The translations under genes and the position numbers were made by a program. Shown in pieces: positions 1-64,000 of a stretch of 64,000 bases of DNA (position 1 is the first letter of the stretch; each line of letters begins with the position of its first letter). The notes beneath the pieces are model-generated. The model had not been told where the DNA came from. It searched no databases and saw only the letters and a list, made by a program, of their open reading frames with translations. Source of the stretch: Muribaculaceae bacterium (GTDB lineage Bacteria > Bacteroidota > Bacteroidia > Bacteroidales > Muribaculaceae); the NCBI GenBank assembly GCA_029071345.1, contig JAIEAO010000002.1:23947-87946 (forward strand), written 5' to 3'.

Positions 1-1
1 A

Positions 2-406
2 GGTTCCGCCGGAAGAGCCGATGTGTGGATCAACAAATATAACGCAACAATCCTGCCGGCTCAGGCATACACCCCGACCACCGATCACCTCACCAAACCG
101 TGGTCGTGGGAGAACCGCGACGGCGAATGGTCGCGACTCGGCGGTAATGCCACGAATGCAACTGAAAACTTCTTCCACGTGAGGAATATGGATTACATCC
201 GTCTGAAAAATATACAGATCGGTTACACGTTCCCTAAAAAGTGGACAATGAAATGTGCCTGCCAGAGCCTGAGAATCTATTTCAGTGCCGACAACCTCTG
301 CACACTCACCAAATATGAAGGTCTCGACCCCGAGAAACCTGCCGGTTCGGGCGACCTTTATCCGACAACCCGTACATTCACCGTTGGTGCTAACATCAGT
401 TTCTAA
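2..406 (+). CDS. susC: SusC/RagA TonB-dependent transporter, C-terminal part (truncated by window edge)
   Basis: YIRLKNIQIGYT, SLRIYFSADNL and YPTTRTFTVGANISF with terminal Phe; lies directly upstream of SusD. Confidence 0.93.
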   Translation, partial: GSAGRADVWINKYNATILPAQAYTPTTDHLTKPWSWENRDGEWSRLGGNATNATENFFHVRNMDYIRLKNIQIGYTFPKKWTMKCACQSLRIYFSADNLCTLTKYEGLDPEKPAGSGDLYPTTRTFTVGANISF

Positions 407-417
407 AAAAGACGAAA

Positions 418-2349
418 ATGAAAAAGATATATTTATTGGGATTGGCAATGACGGCCGTATCGGCCATGACATGTCTGACTTCTTGTCATGACGACCTCCT
501 GAATCAGGAACCTACCGACTCCCTTTCAAAAGATAAATACTGGAAAAATGAATCTGACGCCACCTCGGCTTTGGCCGGAGTGATGTCGGATACCCGATAC
601 CTCTTTAACCGCGACTATTATCTCGACGGCATGAGCGAATATGTGAAGATGCGAGGAAATTCGTTCTTGAACAATAACGGCAACAACGGACGTGCCTACA
701 TGGGTCGCTGGGATTATCTTCCCTGGGGCTATGGCGGTTACTTTGAAAATATGTTCAAGTATTGTTACGGTGCCATCGACCATGCCAACTATACCATAGA
801 GAATGTAGAGGAGATGCTCGCCCGCTCCACTCAGCAGAAAGAGAAGGAGAACCTGAAGACCATCATCGCCGAGTGCAAGCTCCTCCGCGCATTGGTATAT
901 TTCCGTCTCATCACATGGTGGGGTGATGTGCCTTACATCGATTGGAATGTGAAGAGCAATGCAGAGGTGGAATCAATCACGCGCACTCCGATTGCTACAA
1001 TCTATGCCAACCTGATTTCCGACCTGAATGAAGTCGAGGAGCAGCTGCCGGCCAAAGCCACAGTGCTTGGGCGCTACAGCAAACCTGCTGCCATCGCCCT
1101 TCGCGGTAAGATCAACCTCTATTGGGCTTCATGGAATCATTTCGGCTGGCCCGAGCTTGACACTTTTACCCCCGATGAGGGTGAGGCTCGCCGTGCATAC
1201 GCCGCTGCAAAGAGCGATTTCGGTCGCGTGATCAATGATTTCGGTCTCGACCTCTTCCGTGGTGGCGAACCCGGTGAATGTGACGGTCCGGCTGAGATGT
1301 GGCCCGAAGGCACCGTGATCGATGGCGTGAACCTTTCCGGCAAGATTAAGGAGTTCGGCGGTGCCGACAAACTTCCCAATTATTATTATCTCTTCCTCCC
1401 GACAGCCAACGGCGATTCAGAGTTTGTGTTCTCATTCCAGCATGGCGGCACAGGCACCAGCCAGGGTGAACAGCTTATGCGCGACATGGCGGGCAGAACC
1501 GTGCAGTATTCACAGTCATGGGTGAATCCGCGTTGCAATATCGTTGACCGCTATCAGAGCACCGAGACAGGTGATTTCTGTCCGCCGATCCAGCTGATGA
1601 GCCCCAGCACCAAGGCTGTGAACATCCCCAACAGCTCTCTCAACCCGCAGACCTACGCCAACCGCGACTACCGCATGAAATCCTCAATCATGTGGAACTA
1701 CGAGCAGCAGATGGGTATGATGGCCTTGAAGGAGACCGGCTACACTCAGTATGAGTATAAGAACTGGGAGGGTCCCATCTCCACATTCTCTGTTGATGCC
1801 AACGGCAAAGTGGAGGAACATAAATACACTTCCTATAATGTCCTCTCAACCACAGGTTATGTCTTCCGTAAATTCGTCCGCAATTATGCCGGTGAAGACC
1901 GCTCAAGCGGTGAATTCAACTGGCCTGTGATCCGCCTTGCAGATGTCTTCCTCATGTATGCCGAGGCCGACAATGAGCTCAACGGTCCGACGCCTGAGAG
2001 TATCGCATTGGTCAACCGCATCCGTCATCGCGGAAACCTTCCCGCCCTTGCTCCTGATAAATGCAGCAATCACGACAACTTCTTCGACGCTATCGAACAG
2101 GAGCGTATCGTGGAACTCTTAGCTGAAGGTCACCGCACATGGGACCTCCGCCGCTGGCGCCGTCTCGAGCATGTCTACGGCGGCATCGGAGCTACGGGCT
2201 ATAAATGGTATGACGCTTTCGGAGCATTGGAGAATGAATATTGGGTGAACTCACCCTCGCTCCACTACGAACAGTGCTACATCTTCCAGATTCCCGAATC
2301 AGAGCGTAACCGCAATCCGAACATGACCCAGAACAAACCCTGGCGCTAA
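418..2349 (+). CDS. susD: SusD/RagB nutrient-binding lipoprotein
   Basis: Lipobox LTSC; LRALVYFRL..WGDVP, IRLADVFLMYAEA, ERIVELLAEGHR.WDLRRW, C-terminal QNKPW. Confidence 0.95.
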   Translation: MKKIYLLGLAMTAVSAMTCLTSCHDDLLNQEPTDSLSKDKYWKNESDATSALAGVMSDTRYLFNRDYYLDGMSEYVKMRGNSFLNNNGNNGRAYMGRWDYLPWGYGGYFENMFKYCYGAIDHANYTIENVEEMLARSTQQKEKENLKTIIAECKLLRALVYFRLITWWGDVPYIDWNVKSNAEVESITRTPIATIYANLISDLNEVEEQLPAKATVLGRYSKPAAIALRGKINLYWASWNHFGWPELDTFTPDEGEARRAYAAAKSDFGRVINDFGLDLFRGGEPGECDGPAEMWPEGTVIDGVNLSGKIKEFGGADKLPNYYYLFLPTANGDSEFVFSFQHGGTGTSQGEQLMRDMAGRTVQYSQSWVNPRCNIVDRYQSTETGDFCPPIQLMSPSTKAVNIPNSSLNPQTYANRDYRMKSSIMWNYEQQMGMMALKETGYTQYEYKNWEGPISTFSVDANGKVEEHKYTSYNVLSTTGYVFRKFVRNYAGEDRSSGEFNWPVIRLADVFLMYAEADNELNGPTPESIALVNRIRHRGNLPALAPDKCSNHDNFFDAIEQERIVELLAEGHRTWDLRRWRRLEHVYGGIGATGYKWYDAFGALENEYWVNSPSLHYEQCYIFQIPESERNRNPNMTQNKPWR

Positions 2350-2352
2350 TTT

Positions 2353-2446
<94 letters not shown>

Positions 2447-2496
2447 ATTCAGACTGTGTTGAGGGCGCAAGCCCGAAATAAAAAATCTCAACTAAA

Positions 2497-2913
2497 ATGA
2501 AAACCAAGATATTCAAATTTTTAATGGTAATCTTCTGCGCATTGGCTGTGACTTCATGCGTGAACAACACCATCGATGAAGACGGTCTGCTCATCACCGA
2601 CCGCGACGAATGCTATGTGAGCAACTTCGACCTTACCGGCACCGACCACCTGACAGTGCGTGTCGGAGATGCCCGAATCGACAACGAGGCGTGCACAATC
2701 CATGTGACTGTGGCTTACGGCACTGACCTCCACAATCTTTACCCGAAATTCTCGTTGGTGACAGATGCTAAGTTAGAGCCGAAGATCACAGGGATCACCG
2801 ATTTCTCCGACCTTGACAATCCGCGCCAGTACACCGTGGTGTCAGGCAGCCGCAAAGTCCGCAAAACCTATACAATTTACATAACCGTTCAAGAACGCAA
2901 CTCAAACAAATGA
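2497..2913 (+). CDS. PUL lipoprotein, DUF5018-like Ig fold
   Basis: Lipobox VTSC; DFSD..NPRQYTVVSG.....KTYTI motif; follows susD. Confidence 0.7.
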   Translation: MKTKIFKFLMVIFCALAVTSCVNNTIDEDGLLITDRDECYVSNFDLTGTDHLTVRVGDARIDNEACTIHVTVAYGTDLHNLYPKFSLVTDAKLEPKITGITDFSDLDNPRQYTVVSGSRKVRKTYTIYITVQERNSNK

Positions 2914-3884
2914 AAAAGCTGATATATACATTGCTGATATCCTCGCTTCTTCTTCCGATGGTGTCATGCAGCAAAGATGACGACGGTATCCTCCCGATCA
3001 ACAACAAATGCCTTAAGCGTACGCTTGGTCCGAACGTCGTAGGGAATGAGATCTATTTCGTGTATGCGATGGCAGTGCCCTATAATACAGTAAAACTCAC
3101 GGAGTGCACCGTGGAGGCATCGATCCCCGGCGCAAACGGCACATGGCTCGAGCATAATTCCTATTATACCAACTCTTCTGGTTTTGATGTGCCTGTGCCT
3201 GTAGGGCAGCCTTCTGTCACCGACGGCAAGCTCACCACAGTCAAATTCAATGTCGACACTTGCGCCGCAGCGCTGAGATATTATTACCGCATCCCGGAGG
3301 AGGCGCGTGGCAAGACAGTTTCATTCAATTTCTCAGCTGTGGCTTCCGATGGCAGAAAGATTTCCAAGAGCATGGGTCCTTACACCATCAGCAAGCAGTA
3401 TATGACTAAAAACCTCACCCTGAGCCGTGCAGCCTGCTACATCTCTATCGAGGATATGGCGGTCTACAATTTGGAGGAGGCCAAGAAGATTCCCGAGAAG
3501 ATCGATTTGGTTTATCTCTGGCGCAACAAAATCAGCGAGGGTGTGGAATTCGGTCACACTTTTGCATCGCCGGCAGCCGACCGCGAATGGCTCGACGATC
3601 TTGAGGTGCCCGAGAGCATGAACCGCGACGTGCGCCTCCGCAAAGAGTGGGGTATCATCGACGGTCATCTGAGCGACGAACCAGACAACGGCACATATAT
3701 CGACGACATAGATTTCGAGACAATCCGACTTGAAGGTATGCCCAACTATGCTGTCAACATGAAGGTGAAGGGTGGCATGTGGATCGAGACTGCCGACGGT
3801 CGTTACCGTGCTTACATCTACATCAACAACCTCAAGGCCACCTCGGGTGGAACAATAAGCATCAAGCGATATAACATGTTTTAA
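2910..3884 (+). CDS. PUL lipoprotein (DUF4466-like, candidate surface glycan-binding protein)
   Basis: Lipobox MVSC; start overlaps upstream gene; PUL position. Confidence 0.65.
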   Translation: MKKLIYTLLISSLLLPMVSCSKDDDGILPINNKCLKRTLGPNVVGNEIYFVYAMAVPYNTVKLTECTVEASIPGANGTWLEHNSYYTNSSGFDVPVPVGQPSVTDGKLTTVKFNVDTCAAALRYYYRIPEEARGKTVSFNFSAVASDGRKISKSMGPYTISKQYMTKNLTLSRAACYISIEDMAVYNLEEAKKIPEKIDLVYLWRNKISEGVEFGHTFASPAADREWLDDLEVPESMNRDVRLRKEWGIIDGHLSDEPDNGTYIDDIDFETIRLEGMPNYAVNMKVKGGMWIETADGRYRAYIYINNLKATSGGTISIKRYNMF

Positions 3885-3914
3885 TTTCGATAGAAAACTA
3901 TAGTAAAAAGTATT

Positions 3915-3972
3915 TTGTTGCAGAGTATTGCGGAATTGTTGCATCATTTATTAATGATTGTCGCTAAACTTG
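3915..3972 (+). promoter_or_regulatory. Putative operator (TTGTTGCA x2, 21-bp period) and -7-like promoter box
   Basis: TTGTTGCA at 3915-3922 and 3936-3943; TAAACTTG at 3965-3972, one mismatch to Bacteroidetes TAnnTTTG. Confidence 0.5.
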
Positions 3973-4048
3973 CACTTGAAAAAGTCGCAGTTCTACCGCA
4001 TAACTTTAAAACGAAATACTTTTTTATTAACTCAATAATGACTTTTTT

Positions 4049-7000
4049 ATGAAATTAAAAAATGTTTTGTTGGCTTTAGGTGTGACGACCATGTCGGCGA
4101 TGGCTTTCGCCGCCGCTCCGACCACATCCGCCCCTGTGCCGACAGTGGATCCCGATCAGGTGAAGTCGGCATTCAGTGATGCCTACACCCAGTTTGCGAA
4201 ATGGGATTATCTGACGTATGGAAATGCGTTGGGCCAGACCGTGACAATCAACGGCAACGACAATGTCGCATGGTTCTCCCCCGGAGGATGGGGCGGCGTC
4301 GGAGTCGGCAGCCGTAATGTGGCGGATATGGAATATCTTCACCTTGATGTGTATTCCGGCGGTATCGCCAGCATCCGCGTAGGGTTCGCAACCTGGAGCG
4401 GCGGCGAGAAATATGCGGAGAATTATGTGACCGATACACCCGAAGGTAAATGGACCTCGATAGACATTCCGTTGACTGCTTTCGGAGGGTATAATTTCGC
4501 CGATATGCAGGTGATGCGCTTCACGGTTTCAGGAAGCGGAGATTACACCATCGACAACGTCTATTTCTACACTACCAAGAAACCTGACGATACTCTCCCC
4601 AAAAAGACAGCACCCAAACCTCTTGTGGATGTCTCTCTCGTGGGCTCATGCTATAGCGATGCCTACCAACCGACATTCAATTTCAACGGCTACAACAACA
4701 ACGGCTGTATCATCACATCTAAAGAGATTGCTGAGGGTGAGCACGTGCTTGAGGTGAAGGATTTCCGTTGGGCTCATTTCGCTCTCGGAGAGGTGGCAGG
4801 TGAATCAACCGTGGACCTTTCGGGTTACGACCGCGTGCACTTCGATGTCTATGTTCCGGCTGGGAATGTAACCGCAAGCATCCAGCCCGGTATGTATAAT
4901 GTAAGCTCCAAAAAGGAGGCATTCTCCGGCGCCCAGACCCTCAAGCCGGGTGAATGGATCAGTGTTGACCTCAAGATGCAGGATTTTAAAAATGTTGGCC
5001 TGACAGCTGTCAATAACATCACATTCAAGGATCCAGCCAACAAGACTGGTCTTGTATATCTCGACAATATTTTCTTCTATAAAGGTGACGAGGTTAAACC
5101 GGGTGACGGTGAAATCATCGGTGGCGACACATTCTCAATCCTTCCCGCTCCGCGTCCTGAAAACGCAGCCTCGACTGTCAAGTCTATCTATTCCGACGCT
5201 TATATTCCTGCCGGCTCAATCACATTCGATGGCGGCAACGGTGGTCTCCAGTTCGAGGAGATTGACGTCAAGGGTGATAAGATGTATAAGATGAGCGGAT
5301 TCAACTATGTGAAGTTCCCCATCGGCACCGTCGATGTGAGCGATATGGAATATTTGCATTTCGACGTTGCTGTGCCTAACCAGAATGCCGGCAAACCGAT
5401 TCCGAAGATTATGCCCGTGCTTGTCAACGGCTCGACTTCGAAATATACAGGCGACTATGCGCTGACCCCCGGCAAATGGACCAGCATCAACGTGAAGGTG
5501 GCTGATTTCACCGCCAAAGGTCTTGACGCTTCCAAACTCACCGAAATCCGTTTCAAACATAACGGTTCGGCTTCTGACGACGGCGATGTAATCATCGACA
5601 ACATCTATTTCGCTAAAGAGGCTGGCGCAACCGGCTCGATCGACAATGAATGGGGCGTTCCCTCTTCAGGCGAAAATCCCGATCCCGATCCCGGTAAAGA
5701 TGAAGTTCCCGTGGCTCCCAAGCCCACACACGATGCAGTTGATGTAAAAGCATTCTTCTCGGATGCCTACACACTTACAGGAAAATTTGAGATTCCTACT
5801 AACTCTGAATATGACAAGAACGGCCTTATCGAAATCATCAAGCACGAAAACGGCGAGGAGGTTGCGAAGATCACTAACCTTAACTGGCGAGTTGTAAACC
5901 TCGGACAGCGCGACGTATCAGACAAGGGTTACCTCCATGTGGACTACTATGCACCCGTAGAGAACGGCGTTCAGAGCGTTTGCATCAATCTCACCAACTG
6001 GGATACAAAGAACGGTTCGGCGTTCGAACTCGATGGCGACAATCAGAACTACCGCACTGTGAAGCCCGGCGAATGGGTGTCTTACGATATCCCCTTGAAC
6101 AAATTCCACAGCTCAGACCCCTCTAAAGAATTCGATTTCGCCAAGGATATGGCTTGCGTACGTTTCTATGCAGGTGACGGCAGCCGTGGCAAGACTCTTT
6201 ACGTCGACAACTTCTATTTCTGGGGAAAACCTCAGGAGGGTGGCGATGACGACGACAAGGATAAATACCAGCCCATCCAGGACAGCTCTGACGGTGAACT
6301 TCCTCCGATGGATACTCCGATGCTCGGCGTAAACCTTTCTTCAGCATCCGGCGGCACAGTTCCCGGCACTTTAGGCACCCACTATATGTATCCCCGTTTC
6401 GAGGACCTCTATTACTTCAAGGCCAAAGGTGTACGTTTCATCCGCTTCCCATTCCGCGCAGCTCGTGTGGCTGAGGATATCACCAATCCCACGCAGCTCG
6501 ACACTCAGGACCTCAATGCTCTCAAGGCTGTTGTAGCCGAGGCTGAACGTCTTGGAATGTGGGTGTTCCTTGATGCTCATGACTATGCAGAGCGCACCAC
6601 CAACGGCACTCAGGATCTTCTCGGCAACGGTGAATACACTTACGAGCGCTTCGGAAAGATGTGGGGTGCAATCGCAGCCGAATTCGCACAGTATAAGAAC
6701 ATCTGGGGTTATGACCTCCAGAACGAGCCCAAGGTTTCTGCCAAAGTTCTTCTGAACGGTTATCAGGCTGCGATCGATGAGATCCGCAAGGTTGACACCA
6801 AAGCCAACATCATCATCGAGGCCACCAACTGGGCATCAGCCTACGAATGGATCTACGGCGACCGTCAGGACAAGCAGTATCCCGGCTATAGCACCGAGGT
6901 TGCATGGAGCTACAAGGAGAATTCACCCTGGCTTCTCGCAAATCTCGTTGACCCGCAGAACAAACTTGTTTTCGAGGCTCACGGATACTTCGATCAGGAC

Positions 7001-7483
7001 AATTCAGGCACATACACCAAAGGATTCTCAAACGTTGACTACCGCAAGCGCTTCCTTCCCTTCCTCGAATGGTGCTCTACCAACAATGCCAAGGGTCTGA
7101 TCGGTGAGTTCGGTGTTCCCTACAACGAGCACAGCACAGGCGATCCCCGCTACATGGATATCCTCGACGGTGCGCTCCAGCTCTTCCGCGACTACGGCAT
7201 GTACGCCACTTACTGGTGCGCCGGTGCAATGTACGAAGGCAACTCGCTTACCTGTCAGCCCGACAAGAGCCCGCTTTACGGCAACTACGCCAAGGAGAAA
7301 TCCACAATGGCAGTTCTTGAGAAATATTTCAACGATTGGGTCACAGCTCCTTCATCTTCAGTTACCGAGGTTGAAGAAACCGTTATTAACGACGGCAAGA
7401 TGTATAACCTGATGGGTATAGAGGTGAATGAGAACTATAAAGGTCTCGTCATCAAGAACGGTAAGAAATACTTAATCAAGTAA
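4049..7483 (+). CDS. Secreted multimodular GH5 endo-beta-glucanase: 4 tandem CBM-like repeats, GH5, short C-terminal sorting domain
   Basis: GH5 motifs GVNL, IRFPF, LDAHDY, LQNEP (acid/base), FEAHGYFD, IGEFG (nucleophile), TYW; four APxP..SDAY..LHxD..GxWxS..DNxxF repeats. Confidence 0.88.
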   Translation: MKLKNVLLALGVTTMSAMAFAAAPTTSAPVPTVDPDQVKSAFSDAYTQFAKWDYLTYGNALGQTVTINGNDNVAWFSPGGWGGVGVGSRNVADMEYLHLDVYSGGIASIRVGFATWSGGEKYAENYVTDTPEGKWTSIDIPLTAFGGYNFADMQVMRFTVSGSGDYTIDNVYFYTTKKPDDTLPKKTAPKPLVDVSLVGSCYSDAYQPTFNFNGYNNNGCIITSKEIAEGEHVLEVKDFRWAHFALGEVAGESTVDLSGYDRVHFDVYVPAGNVTASIQPGMYNVSSKKEAFSGAQTLKPGEWISVDLKMQDFKNVGLTAVNNITFKDPANKTGLVYLDNIFFYKGDEVKPGDGEIIGGDTFSILPAPRPENAASTVKSIYSDAYIPAGSITFDGGNGGLQFEEIDVKGDKMYKMSGFNYVKFPIGTVDVSDMEYLHFDVAVPNQNAGKPIPKIMPVLVNGSTSKYTGDYALTPGKWTSINVKVADFTAKGLDASKLTEIRFKHNGSASDDGDVIIDNIYFAKEAGATGSIDNEWGVPSSGENPDPDPGKDEVPVAPKPTHDAVDVKAFFSDAYTLTGKFEIPTNSEYDKNGLIEIIKHENGEEVAKITNLNWRVVNLGQRDVSDKGYLHVDYYAPVENGVQSVCINLTNWDTKNGSAFELDGDNQNYRTVKPGEWVSYDIPLNKFHSSDPSKEFDFAKDMACVRFYAGDGSRGKTLYVDNFYFWGKPQEGGDDDDKDKYQPIQDSSDGELPPMDTPMLGVNLSSASGGTVPGTLGTHYMYPRFEDLYYFKAKGVRFIRFPFRAARVAEDITNPTQLDTQDLNALKAVVAEAERLGMWVFLDAHDYAERTTNGTQDLLGNGEYTYERFGKMWGAIAAEFAQYKNIWGYDLQNEPKVSAKVLLNGYQAAIDEIRKVDTKANIIIEATNWASAYEWIYGDRQDKQYPGYSTEVAWSYKENSPWLLANLVDPQNKLVFEAHGYFDQDNSGTYTKGFSNVDYRKRFLPFLEWCSTNNAKGLIGEFGVPYNEHSTGDPRYMDILDGALQLFRDYGMYATYWCAGAMYEGNSLTCQPDKSPLYGNYAKEKSTMAVLEKYFNDWVTAPSSSVTEVEETVINDGKMYNLMGIEVNENYKGLVIKNGKKYLIK

Positions 7484-7508
7484 GAAGTAAAAAGTAATAA
7501 GTAATATG

Positions 7509-7538
7509 TTCTGCCGGGGCAGAAATGCTCCGGCAGAA
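7509..7538 (+). terminator. Intra-operon stem-loop (13 bp, GAAA loop)
   Basis: TTCTGCCGGGGCA-GAAA-TGCTCCGGCAGAA; no U-tract, so more likely an mRNA-stabilising or attenuating hairpin. Confidence 0.6.
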
Positions 7539-7552
7539 TCCACAACTCTTCC

Positions 7553-9601
7553 ATGAAAAAAGTCTTCTCGTCAATATTGATAGCAACTATATCGGTCTGC
7601 AGCTGCAACGCATCCTCATTAGAGGATATCCGTCAGGCTGTGCGCGGTGAATATATCGAGGTCAACCCCGGTTCGGACATATCCATGTTGGTTTCCACAA
7701 TGGATAAAGCCGGGAAATGGGGCGACATCAACTATAAGGATAAATCGCGTTCGCTGTGGCAGCTCGAAAAGCACCTCGACAGACTCGTCGATATGTCGGT
7801 CGCGTATGTCAAAGGAAACGCTTCGGATGCAAAGTTGCATGACGCGATCGTGAGAGGACTCAACCAATGGTTTGACGGGAAATATGAAAATCCCAACTGG
7901 TGGTACACCAAAATCGGAGTGCCCCGCAGAATGTTGAAACTCGCTTATATTCTCGACGGAAAGCTCCCCGAAGAATTGAAAGCCAAAATCGACCGATCGC
8001 TCGATGCCATCGATTCCGACGACTTCCCGGCACGCCCCGGTGGAGACCGAATTCAGGTATTGAGCAACCACGCCAAGGTGATGCTTTGGCGCAGAGACAA
8101 CAAAGGTGTCTCTGACATTTTGAAGAAAATTGAAGAGGAGGCCCGCATTGCCCCCTACGAAGAAACAATGTATGACGCCGGCGGCAATTTCGCCGTGCGT
8201 AATCAATACCGTCCTTCAGGACGCGGCGTTCAGCCGGATATGTCGTTCCACCATCGTGGCGACCGGGTGAACTCCACCCTTACTTACGGGCTTGAACTGC
8301 CCGAATATTTCAGCTATTGGGCTGAACTGCTCAAGGATAGCGACATGGCGTTTTCGTCCTCTGCCATCCATTTTATCATAGACTATTATCTTGACGGAGT
8401 GTGCCGGCATCTTGTGGCCGGACGCTACGCCGAGCCAAGCATAATGAACCGTGAACTTTCACGACCCGGCGCAGGTGAATTTACCCCCGAATTAGGGTTG
8501 TCGCTCCTCAAAATCTCCAACGGCTACCGTGAGGGGGAGCTTAAAAAGGCTGTGGCAAATTTTGAGAACAGATCGGCAAATGATTCCTACGCCAGATATT
8601 TCAGCGATTCAGATTATTTCACCTTCTCTCGCCCCGGATTCCAGAGCGCGGTCAGATTCCATTCCGAGTGCAACGCCAATCAGGAGGTGCCTCATAATAA
8701 CGAAGGTATCCGAAATCATTTCCGTGGCGACGGTGCCTGTATGCTTTCCGTCACAGGCAGGGAATATGCCGATATCGCCCCTCTCTTTGATTTCCGTATG
8801 ATTCCCGGCGCAACAACACCGATGCTTCCTTACGAACCTCTTTCAGACTGGGGATCGGTGCAGATCCTCGACTCTCCGATAAGTTTTGCGGGAGCAGTCA
8901 ATGATTCTGTTTATGGTGCGGTTGCGTTCGACTTCGAGAGTGAGCGCACCGACCTCAAAGCCCGCAAAGGTTATTTCTTTTTCGATGACGAATACGTTTG
9001 CCTCGGTAGCGGGATTAACTCTACCTCCGGCCATGAAATCGTAACCACCGTAGAGCAAAGTTGGTCGAAATCCAAAGATATGAAGCAGGGAGACGGATGG
9101 TTTGTGCATGACGGATCCACTTATCATATTTTGGAAGGTGATGCGAAGGGATTGGTGGAAAACCGTAAAGGGAAATGGAGCAACTGCGTGACAGATGTTG
9201 AATATGCCGACAGTGTCGCCGAAGGTAATGTCTTCTCCCTCGCCATCAGTCACGGCACAGCACCAAAGGATGGTAAATATGCCTATTCCGTGACGCCAAA
9301 TAATGAATCGGTAGTAGAACATACTTTCAAGATCATTGCGAACGAGGCGTCGCATCAGGCAGTGATGGCCAACGACGGATCGGTCTTATATATCATCTTC
9401 TATGAACCGGCGTCAGTGGCGACACCGTTAGGAGACTTTTCCGCAGATGAAAGCTGCATGATAATGGTGAAGAACGGCAAGGATATCTATGTTTCCAACC
9501 CCTCCCGCCGACACCAAAATTTGACAATACACACCCCGTGGGGGATAAAGCAGATAAAGATGGGTGAGGATAACCTTTCGGGTCTCACCAAGAGAATTTA
9601 A
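7553..9601 (+). CDS. Polysaccharide lyase family 8 (chondroitin AC/xanthan lyase family)
   Basis: NPNWWYTKIGVP, GVQPDMSFHHRG, TYG, IPGATT, KGYFFFDDEYVCLGSGI, ISHGTAP. Confidence 0.9.
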   Translation: MKKVFSSILIATISVCSCNASSLEDIRQAVRGEYIEVNPGSDISMLVSTMDKAGKWGDINYKDKSRSLWQLEKHLDRLVDMSVAYVKGNASDAKLHDAIVRGLNQWFDGKYENPNWWYTKIGVPRRMLKLAYILDGKLPEELKAKIDRSLDAIDSDDFPARPGGDRIQVLSNHAKVMLWRRDNKGVSDILKKIEEEARIAPYEETMYDAGGNFAVRNQYRPSGRGVQPDMSFHHRGDRVNSTLTYGLELPEYFSYWAELLKDSDMAFSSSAIHFIIDYYLDGVCRHLVAGRYAEPSIMNRELSRPGAGEFTPELGLSLLKISNGYREGELKKAVANFENRSANDSYARYFSDSDYFTFSRPGFQSAVRFHSECNANQEVPHNNEGIRNHFRGDGACMLSVTGREYADIAPLFDFRMIPGATTPMLPYEPLSDWGSVQILDSPISFAGAVNDSVYGAVAFDFESERTDLKARKGYFFFDDEYVCLGSGINSTSGHEIVTTVEQSWSKSKDMKQGDGWFVHDGSTYHILEGDAKGLVENRKGKWSNCVTDVEYADSVAEGNVFSLAISHGTAPKDGKYAYSVTPNNESVVEHTFKIIANEASHQAVMANDGSVLYIIFYEPASVATPLGDFSADESCMIMVKNGKDIYVSNPSRRHQNLTIHTPWGIKQIKMGEDNLSGLTKRI

Positions 9602-9633
9602 AAACTTAAGGTAAAGAAAAAAGTTTAGGTAAA

Positions 9634-10908
9634 ATGATTGATATTCGATTAAAGGTCATAGGTGTAGCGGCTACGTTGGCATTGCAGTCAGCTGTTGCGA
9701 CCGCCGGATGCCCACAGAAGGAGTGGGCCGACAGCACATTGCGCTATTGCAATTGCCAGATCGAAAAGACATTGTGCCAGCTGCCTAACGACAGTGTGCT
9801 TCCCAGAAGTATAAATGCCGGGTCCGACAAGTGGAACACCACCGACATCGGTGACTGGACAAGCGGTTTCTGGTCGGGCATCCTCTGGTATAACTATATG
9901 AACACCAACAAGCTCACCGATATGCTCAACGCTTTGGCATATACGGAGCATCAGCGCTACTTGGTTGATCCGAACCACGAAGTGGATCACGATATAGGTT
10001 TCCAGCTTCTTTGCAGCTTCGGTCACGCATACGCCAACACAGGTCGTGCGGAGTATAAGGATATCCTTTTGGCGGGTGCCGACAAGTTGGCTGCGCTATA
10101 TAATAATCGTGTCGGCACAATATTATCATGGCCTCATGCCGTTAAAGATATGGGGTATCCTCACAATACGATTATGGATAACATGATGAACCTTCAGCTA
10201 CTTTTCTTCGCCGCCAATAATGGCGGACCCGCCGAATACAGGGATATGGCGATCAGTCATGCCCGCACCACGATGAAGAATCAGTTCCGCAAGGATTACA
10301 CCAGCTATCATGTCGCATTGTACGACACGGAAAACGGTAAGTTTATCCGTGGCTGCACCAACCAGGGTTACAGCGATGAAAGTTTCTGGGCGCGCGGTCA
10401 GGCGTGGGGAATCTATGGTTTCACCGTAGTGTATCGTGAGACAGGCGACAAAGAATTTCTGCGCTTCGTGGAGAAGATTGCAGATGTCTACCTCGCAAGA
10501 CTCCCCGAGGATTATGTGCCTTACTGGGATTTCTCCGATCCGAATATCCCGAATGCTGTCAAGGATGCCTCATCGGCCGCTATCGTGGCCTCGGCGCTCA
10601 TAGAGCTTTCACAGCTTGAGGACAACGCATTCTATGCCGACAAATATATGAAGTATGCCGACAAGATGCTTCACAACCTCTCGACAGCAGACTATCAGAG
10701 CCGGCATTGCAACAGTGCATTCCTGATGCACTCCACTGGAAACAAGCCTGCCGGATATGAGATCGATTCCTCGATAAACTACGCCGATTATTACTATATT
10801 GAGGCGTTGACCCGCTATCGCGATTTTTATGCAAACGAAGAACTAAACGACCATGAGAAAACTAAGCGTAACACTTTATCTCCTTTTACTTATCTCGGTA
10901 ACCGTTAA
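9634..10908 (+). CDS. GH88 unsaturated glucuronyl hydrolase
   Basis: DWTSGFWSG, DHDIGF, IMDNMMNL, WARGQAWGIYG, VPYWDF, DASSAAI, YADYYYIEAL. Confidence 0.93.
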   Translation: MIDIRLKVIGVAATLALQSAVATAGCPQKEWADSTLRYCNCQIEKTLCQLPNDSVLPRSINAGSDKWNTTDIGDWTSGFWSGILWYNYMNTNKLTDMLNALAYTEHQRYLVDPNHEVDHDIGFQLLCSFGHAYANTGRAEYKDILLAGADKLAALYNNRVGTILSWPHAVKDMGYPHNTIMDNMMNLQLLFFAANNGGPAEYRDMAISHARTTMKNQFRKDYTSYHVALYDTENGKFIRGCTNQGYSDESFWARGQAWGIYGFTVVYRETGDKEFLRFVEKIADVYLARLPEDYVPYWDFSDPNIPNAVKDASSAAIVASALIELSQLEDNAFYADKYMKYADKMLHNLSTADYQSRHCNSAFLMHSTGNKPAGYEIDSSINYADYYYIEALTRYRDFYANEELNDHEKTKRNTLSPFTYLGNR

Positions 10909-13900
10909 TGCCCGCACGGCCTCACTCGCCGACTATGTGGACATGTATATGGGGGTGCGGGGTAACAGTAACTGTGTCATAGGTCCGCAGCTTCCTCACG
11001 GATCGGTAAACCCGGCTCCGCAGACTCCCAACGGCGGACAGAACGGATATGATGAAAACGATTTGATCCGCGGTTTCGGTCAGCTTCATGTGTCAGGTAT
11101 CGGTTGGTCGCGTTATGGTCAGATCTTCCTATCTCCGCAGATCGGTTTCTCGGCCAAGGAGAACGGTCACGATTCAAAGAAATCTAATGAGGTCGTATCC
11201 CCGTTTTACTATAAAGTTGACCTCGACCGATATGGGATAACCACCGAACTTGCCCCGACCACGCACGCCGTGGCATATCGTTTCACTTATCCAGACAAGA
11301 AAAATAAGACCCTGCTTTTGGATATGCGCCACAGCATTCCGCAGCACATTGTGCCGATAGTCAAGGGGCGTTTTCTTGGAGGAAATTTGCAGTGGAATCC
11401 TGAGACTTCGGAATTGTCGGGGTGGGGAGAGTATGCTGGCGGATTCGGTAGCGCAGACCCCTATAAGGTCTATTTTTCGATGACCCTTGATGATCCGAAT
11501 GCAAAAGTCAGCATTTCCGATAAAGGAGATAAAGAACTGTATGCACGAATCGATACGGACCGCCCTGTTCTGAACGCGAACGTGGGTGTATCGTTGAAGA
11601 GTGTGGACCGCGCCCGCAATTACCGTTATATCGAATTGGACGGTAAGGATGTGGATAAAGTCGCCAAAAACGCCAAAGATGAGTGGAACCGCGCTTTGGG
11701 AAGGATTCAGTTAGGTGATGATGTAAAAGAGAAAGATAAGAAACTTTTCTATACCGCTTTGTATCATTCTTTGGTAATGCCCCGCGACCGATCGGGCGAT
11801 AACCCCAACTGGTCAAGTGCGATGCCACATATCGACGACCATTATTGCGTTTGGGATACGTGGCGCACCGCCTATCCGTTGCTGACCCTCTTGGAGGAAA
11901 GTTTCGTTTCAAAGACTATCAATTCTTTCATCGACCGTCTCGATCACGACGGGAAAGTGACTCCTACTTTCACTGCTTCGATGGAATGGGACAGCAAGCA
12001 GGGTGGCGACGATGTCGACAATATCATCGCCGACGCAATCATCAAGAATGTCAAAGGTTTTGACCGTGAGAAAGCCTACAAGGTGATGCTTCACAATGCG
12101 CGCGAATCCCGCTCTCCCGACTATATCGCTATGGGTTATGAACCCGGCAGGAACAGGCAGATGTCTTGCTCATATACAATGGAACACGCCTACAACGACA
12201 ACTGCCTATCCCGTATCGCCCAACTGATGGGTGACACAGCAATGGCCAATGAAATGGCAGTAAGGTCGCGCCAGTGGGAAAAGATGTTTAATCCCGATCT
12301 TGAAAGCTGCGGATTCAAAGGATTCATAGCTCCTGTCACGGCCGAGGGTGAACGGATCGAGATTGATCCCGCGGAGGTTTACGGATCATGGGTTGATTAT
12401 TTCTATGAGGGGAATTCCTGGACCTATTCGTTGTTCACACCTGCAGACTTCGAACGACTTATCGCGCTTTGCGGAGGTAAGGAGGAGATGGTGAAGCGTC
12501 TGAAATATGGTTTCGACAATAACCTCATCAACCTCTCCAACGAACCCGGTTTCCTCGCCCCTTTCATCTTCAGTCATTGTGACCGCCCCGATCTTGCGGG
12601 TGAGTATGTAAACAGAATCCGCAACAACTACTTCTCTATCGAAAAGGGTTATCCCGATAATGAGGACAGCGGAGCGATGGGATCATGGTATGTCTTTACC
12701 TCTCTCGGTCTTTTCCCCAATGCCGGGCAGGATATCTATTACCTTCTCCCTCCCGCTTTCTCCGAAAGTTCGCTAACGATGGAGAACGGCAAGAAGATAG
12801 TGGTTAAGGCTCATAAAAAGACCCCCGGATCTAACGATATCGCCTCTGTCAAGCTGAACGGTTGCGACCTTTCACGTTCATGGATCAGACACGATGAGAT
12901 TGCCGACGGCGCCGTGATAGAATTCGAACTTTCCGAGAACCCTGACGAATGGGGTGTGCGAGAGTTTGAGGCAAGCAAGGAGAAGCCGGGAATGTTCGGC
13001 GTGAACCTTGCCGGAGCCGAGTTTTTCCACAAGAAGATGGAGGGTGTAGGGCGGTTTAACGTGGATTACCATTACCCCACCACCGAGGAACTCGATTACT
13101 GGCATTCCAAAGGGATGGATCTGATTCGTCTCCCCTTCAAATGGGATAGAATTCAGCGCGAGGTCAACGGTCCACTCAGCAAGGACGAGGCGGATTATAT
13201 CAAATATCTGCTTCGCGAGGCCGACGCAAGGGGGATGAAGATACTTCTCGACATGCACAATTACGGCCGACGCAATTACGGCGGAGAGTACCGCATCATA
13301 GGCGACAGCCTGATGCCGACACATTTCGGTCAGGCGTGGGCGGAATTGGCCCGTCAGTTCAAGGATGAGCCGGGTCTCTATGGCTATGGTCTCTGCAACG
13401 AGCCTCACGATATGCTGGAGAGCTGTCCGTGGGTTGAGATAGCGCAGGTAGCCATCGACTCGATCCGCTCTGTCGACCGCCGCACAGCAATCGTGGTGGC
13501 TGGAAACACATGGAGCTCCGCCGAGCGCTGGCCGGAGATTAATCAAGGGCTTGAATCACTCAACGATCCGAATGATAACCTCATCTTTGAGGCTCACTGC
13601 TATTTCGATCGGGATGCATCCGGCATCTACCGCGAAGGTTATGATGCGGAGGGTGCATACCCGACAATAGGAGTTGACCGTGTCCGTCCGTTTGTCGACT
13701 GGTTGAAGAAGCACAACAAGCGGGGTTTGTTGGGTGAGTACGGTGTGCCGGGTGATGATCCGCGCTGGCTCGAATGTCTCGACCTTTTCCTGAACTATCT
13801 GGCGGAAAACGGCGTGGAAGGCACTTACTGGGCAGCCGGCGCACGATGGAATAAATATATCTTAGGGGTGCATCCCGAGGAGAACTATACCAAAGACCGT

Positions 13901-13942
13901 CCGCAGATGGAAATCCTTACCAAATACACCCGCACCAAATGA
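10853..13942 (+). CDS. GH92 alpha-mannosidase fused to a C-terminal GH5
   Basis: GH92: GFGQLHVSGIG, FYTALYH, WDTWRT, FYEGNSWTYS, NEP, PDNEDSGAMGSW; GH5: GVNLAGAEF, LDMHNY, CNEP, FEAHCYFD, GEYG. Confidence 0.9.
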   Translation: MRKLSVTLYLLLLISVTVNARTASLADYVDMYMGVRGNSNCVIGPQLPHGSVNPAPQTPNGGQNGYDENDLIRGFGQLHVSGIGWSRYGQIFLSPQIGFSAKENGHDSKKSNEVVSPFYYKVDLDRYGITTELAPTTHAVAYRFTYPDKKNKTLLLDMRHSIPQHIVPIVKGRFLGGNLQWNPETSELSGWGEYAGGFGSADPYKVYFSMTLDDPNAKVSISDKGDKELYARIDTDRPVLNANVGVSLKSVDRARNYRYIELDGKDVDKVAKNAKDEWNRALGRIQLGDDVKEKDKKLFYTALYHSLVMPRDRSGDNPNWSSAMPHIDDHYCVWDTWRTAYPLLTLLEESFVSKTINSFIDRLDHDGKVTPTFTASMEWDSKQGGDDVDNIIADAIIKNVKGFDREKAYKVMLHNARESRSPDYIAMGYEPGRNRQMSCSYTMEHAYNDNCLSRIAQLMGDTAMANEMAVRSRQWEKMFNPDLESCGFKGFIAPVTAEGERIEIDPAEVYGSWVDYFYEGNSWTYSLFTPADFERLIALCGGKEEMVKRLKYGFDNNLINLSNEPGFLAPFIFSHCDRPDLAGEYVNRIRNNYFSIEKGYPDNEDSGAMGSWYVFTSLGLFPNAGQDIYYLLPPAFSESSLTMENGKKIVVKAHKKTPGSNDIASVKLNGCDLSRSWIRHDEIADGAVIEFELSENPDEWGVREFEASKEKPGMFGVNLAGAEFFHKKMEGVGRFNVDYHYPTTEELDYWHSKGMDLIRLPFKWDRIQREVNGPLSKDEADYIKYLLREADARGMKILLDMHNYGRRNYGGEYRIIGDSLMPTHFGQAWAELARQFKDEPGLYGYGLCNEPHDMLESCPWVEIAQVAIDSIRSVDRRTAIVVAGNTWSSAERWPEINQGLESLNDPNDNLIFEAHCYFDRDASGIYREGYDAEGAYPTIGVDRVRPFVDWLKKHNKRGLLGEYGVPGDDPRWLECLDLFLNYLAENGVEGTYWAAGARWNKYILGVHPEENYTKDRPQMEILTKYTRTK

Positions 13943-15690
13943 AAACATCAGCTTTAGTTGTATGCGCAATGCTTTCGGCAGTCTCCTCTCTCTCCTCATT
14001 TGGGGCTGAGCGGTATGACATTGTTGTGCTCGGTGGCACGCCGGGCGGTATCATGTCGGCAATCGAGGCTGCCCGTATGGGTAAAAGCGTGGTGATACTT
14101 GAGCGTAACGACCGCATCGGAGGACTCCCGGCCAACGGATTGGGCGCTACCGATATCGCTACACGCGGTGCCACTACGGGCCTTTTCTCAGAATTCACCA
14201 ATGCCGTGAAGCAATATTATATCGATAAATATGGTAAGGACTCGCAGCAGGTGAAGGATTGCAGCGACGGTTTCCATTTCGAGCCGTCGGTGGCGGAGAA
14301 GGTGCTGACGGATATGATTTCACCATACGATTCCCTTATCGACGTGAAAGTAATGAGGCAGTTCAATTTCTCTACGGGCGACATATCCATGACCGATGAC
14401 GGCAAGCATATCAACTCCGTCCGTCTCATCAACCGCAACAACGGTGACGCGGAAATATATGAGGGTAAGGTATTCATCGATGCCACCTACGAAGGTGACC
14501 TCGGTGCTGCCGCCAAAGTGCCTTACAGAGTCGGGCGCGAAGCCGCATGGGAATTCAATGAGCCGGGCGCGGGGGTGGTTTATGAATACTGGAAATCCAC
14601 CCCGGCGGAGGGGAGCACAGGTGATCCCGACAACGCCGTGCAGGCTTACAACTACCGACTGACCCTGACAAAAGACCCGAAACAGAGAATCCCTTTCCCG
14701 AAGCCTGACAACTATAACCGCGATGAGTATGTGTCGCTCATCGAGGATGTATGGACAGGGCGCCACACTTGGAAGGCTATCTGCGATGTCACTCCGGAGA
14801 TGATAGAGGCCAACAGGAAGCATTTGCAGAACGGTGGCGAGAGATCAATAACGCCGTGGGATAGCTGGGGGATTGAGAAGATAGTGAGCATCAACACAGT
14901 GCCAAACGGCAAGGTGGATGCCAATAACCAGCATTCTGCTTTTATCTCAACCGACCTCCCGGAAGAAAACTGGCCCTGGCCCACGTCGTCATGGGAATGG
15001 AGGGATAAGTTTGCGAAGAGATTACGCGATTATACATTAGGCCTGCTTTATTTCGCCGCTAATGATCCTGAACTCCCCGCTCAATTCCGCGACGCTGTGA
15101 ATGAATGGGGTCTTTCGGCAACTGAATATGAAGACAACGACGGTTTTCCGCGTCAGGTCTATGTGAGGGAAGGTCGCCGTTTTGAGGGTGAATATTTCTT
15201 TACCGCCTCCGATGCTCTCCCTGTGGCTGAGGGTCAGAGACCTCCCGTGCATAAGAACAGTATCACGGCAAGTCATTATGCCCTCGATTCCCACGCCGCC
15301 CGTAAGCGCGAGGAGGGTCGTGCGCATCTTGACGGATTCATCAGTTATCCGACAGCTGTATATACTGTACCGTATGGTGTGATCGTTACTAAAGAAGTGG
15401 ACAATCTGCTTTTGCCGGTGCCTGTCAGCGGGTCGCATATCGGTTTCTCGACGCTCCGTATGGAACCCTGCTGGATGGCTCTCGGTCAGGCAGCGGGAGC
15501 TGCAGCATCATTGGCGATAGACGGGGAAACTTCCGTGCAGAATATTTCCGTCAGCGATCTGCAGAACCGGTTGCTTGACGAAAAAGCAACCCTAATATAT
15601 TACGATAACCTGACGCCTGACAGCAAAAACTGGAAGGAAGCCCAGCTCCGAGGTCTCGCAGGAGAGGTCAAGGGCTGGAAATATGAATGA
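13939..15690 (+). CDS. Exported FAD-dependent oxidoreductase (PF12831-like)
   Basis: Signal peptide; DIVVLGGTPGG Rossmann motif, FIDATYEGDL, YVREGRR, LRMEPCWMALGQAAG. Confidence 0.88.
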   Translation: MKTSALVVCAMLSAVSSLSSFGAERYDIVVLGGTPGGIMSAIEAARMGKSVVILERNDRIGGLPANGLGATDIATRGATTGLFSEFTNAVKQYYIDKYGKDSQQVKDCSDGFHFEPSVAEKVLTDMISPYDSLIDVKVMRQFNFSTGDISMTDDGKHINSVRLINRNNGDAEIYEGKVFIDATYEGDLGAAAKVPYRVGREAAWEFNEPGAGVVYEYWKSTPAEGSTGDPDNAVQAYNYRLTLTKDPKQRIPFPKPDNYNRDEYVSLIEDVWTGRHTWKAICDVTPEMIEANRKHLQNGGERSITPWDSWGIEKIVSINTVPNGKVDANNQHSAFISTDLPEENWPWPTSSWEWRDKFAKRLRDYTLGLLYFAANDPELPAQFRDAVNEWGLSATEYEDNDGFPRQVYVREGRRFEGEYFFTASDALPVAEGQRPPVHKNSITASHYALDSHAARKREEGRAHLDGFISYPTAVYTVPYGVIVTKEVDNLLLPVPVSGSHIGFSTLRMEPCWMALGQAAGAAASLAIDGETSVQNISVSDLQNRLLDEKATLIYYDNLTPDSKNWKEAQLRGLAGEVKGWKYE

Positions 15691-18161
15691 TGACCATGAA
15701 AAAGTATTACCTGATGCTGATAGCCGGCGCATTGAGTCTGTCGGCTTCGAGTGTGACAATAACCGATAAGGATAAGGCGCGCGCCAAAGCCCTTGTGGAG
15801 CAAATGACGTTGGAGGAGAAGATTGCCTATCTGTCGGGTGAGACTTCGTTCTCACTGCGACCGATAGAACGCCTCGGCATTCCGAGGATTCTGTTGGCTG
15901 ACGGTCCGCAGGGAATCCGAAACCATTGCAAGCACAGCACCCTTTATCCGAGCGGTATCGCCGCTGCAGCTACGTGGAACCGAGACCTTGCGCACCGCTA
16001 TGGCGAAAGTCTCGGCGAGGATGCACGGGCGCGCGGCGTGGGGATACTTTTAGGCCCCGGCGTGAATATCTACCGCTATCCTCTCTGCGGACGAAATTTC
16101 GAGTATATGGGTGAGGATCCCTACCTTGCATCGGAAATATCCTGTCAATATATTGACGGTGTGCAGTCGAAAGGTGTGATCTCGACTATCAAGCATTTCG
16201 TCGCCAACAATCAGGAGTGGAACCGTCATCACGCAAGCAGCGACGTTGACGAGCGCACACTTCAGGAGATATATTTCCCGACATTCCGAAATGCCGTCAA
16301 GAAAGCCGGTGTCGGTGCGGTAATGAACAGCTACAACCTGCTTAACGGAGTTCATGCCACAGAAAATCCCTGGCTCAACACTACCATCCTCCGCGATGAA
16401 TGGGGGTTCGACGGTGTGCTGATGAGTGACTGGACTTCCGTATATTCCACGGTAAACGCTGCCAATGCCGGTCTCGACCTCGAGATGCCTAAAGCGGTCT
16501 TCTTTACCGATTCGCTGCTTAAAGCCGCAGTCAGCAATGGTCGCGTCTCGATGAAAACCATCGATGACAAGGTTACCCATATGCTCCAGACATTTTCTGC
16601 ATTCGGTCTTCTCGACCGTGAGCAAAAGGATGAATCCATCCCAATGGATAATCCAAAATCGAAGAATACGGCTCTCGCCACAGCCCGCGAGGGGATTGTG
16701 CTTCTCAAGAATGAGGGTAATATCCTTCCGCTCAAAGGGCGCACTGCCGTAATGGGTATCAATGCCGACACAATCGTGTCGGGAGGTGGAAGCGGTGCGG
16801 TCTATGCCTACTCCATCTCACCTCTTTCCAAAGAGCTTCCCAAATTCAATAAAAAAACGGTTACGGTAAACACCGAAGGTCTCTTTGACGATGCCGGTCA
16901 GAATTTCTATACCGACCGCACCCTGAGTGAGTGTGGCTTCAAGTGCGAATATTTCGACAACATAGACTTTGCCGGCACCCCCGCCATCGTGAGGGTGGAT
17001 CCCGAGATTAATTTTAACTACGGCAAAGGTGGCCCTGCAGCCGATTTCCCGGTGGATAACTTTTCAGCAGTGTGGACCGGCTATTATCTCTCGCCGAAAG
17101 ATGAGAACCTGCGCATCGCGATCGGAGGTGACGACGGTTACCGACTGATGATTAATGATTCCGTAGTGGCTGAGCATTGGGGTAACCATGCCTACGACAG
17201 GAGGACTATCAGTTATCCCGTCGAGAAAGGTAAAAGTTACGACTTCAAAATCGAGTATTTCGAATCCACAGGCGGAGCGAAGGTGGATCTTGTGGCCCAT
17301 TCATTGAACAAGGATAAACTCAAAAAGATGCTCGCCGGTGTAGACAATGTAGTCATAAACACCGGATTTACGAGCCAGCATGAGAGCGAAGGGTTCGACC
17401 GTCCTTACGGACTCCCCGAATATGAAGAGAATTTCATCCGCGAAGTTGCGTCTATCAATCCGAATGTGGTCGTGGTTCTGAACAGCGGCGGTGCGGTCGA
17501 CCTGATGCCGTGGTTTGACAATGCCAAAGGAATCGTGATGGCATGGTATCCTGGTCAGGAAGGTGGCACAGCGTTGGCGGAGATACTGACAGGAAAGATT
17601 TCACCGTCGGGCAAACTTCCGATCACCTATTACCGATCACTTGCCGACAGCCCCGCGCATGACACCTACTATCCCAACCGCACCGCGACCCGCAAGTCGG
17701 GAAAGGATGAGTGTGACCATGTAGAATATCGCGAAGGAATATTCCACGGCTACCGCGGATCAGACAAAGCCGAGGTGAAACCTCTCTATCCCTTCGGCTA
17801 CGGAATGTCGTACACCACGTTTGATTTTTCAGATTTAACTCTCACTAAGATTGGGGAAAACAAAATTAGTGTTAACTTTACGGTGAAAAATACGGGGAAA
17901 CGTGAAGGGGCTGAAGTGGCTCAGGTGTATGTTAGCGACTTGGAAAGCAGCGCGGTGCGCCCGATAAAGGAACTGAAAGGTTTCGAGAAAGTTTCTTTGA
18001 AGCCCGGAGAGAGCAAGAATGTGACAATAATCCTGGATGAGGAGGCTTTCGCTTTTTATGATATCAACAGTCACAAATTCGTTGTAGAGCCCGGAGAGTT
18101 CGAGATTCTCGTAGGCAACTCTTCCGCCGATCTCCCGCTTCGCGCTTCGATCGTATTGTAA
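15687..18161 (+). CDS. GH3 beta-glucosidase with PA14 insertion and Fn3-like domain
   Basis: ADGPQG, GRNFEYMGEDP, KHFVANNQE, MSDW, WYPGQEGG, PFGYGMSYT. Confidence 0.93.
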   Translation: MMTMKKYYLMLIAGALSLSASSVTITDKDKARAKALVEQMTLEEKIAYLSGETSFSLRPIERLGIPRILLADGPQGIRNHCKHSTLYPSGIAAAATWNRDLAHRYGESLGEDARARGVGILLGPGVNIYRYPLCGRNFEYMGEDPYLASEISCQYIDGVQSKGVISTIKHFVANNQEWNRHHASSDVDERTLQEIYFPTFRNAVKKAGVGAVMNSYNLLNGVHATENPWLNTTILRDEWGFDGVLMSDWTSVYSTVNAANAGLDLEMPKAVFFTDSLLKAAVSNGRVSMKTIDDKVTHMLQTFSAFGLLDREQKDESIPMDNPKSKNTALATAREGIVLLKNEGNILPLKGRTAVMGINADTIVSGGGSGAVYAYSISPLSKELPKFNKKTVTVNTEGLFDDAGQNFYTDRTLSECGFKCEYFDNIDFAGTPAIVRVDPEINFNYGKGGPAADFPVDNFSAVWTGYYLSPKDENLRIAIGGDDGYRLMINDSVVAEHWGNHAYDRRTISYPVEKGKSYDFKIEYFESTGGAKVDLVAHSLNKDKLKKMLAGVDNVVINTGFTSQHESEGFDRPYGLPEYEENFIREVASINPNVVVVLNSGGAVDLMPWFDNAKGIVMAWYPGQEGGTALAEILTGKISPSGKLPITYYRSLADSPAHDTYYPNRTATRKSGKDECDHVEYREGIFHGYRGSDKAEVKPLYPFGYGMSYTTFDFSDLTLTKIGENKISVNFTVKNTGKREGAEVAQVYVSDLESSAVRPIKELKGFEKVSLKPGESKNVTIILDEEAFAFYDINSHKFVVEPGEFEILVGNSSADLPLRASIVL

Positions 18162-18193
18162 AACCATCGCATCATATTTAAAATAGTATTAGA

Positions 18194-20350
18194 ATGAAAT
18201 ATAACTGTTTTATGAAGAGAGCTGCCGTTTTGGCAACTCTCTTTGTGTTTATATTCAGCCTGAGTTTAAGTGCAGAGGCTAAAAGCAAAAGAGTCCTTGC
18301 CATCGGCAACAGTTTTTCGGCCGATGCTGTTGAAAATCACCTCTGGGAGTTGGCTGCCGAGTCAGGCGACACCTTGATTATCGGCAATGCCTATATCGGT
18401 GGCTGCACCATTGACCGCCATCTGAATAACCTGAAGGATGATAAGGCCAACTATTCATATCGGAAAATCGAAGATGGTAAACTTGTCACCACTGACAACG
18501 TCACGCTTAGAAGTATTATCACCGACGAGTCCTGGGATATTATCACTCTCCAGCAGGCAAGTCAACTTTCGGGCACGGGTGAGTCATTTAAAAATCTTCC
18601 GCAGTTGATCAAGGGGGTGAAAGAGTTGATGCCGAATAAGGACGCGGAGATTGCTTGGCATAACACATGGGCCTACGCACGCGATTTCAAGTCTGACAAT
18701 TTCAAATATTACGGCTACGACCAGGAGGCGATGCTAGACAGTATCATTTCGGTGGTCAAGACCGTAATTCCGCAAAACGGTATCAAGCGTGTGATTCCGT
18801 CGGGCATAGCAGTTCAGAACGCAAGGAAAACATTCGGCGACGTCCTTAACCGCGACGGCTTCCACCTCGCGCTCCCTCTTGGCCGATATGTGGCCGCCTG
18901 CACATGGTATGAATTTCTCACTGGCAAAGATGTGTCCAAACTCCGCTACAAACCCACCGAACTTTCGGAAGAGGATGCCGCTGCAGCCCGATCAGTCGCC
19001 CACAATGCCAAATTTACTCTGTCATTGCGCCCTGCGGAAGATGAAAGGGCGTTCAAAAGCGTGGGCGTGGAGAAGGAAATTGAACGTTTGAAGGCTTTGA
19101 TCAATGACCCAAAGTTGGCATGGATGTTTGAAAACTGCTTTCCGAACACTTTAGACACTACGGTGAAATTTGGAAAGGATGCGAATGGAAATTACGATAC
19201 ATTTGTAGTCACGGGCGACATCCCTGCCATGTGGCTCCGCGATTCAGGTGCACAGGTATGGCCTTACGTCGCTCTTGCCAAAGACGACATGGAGCTGAGA
19301 CACCTCATCGAAGGGGTGATCCGACGACAGATAAACTGCATCCTGCTCGACCCTTACGCGAATGCTTTCAACGAAGGGCCGACCGGCAGCTATTGGGAAT
19401 CGGATTATACTGAAATGATCCCGGAGATTCACGAGCGCAAATGGGAAATCGATTCTTTGTGCTATCCGATCCGCCTTGCCTACGAGTATTGGAAAGTGAC
19501 AGGAGACGACAGCATCTTCGATGATTCATGGGTCAATGCAGTTAAGAAAATCCTAGCGACTTTTTCAGCGCAGCAACGCAAGGACGGCACAACTCCTTAC
19601 CGATTCCAGCGTAAGACCGAGCGCGCTTCCGACACATTGATCAATGACGGTCTCGGTGCCCCTGTGAAACCCTGCGGACTGATAGCCTCATCTTTCAGAC
19701 CTTCGGACGATGCGACTACTTTTCAGTTTCTGGTGCCGTCGAATCTCTTTGCCATTACGAGCCTTAGAAAAGCTGCTGAAATTCTATCTTCCGTAAATAA
19801 AGAGAAGGCGCTTGCCGATGATTGTTTGGCATTGGCGGCGGAGGTGGAGAATGCTGTCAAGGAATATACGGTTTACAATCATCTTGAGTTCGGACAAATT
19901 TATGCGTTTGAAGTGGATGGATTCGGCAACCACCTCCTGATGGATGATGCCAACGTGCCCTCACTGCTCGCGATGCCTTATCTCGGCGATGTCGATGCCG
20001 ATGATCCGATTTATCAGAATACACGCCGCTTTGTATGGAGCGACAGCAATCCCTATTTCTTCAAAGGAAAATCGGGAGAAGGGATAGGCGGTCCGCACAT
20101 CGGTTATGGGATGGCATGGCCGATGAGCATAATGATGAAGGCGTTCACCTCAAATGACCCGGAGGAAGTTGACGAATGTATTTCGATGCTGCTCTCCACT
20201 GACAACGGCACCGGGTTTATTCATGAATCTTTTGATGTCGATGATCCATCTCACTTCACAAGACCGTGGTTTGCATGGCAAAATACTCTTTTCGGAGAAT
20301 TGATTTTAAAAGTTGCGGAATCAGGCAAGAGTAAATTCTTCAAAAGGTAA
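18194..20350 (+). CDS. SGNH-like (DUF4886-type) esterase fused to GH125 exo-alpha-mannosidase
   Basis: N-terminal IGNSFS, ITLQQAS, RDGFHL; GH125 motifs CFPNTLDTT, TGDIPAMWLRDS, ERKWEIDSL, FRPSDD, MDDANVPSLL, FTRPWFAWQN. Confidence 0.88.
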   Translation: MKYNCFMKRAAVLATLFVFIFSLSLSAEAKSKRVLAIGNSFSADAVENHLWELAAESGDTLIIGNAYIGGCTIDRHLNNLKDDKANYSYRKIEDGKLVTTDNVTLRSIITDESWDIITLQQASQLSGTGESFKNLPQLIKGVKELMPNKDAEIAWHNTWAYARDFKSDNFKYYGYDQEAMLDSIISVVKTVIPQNGIKRVIPSGIAVQNARKTFGDVLNRDGFHLALPLGRYVAACTWYEFLTGKDVSKLRYKPTELSEEDAAAARSVAHNAKFTLSLRPAEDERAFKSVGVEKEIERLKALINDPKLAWMFENCFPNTLDTTVKFGKDANGNYDTFVVTGDIPAMWLRDSGAQVWPYVALAKDDMELRHLIEGVIRRQINCILLDPYANAFNEGPTGSYWESDYTEMIPEIHERKWEIDSLCYPIRLAYEYWKVTGDDSIFDDSWVNAVKKILATFSAQQRKDGTTPYRFQRKTERASDTLINDGLGAPVKPCGLIASSFRPSDDATTFQFLVPSNLFAITSLRKAAEILSSVNKEKALADDCLALAAEVENAVKEYTVYNHLEFGQIYAFEVDGFGNHLLMDDANVPSLLAMPYLGDVDADDPIYQNTRRFVWSDSNPYFFKGKSGEGIGGPHIGYGMAWPMSIMMKAFTSNDPEEVDECISMLLSTDNGTGFIHESFDVDDPSHFTRPWFAWQNTLFGELILKVAESGKSKFFKR

Positions 20351-20378
20351 TTCATTGATGATTAAAGGAGTATACCAA

Positions 20379-20500
20379 TGTAAGAATGTTGTAAATCTAA
20401 ATTTGTAGGATTGTTGCATATAAAATCAGCGGATTTGTAGGATTCTTCTATTCAAAAAAAATAATCTGATATAAGCTCCGTGTGCGAAGACCTAATTTTG
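20379..20500 (+). promoter_or_regulatory. Promoter with repeated operator-like motifs
   Basis: ATTTGTAGGATT at 20401-20412 and 20433-20444; variant TGTAAGAATGTTGTA at 20379; perfect -7 box TAATTTTG at 20493-20500. Confidence 0.6.
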
Positions 20501-20534
20501 CATCAAACAAAATTACTTCTTAAAATTTAAAGAA

Positions 20535-21833
20535 ATGAAAAAGCTTATATTAGTGTCAACCGCTTTGCTGACTTTCGCAGCTTTCGCACAGGCCGCTGAC
20601 GAACAGACGCAATATGCTCCCGGATTCCGCATAGAAGTTACGCGCATGAATCCCGCCGACGATGTTCAGGTGATCGAAATGACTCCGACTGAATACAGCA
20701 AAGTGGGAAGCACCGTATATAATGCAGAGGTGACAGTTCCCGTTTTTGAAAATTCGCATACGAAATATAGATATAATGTTATATATACTTCAGAAACCGG
20801 CGAATCTGTAACGGCCACAACCAATTTGCAGGTGGAGCGTAATTTTGAAGATGGTGAGATGAAGATTGTGGTTGCCGCCTGGTATGACGGCACGGCCACA
20901 AAGGAATACGATAAATATAAGGTTTCATTCAGCGCCACTCCATACGTGATTTGTGATGTCAACTGGACTGCGATGGGCTATTTAAAAGCCAGTGAGACCG
21001 GCGAACCCCAGACCACTTACTTCAATGTTGCAAAGGAAAAGAATTATAGCGCGATAAGAAATGTTGATTTGAGCAAATCTACGGTAAATTTCATCGCCGG
21101 CGGCAACAACCAATATCAGGCCACTTTTGTAGAGGGTACCACTCCCGTAAGAGGTAAAGACACTCTGTATAAGGCGGTGTTTGACTATCACAAGGCAGCT
21201 ATAACATTTGAGGAGGTTGATGAAATCGAATTGGAGATAGACGGCTGCACACCGTTCGTGCTCCCCGTGGCATTCATTGTTCCCGAAGGGGTGACAGCTT
21301 ACCGCTACACCGGCTATGCTGACGGCGTGATGACAATGGATCCTGTTGCGGATGGAGTGGTTGCCGCCAACGTTCCCGTAATCCTTAAAGCTGACACAAA
21401 AGATGTCTATACAATCAAGGTGCAAGGCGAACCGGTTTTTGAATTCGTCTATTCCAACCCGGCTAAACCCGGCGACCGCGCCTGGATGGCAAACGTAGCT
21501 GAAGATGAGTCTGACTTTTACGGTGTGCTTCAGCCCAGACTAGCTCCGACAACCGGCTATGTTTTTGACGGCGCAAAATTTGTGAAGGCGGAGAAGAATA
21601 CAATCGTTGGTGCTTCGCAGTGCTACATCTCTCTGCCTGATGCAGAGGCTGAAGGTGTTGACGCGATAGCTGTTGAATTGAAATCAAACGATACTCCTAC
21701 AGGAGTTGAAGATATAGTTTTCGAAATGTCGGAGAAGGAAGATGGTTGTGCTTACAACATTTTCGGACAGAAGGTTTCTGACAATTATAAAGGTATTGTG
21801 ATTAAGAATGGTAAAAAATTCATGATTAGGTAA
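20535..21833 (+). CDS. Secreted hypothetical protein with short C-terminal sorting domain
   Basis: Signal peptide; ends YNIFGQKVSDNYKGIVIKNGKKFMIR. Confidence 0.7.
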   Translation: MKKLILVSTALLTFAAFAQAADEQTQYAPGFRIEVTRMNPADDVQVIEMTPTEYSKVGSTVYNAEVTVPVFENSHTKYRYNVIYTSETGESVTATTNLQVERNFEDGEMKIVVAAWYDGTATKEYDKYKVSFSATPYVICDVNWTAMGYLKASETGEPQTTYFNVAKEKNYSAIRNVDLSKSTVNFIAGGNNQYQATFVEGTTPVRGKDTLYKAVFDYHKAAITFEEVDEIELEIDGCTPFVLPVAFIVPEGVTAYRYTGYADGVMTMDPVADGVVAANVPVILKADTKDVYTIKVQGEPVFEFVYSNPAKPGDRAWMANVAEDESDFYGVLQPRLAPTTGYVFDGAKFVKAEKNTIVGASQCYISLPDAEAEGVDAIAVELKSNDTPTGVEDIVFEMSEKEDGCAYNIFGQKVSDNYKGIVIKNGKKFMIR

Positions 21834-21858
21834 TTAAAAGGTTGGTTTGATTATGGAA

Positions 21859-21889
21859 GGAACGGGATTCAGACTCGGGGTCCCGTTCC
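21859..21889 (+). terminator. Intergenic stem-loop
   Basis: GGAACGGGA(TT)...(GG)TCCCGTTCC. Confidence 0.55.
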
Positions 21890-21942
21890 GCCCCCCCCAA
21901 AAAAAAAGTAAAAATGTTTAATTAATAATAAAATCTCGTATT

Positions 21943-22716
21943 ATGAAAATTATTACTAAAGTATTGTTTACAGCAACAGTTGCAACCGTAGCAGCAACAG
22001 GTATCAACGCTCAGACCCCCGAAGATCCCGCAGCGGTGAATTTTGATCCCGCAGAGGTAGGCGTTATCTTCGCTGCTGACCAGGATAAATATTTCGAGGT
22101 GCTCCGTGACGCCAACGGCAAACCCGCGTCAGACTGGACCACACCCGTTTGGGGTCAGAAGACTGTAATCAGCGCCGACGAGTGCAAGGGTGGTGCTTCG
22201 GCTCTCCGCATCGACGGTCTCGATTTCCTTCCGCTACAGTTCCCCTCGACATTAAGCCTTGCTCAGTGGCGTTATCTCCATGTTGATATGTGGGCAGCTG
22301 CCGACGATCAGGTTTGCTTCAAGCTCCAGAACTGGTGGCCCGGCGAGGCATACGTTTCGGATATCTACAATCTCAAAGGGGGTGAATGGACAAGTATCGA
22401 CATCGATATGGAAGACCCTGCCAACTTCCAGTGGAGTGAGGTTAAGACCGACCCCGAGACTCAGGAGAAATATACCAACAAGGGTGTAAACGTGCTCCAG
22501 ATCGCCGGCGAAAAGATTCCGAATGATTTCCAGCATGCACCCGTGATCTACATGACCAACATCATCGCCCACAACTCAGGTGCCGGTGCAGGTGTAGCCA
22601 ACATCACAGTCGAGAACGAGCTTAGCGGCAAGATCTTCAACGTGTTCGGTATCGAGGTTGACGAAAACTACAAAGGTCTCGTGATCCGCAACGGCAAGAA
22701 ATATATCCAGCAGTAA
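21943..22716 (+). CDS. Secreted single-domain CBM-like protein, homologous to the repeats of the 4049 GH5
   Basis: WRYLHVDMW...GGEWTSIDID...YMTNII; C-terminal FNVFGIEVDENYKGLVIRNGKKYIQQ. Confidence 0.7.
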   Translation: MKIITKVLFTATVATVAATGINAQTPEDPAAVNFDPAEVGVIFAADQDKYFEVLRDANGKPASDWTTPVWGQKTVISADECKGGASALRIDGLDFLPLQFPSTLSLAQWRYLHVDMWAAADDQVCFKLQNWWPGEAYVSDIYNLKGGEWTSIDIDMEDPANFQWSEVKTDPETQEKYTNKGVNVLQIAGEKIPNDFQHAPVIYMTNIIAHNSGAGAGVANITVENELSGKIFNVFGIEVDENYKGLVIRNGKKYIQQ

Positions 22717-22724
22717 GACATAAT

Positions 22725-22784
22725 AGCCCTGAAAGGGCGGATTGATGAAAACGACCCCACATGAAGCGTAGCCGAATGTGGGGT
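22725..22784. repeat. REP-like double hairpin
   Basis: GCCCTGAAAGGGC followed by ACCCCACAT-GAAGCGTAGCCGA-ATGTGGGGT. Confidence 0.5.
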
Positions 22785-22796
22785 TTTAATAAAATT

Positions 22797-23492
22797 ATGA
22801 GTATGAAAAAAGCAACCGCCACTATATTAATCGCTTTAATTTGCGTTGCATTAGGCATCAACGCAAAAGAGCCTCTGAAAATATCGATATTGGGAGATTC
22901 ATATTCCACATTCGAGGGATGCGTGACGCCCGAGACCAACGCCGTGTGGTATTTCACAACGCCTAAGCCCGACAAGACAGACCTCATCGATGCCGAACAA
23001 ACATGGTGGCGCATACTATTGAGCGACAAGCAGTATCAGCTGGAGATGAACAACTCCTATTCGGGATCCACCATCTGCAACACCGGCTACAACAACACCG
23101 ACTCCACCCCCTTCTCATTCATAACCCGGATGAACAACCTCGGCAACCCCGACCTCATCCTGATCTTCGGTGCCACCAACGACTCATGGGCAAACGTGCC
23201 TATCGGTGAATGGAAATGGAGCGATTGGACCGACGAAGAACTGAAAACCTTCCGACCGGCGTTGGCTTATATGCTTGAGAATCTGACCAAGCAATACCCC
23301 ACCTCGAAATTGCTATATATCGTCAACGACGGACTCAAATCCGAGATCACATCCTCCATAGTCGAAGCTTGCGGCCGCTACGCTGTACCCTACATCCAGC
23401 TTGTAGACATCGACAAGACCGCCGGACACCCCAACATCAACGGCATGACCCAGATCGCCACCCAAGTTGCCACCTCCCTCCCCCGTGAATAG
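22797..23492 (+). CDS. SGNH/GDSL esterase (probable carbohydrate acetylesterase)
   Basis: ILGDSYST, NNSYSGS, FGATND, D..AGHPN; start moved from 22761 to 22797/22803 because the earlier ATG lies inside the hairpin. Confidence 0.88.
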   Translation: MSMKKATATILIALICVALGINAKEPLKISILGDSYSTFEGCVTPETNAVWYFTTPKPDKTDLIDAEQTWWRILLSDKQYQLEMNNSYSGSTICNTGYNNTDSTPFSFITRMNNLGNPDLILIFGATNDSWANVPIGEWKWSDWTDEELKTFRPALAYMLENLTKQYPTSKLLYIVNDGLKSEITSSIVEACGRYAVPYIQLVDIDKTAGHPNINGMTQIATQVATSLPRE

Positions 23493-23555
23493 CACACTCC
23501 CGTAAAGCAGCGTTCCAGGACCACGACAATAATTCCAATCAGACTCAACAAAATG

Positions 23556-23586
23556 ACAGCTCGCTCTTAACAGGATGGGCTGTTTT
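23556..23586 (+). terminator. Likely terminator ending the PUL
   Basis: ACAGCTCG...TGGGCTGT running into a T-tract. Confidence 0.45.
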
Positions 23587-24019
23587 TATATTTTTTACGG
23601 AACGCGTAGCAAACCTTACTAAGGAACATTTGGGGCATAAGAAAAAAGAAAGAGCCGTCATCAGCCCTCTCCGGGTCGACTTAGCTCTTCGATAGGCGTG
23701 GGCGTTCTGTCTACAGGTCTAAAGCCTTGCAGATTACTAACCGCGTTTCTATCCTTCCAATCGCATAATGCAGCTTTCTCTTCGATGCTGCTGCGACCAG
23801 GCAATATTATGTAGATTTCCGGATACAGCTACGTCCACTTAGACGTATCAACCATATCCTTTCATCTCATATATAAGGTAATCAGCCGTTTCCGAGACGG
23901 TATTAATTCTTCATGAATCATTCTCCACTCTATTAATTTATAGTTGCATATACCAATAGAGATCCTCTTCCGTAATTAGAAAAACGCGCTTTTCCGCCCT
24001 ATTACGCCTTATAGGTGAT

Positions 24020-24328
24020 ATGAATTTAATGCATATAATTTACTCTGAGAAAGATGATTTTTTAAGAGGACGGGAGGCAAGTGTAAAGCCTGACGATAAG
24101 GAAATAATAATTACACACATCGTTCCGGAAAAGTTCCGGGGTGACATAACGGCTCTTACCAAGTATGTTGGTGAGGCCAGTTTCGAAAGCGGACTCTGTA
24201 TTGAAGTCTCGTTATCTGAATTACTGGGCATTATTCCAAGAAAAAGGAAGAGGAGGGATGCCTATGCTGCACTCATAAAGTATTTAAAAGATGAGCGCAA
24301 TATTACTTTAATAATAAAATCAAAATAG
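24020..24328 (+). CDS. Hypothetical basic protein
   Basis: 102-aa ORF, first of a tightly packed run; basic patch PRKRKRR. Confidence 0.65.
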   Translation: MNLMHIIYSEKDDFLRGREASVKPDDKEIIITHIVPEKFRGDITALTKYVGEASFESGLCIEVSLSELLGIIPRKRKRRDAYAALIKYLKDERNITLIIKSK

Positions 24329-24329
24329 A

Positions 24330-24776
24330 ATGAAGAAGAAAATTTTTATTACCGGAGAGGTTCGTGAATACAAAACTGAGAATGCCAAAGATTTTTGCAA
24401 AGGGATAGAGGATTATATAAAGGATAACCTTGTTCCGGCAGATAGTGCTGATAACGTTACTGTCTCTACCTTTGAAAATGCTACGGATGATTTGACTATA
24501 ACGTTCAATTTTGGAACAGGGAAACATATTGAGAAAGGGATGATCTCAAGAGAAATGTACCGTTGCTTTACAGGTGAAGGTACTAATTTTAAAGCACATT
24601 ATTCTATTTATTGGTCATTGAGTTTCGGGTCATCCTACCCAATGAATGTTTTCTTCCCGGTTGATGAGACTATAATCTCCCACAAGAAGAACTCTCACTT
24701 CTATGGAGCTGACAGATATAAAAATATCAGCATAAACGAGAGCCCTTATAATCTTATCGTAAACATTAAATATTAA
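24330..24776 (+). CDS. Hypothetical protein
   Basis: 148-aa ORF starting 1 nt after the previous stop. Confidence 0.65.
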   Translation: MKKKIFITGEVREYKTENAKDFCKGIEDYIKDNLVPADSADNVTVSTFENATDDLTITFNFGTGKHIEKGMISREMYRCFTGEGTNFKAHYSIYWSLSFGSSYPMNVFFPVDETIISHKKNSHFYGADRYKNISINESPYNLIVNIKY

Positions 24777-24781
24777 CTGAA

Positions 24782-25357
24782 ATGGAATATACATTTATAA
24801 AAAATAGTGAAGCAGCTAAGGATCTTTCTCCTGAATGGATGGACGCTTTCGATGATATAATGCCGAAATGGTTGGAACTTTGTGTTCCGGCGTATAATGC
24901 TTGTAAAAAGAGAGGTGTATCATTTTTTGAAGTCTCAAATTATATCGACGATTGGAGCAATCCTGAGAAATTTGATGAAGACGGTTTTTCTTACATTTTA
25001 TGGCGCAAGCCAAATTGCATAACCAAGATATCTTTTGACGGTCATGGGAAATGGGGTGCTTGGGATTGGAAAACACTTATGAGGTGTGAATACCCCAATC
25101 TGTATGATAATTATACTCCGGAATATATGCGAACGGCGACAAAACTATCTGATTTTGGAGTATATAACTGCTATTTTTGGCGATATATGAATAGAAGAGA
25201 ACCTTATAACTATGTGGCCTTAAAAGTAAGGGATTATTTCCGAATATTGACCAATGATACAGAAGTGCTTTTTTCATTGGGACGTAAAAGTTATATTGCC
25301 TTTGATGAGGCCGGGAGGAAATATGGAGACCAATATTGTTACAATATTGATGGATAA
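24782..25357 (+). CDS. Hypothetical protein (Trp/Tyr-rich)
   Basis: 191-aa ORF, 5 nt after the previous stop. Confidence 0.65.
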   Translation: MEYTFIKNSEAAKDLSPEWMDAFDDIMPKWLELCVPAYNACKKRGVSFFEVSNYIDDWSNPEKFDEDGFSYILWRKPNCITKISFDGHGKWGAWDWKTLMRCEYPNLYDNYTPEYMRTATKLSDFGVYNCYFWRYMNRREPYNYVALKVRDYFRILTNDTEVLFSLGRKSYIAFDEAGRKYGDQYCYNIDG

Positions 25358-26321
25358 GAACAATAGCTCTGGAGGTTTTCTCCAGGGCTATTTTGATTAT
25401 AACCGTGAAAACCTTAGAAATATGATTAACACAACTATTAGTATAGCTAAACGATTGGAATACACCAAATACGGACTGGCAGATAAATCCGTGTATGATG
25501 TACTTGGGATGATCCAGCGCGGTGATATGATACTGTATGACCCTGAATGTGGAGAATATGATCTGAAAACGATAACTGAGGCCATCCGGCGCCAACCGGA
25601 TCCAGAAATTCAAAACGAATGGAAGGCTCGATTTATGCCTGTCGTGTTTTTCAACGGAATATGGGATGGCTCAAAAATAAGCAAATATTCCTGCATCACT
25701 GCATTGGACTTTGATAATATTCATAGCGAGGAAGATCTGAACAATACGCTTCTACTGCTGAAGAGTTCACCATTCGTATTGGCGACTTTCAGAACCTTCA
25801 AACCAAAACGTATCAAGGCTTTGATAATGCACGACAATCCTGATCCCACCCTGCATAAAGAGATGTATGCAGAGCTGATCAATTTATTTGGCACATCAGG
25901 TCTTGATACCAGCTGCAGTGATTTAAGCCGAAAAACATATCTTCCTTGGGATGATGAGATATGGATTAATACGAATTGCACCCCATATCAATTTGTTTCA
26001 AGTCACCCTGTAGTCGGAACACAGACGAAAATGATATATAAAGGTAAAAAACAAAAATCCCCATACAGCATAATCAATATTCTGAACAGCTCATGGCGAA
26101 AGAATCACACCGAATACTGGAAGGAAGGTCAACGTGCCCGGTCAGTCTTCAAGTGCGCCTGTCAATTTTGTGAATATGGTGTACCTCGAGATATGGCGGA
26201 AGATTATTTCCTTACAGGAGGATGGGAAGCTGACGACTTCACTGCAGATGAGATTCTAAAGCATGTGCGCGGAGCCTACGATTATAATAAGAATAGATTT
26301 GGTTCTAAAGATTTCGTATGA
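25350..26321 (+). CDS. BT4734/VirE N-terminal-like primase-polymerase with PriCT-like C-terminus
   Basis: MPVVFFNG..YSCITALDFDNI, LDTSCSDLSR.TYLPWD; EGQR..SVFKCACQFCEYGV; start probably 25350 or 25323 rather than 25254. Confidence 0.72.
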   Translation: MDKNNSSGGFLQGYFDYNRENLRNMINTTISIAKRLEYTKYGLADKSVYDVLGMIQRGDMILYDPECGEYDLKTITEAIRRQPDPEIQNEWKARFMPVVFFNGIWDGSKISKYSCITALDFDNIHSEEDLNNTLLLLKSSPFVLATFRTFKPKRIKALIMHDNPDPTLHKEMYAELINLFGTSGLDTSCSDLSRKTYLPWDDEIWINTNCTPYQFVSSHPVVGTQTKMIYKGKKQKSPYSIINILNSSWRKNHTEYWKEGQRARSVFKCACQFCEYGVPRDMAEDYFLTGGWEADDFTADEILKHVRGAYDYNKNRFGSKDFV

Positions 26322-26493
26322 TCGCAAATATGAGTTTAGGGTACCGCAAGAACATATCAAGGAAGTCTATCCCCTCAAACGGCGGAAGCCTAAACACACG
26401 CAACAAAATATTCCAAACACGCCCTCTTTATAAGGGAAAACTGAATATCATTAAAAAAGTGTGCAGGTCCGCTACCGTAAACACCTAATAAGT

Positions 26494-28386
26494 ATGAAGA
26501 AAGATATTATACAAATTCCAGAGAATATCAGATATATGTCTCAGGCTGCTCAAATATTACAGAATAGACTGCCCTTCAAGGGAAAATATATTCTTGATAA
26601 ATCGTTAACAGGTTGTGGTGGAACGGAGTTCTTTATAAACTCCGGCCGCCCTCTCGTTCTGATTTCTCCAAGAACGGGAGTACTCTTGAATAAGAAATCA
26701 CAACATCCGAAATGCCACTTATTCCGTAACTTGATAAAAAAGGATGTAACGCAATTAAAGGATGATCTAAGATTATATCTTGACAAATGTAGAAGTGGAA
26801 TATTCGGTCATTCTAAAACACCAATAATATTCGTTACCCTTGATTCAGCTAAATATGTCATTGAGGAGCTTAAATTCAGGGATATAATTGACAATTTCCT
26901 TTTCCTTACCGATGAATTTCAATGCCTGATAAGCGATGCTGCATTCAAAGGTAAGGTAGATTTGGAATTTCTGAGTATGCTTGATGCTGAAGCAAAGAAT
27001 ATATGCTATATGTCGGCGACACCTATTGATGACACCTATCTGAGTGCGTTGCCGGAATTTCAGGATGTGGATTATTACAAACTTGAATGGCATCCGAGCG
27101 TAATAGTAGAACCAACCGTCAAGGAGATAATGATGAAAAAGGGTGAATCGGCTCAATCCATAGTCACAAAAATAATCTCAGGCTATCGTAAGGATGGATT
27201 CTTTGCACGGAAGATTGTAAACGGAGTCACGTGTGAAGCGAAAGAAAGTGTATTCTTTATCAATGAGGTTAAGACAATTCTTCAGATAATTAAAGATAAT
27301 AGTTTATTGCCAGATGAAGTTACGGTCTTAATATCGTCAAGTAATAAATATGCTGACAGGCTGGCTAAAATGGGGTATAAGATCGAGAATCAATCCGCCG
27401 ACAGAGATAACCCTAAAAATACAGCCTTCACTTTTTGCAGTAAGGCAAGTTTTGAGGGAAGAGATTTCTATAGCTATTCGGCCTTTACATATATCTTCCT
27501 TGACGGGACAAAGGATTGGGAGGTCCATGACACCGCTATCGAGATTCCCCAGATGTTAGGTAGACAGCGATTGGACGATAATCCTTTCAAATATAATGCC
27601 TTAATATATTATAGGACCAAACCGGTTGTGCAGGGGAAAGTGGAGTATATGAAAGCCATTGAGGATAAACTTAAAGAATCCCGGACACTTGTGGATAGTT
27701 TTAACAACGGCGATGAGTGTCTAAGGAAATCATTGGTTAATATGGTAAAGAATCGGGATCCAAACAATCAATATCTTACCAATTATCTTGATGTGATTGA
27801 TGATGTGAATGGGAATTACGGGCTCCAAACAAATCTTCTTGTGGCGGTAGCAGAACATAACCTGGCCTGTAATAAAGCACATTTCTACAGCAATCCGCTA
27901 TTTCTTACAACAGCCATACACAATCAGATGGCGACCTATAATGCAAAAACTAATGAATTGCGCAACTTCGAGAAAAATTTTAATCATTCAGACTCATTTA
28001 AGAATCGAATGGAACTCTACAGCACTTTCCTGACAAACAATCCTAACTACATGCAAGTGTTGTTATGCAACCCCTTCATTGAACCGAAATACCATAAATA
28101 CTATGACTTATTAGGACCGGCTGAACTATACCGGCTTAATTATGATGAACAGGCAATCGAGAGGGAATTATACAATAGGGAAATAATTCTGCAATGTCAA
28201 GCTTACTTTGAACGCGGTCGGCTATATACCGCCGGTGAAGTCAAATCAGCACTCCAATCCATTTACGACAATCTTGGATATAAAAAGACGGCGACAGCAA
28301 ACCAACTCTTGGATTATATCAGAGTTGAGATTGTCCAGCGAACCATGCCTGACGGATCACGCCCACGCTTGTTTGAGATACTATAA
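26494..28386 (+). CDS. SF2 (DEAD-like) helicase-fold protein with variant Walker A
   Basis: LTGCGGT, LTDEFQ, MSATP, FEGRDFY, QMLGRQR; ATG at 26494. Confidence 0.75.
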   Translation: MKKDIIQIPENIRYMSQAAQILQNRLPFKGKYILDKSLTGCGGTEFFINSGRPLVLISPRTGVLLNKKSQHPKCHLFRNLIKKDVTQLKDDLRLYLDKCRSGIFGHSKTPIIFVTLDSAKYVIEELKFRDIIDNFLFLTDEFQCLISDAAFKGKVDLEFLSMLDAEAKNICYMSATPIDDTYLSALPEFQDVDYYKLEWHPSVIVEPTVKEIMMKKGESAQSIVTKIISGYRKDGFFARKIVNGVTCEAKESVFFINEVKTILQIIKDNSLLPDEVTVLISSSNKYADRLAKMGYKIENQSADRDNPKNTAFTFCSKASFEGRDFYSYSAFTYIFLDGTKDWEVHDTAIEIPQMLGRQRLDDNPFKYNALIYYRTKPVVQGKVEYMKAIEDKLKESRTLVDSFNNGDECLRKSLVNMVKNRDPNNQYLTNYLDVIDDVNGNYGLQTNLLVAVAEHNLACNKAHFYSNPLFLTTAIHNQMATYNAKTNELRNFEKNFNHSDSFKNRMELYSTFLTNNPNYMQVLLCNPFIEPKYHKYYDLLGPAELYRLNYDEQAIERELYNREIILQCQAYFERGRLYTAGEVKSALQSIYDNLGYKKTATANQLLDYIRVEIVQRTMPDGSRPRLFEIL

Positions 28387-28566
28387 TACCTTGCTACCCC
28401 CTTTGACACGGATATCAATAAAAATTGACATTGGGTAACAATGCTATCTATCAGTCATTAAAAGAGTTGACACCTTGATACCACTAATTCGAAATTTCAA
28501 AAAATCAGTCTAATACTACATTTTACAGCAACTCTCCAGGGCTATACTAAAAATTGTCAAACGATA

Positions 28567-29202
28567 TTACCCTAGAGGATTCTGTATTTTACAAAGCATC
28601 ATAACAAGAACTATTGCACATGCCCCTAAAAATGTGATGAGATTGTAGATGCTATCGGATAACATAAAGTGCCATTTTACATATGTCCAGCGCCATTTCC
28701 GCCTCTGGTAAGAAGATATGGGAGTGCTACTTTTTTTCTTTTCTTCTTTTATCGTTGCCCAGTCAAAATCTGTAGTGGAATGGTTAAGACTGCTATTCTT
28801 GATTATTTGGGCATATTGGCTATTGAAATTCATAAGCACTTCATAGGTTTCCGGTTTATCCTTTGAAGTGTAGATTCTGATTTTCTTTTCGAGATTTGCC
28901 AATTCCAAGGCACATCTATGATATTCAGCAGCCTTAGCATCATACTTTAGTTGAGAGATGATCAAGGAGAGCACAAGCACGAATGCCGAAAGACATACAG
29001 TCAGAACCGTAATAGGTTTATCATCAAGCTTTAGGGATGGAATAAACACAAGCAGATTAATCACAATGATTTCCAAAGAAAGCATAGCCACACACAATGT
29101 AGAGGCATTGTGACATCGTTGCATCCTTCGTGAGGCTTCAAATCGTGCAGCTGCCGTTCGCCAGCATCGTTGAGCCATGTTTTGTAAACTTTCTCTATCC
29201 AT
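28567..29202 (-). CDS. SLATT-domain membrane effector (SLATT_5-like)
   Basis: WRTAAARFEASRRM, two adjacent TM helices, A.EYHRCALELANL, LNHSTTDF, third C-terminal TM helix. Confidence 0.82.
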   Translation of the reverse strand: MDRESLQNMAQRCWRTAAARFEASRRMQRCHNASTLCVAMLSLEIIVINLLVFIPSLKLDDKPITVLTVCLSAFVLVLSLIISQLKYDAKAAEYHRCALELANLEKKIRIYTSKDKPETYEVLMNFNSQYAQIIKNSSLNHSTTDFDWATIKEEKKKSSTPISSYQRRKWRWTYVKWHFMLSDSIYNLITFLGACAIVLVMMLCKIQNPLG

Positions 29203-29217
29203 GATATATTAAAAAGA

Positions 29218-29347
29218 AGAAGGAAGGGGATAAAATTTGTCACGGAGCAAATCCGCAAATGCGGCCGACATCTTCCGATGCGATTAAGTTTTACCAACAT
29301 TGGTTTTTACACCAATCCTACATTAAATGTAGCCACCCCTTCCTTCT
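29218..29347 (-). ncRNA. Candidate RT-associated structured ncRNA
   Basis: Perfect 12-bp terminal inverted repeat AGAAGGAAGGGG/CCCCTTCCTTCT enclosing five hairpins; fills the RT-SLATT gap. Confidence 0.7.
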
Positions 29348-30716
29348 ATGATATTTCTCCAACGCTTATTACACTTGATTTTATAAATGATTGAATCAAA
29401 ATCTTGAACCGTCTGTCAACTTCTTTATCAGACAAATCGGTAAACTCTGAACCCTTCAGATGCCCGAACTTTTTTAAGTATCCTAACTTTTCTCCTCGTT
29501 CGGTAACCTTGTCAAAGTCTATCAAAATCGATCGGCCCATATTCTCGCGGAGATCATAGTAGGTACGAACAATAGAATTCACCTCCAGGATGGAATAGAG
29601 TTCTTTACCTAATGATTTCCTGATAAGCCTATCCAATTGATACAGAATCTTTAAGTCGTTCATCTGCTGGAAATAGGCAATCCAACCATAATTATGATTA
29701 TTAACCTTGAATCCTGAGATAAGGAAATTCAGATCAGTCTTGGCAAAGTCAAGAAACTCTTCATCATTCTTTATATAGCGCGGTCGAGAGACTGAATCCT
29801 CATACTGACTCTTTATCTGATAACATCTTCTTACAAGCCTGTCGGCAAACCGATTCTTATTAGATTCTTTGATTGAAAATATTTCGCCATCAATCTTATA
29901 GCCAATAAATTCGAATTCGTCTCCACCGATCACACCGGTCTTGGTCTTCTTTGGCGACAATGACAAACCGAGATTATGATCTGTAATGGCTGAAATTAAG
30001 ATTCCTTCAAAATCACGGTTTTCAGTGTCCGCAATCAATATATCGTCCACATATCTTAAAAACAACGCCTTCTCAAAGGTGTTGCTGATTTGCTTATGAG
30101 CACCGTCGAAATAGATTTCAGCGAGAATATTGGATATGGACAGACCTTGAGGTACACCAAGTATATTAATATCGTTTCCAGGTTTCTCACTGCAATTGAG
30201 TGTAGGCACAGTAATTGCGTTAAGCACAAGCTTTAACGCCACGGCATCAATTCTACCTGCCAGATATTTTGTCAGTACTGAATGGTTTATATTATCGTAG
30301 AAAGCCGATATATCAGCCTTGTAAAAATAAACCTTATGTCTCTCTCCCGCCTTTTCATCTAAGAATTTAGCTAATCTAAATATATACCGGTTGGGAGTTT
30401 CTCTTACTATGCCAAGCGTATCGCTCAAATATCCGTTCAGAAGTGAGAGAACAAATCTATCTCTAACATTCGGGATAGACAACACACGAGGGTACTTCCC
30501 GCGCCCTTTCAGAATCAACTTTTCAGCATAAGGCGAGAACTTATATTCACCACTGATGCATTTTTCGCGAATCCAATCCTTCTCTTTCTCGAACGTGTCT
30601 CGATATTTAGTTGGTGAAATATGATCCCTTCCACCACCCTTCTTGGGCAGTATCTTCTCATCGTAAAACGACATGAAATCAATCGAATCGATATATTCAG
30701 GAAAGGACCTCATCAT
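29346..30716 (-). CDS. Reverse transcriptase, UG/DRT defence type (DRT10/UG17-like)
   Basis: PRVLSIPNVRDR, KADISAFYDNINH, GVPQGLSISNILAEIY, RYVDDILI, FEFIGY; no maturase/endonuclease domain, no retron VTG; SLATT neighbour. Confidence 0.9.
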   Translation of the reverse strand: MMRSFPEYIDSIDFMSFYDEKILPKKGGGRDHISPTKYRDTFEKEKDWIREKCISGEYKFSPYAEKLILKGRGKYPRVLSIPNVRDRFVLSLLNGYLSDTLGIVRETPNRYIFRLAKFLDEKAGERHKVYFYKADISAFYDNINHSVLTKYLAGRIDAVALKLVLNAITVPTLNCSEKPGNDINILGVPQGLSISNILAEIYFDGAHKQISNTFEKALFLRYVDDILIADTENRDFEGILISAITDHNLGLSLSPKKTKTGVIGGDEFEFIGYKIDGEIFSIKESNKNRFADRLVRRCYQIKSQYEDSVSRPRYIKNDEEFLDFAKTDLNFLISGFKVNNHNYGWIAYFQQMNDLKILYQLDRLIRKSLGKELYSILEVNSIVRTYYDLRENMGRSILIDFDKVTERGEKLGYLKKFGHLKGSEFTDLSDKEVDRRFKILIQSFIKSSVISVGEIS

Positions 30717-30855
30717 AATACCTTATTAACGTCTTCTGTGCATTGCTTATTATTGGCAATCACCCAATTTATTATTGGATTTAGGGATCCTACAATATTT
30801 CTATTTATTTTTAATGGAAATATGTATTCGTGTTGGCAAATTCGAGATTAAACAT

Positions 30856-30863
30856 TATATTTG
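30856..30863 (+). promoter_or_regulatory. Bacteroidetes -7 promoter box pointing toward the att site
   Basis: TATATTTG matches TAnnTTTG. Confidence 0.45.
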
Positions 30864-30905
30864 CGGCAATGATTAACAAGCGTTTTTCAGGCACGTTGAT
30901 GTGAT

Positions 30906-30927
30906 TTTGTGTACCTAATTTGTGTAC
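30906..30927. repeat. 9-bp direct repeat TTTGTGTAC, putative integrase arm-type sites
   Basis: 30906-30914 and 30919-30927, about 40 bp inside the tRNA fragment. Confidence 0.6.
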
Positions 30928-30964
30928 TTGAATAAAGAACAAGGATATATCGCGCTGATTTTAA

Positions 30965-31004
30965 GGGACGTAGAGGTCGGGCGTTCGAGTCGCCTCACCC
31001 CGAC
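30965..31004 (+). pseudogene. 3' half of tRNA-Pro (probably CGG), likely attR
   Basis: GGGACGTAG-AGGTC-GGGCG-TTCGAGT-CGCCT-CACCCCG-A: 3' anticodon arm, T-arm and acceptor 3' strand; no D-arm or CGGGGTG 5' strand upstream. Confidence 0.82.
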
Positions 31005-31011
31005 TTTTTGA

Positions 31012-31048
31012 AAAAAAGAGAATCAGCCAAAAGCTGGTTCTCTTTTTT
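31012..31048 (+). terminator. Intrinsic terminator after the tRNA fragment
   Basis: AAAAAAGAGAATCAGC-CAAAA-GCTGGTTCTCTTTTTT. Confidence 0.8.
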
Positions 31049-31120
31049 CTTTATATCAGATAGTGAAGCTACTTGCTATACATTGGAGGAATTCACTATG
31101 ATTTATGACAAATAAGATAT

Positions 31121-31142
31121 AGAAGGGGGCTGGCCCCCTTCT
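31121..31142 (-). terminator. Hairpin just downstream of the GH2 stop
   Basis: AGAAGGGGGC-TG-GCCCCCTTCT. Confidence 0.7.
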
Positions 31143-31144
31143 TT

Positions 31145-34100
31145 TTATTCGGGGATGAATCGCAGGGTGTAAGTCAACTGATCTGCTCCCTGATAGTTTC
31201 CTGGGTAAGGCACTTCGTATTTGGGAAGGCATTTGTCGGAAAAACAACTGCTGTTGCCAATTCCGCGCACCCAATAATCGAAATGCATGAAGGTCTCGTC
31301 GTGCCTTTTCAGTTCATCCCAATGCTGACGGGCGTAATGTGTGCTTAAGTTCCAATCCAAGTCATTATAATGGCTGGCAGAGAAGCTGACAGGACCTTGT
31401 GTCTTGACATGAAGTTTCTGACCTGTCGTGCGATTGTAGAGTGTAAGATCACGCAGGTCCTGACGATCACCATAGCTCTGCGGATGAACGTTCTCGTCAA
31501 TCATTCCGTCAATTGTGGTGCTGTATCGACCCAGATATGATCCTGTCTTGCGGTCTGCATAGTTTGACCACGGACCGCGCGCATAGTATTCTATATCTTC
31601 AAATCCGGGAGCTAAAGTCCATCCCATGCCGAGACGGCGCAATCCACGGCGCTGCGGCTCAAAAGTGGCTTTTACATCCATCATACCGTTGGGATAAATT
31701 GTATAATCAACGGTGTAATTGCTTTTCCAACCCTCAGCTTTCATTGAAGATGTTACTTTGTCACCTTCAAGCGTGGGAGCTTTTATCAGTGAATGCGATT
31801 CGATTCCCGTGGCGGCATAGTCATATTTACCGTCGCCCTGGCGATTGCATCCGTCTGCACCCTCGCCGTCACCCTGAGCTCCGTCGCTATCATTGTCGAT
31901 ACGTCTGAAATCGTTATATTCAGGTGATGCCGCCAAGAGTTCGTTGCCTTTATATTTATAACTTTTCAGCATGCCGTTCTCATCAAATTCGATAATGAAA
32001 TTATGACCATAGACACGGTTGCCATCTACGGTAATGTCTCCGGATGCTACAACTTCTTCAAATCGCGGACGCTTGGTAAGTATGAATTGCTCGTCGGCCA
32101 AAGCATATCCGGCATCTGCCCACGGAGTGGATTCTTTAAGCAAAAGTTCGGTTATCAATGAGTATTCAGCGTTGTCATCAAGCTTTAAATCAAGAGGAAT
32201 TTTAACCTCTTTGACAGACAATGCCGGAACAGAAGGAAGCGCCAGCTCTCCTGTCTCCACAACTTTGCCATCTTTCAGAAGACGGTATCCTAATTTGAAG
32301 AGATCGGAAAGGTCGGTGTGCGGATACTTGTTGCGGATAGTCAGCACACCGGTATTTTTGTCAAATGTATTAAAATCAACGTGCTGGTAGACCTTCTTCA
32401 CCTCTGTCAGTTTAGCGGTCCAAGCCCTGTCAGGAGTTATGATTCCATTGTTAAGATAATTGCCCTGGAATCCGTTGCGGTTGCCGGGATTAGCCTGCTG
32501 TGAAGGGTCATAATCATATCCTCCGGTCCACGCATGGAAACCTCGGTCTGAAATCACTTTCTCATCCTTAATGCTCTTAGGATCATATACAGCCTGGTCA
32601 ACCCAATCCCATATACAAGCTCCTATTGTGCCGTCGCTATTCTCTATTTCCGCCCAGTAATCGCTGAGATTTCCTACCGCCTGTCCCATGGCATGGGCAT
32701 ACTCGCATATAAAAAACGGTAATTCTTTGTGGCCGTTTTTCATCTGTTTAACAGCCTCGACAGAGGGATACATCCATGACAGCATATCGGTGGAATTGAC
32801 ATCCTCCGAGTTTTCATGACAATGAATAGGACGCGGATCTAATTTCCGCACCTCTCTTGCACAGGCCTCCATATTCGCTCCCCGTCCGTTCTCGTTGCCG
32901 AGCGACCAGAATATCACACTTGGATGATTGCGGTCGCGAAGCACCATGCGAACATCCCTGTCTACGAATGCGCCGGTCCACGCCGAGTCGCGCGTCAGCC
33001 CCTGATTGCCGTGACATTCAAGGTCTGCCTCATCCATCACATAAAGACCATAGGCATCCGCAAGGGCATACATCTTCGGGTCGCGCGGATAATGGCTCGT
33101 GCGCATTGTGTTCAGGTTGGCCTGTTTCATCAAGGATATATCCTTTTTCATTGTCGCGACATCTACATACCGGCCAAACACAGGATGCGTATCATGGATG
33201 TTGGCACCCTTGAAGAACACACGTTTGCCATTGATGGTCACATATCTTTTCCCCGGCTCATTGTGATAGCCGATATTGCGGAAGCCATATTTGGTGTTGA
33301 ACACCATCTCCTCCTTGCCGTTCTTATCGAGCTGACTGATATTGACATTGTAAAGATATGGATTCTCAGTATTCCATGGGATTAATCCTTTCAAGACATC
33401 CGTTGAAAGAGCGACAGTTTGATCCTTACCGTTTAATTTTACAGTCTGCTTTGAGGATGCCACCGTTTTTCCATCATTATCCTTCAAGGCGATGCAGAAA
33501 GTCTTCACGCCCTTCTCTTTGTCACGGTTGTCAATATCAAGCACCACATTCAACCGTCCGGAAGCTGCATCCTCACTCTGATTGTCAGTGAAAATATAAT
33601 GATCACGGATAAACGTTTTAGGCACAGATTTCAGGTAGACATCGCGGTGAATGCCGCTCATGCGCCACATATCCTGACCTTCGAGGTAAGACCCGTCGGT
33701 CCATCTGTAACAGCGTACGGCAAGTTGGTTTTCCCCTTTACGCACCAATTTCGTAATGTCAAACTCCGCATCATTGTTCGAGCCTTGCGAATATCCGGCA
33801 AACTTACCGTTGACCCACACGGCAATACCACTATAGGCGCCGTTAAAATGAAGGAAGACGCGGTCTTTGTCCCAGCCTGCCGGCAAGTTGAAAGAGCGGC
33901 GGTAGAATCCCGTTGCATTGTGGTCCGTAACGCCATGCTCCTCATATCCGTGGCGGGCAAACGGAGGTTCATTATGAAAAGGATAATCAGTGTTGACATA
34001 AGCCGGCATATTATATTTACCCGCCATCTCCCAACTCATCGGCACCTTAATTTCATCCCAGCCGCTATCATCGATATCTGTTTGCTGCCATTCTGAAGGA

Positions 34101-34414
34101 GCGGGTCCCTGCGGAGTTCCCGCAACCCACTTGAACTTCCATGTGCCGTTCAGGTCTAAATAATTCGCATTCGAGGGAAGGAGCCAGGGAGAATTATAAA
34201 AATTATCTCTGACCATTGCATTTGTCGAAGAATACGGAATAAAGGTCGCATGCCCCTTTTCCTTGTTGATCCCGACAACATTTTGATCCGAAATCCAGCT
34301 GATATCAAATTCATTTTTAGAAGACGGGCCGGTTCCGCGGTTTGTATCTGATTTAGCCTGACCGGAAGCTGAGATCGAGAGCAAAATCAAAAGTGAGAAA
34401 AATCCTTTTTTCAT
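31145..34414 (-). CDS. GH2 beta-galactosidase (LacZ-like)
   Basis: MRTSHYP, RNHPSVIFWSLGNE, CEYAHAMG, IWDWVDQ, YYARGPWSNYADR. Confidence 0.93.
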   Translation of the reverse strand: MKKGFFSLLILLSISASGQAKSDTNRGTGPSSKNEFDISWISDQNVVGINKEKGHATFIPYSSTNAMVRDNFYNSPWLLPSNANYLDLNGTWKFKWVAGTPQGPAPSEWQQTDIDDSGWDEIKVPMSWEMAGKYNMPAYVNTDYPFHNEPPFARHGYEEHGVTDHNATGFYRRSFNLPAGWDKDRVFLHFNGAYSGIAVWVNGKFAGYSQGSNNDAEFDITKLVRKGENQLAVRCYRWTDGSYLEGQDMWRMSGIHRDVYLKSVPKTFIRDHYIFTDNQSEDAASGRLNVVLDIDNRDKEKGVKTFCIALKDNDGKTVASSKQTVKLNGKDQTVALSTDVLKGLIPWNTENPYLYNVNISQLDKNGKEEMVFNTKYGFRNIGYHNEPGKRYVTINGKRVFFKGANIHDTHPVFGRYVDVATMKKDISLMKQANLNTMRTSHYPRDPKMYALADAYGLYVMDEADLECHGNQGLTRDSAWTGAFVDRDVRMVLRDRNHPSVIFWSLGNENGRGANMEACAREVRKLDPRPIHCHENSEDVNSTDMLSWMYPSVEAVKQMKNGHKELPFFICEYAHAMGQAVGNLSDYWAEIENSDGTIGACIWDWVDQAVYDPKSIKDEKVISDRGFHAWTGGYDYDPSQQANPGNRNGFQGNYLNNGIITPDRAWTAKLTEVKKVYQHVDFNTFDKNTGVLTIRNKYPHTDLSDLFKLGYRLLKDGKVVETGELALPSVPALSVKEVKIPLDLKLDDNAEYSLITELLLKESTPWADAGYALADEQFILTKRPRFEEVVASGDITVDGNRVYGHNFIIEFDENGMLKSYKYKGNELLAASPEYNDFRRIDNDSDGAQGDGEGADGCNRQGDGKYDYAATGIESHSLIKAPTLEGDKVTSSMKAEGWKSNYTVDYTIYPNGMMDVKATFEPQRRGLRRLGMGWTLAPGFEDIEYYARGPWSNYADRKTGSYLGRYSTTIDGMIDENVHPQSYGDRQDLRDLTLYNRTTGQKLHVKTQGPVSFSASHYNDLDWNLSTHYARQHWDELKRHDETFMHFDYWVRGIGNSSCFSDKCLPKYEVPYPGNYQGADQLTYTLRFIPE

Positions 34415-34507
34415 GATATATTTATATTTTTAACAAAATTAACCCATCCGCACTCCTGCAATGTATCCATCTCAGACAATAGTGTCTCCGGCAGGAGTAT
34501 AATTGAA

Positions 34508-35980
34508 TCATCTTTTGATTTTCTTAGCCGAGCCCATGGGGATATAGATGAATTCAATTCCTTTGCCGTTTTTCGGGTCGAGGTTGCGTGTGTAGCGCAT
34601 TGTCTCCGGGCTGTCCCAATGCTCGAACACGCCAAGACTTTCCACAGGTTTCCCTCCCTGCTTATACTTCACTCCTGAGGGAGCGTTCTGCGGGTCGGCC
34701 ATCTCGATGAGATAGTCGCTTGCGTTGTTGCGCACGAGTATGCGCGGCACGTTGTAGAAATCAGGTTCGGTATTGTTGAGGCTCTGTGCATAGAGGAGGT
34801 CAAGACCTACCGATTCGAGAGCTACCTCATCGAGCGAGGCGAGGAAACATGCCGGCCATTCAGGATTCTCATACTCGTCAACTTTATTGTAGAAGGGTGC
34901 GTTGGGGAAGTGAATCGGGTAAGTGCCATGTTTACGACCGCTGTAAAGACCATCGAGCACATATAGAATGGTCTTCGCTCCAAGGTTGGGCGAAGCATTG
35001 AGGTCGACAAGAGGAGAATATGCGTGAGGCTTACCATCCTGTTGCGTGTTGAGGAAGTGGTGCATCTCCCATGGAGCGCGCACACTGCCGGCATGATTCT
35101 TGGCAGTCATGGTCACAGCTGTCTGTCCCTCATCGCCCATCTCCATATAGTTGTAGGGATAGCTGTGGAGCTTGAGCATAGCCAGATTCACAATATAATC
35201 AGCATCGAAGATCTGCTTCGGAATGAGTTTTGCCCCACTGAACTGCCCGTGTGAAAACTCCACTCCCTCTACCCATTCAGGTTTCTGGAGAAGTGAATAA
35301 TCGCCTGTCTTGGGATTTACAGGCTGATAATCTCTGATGCCGGGATCATCCTGCACAAACTTCACGTCGGGATACTCTCCCCATATGATATTAAGGATTT
35401 CAGCAGCTATAGGACGGCGTCCGTCGTAAATGATTATATCTTTAGGATCAACACCTGCACCTTTCACAAGCTGCTCAACCATAGCAAGGATCATCTGAGG
35501 TGCGGTGTCGCTCATATTGCTCGCTTTCTCTCGTGCCTTTGCATTGTTGAGGTTAACTTTCACGGCCACTACCTGTCCCGGTCGGTAGCCCCCCTTTCCA
35601 TTGTTATGATACTCGAAAATTTTCTTCCAGGCATCTTTGTCGTTCTTAGCGCCGGTGAGTTTGCATATTGTTGCCGACACCATTTCGCGAACCTTGTCAA
35701 TATCAGTATTCTCCGGTAGAAACCACTGGTCTTCTTCAAGCTGCCAGCGACCTTTCCATTTACAGGCTTCAGGATAACGAGACATTACCACACGTCCGGG
35801 ATATATCCCTTTTGCTATACCTACAGGCCGATTGCTTACACCGGGTTGCCATGTGAATTCAGGAATGAGTGTTTCATTGATGGGTTCGGCATCAGGATAT
35901 TTCTCTTTATTCCAAGTGCCTTGAGCTACCATCAGTCCGCATTGAAGCATTAGTAATGCCCCTAAGCCTATTTTGTTCAT
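34508..35980 (-). CDS. Exported DUF362-like protein
   Basis: Signal peptide; GIYPGRVV, VAVKVNLN, ADYIVNLAMLKLH, VTMTAKNHAG. Confidence 0.65.
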   Translation of the reverse strand: MNKIGLGALLMLQCGLMVAQGTWNKEKYPDAEPINETLIPEFTWQPGVSNRPVGIAKGIYPGRVVMSRYPEACKWKGRWQLEEDQWFLPENTDIDKVREMVSATICKLTGAKNDKDAWKKIFEYHNNGKGGYRPGQVVAVKVNLNNAKAREKASNMSDTAPQMILAMVEQLVKGAGVDPKDIIIYDGRRPIAAEILNIIWGEYPDVKFVQDDPGIRDYQPVNPKTGDYSLLQKPEWVEGVEFSHGQFSGAKLIPKQIFDADYIVNLAMLKLHSYPYNYMEMGDEGQTAVTMTAKNHAGSVRAPWEMHHFLNTQQDGKPHAYSPLVDLNASPNLGAKTILYVLDGLYSGRKHGTYPIHFPNAPFYNKVDEYENPEWPACFLASLDEVALESVGLDLLYAQSLNNTEPDFYNVPRILVRNNASDYLIEMADPQNAPSGVKYKQGGKPVESLGVFEHWDSPETMRYTRNLDPKNGKGIEFIYIPMGSAKKIKR

Positions 35981-36014
35981 ATTGATAGATCTTAAATTAG
36001 TTTATATGAAAGTG

Positions 36015-36056
36015 AGATACCAACCCCGGATGAATCATTATCCGGAGTTGGTATCT
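36015..36056 (-). terminator. Intra-operon stem-loop
   Basis: AGATACCAACCCCGGAT...ATCCGGAGTTGGTATCT. Confidence 0.65.
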
Positions 36057-38269
36057 TATCTGTTGATTTGAATCATATCCACGTCGTCGAAAACCATTTC
36101 CGGACGTCCATCCGGTTGCTCCACATTGAAAGTGAGTCTGTCGAGGGTGAGATTCCTGACATGACGGGCCCAAAGACCATAGGCAGGCTGAATCTCAAGA
36201 TCCCGGATGTTGAAATGTCCAACTCCGATTTCGGGACATTTAAGAAGAGCATGTTCCTCCGGATGTCCCCCTTTAGCGGTGAAATTGATATCTGTGAGCT
36301 TCACATTCTCTATATATCCTGTAGAGCGTCCGTCAGGAAGAGTGAAATCTAATCCACCCTCCACCTGTTCGTTATCCGGGAGTTTGAATCCTGCAATGAT
36401 AGGGGCTGATTCAGGTTGCTTCCCATCGTAGGGGCGCCAACGGTTTTTCGAGCCATCGGAACCGGCATAGATTTCAGTGCTGTCGAAGTGGCGCAGATCA
36501 ATGTCTTCCACCCGGCCGATATTGATATTCCTCACGAGCATCTCATCGCGAGTACGTCCGTTTTCATGATATTTGTATCTTTTCACATCTCCACCGATCA
36601 CACGGCCACGGTTTGATATTGAGAGAAATATCGGAGTGCGAGTGCGTTTCATGATGGAGCGGTGATGAAGCGGACCGGTCTTGCCACTGTTGAGTGAGAT
36701 ACGGGCCACGGTGCCACCATCGTTGCTTGAGATACTGAATCCTGCTTTATTGGTGCCGAGCACATAGATATTGTCTACCCATATGTCGGTAATGTCATCG
36801 GCTGTCTCTGATCCGATCTGGAAAAGATTGCAGTTGGTGTCGCCCACGATGTTCCTTACGTATGCGTTACTTCCGGGACGCGTGAATCCTAATGCACAGT
36901 CAGAGCCAAATTTTATGATATCATCACCGCATCTGCGGCAATAGATATTGCAGACGTAGACATCGTTACACTCCATGAAATCAAACATGTCGCGCGCGCG
37001 GTCGAGACTCAACCGGCAGCAGTTGATGTCATGAACGTTGATATTATCGCAACCTGTAGCGAGAATCACGAAGTGACCACCTTGATCCACATCAAGCATA
37101 TTTTCTACCGGCTTGAGATCAAGATTGCCGTTTGCATCCAGATATGCCGGACCATCGGAGATTTCGTCATACCACATATCTTCCGGACAATTCTCACCAC
37201 CCACCTCAATATCCTTACATAATTTGAAGGCCATCGTCTTGTCGGCACGGAATCCATCGGGTTGCCGCATGACACCGTTGCCGGAATCAATCACACCATC
37301 ACCGGTGATGCGTCCACTGCCGTATATGTGTATATCCTCCTGACGGTTGGCGTAGAACATAGCGTTGCGGAAGAAAGAGTGACCCACATCCTGCTTTACC
37401 ATATAGCATCCGAATGGGTCATAAACGGAATCATCAAATGAGCCGAAACCGGCTTCGTGATTATAATCTGCAAACCATGTGGGTTCGTGTTCATCAAGTC
37501 CTGAAATGGCTTTCAGGGTGGCATCTTTCTCAACATGAAGCCACACATGGCTCAGAAGATGAACTGTGCGCAGATTGAATATGCCGTCCTTGAAGTCAAT
37601 TACACCTCCTCCGTTGGCATTCAGCTGCCGGATAGCCTGATTAAGCGCTTCGGTGTCGTCTGTTGATCCATCACCTTTAAGGCCAAGTACGCGTGCATCG
37701 TAGTGTTTGCGTGATATAGCCTTGAAAGGCTTGAATTCACTGTTGGCAGTAAATGATTGATGAGGATCGTGGACCTTATACAATTCACCCTGCACTGAAT
37801 CGGGAAGGATAGGCGTAGACATTGACCAAGTGGCCTTCACCGGGCTCTTGATGTTTTTCACACCTTTGAAGAGCAGGCGTATATCGGAGCCATTGTCAGG
37901 TCGAAGGTCGAGATCATAGAGTTTTATCCGGTAGTAACCATTCTGCTGAGTTGCATCAATCTTTCCTTTGCCCACTTTGGTGCGGGGAGAGAGCGAACCC
38001 TGGCGTCCGATTGACTGTGAGGAGAGTTGCTCCACCGGCACATCTCCGCGGCCTATGACATTGACAGTGACATCTGAAAGACAATCTTTGCCCCAGCTTT
38101 TGGGAATAAAGAGTGTGATACTGTCAAGGATGCCTCGTTCGGGTGCGTAAAAATCAAGAGCGGTCACAGTCGCCCTGCTATCGAGTGGGGCAACTGTGAC
38201 TATTTGAGATTGCGCTGTCTGAAGAGCACACACTGACAACAGACTTAGCAAAATTGATTTTAGCATCAT
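36056..38269 (-). CDS. Right-handed beta-helix enzyme, GH28/pectin-lyase-fold-like
   Basis: GLKGDGSTDDTEALNQAI..GGGVI, LLSHVWLHV, RDMFD, GDDIIKFGS, YGLWARHV. Confidence 0.7.
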   Translation of the reverse strand: MMLKSILLSLLSVCALQTAQSQIVTVAPLDSRATVTALDFYAPERGILDSITLFIPKSWGKDCLSDVTVNVIGRGDVPVEQLSSQSIGRQGSLSPRTKVGKGKIDATQQNGYYRIKLYDLDLRPDNGSDIRLLFKGVKNIKSPVKATWSMSTPILPDSVQGELYKVHDPHQSFTANSEFKPFKAISRKHYDARVLGLKGDGSTDDTEALNQAIRQLNANGGGVIDFKDGIFNLRTVHLLSHVWLHVEKDATLKAISGLDEHEPTWFADYNHEAGFGSFDDSVYDPFGCYMVKQDVGHSFFRNAMFYANRQEDIHIYGSGRITGDGVIDSGNGVMRQPDGFRADKTMAFKLCKDIEVGGENCPEDMWYDEISDGPAYLDANGNLDLKPVENMLDVDQGGHFVILATGCDNINVHDINCCRLSLDRARDMFDFMECNDVYVCNIYCRRCGDDIIKFGSDCALGFTRPGSNAYVRNIVGDTNCNLFQIGSETADDITDIWVDNIYVLGTNKAGFSISSNDGGTVARISLNSGKTGPLHHRSIMKRTRTPIFLSISNRGRVIGGDVKRYKYHENGRTRDEMLVRNINIGRVEDIDLRHFDSTEIYAGSDGSKNRWRPYDGKQPESAPIIAGFKLPDNEQVEGGLDFTLPDGRSTGYIENVKLTDINFTAKGGHPEEHALLKCPEIGVGHFNIRDLEIQPAYGLWARHVRNLTLDRLTFNVEQPDGRPEMVFDDVDMIQINR

Positions 38270-40311
38270 TAGTCCATCTTCTGTATAAGAGATTCGAGGG
38301 CTGCAATCTTACTGTCGAGACCGAAGAGGCGGTCGGTGGCATACCAAGTGTCAAACACTCCATGCTGAGAGCTATGGAGAGCCTTCTGTGCATTCTTGAG
38401 TTGGCGATGGGAGTCAATGAGGTGTTGTTTACGGTCGCCGTCTCCCTTATATGCTTTGAGGAAATGGTCGACGCTGTTGGAGAGAGCCGCCATATAATGA
38501 GCATAGCCCGCGAGGTTATCGTAGAAGAAGTGCTGTTTATCTTTGGGCACCCGTTTCATCATCTCATCACAACGTGCAGCCACAGCCTGAAAGCGAGGGC
38601 TGCTCAGCTCCATCCCTGCGATAATCTCATCGACATGGTTATCTGTAGTCAGACGGAAAGAGCGACCTTTCACTCGTTCGAAGCCAATGTCGGAGAGAGG
38701 ATTCTGTCGGAATTTATCAAATTGAGGTATGACTTGGTTGAACACCTGGGCATGACGGAGATCCTGGAAGATAAACTGGCGATCCATACCCGGGAATTCA
38801 GAGGGACGTTGCAACCAATAGGCTTTGTAATAATCGCGGTAGAGATCGGCGATATCGGCTGCAAGTTCTTCTCCATAATATTGAGCGCAGAAATCATTGA
38901 GGAATTTATCGGTGTCATACGATGCCATATCCCACATCATCTTTGCATTGGCCGACATCTCCATTACGAATTCACGGATGTTGCCCGCGTTGACAACACT
39001 GAATTTAAGCGGACTGCGGGAAGCGACATAACGATAGTTCTGCTCCATCTTCCAAGGACTCTCGGCAGGAGCCAAGTGGGCACCTGTAGATGTGAACTGG
39101 AGGTTCATATAGTAGCCAAGTTGCATAGGCTTTGAGAAGTCATAGTTCACGAGGTCGTCATAGGGATAATGGTCGCGACGTCCTGCCACAAATGTCCAGA
39201 GCATATTTGAAGCGGCCGGTGGCTGGAGATAACCTTTTGCGAGAAGATCGGAAAGCTCATCGTAGAAAGTCATACGCACAAACGGATCGGGATCGCCGGT
39301 GGCTTCCTTGATCATATCATACTGAATGCGCACCATCTTGTTGATGACCTCGGCACGTTCCTTATCAGTCTTGGGGGCATCAGCAAATACGCTCCAGAAA
39401 GGTTCATCTCTGCGACCACGGAATGCTATCTGCCAAAGATTCTCCTGATCGTTTTGCATGATGGTCTCCACGTTGTAAGCCCAGAACTCCTTCATGGCTT
39501 CTTCGTTTGAAAGCAGAAGCTCGGGAGCCTTTATGCCTCTCACCTTTTCCCAGTATTTCTCCCAGTTTGCAAAACTGTTGTTGAGCCCGACCATGTGATG
39601 AGATGTAAGCACGAGTCCGTATTTCTTAAGCAACTCCGCGTTGTGGCTCATCTTATGGTCAGGATAGGTGATAGTGGGACCATATTCCACTGTGTTGAGT
39701 TTCAGACGGAGCATAGCCTCATGCCAAAGCTCATCATTCTGCCATGTTTTTTCTCTCCAAGGGTCAACGAGATCCTCGTCATTGGGGAACCATGCGCGGA
39801 ATCTTACCTGTGGCGACTTCACAAAGTTGTCGTAATCGGCTGCCACCTCAACTGCAGGAGTGTATTCCGGTTTCCAGTCGCAGAAATACCAGAGAGGAGG
39901 AACCCCGAGGAAATCTTCCGAAAAAGTATATACGGCATAAATCGCTCCACGCATATCTTTACCGAGAAGATATATGTTGCGGTTCTTCTCATCAGTATAG
40001 AGACGATGAGATTCGAAATCATCAAGAGGTTTCAGGGTGAGGCTCCCGATATTTTTTGCGTCAGCAGCATCGAGAGCAATTATGTTGATGATTTTGCCGT
40101 CATTGGCCATGACGGAGTCAACATCGGGAATCCATCGCATAACTTTGCCGAAGTCTCTTGCAAGCGACTTTGCTGCCAGCGTCAATGGTTCGGGGGTTCC
40201 CGATGGTGTTACAATTTTGAAGTTCCCAGGCTTCAGGATGAGTGCTGAAGCCACAGCAGCCTGCGACAAACCAGCGGCCACAATTAAAAGAGTGCCTATG
40301 TATCGTTTCAT
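38269..40311 (-). CDS. GH115-like alpha-glucuronidase
   Basis: RGAIYAVYTFSE..LGVPPLWYF, FRAWFPNDED, LRLKLN, TSHH, FRGRRDEPF, VVNAGNIRE. Confidence 0.7.
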   Translation of the reverse strand: MKRYIGTLLIVAAGLSQAAVASALILKPGNFKIVTPSGTPEPLTLAAKSLARDFGKVMRWIPDVDSVMANDGKIINIIALDAADAKNIGSLTLKPLDDFESHRLYTDEKNRNIYLLGKDMRGAIYAVYTFSEDFLGVPPLWYFCDWKPEYTPAVEVAADYDNFVKSPQVRFRAWFPNDEDLVDPWREKTWQNDELWHEAMLRLKLNTVEYGPTITYPDHKMSHNAELLKKYGLVLTSHHMVGLNNSFANWEKYWEKVRGIKAPELLLSNEEAMKEFWAYNVETIMQNDQENLWQIAFRGRRDEPFWSVFADAPKTDKERAEVINKMVRIQYDMIKEATGDPDPFVRMTFYDELSDLLAKGYLQPPAASNMLWTFVAGRRDHYPYDDLVNYDFSKPMQLGYYMNLQFTSTGAHLAPAESPWKMEQNYRYVASRSPLKFSVVNAGNIREFVMEMSANAKMMWDMASYDTDKFLNDFCAQYYGEELAADIADLYRDYYKAYWLQRPSEFPGMDRQFIFQDLRHAQVFNQVIPQFDKFRQNPLSDIGFERVKGRSFRLTTDNHVDEIIAGMELSSPRFQAVAARCDEMMKRVPKDKQHFFYDNLAGYAHYMAALSNSVDHFLKAYKGDGDRKQHLIDSHRQLKNAQKALHSSQHGVFDTWYATDRLFGLDSKIAALESLIQKMD

Positions 40312-40327
40312 TATAATGCTTTTACAA

Positions 40328-40335
40328 CAAAATTA
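40328..40335 (-). promoter_or_regulatory. -7 promoter box for the leftward operon
   Basis: CAAAATTA = TAATTTTG on minus strand, 16 nt before the ATG; second candidate at 40371-40378. Confidence 0.5.
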
Positions 40336-40562
40336 CTAAATCCGGATATTAAGATTGTATATTATTTCGCCAAATATATATCGAAAGGTAACCGTCAGTA
40401 CACTTTTTCAGTTATCGAATCGGTGATGGCGGGGAAGCATACATAATAGTCGCAATAGACAACATCTATTTGCCTTAAATAAACTTATTTTGAACACGCT
40501 AATTATACACCCTGCTACAGATTCGTTCGGACATCTGCATGGAGGGTCTAACCCAATAATTC

Positions 40563-43208
40563 ATGAAAAAACCATTTTGTTTTTTTACAGCCTGCATGAT
40601 GGTGGCCTCGTCGTTCGCGCAGGTAGAATTAACTTCACGAGCCGGACATGACGGCAACTACGACTGGCAGATGACGAGATGCGGCGATATCTCCGAAGGG
40701 GGTGAAAACATCTCTATGCCCGGTTTTAAGAGCGACAAGGGGCTCGACGCCATTGTGCCGGGAACGGTACTGACCTCTCTCGTCAACGCGGGAGTATATC
40801 CTGACCCATATTTTGGAATGAACAATAAGATCAGCGAGGATAAGATTCCGGATATTTCTAAAGCAGGTCGCGACTTCTACACCTACTGGTGGCGCACCGA
40901 ATTCGATATACCCGAGGATATGAAAGGTAAGACGATCTGGCTCGAGCCTCAGGGTGTCAACTACCGGGCCGAAGTCTGGGTCAACGGAAGATTGGTCGAT
41001 ACGATGAACGGGATGTTCAAGGGCAACTACATAGATATTACCGATTACGTCAGCTCCCACGGACCGAATGGACTTGCCTTCAAAGTCCTGCCTGTGGATA
41101 TGCCGGGGTCTGTCAAACCAAAGGATTGGGGAGCAAAGGGGGAATTCCATAACGGCGGCGATGGCAATATCGGAGCCAATGTCACGCAACTTATGACGGT
41201 GGGATGGGATTTCACTTATTATGACGGCATCCGCGACCGCAACACAGGAATATGGCGCCCTGTCACACTCCGCGCCACAGGACCTGTAGCTTTACGACAT
41301 CCTTTCGTCAAGACCGATCTTCAGCATCCATTCACAGCAGCAAAGGAAACTGTAAGCGTTGAGGTCTATAATCCTTCAAAGCAGAATCGTCTTGTCACCT
41401 ACAAGGTGAAGGGAAAGATCACGCCGGGTGACATCTCATTCGAAAAGGATGTGACTCTCGACCGTGGACAGCATAAAGAAGTGGTGTTCTCCCCCGATGA
41501 ATTCCCCCAACTTGTAATTGATAATCCAAAGCTATGGTGGCCTAAGAATAAAGGTGAGCAGAATCTTTATACTCTCGATATCGAAGTTGTGGATAAGGAT
41601 GGTAATGTATCAGACTCCACTTCAACAGAGTTCGGTATACGCCATGTTGAGACTGTGCGTGACACTCCGGATCACAGCAAGCTTTTTGTAGTTAATGGTG
41701 TTCCCATGTTCATCCGGGGAACCAACTGGATTCCGGAAGCTATGCTCCGCACCGATGACAAGCGTATGGAAGCGGAACTCGCATACACTGCGCAGACCGG
41801 TATCAATCTGCTCCGCTTGTGGGGCGGTGGCATAGCCGAGACAGATAAATTCTATGAATTGTGTGATAAATATGGAATCCTTGTGTGGCAGGAATTCTGG
41901 ATGACGGGCGATACTCGCCATCCTCAGGATGAGGCTCTCTATCTGGCAAACCTTGAGTCGACCCTCAAGCGCATCCGTAATCATCCATCAATTGCGTTCT
42001 ATGTGTCGAGCAATGAGAGCACCGAAGTCTCGGGAGCAAAAGAACTGATGGAAAGACTTGACGGCACGCGCCCTTACCAGATGCAGAGTGAGTGTGACGG
42101 CGTACATGACGGTTCCCCCTACAAACAGGTCAACCCTATGCAGCATTACACGAACACCGCTTCCGACCGCGGTTCACGCGTAGACGGCTTTAACCCGGAA
42201 TACGGTGCGCCGACTTTGCCGGTAGTGGAAAGCCTGCGCCGCATGATGCCTGAAAAAGACCTGTGGCCTATCAATAAGGACACGTGGAACTATCTCGACG
42301 GCAACGGATTTCATCTGATGACGAAGCTCTATAATGATATGACACTCCAGTATGGCGACTGCGACAATATTGAGCAATATGCCAAGCAGGGGCAACTTGT
42401 AGGAGCCATGAACTCCAAGAGTATCTGGGAAGTGTGGAACCGAAATAAACTCAATTACGGCGACCGCTTCTGTTCGGGTCTTCTCTTCTGGTATCACAAT
42501 AATCCCAATCCACAGGTCTGTGCACGTCAATGGGATTACTATCTTGAGCCTACCGCCTCACTCTATCACACCGCCAATGCGCTCGAACCTCTCCATATTC
42601 AGTATGACTATCTAACCAACACCGTGAGCGTAATCAACGACAGGCTTGAACCCGCCGACAACCTTACCGCAACAGCTACGCTCTATGATCTCAACAGCAA
42701 GCGCATCGATAGCCGGACGGTAAAGACCTCTGTACCTGCCGATGGCGTGGCGGAAGATATAATGACAATCGGGATTCCTGAGAGTATCACTCCCGTACAG
42801 TTTATCTCACTTGAATTGACCGATGCGAAAGAAAATGTGCTGAGCCGCAACTTTTATTGGCGGTCCAGCAACGAGTTTGAAGGGCCGTGGACATTGACCG
42901 GCCCGACTACCGCCGGATTCCAGTCACTGAGAGATATGCCTGCGACGAGGGTGAAAGCATCCAAGAAGAAGATTGCCGACGACAAATATCTGGTCACACT
43001 GAGCAACAGGGGCAAGAACATAGCATTTTTCTTGCAGTTGCAGTTGCGCGATAAGCAGGGGCAACCAATCAACCGTACGATCTACACCGATAATTTCCTT
43101 TCTCTACTTCCAGGGGAGAAACGCGATATCGTGATCACCGTTCCCTCCGGATCGGCTCCCGACACTATAATGCTCGATGGCTGGAACATTTCTTCAGTTA
43201 ATCTATGA
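40563..43208 (+). CDS. GH2, beta-mannosidase/exo-beta-glucosaminidase type
   Basis: VPGTVLTSL, GVNYRAEVWVNG, FIRGTNW, LRLWGGG, VWQEF, RNHPS..SSNE. Confidence 0.88.
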   Translation: MKKPFCFFTACMMVASSFAQVELTSRAGHDGNYDWQMTRCGDISEGGENISMPGFKSDKGLDAIVPGTVLTSLVNAGVYPDPYFGMNNKISEDKIPDISKAGRDFYTYWWRTEFDIPEDMKGKTIWLEPQGVNYRAEVWVNGRLVDTMNGMFKGNYIDITDYVSSHGPNGLAFKVLPVDMPGSVKPKDWGAKGEFHNGGDGNIGANVTQLMTVGWDFTYYDGIRDRNTGIWRPVTLRATGPVALRHPFVKTDLQHPFTAAKETVSVEVYNPSKQNRLVTYKVKGKITPGDISFEKDVTLDRGQHKEVVFSPDEFPQLVIDNPKLWWPKNKGEQNLYTLDIEVVDKDGNVSDSTSTEFGIRHVETVRDTPDHSKLFVVNGVPMFIRGTNWIPEAMLRTDDKRMEAELAYTAQTGINLLRLWGGGIAETDKFYELCDKYGILVWQEFWMTGDTRHPQDEALYLANLESTLKRIRNHPSIAFYVSSNESTEVSGAKELMERLDGTRPYQMQSECDGVHDGSPYKQVNPMQHYTNTASDRGSRVDGFNPEYGAPTLPVVESLRRMMPEKDLWPINKDTWNYLDGNGFHLMTKLYNDMTLQYGDCDNIEQYAKQGQLVGAMNSKSIWEVWNRNKLNYGDRFCSGLLFWYHNNPNPQVCARQWDYYLEPTASLYHTANALEPLHIQYDYLTNTVSVINDRLEPADNLTATATLYDLNSKRIDSRTVKTSVPADGVAEDIMTIGIPESITPVQFISLELTDAKENVLSRNFYWRSSNEFEGPWTLTGPTTAGFQSLRDMPATRVKASKKKIADDKYLVTLSNRGKNIAFFLQLQLRDKQGQPINRTIYTDNFLSLLPGEKRDIVITVPSGSAPDTIMLDGWNISSVNL

Positions 43209-43297
43209 ATCCCCTAACATGAACTGACTTAATAACGGAGAAAGCATTACAATACTCACATTAAAGTAGAATATAATTTAAAGTAAAATATAATATT

Positions 43298-44773
43298 ATG
43301 AAGAAAGCTTTTATTCTCTTAGGATTAGCTCATATAAGCGTTACGGCATTCGGTGCCGATTTCACGCTCAACGAACTGTCCAAACAGGCTGGCACAACTA
43401 AGCCGGTCACCTCCATAGTGCAAAACGCCATTGATAAATGTGCCAAGTCAGGAGGTGGCACCGTGACCATTCCGTCAGGGGAATATGTGACAGGTGCGCT
43501 CGCACTCAAGGACGGCGTGGAGCTTCACCTCAGCGGTGGCACTGTGCTTAAAGGTTCCACCAATCATCCTGAAGATTATTCCGCCGGACGCGGCGTAATC
43601 ACCGGAAAGAATGTCAAGGGGTGTTCCGTCACCGGTTGCGGTGTTATCGACGGTCAGGGGTGGCACGAAAATTTTCAGCGCTACGGTAATAATCAGGGCA
43701 ACCGTCCGCATGCCATCTTTTTTGAGGATTGCACCGATGTCACCGTAAAGGACGTTTATGTGCGCAATGCGGCATGGTGGTCGTTCCGCCTTTTCCGTTG
43801 CGATGGAGTCACCATTGACAATGTGAAGGTCTACAGTCACTCGATCGTGAACAACGACGGCATCGATGTCGATGCCCGCAACGTTACCATCTCCAACTGC
43901 CGCATCGACTCTGACGACGACGGTATCTGCCTTAAGAGCGACGATCCCAATTTCATGCCTGAAAACATCACTATCACAAACTGTATCATCGGCTCCAATT
44001 GCAATCCTATAAAGCTCGGGACTTCAAGCTATTGCGGTTTTCGCGACATTGTTGTCTCCAACTGTGTGATACATCGCCCCGCTGAGAGCAATGTCTGGGA
44101 TTGGTCGAAGGAATATCCCGGTGTCAACAAAGGAGAGCTCACCGGTCTGGCAGGTATTGCCATAGAGAGTGTGGATGGAGGGGCGATTGAGAATGTGCAT
44201 TTCTCAAATATCTCGATGACGGGTATCATTACTCCGATTTTCATCTGCCTTAACGGGCGTCACGGTGTAGGTTCGATCCGCAATGTTACTGTTGAAGGTG
44301 TCACAGCTAAGGCACTCGGTCAGATTCCTTCTCTCATCAGTGGTGTTCCCGGTGGTATTATCGATGGTGTCACCCTGCGCGACATCTGGGTTGAACACCG
44401 TGGAGGTGCCGGACAGGAAATAGCCGATGCCAAACTTAAGGAAAACCTCAACGGGTATCCCGAGAACCGTATGTATGGAAACACCAATCCTGCCAATGGT
44501 CTTTATGTGCGCCATGCGAAAAACGTAGTAATCGATAACTACCGTATCTCTCTTCTCAATGAGGACGCGCGGCCTGCTGTGATGATGGAAGATGTCGAGA
44601 ATGCCGAAATCGGCAATATCACTACTACGGATCCGAATCACGACAAACCTCTTCTCCGCCTTGTGGACTGTCGCGATTTCTTTATCAGAAACAGCGGTTT
44701 CATTCAGAAGCTCACCAACCCGGTCAAGACCGAAGGCTCAACTTCCGGCATCATCTGCGAATTCAATAATTAA
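43298..44773 (+). CDS. GH28 polygalacturonase-family enzyme
   Basis: NNDGIDVD, DDDGICLKS, GGGTVTIPSGEY, beta-helix repeats. Confidence 0.88.
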   Translation: MKKAFILLGLAHISVTAFGADFTLNELSKQAGTTKPVTSIVQNAIDKCAKSGGGTVTIPSGEYVTGALALKDGVELHLSGGTVLKGSTNHPEDYSAGRGVITGKNVKGCSVTGCGVIDGQGWHENFQRYGNNQGNRPHAIFFEDCTDVTVKDVYVRNAAWWSFRLFRCDGVTIDNVKVYSHSIVNNDGIDVDARNVTISNCRIDSDDDGICLKSDDPNFMPENITITNCIIGSNCNPIKLGTSSYCGFRDIVVSNCVIHRPAESNVWDWSKEYPGVNKGELTGLAGIAIESVDGGAIENVHFSNISMTGIITPIFICLNGRHGVGSIRNVTVEGVTAKALGQIPSLISGVPGGIIDGVTLRDIWVEHRGGAGQEIADAKLKENLNGYPENRMYGNTNPANGLYVRHAKNVVIDNYRISLLNEDARPAVMMEDVENAEIGNITTTDPNHDKPLLRLVDCRDFFIRNSGFIQKLTNPVKTEGSTSGIICEFNN

Positions 44774-44797
44774 GCAGTTCTAATATATTTAAACTTG

Positions 44798-44864
44798 AAA
44801 GGGGCGTTTCCGAACCACGGAACGCCCCTTTTTCTAAAGAGACATCATTATAATGATGTCTCTT
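44798..44864. terminator. Convergent terminator hairpin plus 28-bp perfect palindrome
   Basis: AAAGGGGCGTT...AACGCCCCTTT (44798-44831); AAGAGACATCATTA|TAATGATGTCTCTT (44837-44864). Confidence 0.75.
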
Positions 44865-44918
44865 GATGTTTGTAAATCAAGGCTTCGACTCATGAAAAAT
44901 GACAGAGCCTCAGATCAA

Positions 44919-46694
44919 TCAGAATGCTTCTATCGAGAAGTGATATTTTGAATCCCTGTTGAAGTAACCGGCCTCATATTCAGTATTTCTAACCATTATG
45001 GAATGCTGAAGATTATCAGGATCGGTTCCCCAGTGCAGTATATAGCCGTCTGCATTCTTTACAGGATTCCATTTGAAACTGATCCTGCGCGGATCATCCT
45101 GATTTCTTGTCACTTCAAAGGCTGTGACATCATCAAGCTTTCCGCGTGTATCCTTGCCGAATACCCGTAGATCCATAATGGAAAATTTGCATGGGAGATC
45201 AGCCATATTGGTTATCCTGACAAATCTTCCGCGAACAGGGGTGTCTGAAAGAATCAGTTCGTGGGGGAGATCTTTGCTGTTATGTCGTTTATCCTTGAAG
45301 ATTTTCCAATTGGAATTATCGGTAGATGTCTCAATGATATATTGATGAGGTATCTCTTCTCCCATTAATGCCTTTGCTCCGTCGTCGGAGAAATTCACCT
45401 GTATGGCATTAATGTCGCATACAGAATCAAGGTCTACCGTCAGCCATTCTCCGGCGTTGCCGGTTGCGGCTGTCCACCATGATTCTATTGTCTCATCCGT
45501 AGCATATTTTGCCAATCCGGTCTTACCATATTTTTCAGAAGGCTTCTCCAGCTCACCTTCCGATGAAGCGGATACCTTTTTATCAAGGGCCAGTTGTCTC
45601 CATCCGGGTGAGAAGTCCCTGTCGCCGAATACCTTTGTGTGAATATCAACTTTCTGTTGAGGAATATAGAAAGGATAATCGGAAAATACTGTAGACGAAG
45701 TCATACTCCCATCCTTTATTATCACAGGGAATAATCCTAATCTTCGTTCATACCAATGTCTCACTCCCACTAACATGGATGCCACATGCCATAAATTACC
45801 GTATTTATCCCTGAATGTATGACCGTGACCGGCGGCCCCTATAAATCCTCCGGGCTTCAGAGAGAAAGGACTGTCTTCCATATATTCAAACGGACCCAGA
45901 GGAGATTCACCTGCATAGACACCGTCGCAATAGGTACGGAACTGTGTCCCGTTGCTGGCATACTGCAAATAGTATTTGCCGTCAGCCTTGATGATTGCCG
46001 GACCTTCATTCCATCCGTTAGCATCCTCTTCGTTGTTTTCTCCAAACTGCTCCCATCCATATTTTTCGCGGTTATGCCCAATAAGTTCGACAGCTTCTCC
46101 TATAGCCCTGAAGCCATCTTTGGGATCTACCTCCACGCCTATAATGGGATTGACATCAGAACATCCCCAATAGAAGTATACTCTTCCGTCATCGTCTTTA
46201 AAGAACGAGGGGTCATGCTGATGGATGTGGCTTATTTTGCACTCTATTTCTTCCCAGGATGTGCCATCCTCCGGAGTGTTGGTTTTAAAGATCCTCGTAG
46301 GATTTCCATCGCTTGATGCGGTGAAATATAAAGCATCGTCATATACAAGTATAGTAGGTGCATAGTCATTGATGATGTCGACTGACGGACACGGAATATA
46401 CTCCCAATGAGCCAGATCCTTTGATTTCCAGTACCCGTTTGATTTTGAAGCGAAAAGCCAGTAATAGCCATTGAAGTATTCACAGGCAGGATCGGCCGCC
46501 TCTCTTCTTGGAAGATCCCTGTCCTCAGGTTGAAACTGATAATTCAGACTGATCGGGTTAATTGCTATCGGACCGCACCTGCCGTCGGCAATTGCCGGTT
46601 GAGTTTTTTCACCGGTTTCCTTTCTATCGGCATAAGCATCCCTACCGGAGATGGATGCAAGAATAAGGAGTGTTAAATAAATAGAGTGCTTCAT
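44919..46694 (-). CDS. GH43 with CBM32/F5-8 and Fn3-like domains
   Basis: REAADP, YAPT, HDPSFFKDDDGRVYFYWG, WNEGP, AGHG; discoidin WLTVDL...GRFVRI. Confidence 0.87.
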   Translation of the reverse strand: MKHSIYLTLLILASISGRDAYADRKETGEKTQPAIADGRCGPIAINPISLNYQFQPEDRDLPRREAADPACEYFNGYYWLFASKSNGYWKSKDLAHWEYIPCPSVDIINDYAPTILVYDDALYFTASSDGNPTRIFKTNTPEDGTSWEEIECKISHIHQHDPSFFKDDDGRVYFYWGCSDVNPIIGVEVDPKDGFRAIGEAVELIGHNREKYGWEQFGENNEEDANGWNEGPAIIKADGKYYLQYASNGTQFRTYCDGVYAGESPLGPFEYMEDSPFSLKPGGFIGAAGHGHTFRDKYGNLWHVASMLVGVRHWYERRLGLFPVIIKDGSMTSSTVFSDYPFYIPQQKVDIHTKVFGDRDFSPGWRQLALDKKVSASSEGELEKPSEKYGKTGLAKYATDETIESWWTAATGNAGEWLTVDLDSVCDINAIQVNFSDDGAKALMGEEIPHQYIIETSTDNSNWKIFKDKRHNSKDLPHELILSDTPVRGRFVRITNMADLPCKFSIMDLRVFGKDTRGKLDDVTAFEVTRNQDDPRRISFKWNPVKNADGYILHWGTDPDNLQHSIMVRNTEYEAGYFNRDSKYHFSIEAF

Positions 46695-46716
46695 GTGTAA
46701 AGGTTGTGTTATATGC

Positions 46717-46759
46717 TTTCATTCGTTGACGGCGATTGAAACGCCGTCAACGAATGAAA
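46717..46759 (-). terminator. 18-bp perfect stem-loop
   Basis: TTTCATTCGTTGACGGCG-ATTGAAA-CGCCGTCAACGAATGAAA. Confidence 0.75.
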
Positions 46760-46764
46760 ACATA

Positions 46765-48564
46765 TTATCGGTTCTGATTTTTAGTTGAGTAGTAGTCGCG
46801 CATGATATACCATGCAGCCTTTCTCTCTCCTCGGTCGGATGTCAGCCCCTTACGGTTGAATTCCAATCCCTGAAGCGGAGAGAATCGTGTGGGAGAGCGG
46901 AAGTCGAAAAGAATCCAAGGTGATACCCCGGCAAGATTGGGAACGTTCTCGAACATTCTGAGGTTCTTTCTGTAGAGGTCTGCCTGATAATCTTCGCTCC
47001 ACGACCACTTTGCCTCTCCGTTGCCATGTCGGCCATACTGAGCTTCACCTCCGAATTCGGTGAACACAAGCGGCTTGTCTGTCTTTACGTTCCAACTCAT
47101 TTCTGAAGGATCCACCCGCCAGTTGTCATACCATCCCACATATTTGTTGATGCCGACAACGTCTACAAGATCGAGCGCGGGGTCATTATTGATTTCCCAG
47201 CATTTATTCTCTTTGTTCCAGCTTGAGTTGTCGAAAGCTGCGGAGATGAGTTTGGTGTCGTCTATCCCCTGAGCTGTCTCTTTCATCTTTGCGAGGAATG
47301 CGTTGCGGGCTTCAGATGGGCGCGTCTCGTTGGCTATTCCCCAAATAGCAAGAGCAGCACGGTTCTTGTCGCGGTTCACCATTTCCGACATCATTCTCTG
47401 CGCCTTAGCCTGCGTTGAGTCGTTGGCGAAGTCAATCCCCTGCCATATTGGGATCTCCTCCCAAAGCATGAATCCCATTTTCTCAGCCATGCGCACCGTA
47501 TGCTCGTTCTGCGGATAGTGAGCAAGTCGGATAAAGTTGACTCCTAAATCTTTGGCCTCATTAAGCAACATCGCAGCGTCGGAAGCGGAATATGCCCGCC
47601 CCTTGCGCTGAGGTATCTCCTCGTGGAAACTTACACCGCATAAAAACACCGGCCGGTCGTTGAGAAGCACCTGAGTGCCATTCGTTCTGATATTGCGGAA
47701 CCCAATCTCTTCCGATACAGTGTCGCGAGATGAGGCAAGAGTCACTTCATATAATTTCGGGTTGTCGATATCCCAGCGCACGAGGTTTTTAACCGTGAAA
47801 GAAGCGGATGCTTTCCCATTCTCATCGGTGGTGAGTTTCTGATTTACCTTCAATTCCGGAATGCTCAGGGTTATATTCTCGCCGACTGTCGGAGTTGAAA
47901 GCTTCACATCGGCGTGAATGAGCTTCGGATTCTGCTTGTCAAGACGTATATAATAGTCATCGATATGATTTTCCGGCACTCGGATTATGAATACATCGCG
48001 TGTGATGCCTCCGTAATTCCACCAGTCAAAGTTCATGGCAGGGATCGCGTCAGGGCGGCGATTGTTATTCACCGCCACCGCGATGAAATTATCCTTACCC
48101 TTCACCTTGTCGGTTATGTCAAACTGGAATGGAGTGAAACCACCCTCATGGTGCCCGATCGGTTCGGCATTCAGGTAGACATCCGCCACGTTTGCCACTC
48201 CTGCGAAATAAAGCAGCAGTTTTTCACCCGGAGCAGGTTCGGGTATGTCAAAATATCGTCCGTACCAAACAGTGCCCTCGTAATATTTCAGTTCCGGCAA
48301 CTGTGAATTGAAGTCTCCCGGCACATTAAGCACGAGGCCTTCATCAAATGAATACTCTCTGAATTCATTATTGTTCCGGGGTTTGCGGTTTTTCCACATA
48401 TCCCATCGTCCTCTCTCGTAAGGGTCTATGATGGCGTGCCATTCCCCGTTAAGAGATTGGGAATTGCGTCCGTATGCGTTTATGATTGGAGACTGTGCCC
48501 ATGCCCCTACCGATGACAGGCATATCAGCACGGCTGCAAACGCGTGCTTAATAATAATTTTCAT
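46765..48564 (-). CDS. GH2 beta-glucuronidase (UidA-like)
   Basis: HEGGFTPF, DWWNYGGITRDV, IRLAHYP, WGIANE, TEFG, NRKG (N-x-K-G glucuronidase motif). Confidence 0.9.
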   Translation of the reverse strand: MKIIIKHAFAAVLICLSSVGAWAQSPIINAYGRNSQSLNGEWHAIIDPYERGRWDMWKNRKPRNNNEFREYSFDEGLVLNVPGDFNSQLPELKYYEGTVWYGRYFDIPEPAPGEKLLLYFAGVANVADVYLNAEPIGHHEGGFTPFQFDITDKVKGKDNFIAVAVNNNRRPDAIPAMNFDWWNYGGITRDVFIIRVPENHIDDYYIRLDKQNPKLIHADVKLSTPTVGENITLSIPELKVNQKLTTDENGKASASFTVKNLVRWDIDNPKLYEVTLASSRDTVSEEIGFRNIRTNGTQVLLNDRPVFLCGVSFHEEIPQRKGRAYSASDAAMLLNEAKDLGVNFIRLAHYPQNEHTVRMAEKMGFMLWEEIPIWQGIDFANDSTQAKAQRMMSEMVNRDKNRAALAIWGIANETRPSEARNAFLAKMKETAQGIDDTKLISAAFDNSSWNKENKCWEINNDPALDLVDVVGINKYVGWYDNWRVDPSEMSWNVKTDKPLVFTEFGGEAQYGRHGNGEAKWSWSEDYQADLYRKNLRMFENVPNLAGVSPWILFDFRSPTRFSPLQGLEFNRKGLTSDRGERKAAWYIMRDYYSTKNQNR

Positions 48565-48569
48565 GAAAA

Positions 48570-50828
48570 TTATTGGGGTGAAATAGTGTTGAGATCTCGT
48601 TTGAGCGAAAGAACGTTATTAACTTTCTTAGTCAGAGCCTTCTTTTGCATATATGGCGCCGATGCGCGGATGTCGTTGACTGACGCTCCGAACTGCACAT
48701 TATATAAGCCGGCTTCGGTCTGCCACTGCGACTCGTTTTCATTGAATGAAGCAAGGTCCTGGGCAGATACCTTGAATGTAAGTGTCTCGCTCTCGCCCGG
48801 CTTGAGGATTGCGGTCTTGTTGAAAGCCTTAAGCTCGCGTGCGGGTTTCACCATGTCTTTGCCGGGTGCGGAGACGTAGAGCTGCACGGCTTCCTTTCCT
48901 TCAGTGTCTCCTGTGTTGGTCACAGTGATCGAAGCTGTGAATCCGTCAGGAGTGGCTTTTACTACAGGTTTGCTGTATTTAAATGTAGTGTAACTCAGAC
49001 CGTAACCAAACGGATATGACACCGGCTTATCGAAACTGGTGAAGTAGCGGTAGCCCACATAGATATCTTCTTCGTGGTTAGTATAATCGTAGTTCTTGCC
49101 GTTTCTGCGGTTGTTGGGACCGGTTCCTGTCGGGAAGTTGTTGACTGCCGGGATGTCGGAGATAGTGATGGGGAATGTCATTGTCAGTTTACCAGAAGGC
49201 GATTCCTTGCCTGTAAGCACATCGGCCACAGAGTTGCCACCTTCCTGACCGGGCTGCCATGCGAGAAGGATGGCATCAGGGATACCCTTCCATGATTCAG
49301 TCTCCATTACATTGCCCATGTTCATGATTACTATAAGCTTCTTGCCAAGAGCATGGAAGGCTGCGGCTACATTCTCGATAAGCTCTCGCTCATTCTGTGT
49401 GAGATTGAAGTCGCCGTCGATTTCGCGGTCACGACCTTCACCGGCCTGACGCCCGAGGGTTATGATTGCTAAGTCGTTCTCTGCAGCCAGACGCTCGATA
49501 TCGCGACGTGAGATGAAGGGTTCGTCGTAACGCGGATTCTCACCGCTGATGGCGCGGGTTTTATCGTTCAGGGTCTTTCGGGCTTCATAATAGTCCTGAA
49601 GTCTGGAGTCGATTGTGAACCCTGCGTTTGTAAGACCGGTCTTGAGATCAACTACGTATGGCTTGTTGACATCTCCCGAGCCTGTGCCTCCTGCGATAAA
49701 ATCATAAGAGGTCTTTCCGAAGAGAGCTACCTTGCCGGTTGTCTTAAGGGGGAGTGTCTGGCTCCGGTTTTCAAGAAGCACCATTCCCTCGGTGGAAGCC
49801 TGACGGGTAAGGGCGGCATGCGCCTCAAGGTCAGGCTTGTTGCTGAATTTGTAGTGATTGAAACGCGGTGTTTTCACCACCATTTCAAGGAGTATCCTGA
49901 CTTGTTGGTCAACATCCGACATGGAGAGAGTGCCATTTTTTACATGCTCGATAATATCTGTCTCCTGCCAGTCGTGCCCGGGAGTCAGGAGTGCGTTGCC
50001 GGCTGCCACTCTCTCGTATGACGGACGACGTTCGTTGGTCCAGTCGGTCATCACCAGTCCGTCATACCCCCATTCATCGCGAAGGATTGTTTTGAGCAGT
50101 TCGGGGTTAGACTGGGTCCATGTGCCGTTGAGTTTGTTATAACTCGACATCACTGTCCACGGGTTGGATGTGTGCAATGAGATTTCGAAAGGTTTCAGGT
50201 AGATTTCACGGATTGCACGCGGCGAAACCACTTCGTCCACTTCTATTCGGTTTGTCTCCTGAGAATTGACGGCGAAATGCTTAATGCTTGTGCCTACATT
50301 GTTCGACTGCACACCGTTTACGTATGATGCGGCTATGACGCCGGCTACTACCGGGTCTTCCGAATAATACTCGAAATTGCGACCGCAGAGCGGAGTGCGG
50401 TGGATATTCATGCCGGGTGCGAGCAGCACATCGCAGCCGTATTCAAGGGTCTCGTTGCCGATGGCTTTGCCTACATTCTCAACGAGCGCCGGATTCCATG
50501 TTGAAGCAAGGGCTGTGCCTACCGGAAATCCTGTGGCATAATATGTGTTACTATCTCCTTTTCGCTTCGGCGCAATGCGCACTCCGGCCGGTCCGTCGGT
50601 AAGCACGACCGAAGGGATTCCGAGGCGCGGTATATCCTGTGTCACTCCGGCGGCTCCGGGAACACCCTTATCGCTTGCACTGTTTTCACGCCCCACCAGC
50701 AGGCGTGCTTTCTCCTCAAGTGTGAGGTTATTGATAATCTCATCGATGTTGTCGGCTCTGAGTTGCGGGTCATTGGCCAAGCTAACTGAGGCCGATGCTA
50801 AAAAAAGTGGAATTACTAATGAACGCAT
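48570..50828 (-). CDS. GH3 beta-glucosidase
   Basis: TDGPAG, GRNFEYYSEDP, KHFAVNSQE, MTDW, WQPGQEGG, PFGYGLSYT. Confidence 0.93.
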   Translation of the reverse strand: MRSLVIPLFLASASVSLANDPQLRADNIDEIINNLTLEEKARLLVGRENSASDKGVPGAAGVTQDIPRLGIPSVVLTDGPAGVRIAPKRKGDSNTYYATGFPVGTALASTWNPALVENVGKAIGNETLEYGCDVLLAPGMNIHRTPLCGRNFEYYSEDPVVAGVIAASYVNGVQSNNVGTSIKHFAVNSQETNRIEVDEVVSPRAIREIYLKPFEISLHTSNPWTVMSSYNKLNGTWTQSNPELLKTILRDEWGYDGLVMTDWTNERRPSYERVAAGNALLTPGHDWQETDIIEHVKNGTLSMSDVDQQVRILLEMVVKTPRFNHYKFSNKPDLEAHAALTRQASTEGMVLLENRSQTLPLKTTGKVALFGKTSYDFIAGGTGSGDVNKPYVVDLKTGLTNAGFTIDSRLQDYYEARKTLNDKTRAISGENPRYDEPFISRRDIERLAAENDLAIITLGRQAGEGRDREIDGDFNLTQNERELIENVAAAFHALGKKLIVIMNMGNVMETESWKGIPDAILLAWQPGQEGGNSVADVLTGKESPSGKLTMTFPITISDIPAVNNFPTGTGPNNRRNGKNYDYTNHEEDIYVGYRYFTSFDKPVSYPFGYGLSYTTFKYSKPVVKATPDGFTASITVTNTGDTEGKEAVQLYVSAPGKDMVKPARELKAFNKTAILKPGESETLTFKVSAQDLASFNENESQWQTEAGLYNVQFGASVNDIRASAPYMQKKALTKKVNNVLSLKRDLNTISPQ

Positions 50829-51023
50829 GGTATAGTTTACAATATAGTTAGATAATCATGGTTGTCAGAATATGGTTCAAATTTAGATAAATAGGAGAAT
50901 CGACGTGTGTACTATTCTGCCTAATTTGTATAAACCTCAATTCTAATCCCTTTATCAGGGATATAGGCATGAGAGATGACAAAATTGTCGCCTTTGACTG
51001 CATCTTTACACCATCCGTTTTAT

Positions 51024-51031
51024 TAATTTTG
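51024..51031 (+). promoter_or_regulatory. -7 promoter box
   Basis: TAATTTTG in the divergent intergenic region before 51130. Confidence 0.5.
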
Positions 51032-51129
51032 CATCTGAGATATGACACTTATAAATCGCCGGAAACTCATTTAGACTTCAGGCTCTTCGCAAGCATAAAA
51101 TTATTATAATATAAAGTAATATTAATGTC

Positions 51130-52809
51130 ATGAAAAATTTAGCAATCTTCACGCTATTATCTTTGGGGCTGTCGTGCGCAGCCCAAAATAATCCGGGCAG
51201 TCTGGTTCCGACAACTCCTTCCGAGGCTCCCGACTATTATTGCACCTGGAATCTGCAAGGGTTTGTTGCAGGCCATACGTTTGGTGCAGGGTCCAACGAT
51301 TTCAGAGCCGAGATGAATGAGGATAACTTATTCGGAACGCACAAAGTATATGAGGAAAATAAGAGTAAAAATATTGATGGTGCAGAGTATATGGTTGATA
51401 GCCGCTATCAAGGTTGGCTTGACCATTTCCCCTCAATACGTCAGGATCTATTGTTTGTGATGGATGATTCTTGGGATATCCCGTTTGATTCCAACAGCAA
51501 GCGTCCTCACGGCCACAATTACGACAATGAATATCTTGCAACGCTGACTATCGATCCTACTCGCTTCCCTTCATTTGACGGCAAAGATACGGAGAGGATG
51601 ACGAAGCTGACAGATGCTGTCAAAGGTAAAGGATGGAAAGGATTCGGAGGATGGATATGCGCTCAGAATCCTATCTGCCTGACGAAGAAATACACCGGTA
51701 AACAGAACACTTTTGAGAATTCCAAAAACTGGTCGCTCAAACAAGAGGAAAAATACTGGAAGAGACGTCTCAAGGAATCTCAGGATGCCGGCTTTCTGTA
51801 TTGGAAAGTGGATTGGGGAAATAATGACCGCAATGATGAGTTTCGCCGTCGTTTAAGTCAGTGGGGACGTGAAGTGGCGCCGGATGTCGTTATAGAGCAT
51901 GCCTCATTTCAAGACGGAGGACCTCACAAACCTTATTACATCACTTTCAGCGAAGTGCTCCGCACCTACGATGTGCGGCCTGACCTTTCTCAGGCGCAGA
52001 CAATCAGCCGTGTAGCAGAGGTATTGGGTAAAGGGAAAGCCGAGCGAAAAAACTGGGGAATAATCAACTGTGAAGATGAGGCCTACATCGCCGCCGGGCT
52101 TGGATGCGCCATAGGCATCATGCGTCATCCATACGTCGGACTGCTACCCAACGGAAAGCCCGATGAAGTTTTTGAAGCCGGCAACCGCAAGATGAAAAAC
52201 CGTCTCAACGAGATAGTCCGCGCCGTGAGATGGCACCGCATAGCCACACCTTTCAGCGCAGATGGTCAATACAACGTATCGGAAGAAATGCTTTTCGACA
52301 GCGGCACAAAAAATCGCTGGGAGGCTCCGGCGCGGGTAAGCCGTAGAATGCCGTTGCCCGAGATTACGGGTATCGATTCATTAAATCCGGAAAAACCTTA
52401 TGTCCTCGCTTCGCTTTACGACAATGAATGCACTGCTATCGCAATTATAAACCGCCTTATCGATGGAGACTATAAGCAACACAAGGTGGATGTAAAGGTG
52501 CAGCCTAAGCGCTGGGACCGTAAGGTCGGAGTTTTCGGACATTGCCACTCGCTGACGTTGGATTACCAGAACGGTCTGCCCGAAGGTCCGTTTAAGGTCT
52601 TTGCTCAGGATCTTGCAAGCGACGATGCCCCTATTGAGATTCCTTATCTGAAGACCGACAGCGGGCGAGGAATCATCATTTCGGGTTCCACGATTGAGGA
52701 TTTATGCCGCAATAATAACTATTCTTATTCAGAGGTATCTCACATTGATGCAGATTATACGGATTTATCAGACCCCGGAATCGTACTGTTGGTGGTAGCC
52801 GATGAATAG
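51130..52809 (+). CDS. Exported hypothetical protein, possible clan GH-D-like TIM-barrel glycosidase
   Basis: YYCTWN, VMDDSWD, GFLYWKVDWG, LRTYD resemble GH27/GH36 strand motifs. Confidence 0.55.
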   Translation: MKNLAIFTLLSLGLSCAAQNNPGSLVPTTPSEAPDYYCTWNLQGFVAGHTFGAGSNDFRAEMNEDNLFGTHKVYEENKSKNIDGAEYMVDSRYQGWLDHFPSIRQDLLFVMDDSWDIPFDSNSKRPHGHNYDNEYLATLTIDPTRFPSFDGKDTERMTKLTDAVKGKGWKGFGGWICAQNPICLTKKYTGKQNTFENSKNWSLKQEEKYWKRRLKESQDAGFLYWKVDWGNNDRNDEFRRRLSQWGREVAPDVVIEHASFQDGGPHKPYYITFSEVLRTYDVRPDLSQAQTISRVAEVLGKGKAERKNWGIINCEDEAYIAAGLGCAIGIMRHPYVGLLPNGKPDEVFEAGNRKMKNRLNEIVRAVRWHRIATPFSADGQYNVSEEMLFDSGTKNRWEAPARVSRRMPLPEITGIDSLNPEKPYVLASLYDNECTAIAIINRLIDGDYKQHKVDVKVQPKRWDRKVGVFGHCHSLTLDYQNGLPEGPFKVFAQDLASDDAPIEIPYLKTDSGRGIIISGSTIEDLCRNNNYSYSEVSHIDADYTDLSDPGIVLLVVADE

Positions 52810-52835
52810 ATGAATAACTATTGATAATCAATAAT

Positions 52836-52870
52836 ATGTCCCGAAAGTTTCATAATCACTTTCGGGACAT
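52836..52870. terminator. Bidirectional terminator
   Basis: ATGTCCCGAAAGT-9nt-ACTTTCGGGACAT between convergent genes. Confidence 0.75.
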
Positions 52871-52914
52871 TTTAATTTATAATGCTTCGGAGTCTTAGTG
52901 GAAGAAGACTATTT

Positions 52915-55900
52915 TTAATTTTTATTTTGCGTTCTATAGTCCTTGGGGGTCACCCCATACACTTTGTTAAACTCGCGATAGAAGTGCGAACGGTTGTTGA
53001 ATCCGCTGCGGTAGATAATCTCCTGTACGGTCAGCGATGTAGTGATCAGCAGCTTGGCGGCAAACGTGATCCTGTGAGATTTGATAAAATCATTAGGCGA
53101 CGGGAGGTCGAGATCCTTGAACTTACGATAGAGATTTCTTACACTCACCTGCATATAGGAGGCAAGTGTTTCGGGCGACAACTCGGTGTCGTCGAGATTC
53201 TCGTTTATATAATTTATGATCTTATCGATAAATGCCTTATCCTCTTTCTCCATCAGCTGTCCGCCGGAATATTCGAATGCGCTTGCCGCAGTGTTATAAT
53301 ACTCCTTGAGGATAGACTTGTTCTCAAGCAGACGCACGATCAACGCACGCAGATAAGACATATAGAAAGGCTTGCCGACGTATGCGTCCGCACCGCTTGC
53401 GATTCCCTGCACCTTCTCGTCGCTCGTATTCTTGGCCGATAGAATAATCAAAGGTATGTGCATCGTGTGCTTGTCGCCCTTGATCTGCTTCGTGAAATTA
53501 ATGCCGTCGGTGCCGGGCATCATCACATCGGTGATTATCAGGTCGACATTGCCACCTTTCAGCACCTCCATACCCTCCTCGGCATTCTGTGCGGTCAGCA
53601 CGTTATATTCCGAGAGACTGTCGGACAGAAGCGTCAGGATATCCACGTTATCATCGACCACTAAGATTGTCGGTTTCTTATTTTCCGATTCGATGATACC
53701 CTCCTCATCGTCTGCCTCAACGGTCTCTTTTACACTTTCCGCCGCAACCTTCGGAGAGTAGGAAGCCACCGACTCATCCGCAATCTCCTCTACCGATGAT
53801 CCGGTTTCGAGGTGAGGAAGGGTGACGATAAACTCGGCGTATTTACCCAACTCACTCTCAATATCGATTTTTCCGTCGAGTAGTTTCACAAACAGGTCGC
53901 AGATAGCCATGCCGAGACCATTGCGTGCCGAGATACCTTTGGTGGCATTCTCCTCCACGTTGTCAAAAATGCTGTAATGGTCGAAAATGCGTTTCTTCTC
54001 ATCTTCCGAGATTCCTTTGCCGGTGTTGTAGACGTTCAGCTTGAGAGTCTCCCCCTCTTTAGCGACGGAGAAACGCACATCGCCCCCTTTAGGCGTATAC
54101 TTGAAGGCGTTGGAAAGCAGATTGGTCGCAATCCTCACGAAAGCTTCATAATCGGTGTTGAAGACTAAATCAGGCTCGATCGATGAAGAGAAATTGACAC
54201 TGTTCTGCTCGGCTACAACCTTGAACTGTTTGAACAGTTCATCGCACAGTTCGCTGATATTGACAGAAATCACGCGGCGCCGCTTCACGCCGTTCTCATA
54301 TTTGCGGAAATTGATGAGATCCTGGATGAGCGAGTTGAGCCTTTCCGTGTTCGATCTGATAAGCGCGGCATATTTCTGAGTGTTGGAATCGGGATCGCCC
54401 GTCGACAGCAGACGCTCGCACGATCCGAAGATAAGGGTCAGAGGTGTGCAGAACTCATGGGTGACGTTGGTAAAGAATTTCAGTTTTTGCTCATAAACCT
54501 CATCTTTCTTCGCCTGCTCCAATTTCTCTACGATCTCCGCCTGCTTCCGGCGTTGTCTCATCACATAGAGGCGGGCGATAAAGAAGATGACGGCGAGAGC
54601 CATGATCGCGTAAATAATCTTGGCCCATGTGGATAGATACCACGGCGCGGCGATCTTTATGGTGAGAAGATATGGCTCGCTTTCGATATCCGTGGCTCCG
54701 TTCACATATTTGAACTTCAATTTATAATCCCCGTAGTGCAGTCGCGACAATGTCACGGAGTTGTCGTTTCCGTTATCGATCCATTTATTATCGTCCAGTG
54801 AATAATAGTAACGATACTGCGAACTGTTCAGGAAGTCAGGGGCGATAAAGGTGACCTTGAAATTGGTCTCATCACTTTTCAGTTTCAGCGTAGCCCCGCC
54901 ATCCTTGTTGACAGACAGGTAATCGTTCACCGGCACGCTCTTGCCGAATATGTTGATATCAAAGACGCTTATATCCGGCGCATGACGGCTGCCGACACGG
55001 AAATTTTCGTTTTCTGAAAGTATAGCCAGACCATCCACAGCTCCGAAAAGAAGCGACTTATCAGCCTTGAACGCCGCGCCGTCGCTGAATTCATTGATCG
55101 GCAAACCATAGCTCTGGGAATAGACGTATGTCTTTTCAGTGAAAGGATCAAACCGGAGGATACCGTGATTGGTCGAGAGCCAAAGATTGTTGAGGTTATC
55201 TTTCAGGATTGTATGGATCGTGCTATTGAGAAATCCACTTTGCTGACCGAAATAGAGACGGTCGCTGTCTTTGGTCACATTCAGAAGACCGTGACCTGTT
55301 CCCAACCACACGTTGTTGTCATCGCGCACAATGGAAAACACATCGTCTATTGTGACGTCAGAATAGTCATTCTTCAATTTGAACGCGGGAACAAGACTAT
55401 CGCCCGATATTTTGTAGACACCCAGACCACGGTTACCGAAAAGGGGCTCGTCGAGTTCATCTAAAGCCTGCGTAAAGAAGAAATTCGACGACAGACTTCC
55501 GTTGTTCAGGGTGTAATGCCTGATATCGGTTAATCGGTAATTATTCTGTGAAGCATCAATCCGGGCCTTGAAAACGCCGTCTCCGTTGGTGGAGATATAA
55601 AGGATTGAATCTTTCTCATTCAGGCTCGAAATCCACCGGATGGGTATGTTGCCGGTATCGACCTTGTGGATCTTATTATCACGGTATGAATAATAGCTTA
55701 ATCCGCCCTCATCGCCGATCCAGAATATCGGGTATTGGCTTTCTGCAAAGCTATAGACCGAGTTATGATGCAACTCACTGTTAGAGACATTCAACAGGGT
55801 CGGCTTACCGTGATTCCGCACATTATTCAGGTCGAAGTCGGGAACCTTCAGTATGCCGTCTCCCTTTGTTCCGAGCCAAAGGGTCTTGTTGTCGTCAATG

Positions 55901-56940
55901 TAGATCGCACGGACCGGATGGGTTATCAGATCGTCGAAGTCATTGAACGACATTGAGTGAATGTCGTAGCGTCCTTCATAATAAGAATAGACTCCATGAC
56001 AGTCGGTGCCTATACAGATCACATCCTGCGGAGACTTGGCCATACTGAGCACACCCACATTCAGATTCAGGTCAGTGGGGGAATACTTGCCGTCGGGGTG
56101 GCGGGTCAATCTAACCAATCCGTCGGTATAGAAAGAGAGGAAGATGTTGCCGTTATTATCGGAAATCATCGCAGAGACGGCACCGCGCGAGTCCAATACA
56201 TCGGAGAGATTGAGGTAATTCAAAGGTATGTCATCACCCGGACGATATTCCAGTAGGTTGTTCTGATTATCGATCGCAAGCACAGACTCACCGTTGTCAA
56301 AGGCATATTTTATCGCAGTCTTTGACACCGTCGAAGGTTTGCCGAGCGATATCTTGTCTTGCTTTATCGTAATGGGATAGTCTATGATCCCTTTAGCGGT
56401 GAACATTCGCAATGACTGCTGCGAAACTTTGTAAAACTTTACGTCGGAAAAAGGGATATTCAGCTTAACCAGATGTTCAAAATCCTTCGACCTTTTGTCG
56501 GAGAAATATGAAAGGTCGCCATTCTCAGCCAACAGAAACACCATGCCGTCGCTTCCGATCTCGAGTTTTTCCTGACCGCGGAACTGAGGGAAGATATCGA
56601 CCACCCCTTTGGAGGGGATGACACGGGTGATGCCGTAGTTTGTCTGCACCCACAGCACACCATGCGAGGATTCTCTTATATTTTCGATGATGTTACCCTG
56701 GATTCCGGCAAAATCGGGCATAAACTTTGTCGGCAGCACAATGCTTCCGTCGCTTGCATTCAGACCGTCGAGTGTTCCTATCCAAAGGATACCGTTCGAC
56801 TGAAAACACAGCGACAGGATTGCGCTGTTGGTCAGACCATCTTCCGCGGTCAGTTTCCTTATGTTGTAAGGATACGCCGCAAACGACAGAGAGGCCAGAA
56901 TCAGCAATATATAGAGTCGTAAAGCCTTAAAAGAGTTCAT
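52915..56940 (-). CDS. Hybrid two-component system sensor/regulator
   Basis: Beta-propeller repeats (LWIGT..GL), Y_Y_Y domain, TM, FFTNVTHEFCTPL, NLLSNAFKYT, receiver ITDVMMP, AraC HTH. Confidence 0.95.
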   Translation of the reverse strand: MNSFKALRLYILLILASLSFAAYPYNIRKLTAEDGLTNSAILSLCFQSNGILWIGTLDGLNASDGSIVLPTKFMPDFAGIQGNIIENIRESSHGVLWVQTNYGITRVIPSKGVVDIFPQFRGQEKLEIGSDGMVFLLAENGDLSYFSDKRSKDFEHLVKLNIPFSDVKFYKVSQQSLRMFTAKGIIDYPITIKQDKISLGKPSTVSKTAIKYAFDNGESVLAIDNQNNLLEYRPGDDIPLNYLNLSDVLDSRGAVSAMISDNNGNIFLSFYTDGLVRLTRHPDGKYSPTDLNLNVGVLSMAKSPQDVICIGTDCHGVYSYYEGRYDIHSMSFNDFDDLITHPVRAIYIDDNKTLWLGTKGDGILKVPDFDLNNVRNHGKPTLLNVSNSELHHNSVYSFAESQYPIFWIGDEGGLSYYSYRDNKIHKVDTGNIPIRWISSLNEKDSILYISTNGDGVFKARIDASQNNYRLTDIRHYTLNNGSLSSNFFFTQALDELDEPLFGNRGLGVYKISGDSLVPAFKLKNDYSDVTIDDVFSIVRDDNNVWLGTGHGLLNVTKDSDRLYFGQQSGFLNSTIHTILKDNLNNLWLSTNHGILRFDPFTEKTYVYSQSYGLPINEFSDGAAFKADKSLLFGAVDGLAILSENENFRVGSRHAPDISVFDINIFGKSVPVNDYLSVNKDGGATLKLKSDETNFKVTFIAPDFLNSSQYRYYYSLDDNKWIDNGNDNSVTLSRLHYGDYKLKFKYVNGATDIESEPYLLTIKIAAPWYLSTWAKIIYAIMALAVIFFIARLYVMRQRRKQAEIVEKLEQAKKDEVYEQKLKFFTNVTHEFCTPLTLIFGSCERLLSTGDPDSNTQKYAALIRSNTERLNSLIQDLINFRKYENGVKRRRVISVNISELCDELFKQFKVVAEQNSVNFSSSIEPDLVFNTDYEAFVRIATNLLSNAFKYTPKGGDVRFSVAKEGETLKLNVYNTGKGISEDEKKRIFDHYSIFDNVEENATKGISARNGLGMAICDLFVKLLDGKIDIESELGKYAEFIVTLPHLETGSSVEEIADESVASYSPKVAAESVKETVEADDEEGIIESENKKPTILVVDDNVDILTLLSDSLSEYNVLTAQNAEEGMEVLKGGNVDLIITDVMMPGTDGINFTKQIKGDKHTMHIPLIILSAKNTSDEKVQGIASGADAYVGKPFYMSYLRALIVRLLENKSILKEYYNTAASAFEYSGGQLMEKEDKAFIDKIINYINENLDDTELSPETLASYMQVSVRNLYRKFKDLDLPSPNDFIKSHRITFAAKLLITTSLTVQEIIYRSGFNNRSHFYREFNKVYGVTPKDYRTQNKN

Positions 56941-56961
56941 GGTATAATCCTTAGTCAGATA

Positions 56962-58833
56962 TTATAGACCTGCAATTTCGTTGGAGAAGGAATATGGGGT
57001 GTTGGAAGCATCGCAACCTCTCTTAGTGTTGGGGATGCCCGACATCTGATATTCTATCTTTGCTCCTTGAAGAAGTTGATTATGTGTAAGATAATTGTCA
57101 TCATACACCTTTCCGTTCAACTTCATCTCCGAAATATAGTGATTTTTTTCGTTATTATTGGCAGCTTCTATAATAATTTTTTTACCATTCTCAAGGCTGA
57201 TTTCCGCCGATTCAAAATTCGGCGACCCGATCACATACTGCTCGCTCCCCGGGCACAAGGGATAAAATCCTAACGCAGCGAACACATAGCTTGCATTATC
57301 ATCCTCCTTATCAAGTAGTTCACGGCTCAGGTGCTGGCTCTTCCAGGGCATCCCCGAATAGTTGTAAAGATAGGCCGCGGGGGTGAATTTATAATTATTG
57401 CTGAAGAATGTGTCGAGCACATGGTTGAAAGCATCCTTACCCCCCGCGCTGTCGATGAGCCCGAGGACATCATGCACCGCAAGCAGCAAAGCTACCGGGG
57501 TCTCGATGCTGTCGTTTTTCTCATATCTGAGGGCGTTCTCGGCAAATGTATTCAACTCCGTGTCTGACCTTCCGAGCATCTTCCCCAACCGATAGATGCA
57601 CCATCCCTTGTAAGCCTGTCGGGCATCGGTATCTTGTGAATATGAGTCATATTTCACAGCATCCCAAAGATAATCAGCATCCGCGCCCTTGGTCGTTTTC
57701 TTGAACGCGTCAACAAAAAACGATGGGTCGATCGTGTTCCCGAACTTACCGCTCTCATGATATGTATTGGCAAGACTTTCCTGCATCTTCGCATAAGTGG
57801 AAGGATAAAGGAGATTCATCAGTGTCAGGTCGGTCTTCAGATTCTCGTTGTCGATATTATGAAACATATAACCTTCGCACACCAATCCGTTGTAGGGGCT
57901 GTAATGGATCGGATTCCCCTCTCTGTCATATTCAAATTCGGAAGGGATGGAGAGCAGAGACTTATAGAGATGAGTGTAGAAAGAATGACTCTTCTCCTTG
58001 CTGCGTGAATTCACTTTAACATGACCGAGGGCGTTGTTCCATTTCTTGATACCGGCTTCCTTGATAGCGTCGAAATCGGATTGCACCTCGGCAAGATTGT
58101 TTTCCGCCTGCTCGACACTGATAAAAGAACTTGCCACACGCGCCACAAGAGGCTTACCGTCAGCCGTGGCGAACCCTACGATAGCTCCTGCCTTACCTTC
58201 GTTTTCACTTGACAAGCTCCCGCTGTCGATCTTGCCATCATTCACAGTGGCGGTATAGGTAAAGGGGCGGTCGAACTTGATCACGAAGTAGTTTCTAAAA
58301 TTATCAGGCATTTTTCCGGCGTTTCCGGCAGTGGAAAATCCCACTATCTTATTTTCTTCAGGCACGATCGAAAGATAAGATCCGTCTTCAAAAGCATCTA
58401 TCACGACGTATGCCTCCTTCGGATTGTCGTAGGTGAACCTACACTGCGCACAGCGTTCGGTGGCTGTCAGTTCAGCCAGAACATGATGAGCCGAAAGGTA
58501 TGCCCTGTAATGGCACGGCGAAATGTCGGAAGGGTTGGCGATGCTGAATTCCGATGCACGGTCGGATTCCTCGAATGAGACATTATCCGATATCGGCATG
58601 ATGGTGAACCTTCCGTAATCAGCGGTGGTGTCGGTCATATCGTGCGATTGGCAGAAACCACAGAACTTCGCCTCATTGTCATTCCTGATTTGCCAAAGGT
58701 TCATTCCCCAAGGCACACCGACATACTGATCGTGAAGATTCTCGATCATATCGACAGGTACGGAGCTCGTTTTGCCATTGTTGCAAGCCCCGAAAATTAA
58801 GACTGTCAGCAAAGGAAATAGAAGCTTTTTCAT
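56962..58833 (-). CDS. Degenerate GH92-like lipoprotein (catalytic motifs eroded)
   Basis: PWGMNLW, DYGRFTIMP, ASSFISVEQA, HYSPYNG, LGFYPLCPG present; EGN, GNEP and DEDNG..SAW motifs absent. Confidence 0.75.
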   Translation of the reverse strand: MKKLLFPLLTVLIFGACNNGKTSSVPVDMIENLHDQYVGVPWGMNLWQIRNDNEAKFCGFCQSHDMTDTTADYGRFTIMPISDNVSFEESDRASEFSIANPSDISPCHYRAYLSAHHVLAELTATERCAQCRFTYDNPKEAYVVIDAFEDGSYLSIVPEENKIVGFSTAGNAGKMPDNFRNYFVIKFDRPFTYTATVNDGKIDSGSLSSENEGKAGAIVGFATADGKPLVARVASSFISVEQAENNLAEVQSDFDAIKEAGIKKWNNALGHVKVNSRSKEKSHSFYTHLYKSLLSIPSEFEYDREGNPIHYSPYNGLVCEGYMFHNIDNENLKTDLTLMNLLYPSTYAKMQESLANTYHESGKFGNTIDPSFFVDAFKKTTKGADADYLWDAVKYDSYSQDTDARQAYKGWCIYRLGKMLGRSDTELNTFAENALRYEKNDSIETPVALLLAVHDVLGLIDSAGGKDAFNHVLDTFFSNNYKFTPAAYLYNYSGMPWKSQHLSRELLDKEDDNASYVFAALGFYPLCPGSEQYVIGSPNFESAEISLENGKKIIIEAANNNEKNHYISEMKLNGKVYDDNYLTHNQLLQGAKIEYQMSGIPNTKRGCDASNTPYSFSNEIAGL

Positions 58834-60429
58834 TTATTTCTTGATAATCTTTTTACCGTTGTGGATATAGATACAGTTTTCTTTAGGCTCGGATACCTTT
58901 ATACCATTCAGGGTGTAATATCCGGGTAAATACCGTTCGCCGGGTGAGGCGGAAACCATCTTGACCGATGAGCCGGCATCCTCGCACGTGACGAGTCCCA
59001 AATCGATGTATTGACCTCCCCACGACTGCGAGCAGCTGACGCACACCACATTCGTGCCTTCCACAAGTGTGGCCCGTGCCTCGGATGAGATTCTGCTGTT
59101 CTGATAGCCGGAAAGGTAGCCGGTTTCGCTGAATGCCTCCACGCCGTTGATCCAGACAGTCACGTCATCGTCGTGGTGGATATGAAGCATGAATCGCTCG
59201 CGCTGATTCTCGGTGAGCGCCGGAAGCTCCACGTTTTTCCGCAGATAGATTTTCGAGGTCTGCCACTCCGTGTTTATGACTCCTCCCGGCACATCTCCGT
59301 TTCCAAAACCTCCGGCACCCTGCTTCCAGTTAAATCGCTGAGGATCGTAGTCAACACGCGTCCATGTAAGAGAGGGTTTGGAGGTGGTGTAATACCATGT
59401 CTGGGGCTCTTCATCGGCGGCCGGAAGCAGAGTCAGAGGGGTGTAATCATATTCAGCGAGAATCTTGGCGAGCTCATCCCTTGAGATTATCTGGACCGAG
59501 CCATGACGCACACCTGTGGGGTTGGTGACCTCGCTGTCAGGAATCTGCGTCCACGACAAGGTGGAGGGGTCGGCGGTGGTGGCATAGCTAAGGCCCGAAC
59601 TGTCGTTAAACTTGTCATAATACATCATGTATCCGCCCCCTCCGATCAGCGGGAAAGTCTCGGGGCCCTCTACAAGTGTTTTGTAGGTGGGGAAGAGATT
59701 AACCTCGTTGTCGAATTTATCGACGTTCGGATTCAGGGATTTCGAGGTGCGCGCCATGATGCACTTCTTGCCGTCGCGCTCATCCTTATAGAAGCCGTAA
59801 TAGGTGTCGCCATATTTGAGGACGGTAAGGTCGATGGCGGTGTAGCCGGGATAGAACAGCACCTCGGGCTCGGAAAACTCACGCCAGTCGCGGGTGGTGC
59901 AGTAATGATGCACCTCCTGCTGCCTTCCGTCGATTGTCTGGCGCGATGCCCAGTAAATGTAGAAGAGGTCCTCTTCCGGCTCGTAAAAGAACTCCGGAGC
60001 CCACGCATTGGGTGCGGTCGGTCTGCCATTCTTGCCATCCATCAGCCAAATCTTGGCACTTTCAGGATTTGTTGTGCCGTCGGTAGCCTTCCAATTGATA
60101 AGATCATCGCTCTCCCAATGGAAGATTGCGGGATGATCCCATCCCCAGGTGTGGACAAGGTGGAATTTGCTTTTGCCGTTGCGTGTCACCCTCGCAGCGA
60201 ATGGGTCGCGGAGAGCCGTGGAATTGTCGTATGCATTGAACACGGCGCCGCCGTCGTTAATATCTTTCCAGTGCAGTCCGTCCTCACTCCATGCATAGAA
60301 AAGATGTTGGTCTGAAGGTTTGAAGAACGACATCAGATAAACACTGTCGTTTTCCAGCTCCACACCCTGCATGGAGAAAACACTACCCATAGCGGCGACC
60401 GCCAATATATGTCTCAGTTTCATTTTCAT
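58834..60429 (-). CDS. GH43-like beta-propeller, galactose-binding-like domain and C-terminal sorting domain
   Basis: LRDPF, NAWAPEFFY, AIDLT, VEGP, RHGS; HHDDDVTVWING. Confidence 0.78.
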   Translation of the reverse strand: MKMKLRHILAVAAMGSVFSMQGVELENDSVYLMSFFKPSDQHLFYAWSEDGLHWKDINDGGAVFNAYDNSTALRDPFAARVTRNGKSKFHLVHTWGWDHPAIFHWESDDLINWKATDGTTNPESAKIWLMDGKNGRPTAPNAWAPEFFYEPEEDLFYIYWASRQTIDGRQQEVHHYCTTRDWREFSEPEVLFYPGYTAIDLTVLKYGDTYYGFYKDERDGKKCIMARTSKSLNPNVDKFDNEVNLFPTYKTLVEGPETFPLIGGGGYMMYYDKFNDSSGLSYATTADPSTLSWTQIPDSEVTNPTGVRHGSVQIISRDELAKILAEYDYTPLTLLPAADEEPQTWYYTTSKPSLTWTRVDYDPQRFNWKQGAGGFGNGDVPGGVINTEWQTSKIYLRKNVELPALTENQRERFMLHIHHDDDVTVWINGVEAFSETGYLSGYQNSRISSEARATLVEGTNVVCVSCSQSWGGQYIDLGLVTCEDAGSSVKMVSASPGERYLPGYYTLNGIKVSEPKENCIYIHNGKKIIKK

Positions 60430-62648
60430 TTAACCAATACTTTCTTTCGGTTGTGGATATAGATGCCGGGAGCGGAGGGGGCGTCGATCCTGACTCCCAT
60501 AACGGTATACCAATTGTCGTCGGCAGGAAGATTTTCAGCATCATAGTCTATCTCTTCTACAGCCGAAAGCGCTGAATCAGTCACACCTTTCATTTCCACG
60601 AGTGCATAATCCAGATCGGCGGTAAGGTTTTCTGCGCCCTTTACAGTCATCTTGTTGCTTCCCGCATCGAAATTCGCCTTGAATGATACGGAATTCAATA
60701 CGTTGCGGTTGCCCGTGGAGGGAAGCTCTATGGTCTGCTCTCCAGAGGCTGTAGAGAATACGGCGCTGCCACCTTTTGCAGAGGAATAGCGCAGAGTAAT
60801 CTCATAGCAGGCTGTCGAAGGAAGAGAAACATTCCATTCCACACCGGTGCCGGCGTTCACGGTAACAAGCTGGCCGTTGGAGGCATTAGCAAATTTTCTG
60901 ACCGTCGCTCCACCGATGAGAGTCTGGTCTTCAGCCTCATACTCATTGCTCACCCAGCTTCCTCCCTCCGGGATGATATAGAGGTAATCGACATCGATAC
61001 CGGGAGTGGTGCGGCTCGGTTCGATAGTTATAGTGTTGTTCCCGGCCGCAAGCGGCACAACCATGAAGAACTCATCCATCTGGGACGCATCATTTCCTGC
61101 CCCGGTGGTGTTTAGGTCATAAGTGTCTGGCGTATTTCCGTTTATACTTACCGAGAGGGTCGATTTCGGAGCTTTCATTCCGTAGCCGAGTGCGAGGTCG
61201 TAGACTCCCGCCTCCGGGGCGTTGTAAGTGAAAGTCACGGTCGAGCCTTTTCCAAAGTTGGTGATCTTTCTTCCACCCGAGCAAAGATTATCATCAACAA
61301 TTGTGATCTTCTTGTTGGTCGTATCATCGAAATCGGCATCTTCGGCCTCCAGATAGTTTGCGGCTGTAGAATCTCTCAGCGGAAGGACTATACAGGTCTC
61401 GGTGTCTCCGATCAGGCGCGATGCCTGATGACACATCCATTCGTAAAGGGTCCATCCGCGCGGGATAGTCACCGTAGTGCCATTTAGCGGACTTTCGCCG
61501 ACCTTACGCTCGAACGTAGTCATATCCCATGCGTCATTGTCGGCAACAAACATCGCCATGGCCCGGGCCACTTCCCAGCACCATGTTCCGTCGGTCGACA
61601 TTCCGTTAGAGCCGAAATCGTGCCAGCCGGTGATGTATCCCTGCTCCACCTGTTTGCCGGTGTTTTTCTCCACGCGACGATTAAAGATATCGAAAAGGAT
61701 GGTTTCACACCAGTCCATATATTTCTGGTCTTTTGTGACCTGATACAGAGCGTTGGTAGCCTCAAGGAAAGTGGATTGGTCATGCAGCGTTCGGCGACCT
61801 TGGAAGAATTGGTTCTGATTTATCTCTTTACCACCATACGTGCCGTGATATTCCGGACGCCATCCTTCGGAAACACCCTCTTTGGGCTGACCCGAATTTT
61901 CGAGCTGGTCGTAATGGTCATAAAGTGTATTGGCCACCCAGTTCCAGATATTCACAGCCTTGGTGAGATATTCCTGATCTCCTGTGGCCTGATAAATATA
62001 GGCTCCTAAGGCAGCGACACCACTATTACTGAGAGGAGACTTGACCAAATCAGTGACGTTGCCGGTCAGTTCCTTATGAACATCGGGGTACACCTTCCAC
62101 CAAAGCCCCTTTGTGCCGTCATTGGCATTATAGCCCAGCTCTTCCCACACATCGCCCGGACCGTGGCAGCCACGCTCGAAAAGAGTGTCGAAAACAGTCT
62201 TGGCTCCTTCCAGCCATCGCTCGTTACCGCCATTGCGGTAGGCGCGTATGAGCGAGAGGGCAAGCCATAACTGATCATCTATATATTCATTCCATCCCAG
62301 GCCCCAGCTATTGTCATAATGAATCCAGAATCCCTCACACAATTCATCGGAAAGTCGCGCTGCAAGGCGGTCGCCGGCATAATCGGCCTGATCCGACGTT
62401 GCCATCTGACACAGGTTCTGTTCCCAATAATACCGATAAGATGTAGCATCGGCTTTCTTATCACGATAGCCGGTGTAATACTTGCCGTTTTTACTGAATT
62501 TGCGGTTGAGTTTTGCATTCTTGAACCCATTGAAAGAGTCGCGCACCATCCTGTAGACCTCTGTTTGATTCTGAAGGTCATAATCTCTTGCAAAGACCGA
62601 TGGGATAGCCAATCCGCAAAGAGCTAAAGTTGCTATTAACTTTTTCAT
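60426..62648 (-). CDS. GH76-like endo-alpha-mannanase with two CBM6/35-like modules and sorting domain
   Basis: EYIDDQLWLAL catalytic DD, GLWW, YLTKA..IWNW; LEAED and YEAED module starts. Confidence 0.75.
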   Translation of the reverse strand: MKKLIATLALCGLAIPSVFARDYDLQNQTEVYRMVRDSFNGFKNAKLNRKFSKNGKYYTGYRDKKADATSYRYYWEQNLCQMATSDQADYAGDRLAARLSDELCEGFWIHYDNSWGLGWNEYIDDQLWLALSLIRAYRNGGNERWLEGAKTVFDTLFERGCHGPGDVWEELGYNANDGTKGLWWKVYPDVHKELTGNVTDLVKSPLSNSGVAALGAYIYQATGDQEYLTKAVNIWNWVANTLYDHYDQLENSGQPKEGVSEGWRPEYHGTYGGKEINQNQFFQGRRTLHDQSTFLEATNALYQVTKDQKYMDWCETILFDIFNRRVEKNTGKQVEQGYITGWHDFGSNGMSTDGTWCWEVARAMAMFVADNDAWDMTTFERKVGESPLNGTTVTIPRGWTLYEWMCHQASRLIGDTETCIVLPLRDSTAANYLEAEDADFDDTTNKKITIVDDNLCSGGRKITNFGKGSTVTFTYNAPEAGVYDLALGYGMKAPKSTLSVSINGNTPDTYDLNTTGAGNDASQMDEFFMVVPLAAGNNTITIEPSRTTPGIDVDYLYIIPEGGSWVSNEYEAEDQTLIGGATVRKFANASNGQLVTVNAGTGVEWNVSLPSTACYEITLRYSSAKGGSAVFSTASGEQTIELPSTGNRNVLNSVSFKANFDAGSNKMTVKGAENLTADLDYALVEMKGVTDSALSAVEEIDYDAENLPADDNWYTVMGVRIDAPSAPGIYIHNRKKVLVK

Positions 62649-62658
62649 GATATACGGT

Positions 62659-63999
62659 TTATTTCTTAATTACAAGTTTATGTTTATGGATATATAGGCC
62701 CGGACCTGCATCGGCACTTGTCCTGATGCCTGAAATGGTGTACCAAGCATCATCTTCCTCTTCGCAGGCTGCAGTCAATTCTTTCACCGCTGATTCCGCC
62801 TTCTCGCCGAGCAGGCGGAATGAATTAAGTTCTACATTATTCCCGCCGTAATTGGCCGAAACATTCAGACGATAATGCCGGAACGACTTTCCATGACCGG
62901 GATTATTGACAGTGTAATTCTCGTTGATGATGCCTGCACGACGCATTTTGTCTACCGACTCGAGCAGGAAAAGACCACTGAGCACCACCGACGAATCGTA
63001 TGTTTCAAGCGATGCCTCACCGCGGTCCTGCCAGTTTGCCATGACGGTCAGATCCGGTTTTAAGAAGGCTGAATGATAAAGCGAACGCGCATTTTCGAGA
63101 AGATAATTAGCATAGCGCACCTCGCGTTCCTTATCTAAAAGGCCTGAAAGCACCCACTCGGTCAGATACCTGATGTAGATACCTTTGAACAGGCCGCCAT
63201 CTCCTTTACCGCTCTCGCACATTATGCCGTTGGGAGAATACCAGCGGCTGTCGATGCTCTTGTCCATCAGGTCGACAGCGATATCATAATATTTTTTATC
63301 ACTTGTCGCCTTGTAAAGACCCATTAATCCGCCTACCCAGGTTCCCTGATTGTATGTGAAGGCCCAGCCACGGCTTGGCTGCTCAGGGCCATCTTTCACA
63401 AAGCCATCATCGAAGAGGTTATGCGCAAGCATAAATTCGAAAATCATCTTGGACTTCTCAAGATATGACTCATCTCCGGTGATCTCATAGAGATAATTGG
63501 CGCAAATCATGGCCGGAGCATTGGAACACGAATTCTTCGTGGAAAGCACACCACGCTGACTTCCGACTGTCCATAAAATTCCACCGGTCGACTCATCCCA
63601 GCTCTGCCAGATCCAATCGAAGAGTTGTTTTGCCTCCTCAAGCCATTTGCTTTTCTCAATGGTCAGATTCCAATAAGCATGGCAACATGCGATGCACATC
63701 CATTCCATATCATCATTGAAATCATTGAAGAGATCCTGGCGTCCGGCATTATAAGCCGTATACATTCCGGTTTTGATCTGGCGCGCAGTCGTCTGATAAG
63801 TAGTCTTTTTGGTTCTTGCGTAAGCATCGATATATGCATCTACGGCATGAGCCATCCACCAGTAATTATAACCGTTGTTGACTTTTTCGGCATTCGCACT
63901 CCAGCTGTGGATAAGATATTTACCGCTCCCCCAGGTCTTGGTGAAGTTTTTGGAAAGCATGGAATATAAATCATCTGCCACCTTACCGAAGTCTACCTC
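62659..63999 (-). CDS. GH76 alpha-1,6-mannanase (N-terminus beyond window)
   Basis: YWWMAH, FNDDMEW, GGILW, KNSCSNAP, FTYNQG, GDGGLFKGIYIRY; frame stays open to the window edge. Confidence 0.9.
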   Translation of the reverse strand, partial: EVDFGKVADDLYSMLSKNFTKTWGSGKYLIHSWSANAEKVNNGYNYWWMAHAVDAYIDAYARTKKTTYQTTARQIKTGMYTAYNAGRQDLFNDFNDDMEWMCIACCHAYWNLTIEKSKWLEEAKQLFDWIWQSWDESTGGILWTVGSQRGVLSTKNSCSNAPAMICANYLYEITGDESYLEKSKMIFEFMLAHNLFDDGFVKDGPEQPSRGWAFTYNQGTWVGGLMGLYKATSDKKYYDIAVDLMDKSIDSRWYSPNGIMCESGKGDGGLFKGIYIRYLTEWVLSGLLDKEREVRYANYLLENARSLYHSAFLKPDLTVMANWQDRGEASLETYDSSVVLSGLFLLESVDKMRRAGIINENYTVNNPGHGKSFRHYRLNVSANYGGNNVELNSFRLLGEKAESAVKELTAACEEEDDAWYTISGIRTSADAGPGLYIHKHKLVIKK

Positions 64000-64000
64000 C

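Follow-up and report, generated by a model that had tools for sequence, protein, structure and literature searches.

The locus on the minus strand at 28567..30716 of the window (by which we mean the whole 64,000-nucleotide stretch of DNA analysed) is very probably a DRT10 (UG17) module in the RT>ncRNA>SLATT arrangement (subtype B), predicted by analogy with characterised DRT10 systems to act against phages through protein-primed tandem-repeat DNA and a SLATT effector. DRT10 is of current interest for its telomerase-like making of tandem-repeat DNA, and the mechanistic studies consulted here used E. coli systems with SLATT-RT gene order; the window locus is a clean, intact RT>ncRNA>SLATT example from a gut Bacteroidales genome. 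It leaves existing knowledge of DRT10 unchanged and is an ordinary added member, yet the about 80 related loci and the covariation-supported ncRNA model assembled here could serve as a starting point for testing subtype B biochemically for the first time, and for testing what controls the system in hosts that gave no ExoI match.

Gene content of the module

The module is encoded entirely on the minus strand, with the RT gene followed by a 143-nt gap (29203-29345) and then the SLATT_5 gene (ORF list):

29346..30716, minus strand: UG17 (DRT10) reverse transcriptase, 456 aa (ORF, PADLOC RT_UG17, Pfam RVT_1)
28567..29202, minus strand: SLATT_5 membrane effector gene, 211 aa (Pfam, PADLOC, NCBIfam)

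These are the elements that the first-pass annotation had described (a 456-aa RT with YVDD, a 143-nt gap and a three-TM SLATT gene, all co-oriented), and each was recovered in the ORF list and the hydropathy profile. The RT carries YVDD at residues 222-225, within LRYVDDILIA, and matches Pfam RVT_1 (E 1.4e-16) and, over profile positions 5-422 of 429, the PADLOC family RT_UG17 (E 6.3e-103, 343 bits), the second-best PADLOC family scoring about 90 bits (E 3.7e-26). The 211-aa protein matches Pfam SLATT_5 (E 1.3e-39), NCBIfam SLATT_5 (138 bits, cutoff 60) and the PADLOC model for RT-associated SLATT proteins, RTasSLATT (E 1.8e-34), so that the PADLOC search proposed in the first-pass annotation returned matches for both genes; a Kyte-Doolittle scan placed three hydrophobic segments at residues 36-54, 64-82 and 188-206. 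With RVT_1, SLATT_5 and RT_UG17 matches of this strength side by side, the arrangement is not one of chance. Neither module ORF is interrupted or shortened when set beside its homologues, many of which match at 100% coverage.

The translation contains both motif strings that had been quoted as UG17-like, with no variation at their key residues across 32 aligned homologues (Y58, F60, Y63, E65, L67, P76, R77, S80, P82, R85, D86 and R87 in the first; G344, W345, Y348, F349, Q350, L358 and D362 in the second). The last RT residue is Ser in 85/114 and Tyr in 26/114 homologues longer than 430 aa, and thus one or the other in 111/114. E. coli DRT10 is Ser/Tyr-primed (S456 in Eco3, Y444 in Eco1), and its C-terminal helix is essential. 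An AlphaFold2 model of the window RT (mean pLDDT 90.7) has a C-terminal helix at 430-450 and a tail at 454-456 with pLDDT <50, and Ser456, following this predicted helix and flexible tail, is by analogy a candidate priming residue. A sequence search of the PDB with the RT returned no DRT10 entry, its best matches being group II intron RTs (E 1e-8), and Foldseek listed group II intron RT, DRT9, G2L4, DGR and DRT2 structures, in a ranking that does not separate the RT families. The phage collection held no protein-level match to the RT.

A predicted, covarying RNA in the gap

The gap folds at an MFE of -43.1 kcal/mol (z -3.34), which none of 200 shuffles equalled. As MAFFT with RNAalifold on 17 gap sequences gave only five P1 pairs, we set the structure by hand and built a covariance model from four sequences (R1). 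The resulting predicted ncRNA consists of a basal stem, P1, enclosing four hairpins and two single-stranded loops, with a U-rich tail; its parts are given below in transcript order:

29211..29347, minus strand: predicted DRT10 ncRNA, first base at the RT stop codon (fold and model R1)
29336..29345, minus strand: P1 5' strand, AAGGAAGGGG (fold and covariation)
29318..29332, minus strand: P2 hairpin (fold; covariation at each of the 4 modelled pairs of helix 2)
29299..29316, minus strand: P3 hairpin (fold; covariation at each of the 6 pairs of helix 3)
29284..29298, minus strand: first single-stranded loop, UUGGUAAA, reading UUUGUAAA in relatives (conservation)
29265..29283, minus strand: P4 hairpin, outside model R1 (fold)
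29253..29264, minus strand: P5 hairpin, CCGC-AUUU-GCGG (fold; covariation at each of the 4 pairs of helix 4, 99.3% paired)
29230..29252, minus strand: candidate template loop, AUUUGCUCCGUGACAAAUUUUAU (from its position 3' of P5)
29220..29229, minus strand: P1 3' strand, CCCCUUCCUU (fold and covariation)
29211-29219, minus strand: U-rich tail after P1, CUUCUUUUU (fold)

R1 scores the window RNA, in which all modelled helices are intact, at 152 bits and matches the same gap in 65/83 sources, with only four weak matches elsewhere; it misses the subclade typified by loci L052 and L054, and locus L003, where its matches lie in the right place and are only weak (E 0.06-4.7). At each of the 24 modelled pairs both partners change, in an alignment that was fitted to the model and in which many loci are close relatives. 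In this model-fitted alignment 97.9% of cells are paired, against 48-58% with slid partners, and the covariation score is 0.607 against 0.07-0.15 for slid partners. P1 (helix 1) comprises ten pairs, all changed on both sides, with 99.0% of cells paired, and at least five T occur among the 8 nt after it in 18 of 26 distinct relatives. Base conservation across the RNA is highest in the first single-stranded loop, where T47, T49, G52, T53 and A55 are invariant or nearly so. P4 varies in sequence and length among relatives, forming a hairpin of at least 4 bp in 17/21 distinct segments at weak energies (mean z -0.54). Likened to SL5 of E. coli DRT10, P5, which lies directly upstream of the template loop, is a candidate template-boundary element. 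A search of 19000-32000 against Rfam at E up to 1 found no family in the gap and, elsewhere, two sRNA matches no better than chance. The public runs listed for 28500-30800 number six, all of them DNA contigs and two possibly from the source sample, with no RNA run among them.

The candidate template loop

Most relatives carry an A-B-A' arrangement just 3' of P5, in which A is 3-6 nt and the period 4-7; their mean best A is 3.88 nt, compared with 3.33 +/- 0.18 in shuffled sequences, and none of 1000 shuffles reached as high a value. The window loop holds no A/A' repeat of at least 3 nt at a period of up to 10, and the repeat unit is therefore left at two candidates. Its repeats are UG..UG (2-nt A/A', period 7) and AUUU..AUUU (4-nt A/A', period 16), so that the candidate template would read either UGCUCCG then UG (29241-29249, period 7) or AUUUGCUCCGUGACAA then AUUU (period 16).

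Relatives, distribution and genomic setting

Comparison of gene order among homologues, one of the checks that had been proposed, found the SLATT gene firmly linked to the RT: a same-strand SLATT ORF follows the RT in 72/72 loci having at least 800 nt downstream of it. The gaps between the two genes are 119-191 nt in relatives, except in L035, where the RT stop is lost. The RT phylogeny that had likewise been proposed, a quick IQ-TREE analysis of 37 rows drawn from our own reference set, the published UG17-B reference sequences not being among them, placed the window RT in a 25-row RT>SLATT clade (SH-aLRT 99), outside which fall plasmid-borne SLATT>RT systems from Pseudomonadota and Bacillota, and separated it from group-II-like RTs (SH-aLRT 100). 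Close homologues were present in 3/201 genomes of the family sample and strong matches in 2/401 genomes of the order sample, a patchy distribution that resembles that of defence genes, and a scan of genome contigs with the single protein gave one locus only. The flanks of relatives vary and include integrases, KwaB, ThiF/JAB and AAA_21. None of the proteins neighbouring the module in the window recurs beside it at other loci, and DNA comparison of the right flank with 30 relatives gave short matches only.

The module forms the right end of a low-GC segment (GC 0.36-0.39 over 24001-31000, compared with 0.42-0.51 immediately to the left and 0.46-0.48 immediately to the right), in agreement with its earlier description as the end of an AT-rich island, and a partial tRNA-Pro copy at 30965-31004 adjoins it. 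A full tRNA-Pro with an integrase-like gene lies 54.9 kb away, the whole-contig search being the sole search that revealed this second copy. The ORF list and Pfam show no integrase of its own in the low-GC segment at 24-31 kb, an att repeat was not found inside the window, and 19500-31200 contains no direct repeat of more than 25 nt; PHROGs and Pfam gave no name to a 641-aa ORF or to three small ORFs of the island. The Bacteroidetes-type -7 motif is TAnnTTTG, and no copy of it was found on the minus strand upstream of the RT or the ncRNA; a sigma-70 scan gave no usable promoter call.

Proposed mechanism

Carried over from the E. coli DRT10 papers, the mechanism would begin with the RT binding the ncRNA and the C-terminal Ser priming DNA synthesis. 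A short stretch of the loop immediately 3' of P5 would serve the RT as template, the DNA end would realign on the downstream copy of the template start (A-B-A') and further repeats would be added. The repeat ssDNA so made would build up, with host nucleases restraining it and ssDNA-binding factors of phages disturbing it, and would lead to SLATT-mediated membrane damage and abortive infection. Because P1 opens at the stop codon of the RT gene and a U-run comes after it, we infer that the ncRNA is probably produced as the 3' portion of the RT transcript, with P1 at its end; such an RNA end would also restrict transcription onward into the SLATT gene. Four Bacteroidales carrier genomes gave no match to the ExoI (SbcB) family, and the published ExoI control is thus not transferable as it stands.

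These features can be joined in a single, bolder reading that we consider rather unlikely, namely that gut Bacteroidales UG17-B runs DRT10 in a manner unlike E. coli, with an ncRNA derived from the RT transcript, a 15-16-nt repeat and a nuclease other than ExoI. The P1/U-run terminator would then both close the ncRNA and gate SLATT expression, in the sub-branch formed by the window and locus L001 the template loop would contain a small hairpin of its own and template a repeat of 15-16 nt, which is unusually long, and the repeat DNA would be restrained by some nuclease other than the ExoI that the hosts appear to lack.

Alternative readings

Much of what surrounds the module would also suit a leftover of a degraded mobile element, a passenger that looks intact and yet is silent or in decay and gives no more defence: the low-GC segment has no integrase of its own and ends at a partial tRNA-Pro copy, the full tRNA and integrase-like gene stand far off along the contig, and no promoter motif was recognised. 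In the module itself, however, both ORFs are open and full length, the catalytic and invariant residues are all kept and every modelled ncRNA helix is intact, and we regard this reading as improbable. The same mobile-element-like DNA, together with the published toxicity of DRT10 upon sbcB loss, could point to an addiction (toxin-antitoxin-like) module that stabilises the element, with SLATT as toxin and the RT/ncRNA product as regulator; phage defence by E. coli DRT10 nevertheless depends on RT, ncRNA and SLATT, and other defence genes flank relatives, so that addiction in place of defence seems quite improbable, the two roles themselves being compatible.

Two further readings bear on the RNA and on the RT. 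That the gap is a mere terminator and promoter spacer, behind an RT working RNA-template-free like class 1 UG/Abi RTs, draws on the resemblance of P1 and its U-run to a terminator and on the lack of a clear template repeat in the window. It is highly improbable: a simple terminator has no need of the covariation seen in the internal helices, both the architecture and the conserved motifs in single-stranded regions fit a DRT10 ncRNA, and UG17 is a class 2, ncRNA-templated RT. An origin of the RT in a group II intron, retron or DGR finds some footing in weak NCBIfam similarity and in group II intron RTs being the nearest solved folds, although the same list of folds also includes DRT9 and DRT2 RTs, and its probability is close to nil. 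The group II intron RT/maturase model TIGR04416 reaches 105.9 bits where the curated cutoff is 300, with no Rfam intron match in 19000-32000; the retron St85 model NF038233 reaches 26.8 bits where the curated cutoff is 235, there is no Rfam retron RNA and, as had been claimed, the RT translation contains no VTG tripeptide; and for a DGR there is neither a direct repeat longer than 25 nt that could serve as TR/VR between 19500 and 31200 nor an Avd-like neighbour family in Pfam. A DRT9 (UG28) RT was also rejected, PADLOC Drt9 scoring 38 bits (E 1.7e-10) against the 343 bits of UG17.

Comparison with known systems

DRT9 (UG28), which performs poly-dA synthesis and has a SLATT accessory, would share with the window module a class 2 UG RT, an ncRNA and protein priming, and its structures stand at ranks 5-12 among the Foldseek fold matches of the window RT; the conserved poly-U tract of the DRT9 type is not in the window template loop.

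Closer likenesses lie within DRT10. With the UG17-A systems (E. coli Eco1, Eco2 and Eco3 and Escherichia sp. E3659; PMC12632851; Sanchez-Nieto et al.) the module shares the RT family and the SLATT effector, an ncRNA plan of a basal stem with four or five small hairpins, a terminal Ser/Tyr beyond the C-terminal helix and, as predicted here, a boundary hairpin with the template loop on its 3' side. The UG17-A order is ncRNA-SLATT-RT with overlapping genes, in contrast to RT>ncRNA>SLATT here, and control by ExoI is described for it, in contrast to the four Bacteroidales carriers searched here, which gave no ExoI family match. The window RT is 28-35% identical to plasmid representatives of the SLATT-RT order, and R1 does not detect the ncRNAs of UG17-A systems.

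Bacteroides UG17 loci are already present in Table S1 of Tang et al. (PMC12632851), and a recent preprint (bioRxiv 10.64898/2026.04.29.721553) defines subtype UG17-B by RT-SLATT order, with about 200 bp between the genes and an ncRNA lying ahead of SLATT, occurring in Pseudomonadota and Bacteroidota, with Methylotenera mobilis JLW8 and an E. coli H120 prophage locus as examples (Sanchez-Nieto et al., bioRxiv 10.64898/2026.04.29.721553). The first-pass interpretation as an RT-ncRNA-SLATT system of UG17/DRT10 type is borne out by the RT_UG17 profile, the complete gene linkage, the covarying gap RNA and the tree, whereas its suggestion of an uncharacterised variant falls, because the gene order, the ncRNA site and the Bacteroidota host have been published as UG17-B. 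Measured against that description the window module shows no difference in kind, its particulars being a gut Bacteroidales host, an ncRNA that begins at the RT stop codon and a template without a clear short A-B-A'; it has in common with UG17-B an RT upstream of SLATT_5, an intervening gap (143 nt here, 150-200 as published), an ncRNA directly upstream of SLATT and a host in the Bacteroidota.

Identity of the module

The window carries an intact DRT10/UG17 module in the already published RT>ncRNA>SLATT form. The first-pass annotation had described a 456-aa reverse transcriptase (RT) with a YVDD motif, a 143-nt gap and a three-TM SLATT gene, co-oriented in an AT-rich segment, and the ORF listing, hydropathy and GC content confirmed each of these:

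29346-30716, minus strand: RT ORF, 456 aa, containing LRYVDDILIA, with YVDD at residues 222-225
29203-29345, minus strand: RT-SLATT gap, 143 nt, co-oriented with both ORFs
28567-29202, minus strand: SLATT ORF, 211 aa

The SLATT protein has three hydrophobic segments (residues 36-54, 64-82 and 188-206), and GC content is 0.36-0.39 across 24001-31000 vs. 0.42-0.51 immediately to the left and 0.46-0.48 immediately to the right. Both motif strings earlier quoted for the RT were present in its translation. Pfam assigns the RT to RVT_1 (E 1.4e-16) and the second protein to SLATT_5 (E 1.3e-39). The suspected UG17 likeness was borne out by PADLOC, which identifies the RT as RT_UG17 (E 6.3e-103, 343 bits, profile positions 5-422 of 429), with runner-up RT families at ~90 bits and Drt9 at 38 bits, and the SLATT protein as RTasSLATT (E 1.8e-34). 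Group II intron RT/maturase and retron RT identities were both rejected, as that annotation had held, their NCBIfam scores (105.9 and 26.8) lying far under the respective cutoffs of 300 and 235, and Rfam, searched over 19000-32000 at E up to 1, matched no RNA family, introns and retrons included.

We placed the RT in a quick IQ-TREE phylogeny of 37 rows: the window RT, 25 representatives picked from 82 related loci to remove near-copies (L008 was omitted, having no suitable ORF), seven plasmid rows and four group-II-like outgroup rows. The window RT fell within a 25-row RT>SLATT clade (SH-aLRT 99), with the SLATT>RT rows, and the outgroup (SH-aLRT 100), lying outside it, and did not group with the group-II-like RTs. 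This placement, made against our own reference rows rather than published UG17-B sequences, fits subtype B.

UG17 (DRT10) is described by Sanchez-Nieto et al. (bioRxiv 10.64898/2026.04.29.721553) as a tripartite system of ncRNA, SLATT_5 effector and RT, most commonly in SLATT-RT order with overlapping genes and alternatively in RT-SLATT order with a gap of ~200 bp; each of the three subtypes has a predicted structured ncRNA upstream of SLATT. The same source associates UG17-B with Pseudomonadota and Bacteroidota, so the proposal that gene order and host might mark an uncharacterised variant does not stand.

Gene order and distribution of related loci

A protein search (7996 candidates scored) returned 637 RT relatives at E up to 1e-20, and a 32-homologue alignment, used to scan metagenome contigs, gave 80 loci, to which genomes added two. 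A scripted search found a same-strand SLATT ORF in all 72 loci having at least 800 nt past the RT stop, which, in the gene-order comparison that had been proposed, ties SLATT to the RT; many of these loci are near-copies, with 51 distinct gaps. The gaps spanned 119-191 nt, with one exception, metagenome locus L035 (2501-4737), where a stopless RT frame (ORF 2501-4012) crosses the ncRNA region and enters the SLATT start by 4 nt; this fused frame could reflect read-through, a frameshift or an error in sequencing. Among plasmid-borne RT relatives of 28-35% identity, the SLATT>RT order was seen in six of seven inspected records (Pseudomonas, Vibrio, Pseudoalteromonas, Rhizobium, Bacillus and Staphylococcus), and in the seventh (Rhodococcus) SLATT is not annotated.

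The distribution of UG17 in our order and family samples is patchy: a strong match occurred in two of 401 genomes of the order and a close homologue in three of 201 of the family, each count including the window's own genome, and the other 83 matches in the order sample (E 1e-30 to 1e-50) were mostly multi-copy group-II-like RTs. None of nine window neighbours was found again beside the module in other loci, and the flanks of ten loci were highly varied, holding integrases, capsule genes and, adjoining the module:

L038, 1950-2345: KwaB-like gene
L054, 18-1453: ThiF and JAB pair
L075, 4952-6332: AAA_21 ATPase gene
L034, 1324-2391: Fic gene

In L034 and in L001 the module is followed by integrase-like genes.

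A conserved RNA structure in the gap

The 143-nt gap folds at -43.1 kcal/mol (z -3.34; none of 200 shuffles as low) into hairpins enclosed by a 10-bp basal stem (P1), and the 51 distinct gaps, folded one by one, share this common plan despite highly divergent sequences. As MAFFT with RNAalifold recovered only part of P1, we turned to a covariance model of four sequences, in which P1 and hairpins P2, P3 and P5 were set by hand. It matched the RT-SLATT gap at full length and on the correct strand in 65 of 83 sources, with four matches elsewhere, all weak (E 0.5-0.7). In a 42-row alignment (41 distinct), which was fitted to the model and whose rows are related, 97.9% of cells were paired, vs. 48-58% with partners slid by 1-3 columns, and all 24 modelled pairs had changed on both sides (covariation score 0.607 vs. 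0.07-0.15 when slid). The model's reach did not extend to an L052/L054-like subclade or to L003, where matches were correctly placed and weak (E 0.06-4.7), nor did it detect the RNA in the SLATT>RT loci searched, in agreement with a published remark that ncRNA models work within subtypes only. For P4, outside the model, 17 of 21 distinct segments were predicted to form a hairpin of 4 bp or more, at weak energies.

P1 begins immediately past the RT stop codon, into which it can extend, and 18 of 26 distinct relatives have a U-rich run after it; this arrangement suggests that the ncRNA would derive from the RT transcript, ending at P1.

Most relatives carry an A-B-A' repeat in the loop 3' of P5 (period 4-7, A of 3-6 nt, starting 0-4 nt past the hairpin), for example UCGUGC-UCGUG, UUUCGC-UUUCG and GUGUUUC-GUGUUU. 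The best A averaged 3.88 nt over 26 distinct loops vs. 3.33 +/- 0.18 in base shuffles (0 of 1000 as high), and loops with an A of 4 nt or more made up a fraction of 0.62 vs. 0.38 (reached by 15 of 1000 shuffles), an enrichment which, the rows being related, is suggestive. The window's own loop, AUUUGCUCCGUGACAAAUUUUAU, holds two candidate templates, and its closest relative (L001) behaves likewise:

Candidate template 1: UGCUCCG then UG, period 7, at the position homologous to relatives' UGCUCG-UG and UGUUCG-UGUU
Candidate template 2: a 16-nt unit with AUUU on both sides

Genomic context

The module lies beside one of two tRNA-Pro repeats 54.9 kb apart (2-128 in L119, the start of the window's own contig, and 30965-31059 in the window):

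Contig positions 2-76: full tRNA-Pro(CGG)
Window 30965-31059, plus strand: partial tRNA-Pro repeat (last 40 nt and ~55 nt of downstream terminator), beside the RT gene
Window 25254-26321, plus strand: 355-aa ORF with a BT4734-like N-terminal domain (Pfam 1e-8; PADLOC RTasVirE-PriCT2, 1.1e-13)
Window 26461-28386, plus strand: adjoining 641-aa ORF, unmatched by any family of Pfam, PADLOC, NCBIfam or PHROGs

A first low-GC block, adjoining the full tRNA-Pro, has an integrase-like ORF and encodes a resolvase, a PD-(D/E)XK nuclease and a Sak annealing protein; glycan-utilisation genes with the GC content of the host occupy the middle of the interval; and a second low-GC block holds the DRT10 module, the BT4734/VirE-like primase-type protein and unnamed ORFs. 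The interval, with its two mobile-looking blocks, could be a single large, cargo-bearing integrated element, or one that has been rearranged. At the related loci, neither the 355-aa nor the 641-aa ORF was found beside the module. Copies of a TTTTGTGTACCT-like motif lie immediately inside both repeats (window 30904-30930, plus strand; L119 181-235), one of them inverted (L119 181-190), and may be recombinase arm-type sites.

Comparison with characterised DRT10 systems

In E. coli, DRT10 defence is reported to require RT, ncRNA and SLATT together, the RT copying a short template in an ncRNA loop into kilobase tandem-repeat ssDNA (Tang et al., PMC12632851); we infer the mechanism of the window module from this homology. 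The available text of the DRT10/UG17 literature, including Chen et al. (10.64898/2026.10.08.757509) and Mestre et al. 2022 (PMC9226505), yielded no report of a defence assay or cDNA sequencing for subtype B in RT-SLATT order. Two Bacteroides UG17 rows in Table S1 of PMC12632851 (B. thetaiotaomicron and B. clarus) are scored 1 for SLATT and 0 for ncRNA association, implying that the E. coli-derived models of that study missed the RNA of this branch.

UG17-B is reported to include the E. coli H120 prophage locus, with sbcB (encoding ExoI) essential when present (10.64898/2026.04.29.721553). The ExoI-specific C-terminal family PF08411 was not found in a search of four UG17-carrying Bacteroidales genomes (the window's own, 86% complete, and three at 99-100%: G000, G583, G602 and G152), while an E. 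coli positive control matched; should the activation threshold here also depend on ssDNA turnover, a nuclease other than ExoI would be needed.

The published DRT10 ncRNA has the same order of elements as the gap RNA, namely P1, P2, P3, conserved loop, P4, P5 and second loop (PMC12632851; bioRxiv 10.64898/2026.06.29.735271), and the latter source reports an RT:ncRNA complex of 2:1 stoichiometry, two loops (A and B) and a C-terminal helix that is essential. Priming is attributed to a C-terminal Ser (Eco3 S456) or Tyr (Eco1 Y444) (PMC12632851); the window RT ends in ...VGEIS, and of 114 homologues exceeding 430 aa, 85 end in Ser and 26 in Tyr. The AlphaFold2 model of the window RT (mean pLDDT 90.7) predicts that a helix at 430-450 leads into a low-confidence tail, the same C-terminal arrangement that is reported to be essential in Eco3 (10.64898/2026.06.29.735271).

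Follow-up and report, generated by a model that had tools for sequence, protein, structure and literature searches.

The window, a 64,000-nt stretch of DNA from a Muribaculaceae bacterium, carries on its minus strand a structured RNA of 130 nt (29218-29347, predicted from the sequence) that is very probably the non-coding RNA (ncRNA) of a DRT10 anti-phage system, which would hold two reverse transcriptases (RTs) and template protein-primed tandem-repeat cDNA. The RNA is most likely the partner and template of the neighboring RT, a predicted role that is assigned through the RT's membership in the UG17/DRT10 family, and the first-pass annotation's proposal of an RT template RNA is borne out to this extent. 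The same annotation had described the RNA as unannotated, which holds true for Rfam, where it has no match, and no longer holds for the literature, since this class of RNA was published in 2025-26. The locus is a rediscovery, a further member of DRT10 and not a new kind of system. Overall, the earlier observation is confirmed and its interpretation is partly supported. Two consequences follow from the analysis: a DRT10 system of the RT-then-SLATT form is now placed in a probable gut Bacteroidales genome, and the RNA component of an RT defence system was correctly picked out by reading the DNA alone. The present results leave the picture of the DRT10 mechanism unchanged.

The locus and its family

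The association of UG17 RTs with SLATT proteins was described by Mestre et al. 2022 (PMC9226505), and Tang et al. 2025 (10.1101/2025.10.16.682844) named the system DRT10, reporting that defence requires the RT, the SLATT protein and a 137-nt ncRNA, located upstream of SLATT and bound by the RT, and that cDNA is primed from the C-terminal Ser456, or from Tyr444 in another homologue. Sanchez-Nieto et al. 2026 (10.64898/2026.04.29.721553) defined three UG17 subtypes. In their UG17-B subtype, which ranges over Pseudomonadota and Bacteroidota, the RT gene precedes the SLATT gene across a gap of ~200 bp, the ncRNA lies upstream of SLATT and was detected in Methylotenera mobilis RNA-seq, and putative promoters lie upstream of both genes; for the SLATT-then-RT subtype that has been studied, a separate ncRNA promoter is described. 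Ramirez et al. 2026 (10.64898/2026.06.29.735271) solved two RT-ncRNA complexes, in which two RTs bind one pseudo-symmetric ncRNA with two loops, and Chen et al. 2026 (10.64898/2026.10.08.757509) reported the same 2:1 assembly. According to Ramirez et al., Loop A (12 nt) yields an abortive product, Loop B (19 nt) comprises a 5' linker (2 nt), the A-B segment (9 nt), A' (4 nt) and a 3' linker (4 nt), and the flanking stem-loops are the reference from which the template window is counted. As described in these papers, DRT10 ncRNAs are 137-143 nt long, with a basal stem SL1 and an A-B-A' template loop that follows a stable stem-loop (10.1101/2025.10.16.682844; 10.64898/2026.04.29.721553; 10.64898/2026.06.29.735271).

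The window has the corresponding components in the order RT, gap, SLATT, all three on the minus strand. The upstream gene (29346-30716) encodes a UG17 RT of 456 aa with matches to Pfam RVT_1 and to PADLOC RT_UG17 (E = 6.3e-103, 342.9 bits, residues 3-449; all other RT families at most 90 bits). Its catalytic motif is intact (YVDD, residues 222-225), and its C-terminal residue, Ser456, is the predicted priming residue. In an alignment of four RTs, Y222, V223, D224, D225 and S456 are invariant in all four. Across nine RT-then-SLATT lineages, the last codon specifies Ser in eight and Tyr in one, in agreement with the published priming residues S456 and Y444. The downstream gene (28567-29202) encodes a SLATT_5 two-transmembrane effector of 211 aa, identified by Pfam (SLATT_5, E = 1.3e-39), PADLOC (RTasSLATT, E = 1.8e-34) and NCBIfam (SLATT_5, 138 bits against a cut-off of 60). 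Between them lies a gap of 143 nt (29203-29345). The RT reading frame stops at a TAG codon, whose A and G are the first two bases of the RNA's closing stem, and the SLATT reading frame starts at 29202, 15 nt beyond the end of that stem. We assign the locus to the UG17-B form by its gene order and phylum.

Structure and conservation of the RNA

Re-reading the minus strand reproduced the earlier transcription of 29218-29347 letter for letter, and confirmed the coordinates of a perfect 12-bp closing stem that runs from within the RT stop codon to a point 15 nt short of the SLATT ATG. In what follows, RNA positions are obtained by subtracting the window coordinate from 29348. The closing stem P1, called SL1 in DRT10 terms, pairs a 5' arm, AGAAGGAAGGGG (29347-29336, RNA 1-12), which overlaps the last two nucleotides of the RT stop codon, with a 3' arm, CCCCUUCCUUCU (29229-29218, RNA 119-130), that is defined by both folding and covariation. 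Within P1, the secondary structure runs in the order stem-loop a, stem-loop b, Loop A, stem-loop c, stem-loop d and Loop B. Stem-loop a (CUACAU UUA AUGUAG, 29318-29332, RNA 16-30) was found by folding and has four conserved pairs; stem-loop b (AUUGGU GUAAAA ACCAAU, 29299-29316, RNA 32-49) was found by folding and has six pairs. Loop A is a single-stranded stretch of 15 nt, GUUGGUAAAACUUAA (29284-29298, RNA 50-64), placed by the fold and the homologues. It is followed by stem-loop c (UCGCAUC GGAA GAUGUCGG, 29265-29283, RNA 65-83), a product of the fold that varies in length and sequence, and by the G+C-rich stem-loop d (CCGC AUUU GCGG, 29253-29264, RNA 84-95), supported by folding and covariation, which is the predicted template-boundary stem-loop by analogy with SL5 of Eco3 DRT10. 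Loop B, the predicted template loop, comprises 23 nt, AUUUGCUCCGUGACAAAUUUUAU (29230-29252, RNA 96-118), and is delimited by the failure of its hairpin reading and by the repeat offset described below.

Using RNAfold on 29203-29360 of the minus strand, as the first-pass annotation had proposed, we found a minimum free energy (MFE) of -48.3 kcal/mol, compared to -33.9 +/- 3.7 kcal/mol for shuffled sequences (z = -3.88; 1 of 200 shuffles equally stable), with the closing stem and hairpins recovered. Among inverted repeats with arms 20-150 nt apart, the closing stem is the only one in the 64-kb window with 12 perfect base pairs. By itself it is not significant, because ~0.7 such repeats per window are expected by chance, and the case for the RNA therefore rests on conservation. 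A terminator scan also returned an alternative hairpin, UUGCGGA/UCCGUGA (29258-29240), which competes with stem-loop d; because it is kept in locus L001 and absent in L002 and L036, it was left out of the consensus.

To place the RNA among its relatives, we searched for UG17 loci in several collections. The scan of species-representative genomes returned L001 (RT identity 74%), and the metagenome scan returned 23 loci, including seven with RT identities of 53-58% (L031-L037) and five with identities of 30-35% (L038-L042). Counting G000 itself throughout, RT matches at E <= 1e-60 were found in 4 of 220 genus genomes, 2 of 401 order genomes and 3 of 401 phylum genomes, while 27 of 401 family genomes matched at E <= 1e-30, four of them true UG17 (E <= 1e-100). 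Plasmid records contributed eight RT matches at ~30% identity, five of which were taken for study, and viral contigs and phage records contained no RT relative.

After removing identical copies, the close clade consists of six distinct gap sequences (the window, L001, L002, L003, L035 and L036), and all six hold an RNA of 127-134 nt at the same place. On a plain MAFFT alignment, RNAalifold identified 26 pairs, eight with compensatory changes. We then built a covariance model, R1, from the closing stem and stem-loops a, b and d (the first, second and fourth hairpins of the first-pass annotation), and realigned the six sequences to it. In this alignment, which is biased toward the structure of the model that it was fitted to and whose six sequences are mutually related, standard pairs occupy 155 of 155 cells across the 26 pairs of the four helices, and nine pairs show compensatory changes (four in the closing stem, one in stem-loop a, three in b and one in d). 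The 12 pairs of P1 are intact in every comparable cell of the six sequences, one cell being an alignment gap, and the four pairs of stem-loop d are intact in all six. None of 500 shuffles matched the observed pairing and covariation, and control helices with the 3' partner slid by 1-3 columns had 42-59% pairing and at most two compensatory pairs. Covariation across homologous gaps, the second check that had been proposed, thus supports the structure. Compensation in the closing stem is visible in the raw sequences, where AGAAGGAAGGGG/CCCCUUCCUUCU in the window is replaced by AGAAGGGAGGAG/CUCCUCCCUUCU, and further variants in the homologues read AGAAGGAAGGGA/UCCCUUCCUUCU and AGAAGGAGGGGA/UCCCCUCCUUCU. 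Stem-loop b contains both G-U and U-G pairs, and therefore the RNA strand is the minus strand, as for the genes.

The remaining two of the five hairpins originally described fared differently. Hairpin 3, our stem-loop c, appears in five of the six single-sequence MFE folds, with differing lengths and sequences (stems CAUC/GAUG, CCUC/GGGG, CCUU/AAGG and CCUGG/CCAGG). The only close homologue whose fold lacks it is L035, and the RT reading frame of that locus is also aberrant. The GGAA loop that caps it in the window, described earlier as a GNRA loop, is indeed present there and unique to that copy; other loops take its place in the homologues, and we rejected the GNRA tetraloop as a conserved feature. 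Hairpin 5 (AUUUG/CAAAU) was rejected as a conserved helix, as only 70% of its cells are paired, none of its pairs shows compensation, 98 of 500 shuffles do equally well and one slid control does better. It had been reported that almost all of the gap was paired apart from one 15-nt linker. That linker stands and corresponds to Loop A, while the "fifth hairpin" together with the following UUUAU is instead Loop B, an equivalence drawn by mapping the RNA onto the Eco3 plan of five stem-loops and two loops. The fifth hairpin is most likely the template Loop B in single-stranded form.

Beyond the close clade, the architecture persists while the sequence does not. R1 matches the close clade only, with 12 true matches among 31 sources, and misses L042, L054, L055, L056 and L058, whose RNAs we located by eye and by folding. 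L057 was left out because its RT has in-frame stops and its contig ends there, so that the gap is missing. In the gap adjoining the RT gene, the four RT-then-SLATT loci, L042, L054, L056 and L058, as well as L055, each have a closing stem of their own (10-13 bp) that surrounds two loops and 4-6 stem-loops; in the first four, this stem begins at or just past the RT stop codon. The L055 RNA has a SLATT gene upstream of it and the RT gene downstream. An equivalent RNA is found upstream of SLATT in L059, L061 and L040, which are SLATT-then-RT loci on plasmids and metagenome contigs. The RNAs of the distant loci share no common primary sequence except a short UGGUAAA-like motif in Loop A.

Candidate template and predicted mechanism

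We now turn to the template itself. For 12 ncRNAs (nine of RT-then-SLATT or related form and three SLATT-then-RT), we recorded the longest direct repeat with a period of 3-12 nt at each offset within Loop B, taken as the stretch from the last stable stem-loop to the 3' arm of P1. The repeats start preferentially at offset 3, the fourth nucleotide, where their summed length is 38, compared to 17-32 elsewhere; none of 5000 shuffles reached 38, a comparison in which the loop limits were set by hand from MFE folds and the offset was noticed before testing, so that each shuffle was scored at its own best offset as a correction. The peak also holds for the nine RT-then-SLATT-type RNAs alone, and for ten lineages without close kin. 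Examples at offset 3 include CGUUUCG then CGUUU (L002), CGUUCG then CGUU (L036), AUUUUCG then AUUUU (L058), ACUA then ACUA (L054), UUAACAGGG then UUAA (L042) and UCAACGGUAC then UCAA (L059). Compared to L002, L036 lacks one U in both copies of its repeat. The published "geometric" template rule is thereby extended to lineages with RNAs of unrelated sequence and to both gene orders, with the repeat starting at the fourth nucleotide after the boundary stem-loop.

By aligned position, Loop B of the window is predicted to carry a 5' linker AUU (29252-29250), an A-B segment UGCUCCG (29249-29243) and an A' segment UG (29242-29241). We tentatively propose that the template is 5'-UGCUCCG-3' (29249-29243) with A' = UG, which may give rise to 7-nt cDNA repeats of the CGGAGCA type. 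The A/A' repeat in the window is 2 nt long with a period of 7, a match that chance readily supplies and that is not significant alone. Because A is only 2 nt, other readings of the template remain for the window: it is quite conceivable, though the less favored outcome, that the RNA is a DRT10 ncRNA with a different template. One such template uses AUUU (29252-29249) and AUUU (29236-29233) in Loop B, with a 16-nt unit. This repeat is longer than UG...UG, is kept in L001 (period 15) and apparently covaries in L036 (AUUC...AUUC, period 17). However, a 16-nt unit beginning at offset 0 departs from the constant distance to the boundary stem-loop seen in the other lineages, and in published tests of the B segment, 10 nt gave weak activity and 20 nt gave none (10.1101/2025.10.16.682844). 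The other uses Loop A, as UAA-AACU-UAA with a 7-nt unit. The window's Loop A does contain this 3-nt repeat with a period of 7, and either loop is reported to be productive when given an A-B-A' arrangement (10.64898/2026.06.29.735271); yet the repeat is lost in L001, L002, L003 and L036, and Loop A is conserved in sequence, whereas published template loops are poorly conserved (10.1101/2025.10.16.682844).

Loop A also has no positionally fixed direct repeat (2377 of 3000 shuffles as good). By analogy with the studied systems, we suggest with some reserve that it would yield short abortive products only. Its motif in the close clade is GGUAARACU, written GGUAAAAC for the window, and UGGUAAA-like versions occur in L058, L042, L054 and L056. 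Loop A is described as abortive-only in E. coli, yet a UGGUAAA-like motif is widely conserved, which hints at a function.

With UGCUCCG in Loop B as the candidate template, the mechanism described for E. coli DRT10 suggests how the locus would operate. The closing stem (SL1) would stabilise the RNA, and each loop would occupy the active site of one RT. The hydroxyl of the RT's C-terminal residue, here Ser456, would prime cDNA synthesis, and the RT would copy a short template in Loop B that starts a fixed distance past the G+C-rich stem-loop d. The cDNA end would then re-anneal to A', the downstream copy of the template start, and the cycle would repeat. As proposed for E. coli DRT10, the accumulating repeat DNA would activate the SLATT membrane effector, aborting the infection.

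Other readings and comparison with known systems

The position of the RNA between two genes raises the question of control in cis. Downstream of P1 lies a U-rich spacer of 15 nt, UCUUUUUAAUAUAUC (29203-29217), that leads to the SLATT ATG; it is A/U-rich, unpaired in the RNAfold structure, and possibly serves as the RNA's 3' end or terminator tract and as an unstructured SLATT leader. A U-run (UCUUUUU) directly follows P1, as U-runs do in most homologues, and could mark the 3' end of the RNA or damp read-through into SLATT. Among homologues, between 4 and 36 nt separate the stem from the SLATT start. A scan for sigma-70-type promoters gave no candidate on the minus strand immediately before the RNA. 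Bacteroides-type promoters carry a -7 box of the form TAnnTTTG, and inspection by eye with this consensus found none in the 110 nt upstream of the RNA, which is a weak negative. The earlier suggestion that the RNA may gate SLATT translation found no support in the sequence, as the SLATT start region is unpaired and its spacing variable.

A more elaborate possibility, which we consider unlikely, is that the RNA is part of the operon transcript and that the assembly of two RTs on the ncRNA acts in cis as a switch, feeding back on RT translation, setting the read-through into SLATT and tying the dose of toxin to the state of the ribonucleoprotein (RNP). Because the closing stem overlaps the RT stop codon, a terminating ribosome and the folded, RT-bound RNA would be mutually exclusive, and the U-run after P1 is the other basis of this reading. 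The accounts of DRT10 drawn on here describe no such control layer. Still less probable, to the point of being a long shot, is that the element acts mainly in cis, as a leader or terminator that sets SLATT expression (a roadblock or attenuator between the RT and toxin genes), and not as a trans-acting template RNA. Such a reading draws on the start of P1 within the RT stop codon, on the U-run behind it, and on SLATT being a toxic effector whose dose should matter. It is opposed by the SLATT-then-RT systems, where the RT binds the RNA, which lies upstream of both genes and is needed in trans (10.64898/2026.04.29.721553; 10.1101/2025.10.16.682844), by the unpaired SLATT start and the variable spacing of P1, and by the conservation of two loops and four inner stem-loops, which exceeds the needs of a terminator. 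A leader or terminator role and a template role are not mutually exclusive.

Two further explanations can be dismissed. Although the RT has weak similarity to group II intron (105.9 bits), retron St85 (26.8 bits) and Drt9 (38.3 bits) proteins, we give practically no credence to a retron msr/msd RNA, a group II intron remnant or a DRT9-type poly-U template RNA, as these scores are far under the 343 bits of UG17 and the NCBIfam cut-offs (TIGR04416, 300; retron_St85_RT, 235), Rfam returned no intron or retron match in 27500-32000 at E values up to 10, and Loop B is without a long U-tract template. The NCBIfam models for group II intron, Drt3a, Drt2 and retron RTs all scored far under their cut-offs, the same Rfam search had no match in the RT-SLATT gap (its ten weak matches all lie outside the gap, far under gathering scores), and in a PDB sequence search with the RT, the only matches were group II intron and retron-type RTs (E ~1e-8), none of the entries being a DRT10. 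A functionless chance inverted repeat in an A/T-rich intergenic gap is likewise a negligible prospect; one perfect 12-bp repeat is close to the ~0.7 expected per 64 kb, but the compensatory changes in 9 of 26 pairs refute it, and the same architecture recurs with unrelated sequence beside distant UG17 RTs.

Considering the RNA as a DRT10 ncRNA, its predicted logic resembles that of telomerase RNA, in which the internal template is short, a segment further downstream (A') serves for realignment and a stem marks the 5' template boundary (10.1101/2025.10.16.682844). In contrast, DRT10 is bacterial and protein-primed, has two RTs per RNA, and shares no homology of RNA sequence or structure with telomerase. 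DRT9 (UG28) is another parallel, as a Class 2 UG RT with protein-primed synthesis and a template loop held in a multi-stem ncRNA scaffold, and DRT10 ncRNA structures are reported to resemble those of DRT9 (10.1101/2025.10.16.682844). DRT9 differs in its conserved poly-U template and poly-dA product, and the window's RT scores 38 bits against Drt9, compared to 343 bits against RT_UG17.

The UG17-B loci, in Methylotenera mobilis JLW8 and in an RT-SLATT locus of an E. coli H120 prophage, likewise place the RT before SLATT, with a structured ncRNA predicted upstream of SLATT; their intergenic gap is ~200 bp, compared to 143 nt in the window (10.64898/2026.04.29.721553). The covariance models of that study were bound to subtypes, just as R1 is bound to its clade here (10.64898/2026.04.29.721553).

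In the comparison with the Eco1-Eco3 DRT10 systems, the likeness to the published architecture is drawn from text descriptions rather than from sequence alignment. The window differs in its order of RT, RNA and SLATT, with an RNA that starts in the RT stop codon. The additional small stem-loop falls in the RNA's first half (P1, a, b / c, d), whereas Eco3 carries it in the second; a 5' linker of 3 nt is predicted, compared to 2 nt in Eco3; and the A/A' repeat is just 2 nt. In common with Eco1-Eco3, the locus has a UG17 RT of 456 aa ending in Ser and a SLATT partner (10.1101/2025.10.16.682844; 10.64898/2026.06.29.735271), an RNA of ~130-140 nt directly upstream of SLATT, a basal stem formed by the 5' and 3' ends, and five stem-loops in total. 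Both have two single-stranded loops, of 15 and 23 nt in the window and 12 and 19 nt in Eco3. In both, a stable stem-loop lies immediately 5' of the 3'-proximal loop, and direct repeats begin a few nucleotides later, with a candidate repeat of 2 nt in the window.

A conserved motif and a possible alternative hairpin in the RNA

We found that the 15-nt single-stranded Loop A of the RNA (window 29284-29298, minus strand) carries a motif, UGGUAAA / GGUAARACU, that recurs in four close-clade loci (L001-L003 and L036) and in four distant loci with the RT-then-SLATT order (L042, L054, L056 and L058). The motif is kept across lineages with no shared stem sequence and, because it is conserved where the stems themselves differ, the sequence comparison suggests that the role of Loop A is sequence-specific. 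For the Escherichia coli DRT10 RNA, Ramirez et al. (10.64898/2026.06.29.735271) report that Loop A yields nothing but abortive products. An alternative hairpin, UUGCGGA/UCCGUGA (window 29240-29258, minus strand), would compete with stem-loop d and would enclose the predicted template. L001, a close-clade locus, retains this hairpin, and L002 and L036 do not; the structure might be relevant to template access, or it may have arisen by chance.

Genomic setting of the module

A partial second copy of a tRNA-Pro(CGG) gene, made up of its last ~40 nt and ~55 nt of the terminator hairpin that follows it, is present at window 30967-31058 (plus strand). Counted inward from this right-hand copy, the RT-RNA-SLATT module is about 250 bp away. 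The contig begins with the intact gene (L064:2-76), 54.9 kb upstream of the partial copy, and the two form direct repeats on the same strand; ARAGORN detected no tRNA gene within the window. The repeats look like attachment sites. On the other side of the module, a block of plus-strand genes (window 24020-28386) adjoins SLATT and is convergent with it, with few or no family matches. The block includes a 355-aa protein (25254-26321, plus strand) whose N-terminal domain is BT4734-like and a 641-aa ORF without a match in Pfam, PADLOC or NCBIfam (26461-28386, plus strand). A mobile island shared with the module may carry the block as cargo.

Related loci have other neighbors. One clade encodes a 355-aa Fic/DOC protein that ends in a winged-helix domain directly upstream of RT (L003:315-1382; the same ORF in L002 and L031-L035), a gene without a counterpart in the window. 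The gene after SLATT in L001 encodes a tyrosine integrase.

Signs of decay and a different gene order

Certain copies show signs of decay. In L035 (1201-2712), the RT frame extends to 503 aa, reading on through the RNA, and two substitutions in the RNA weaken stem-loop c and Loop A; in L057 (67-1290), another UG17 locus, the RT contains two in-frame stops.

The UG17 locus of one Bacteroidota genome (L055) is ordered as SLATT, a 233-nt gap and RT, where the gap holds a structured RNA (L055:2836-2983, minus strand) whose Loop B reads UACU-UACU. In two published arrangements (10.64898/2026.04.29.721553), the RNA is upstream of SLATT; in L055, by contrast, it lies between SLATT and RT.
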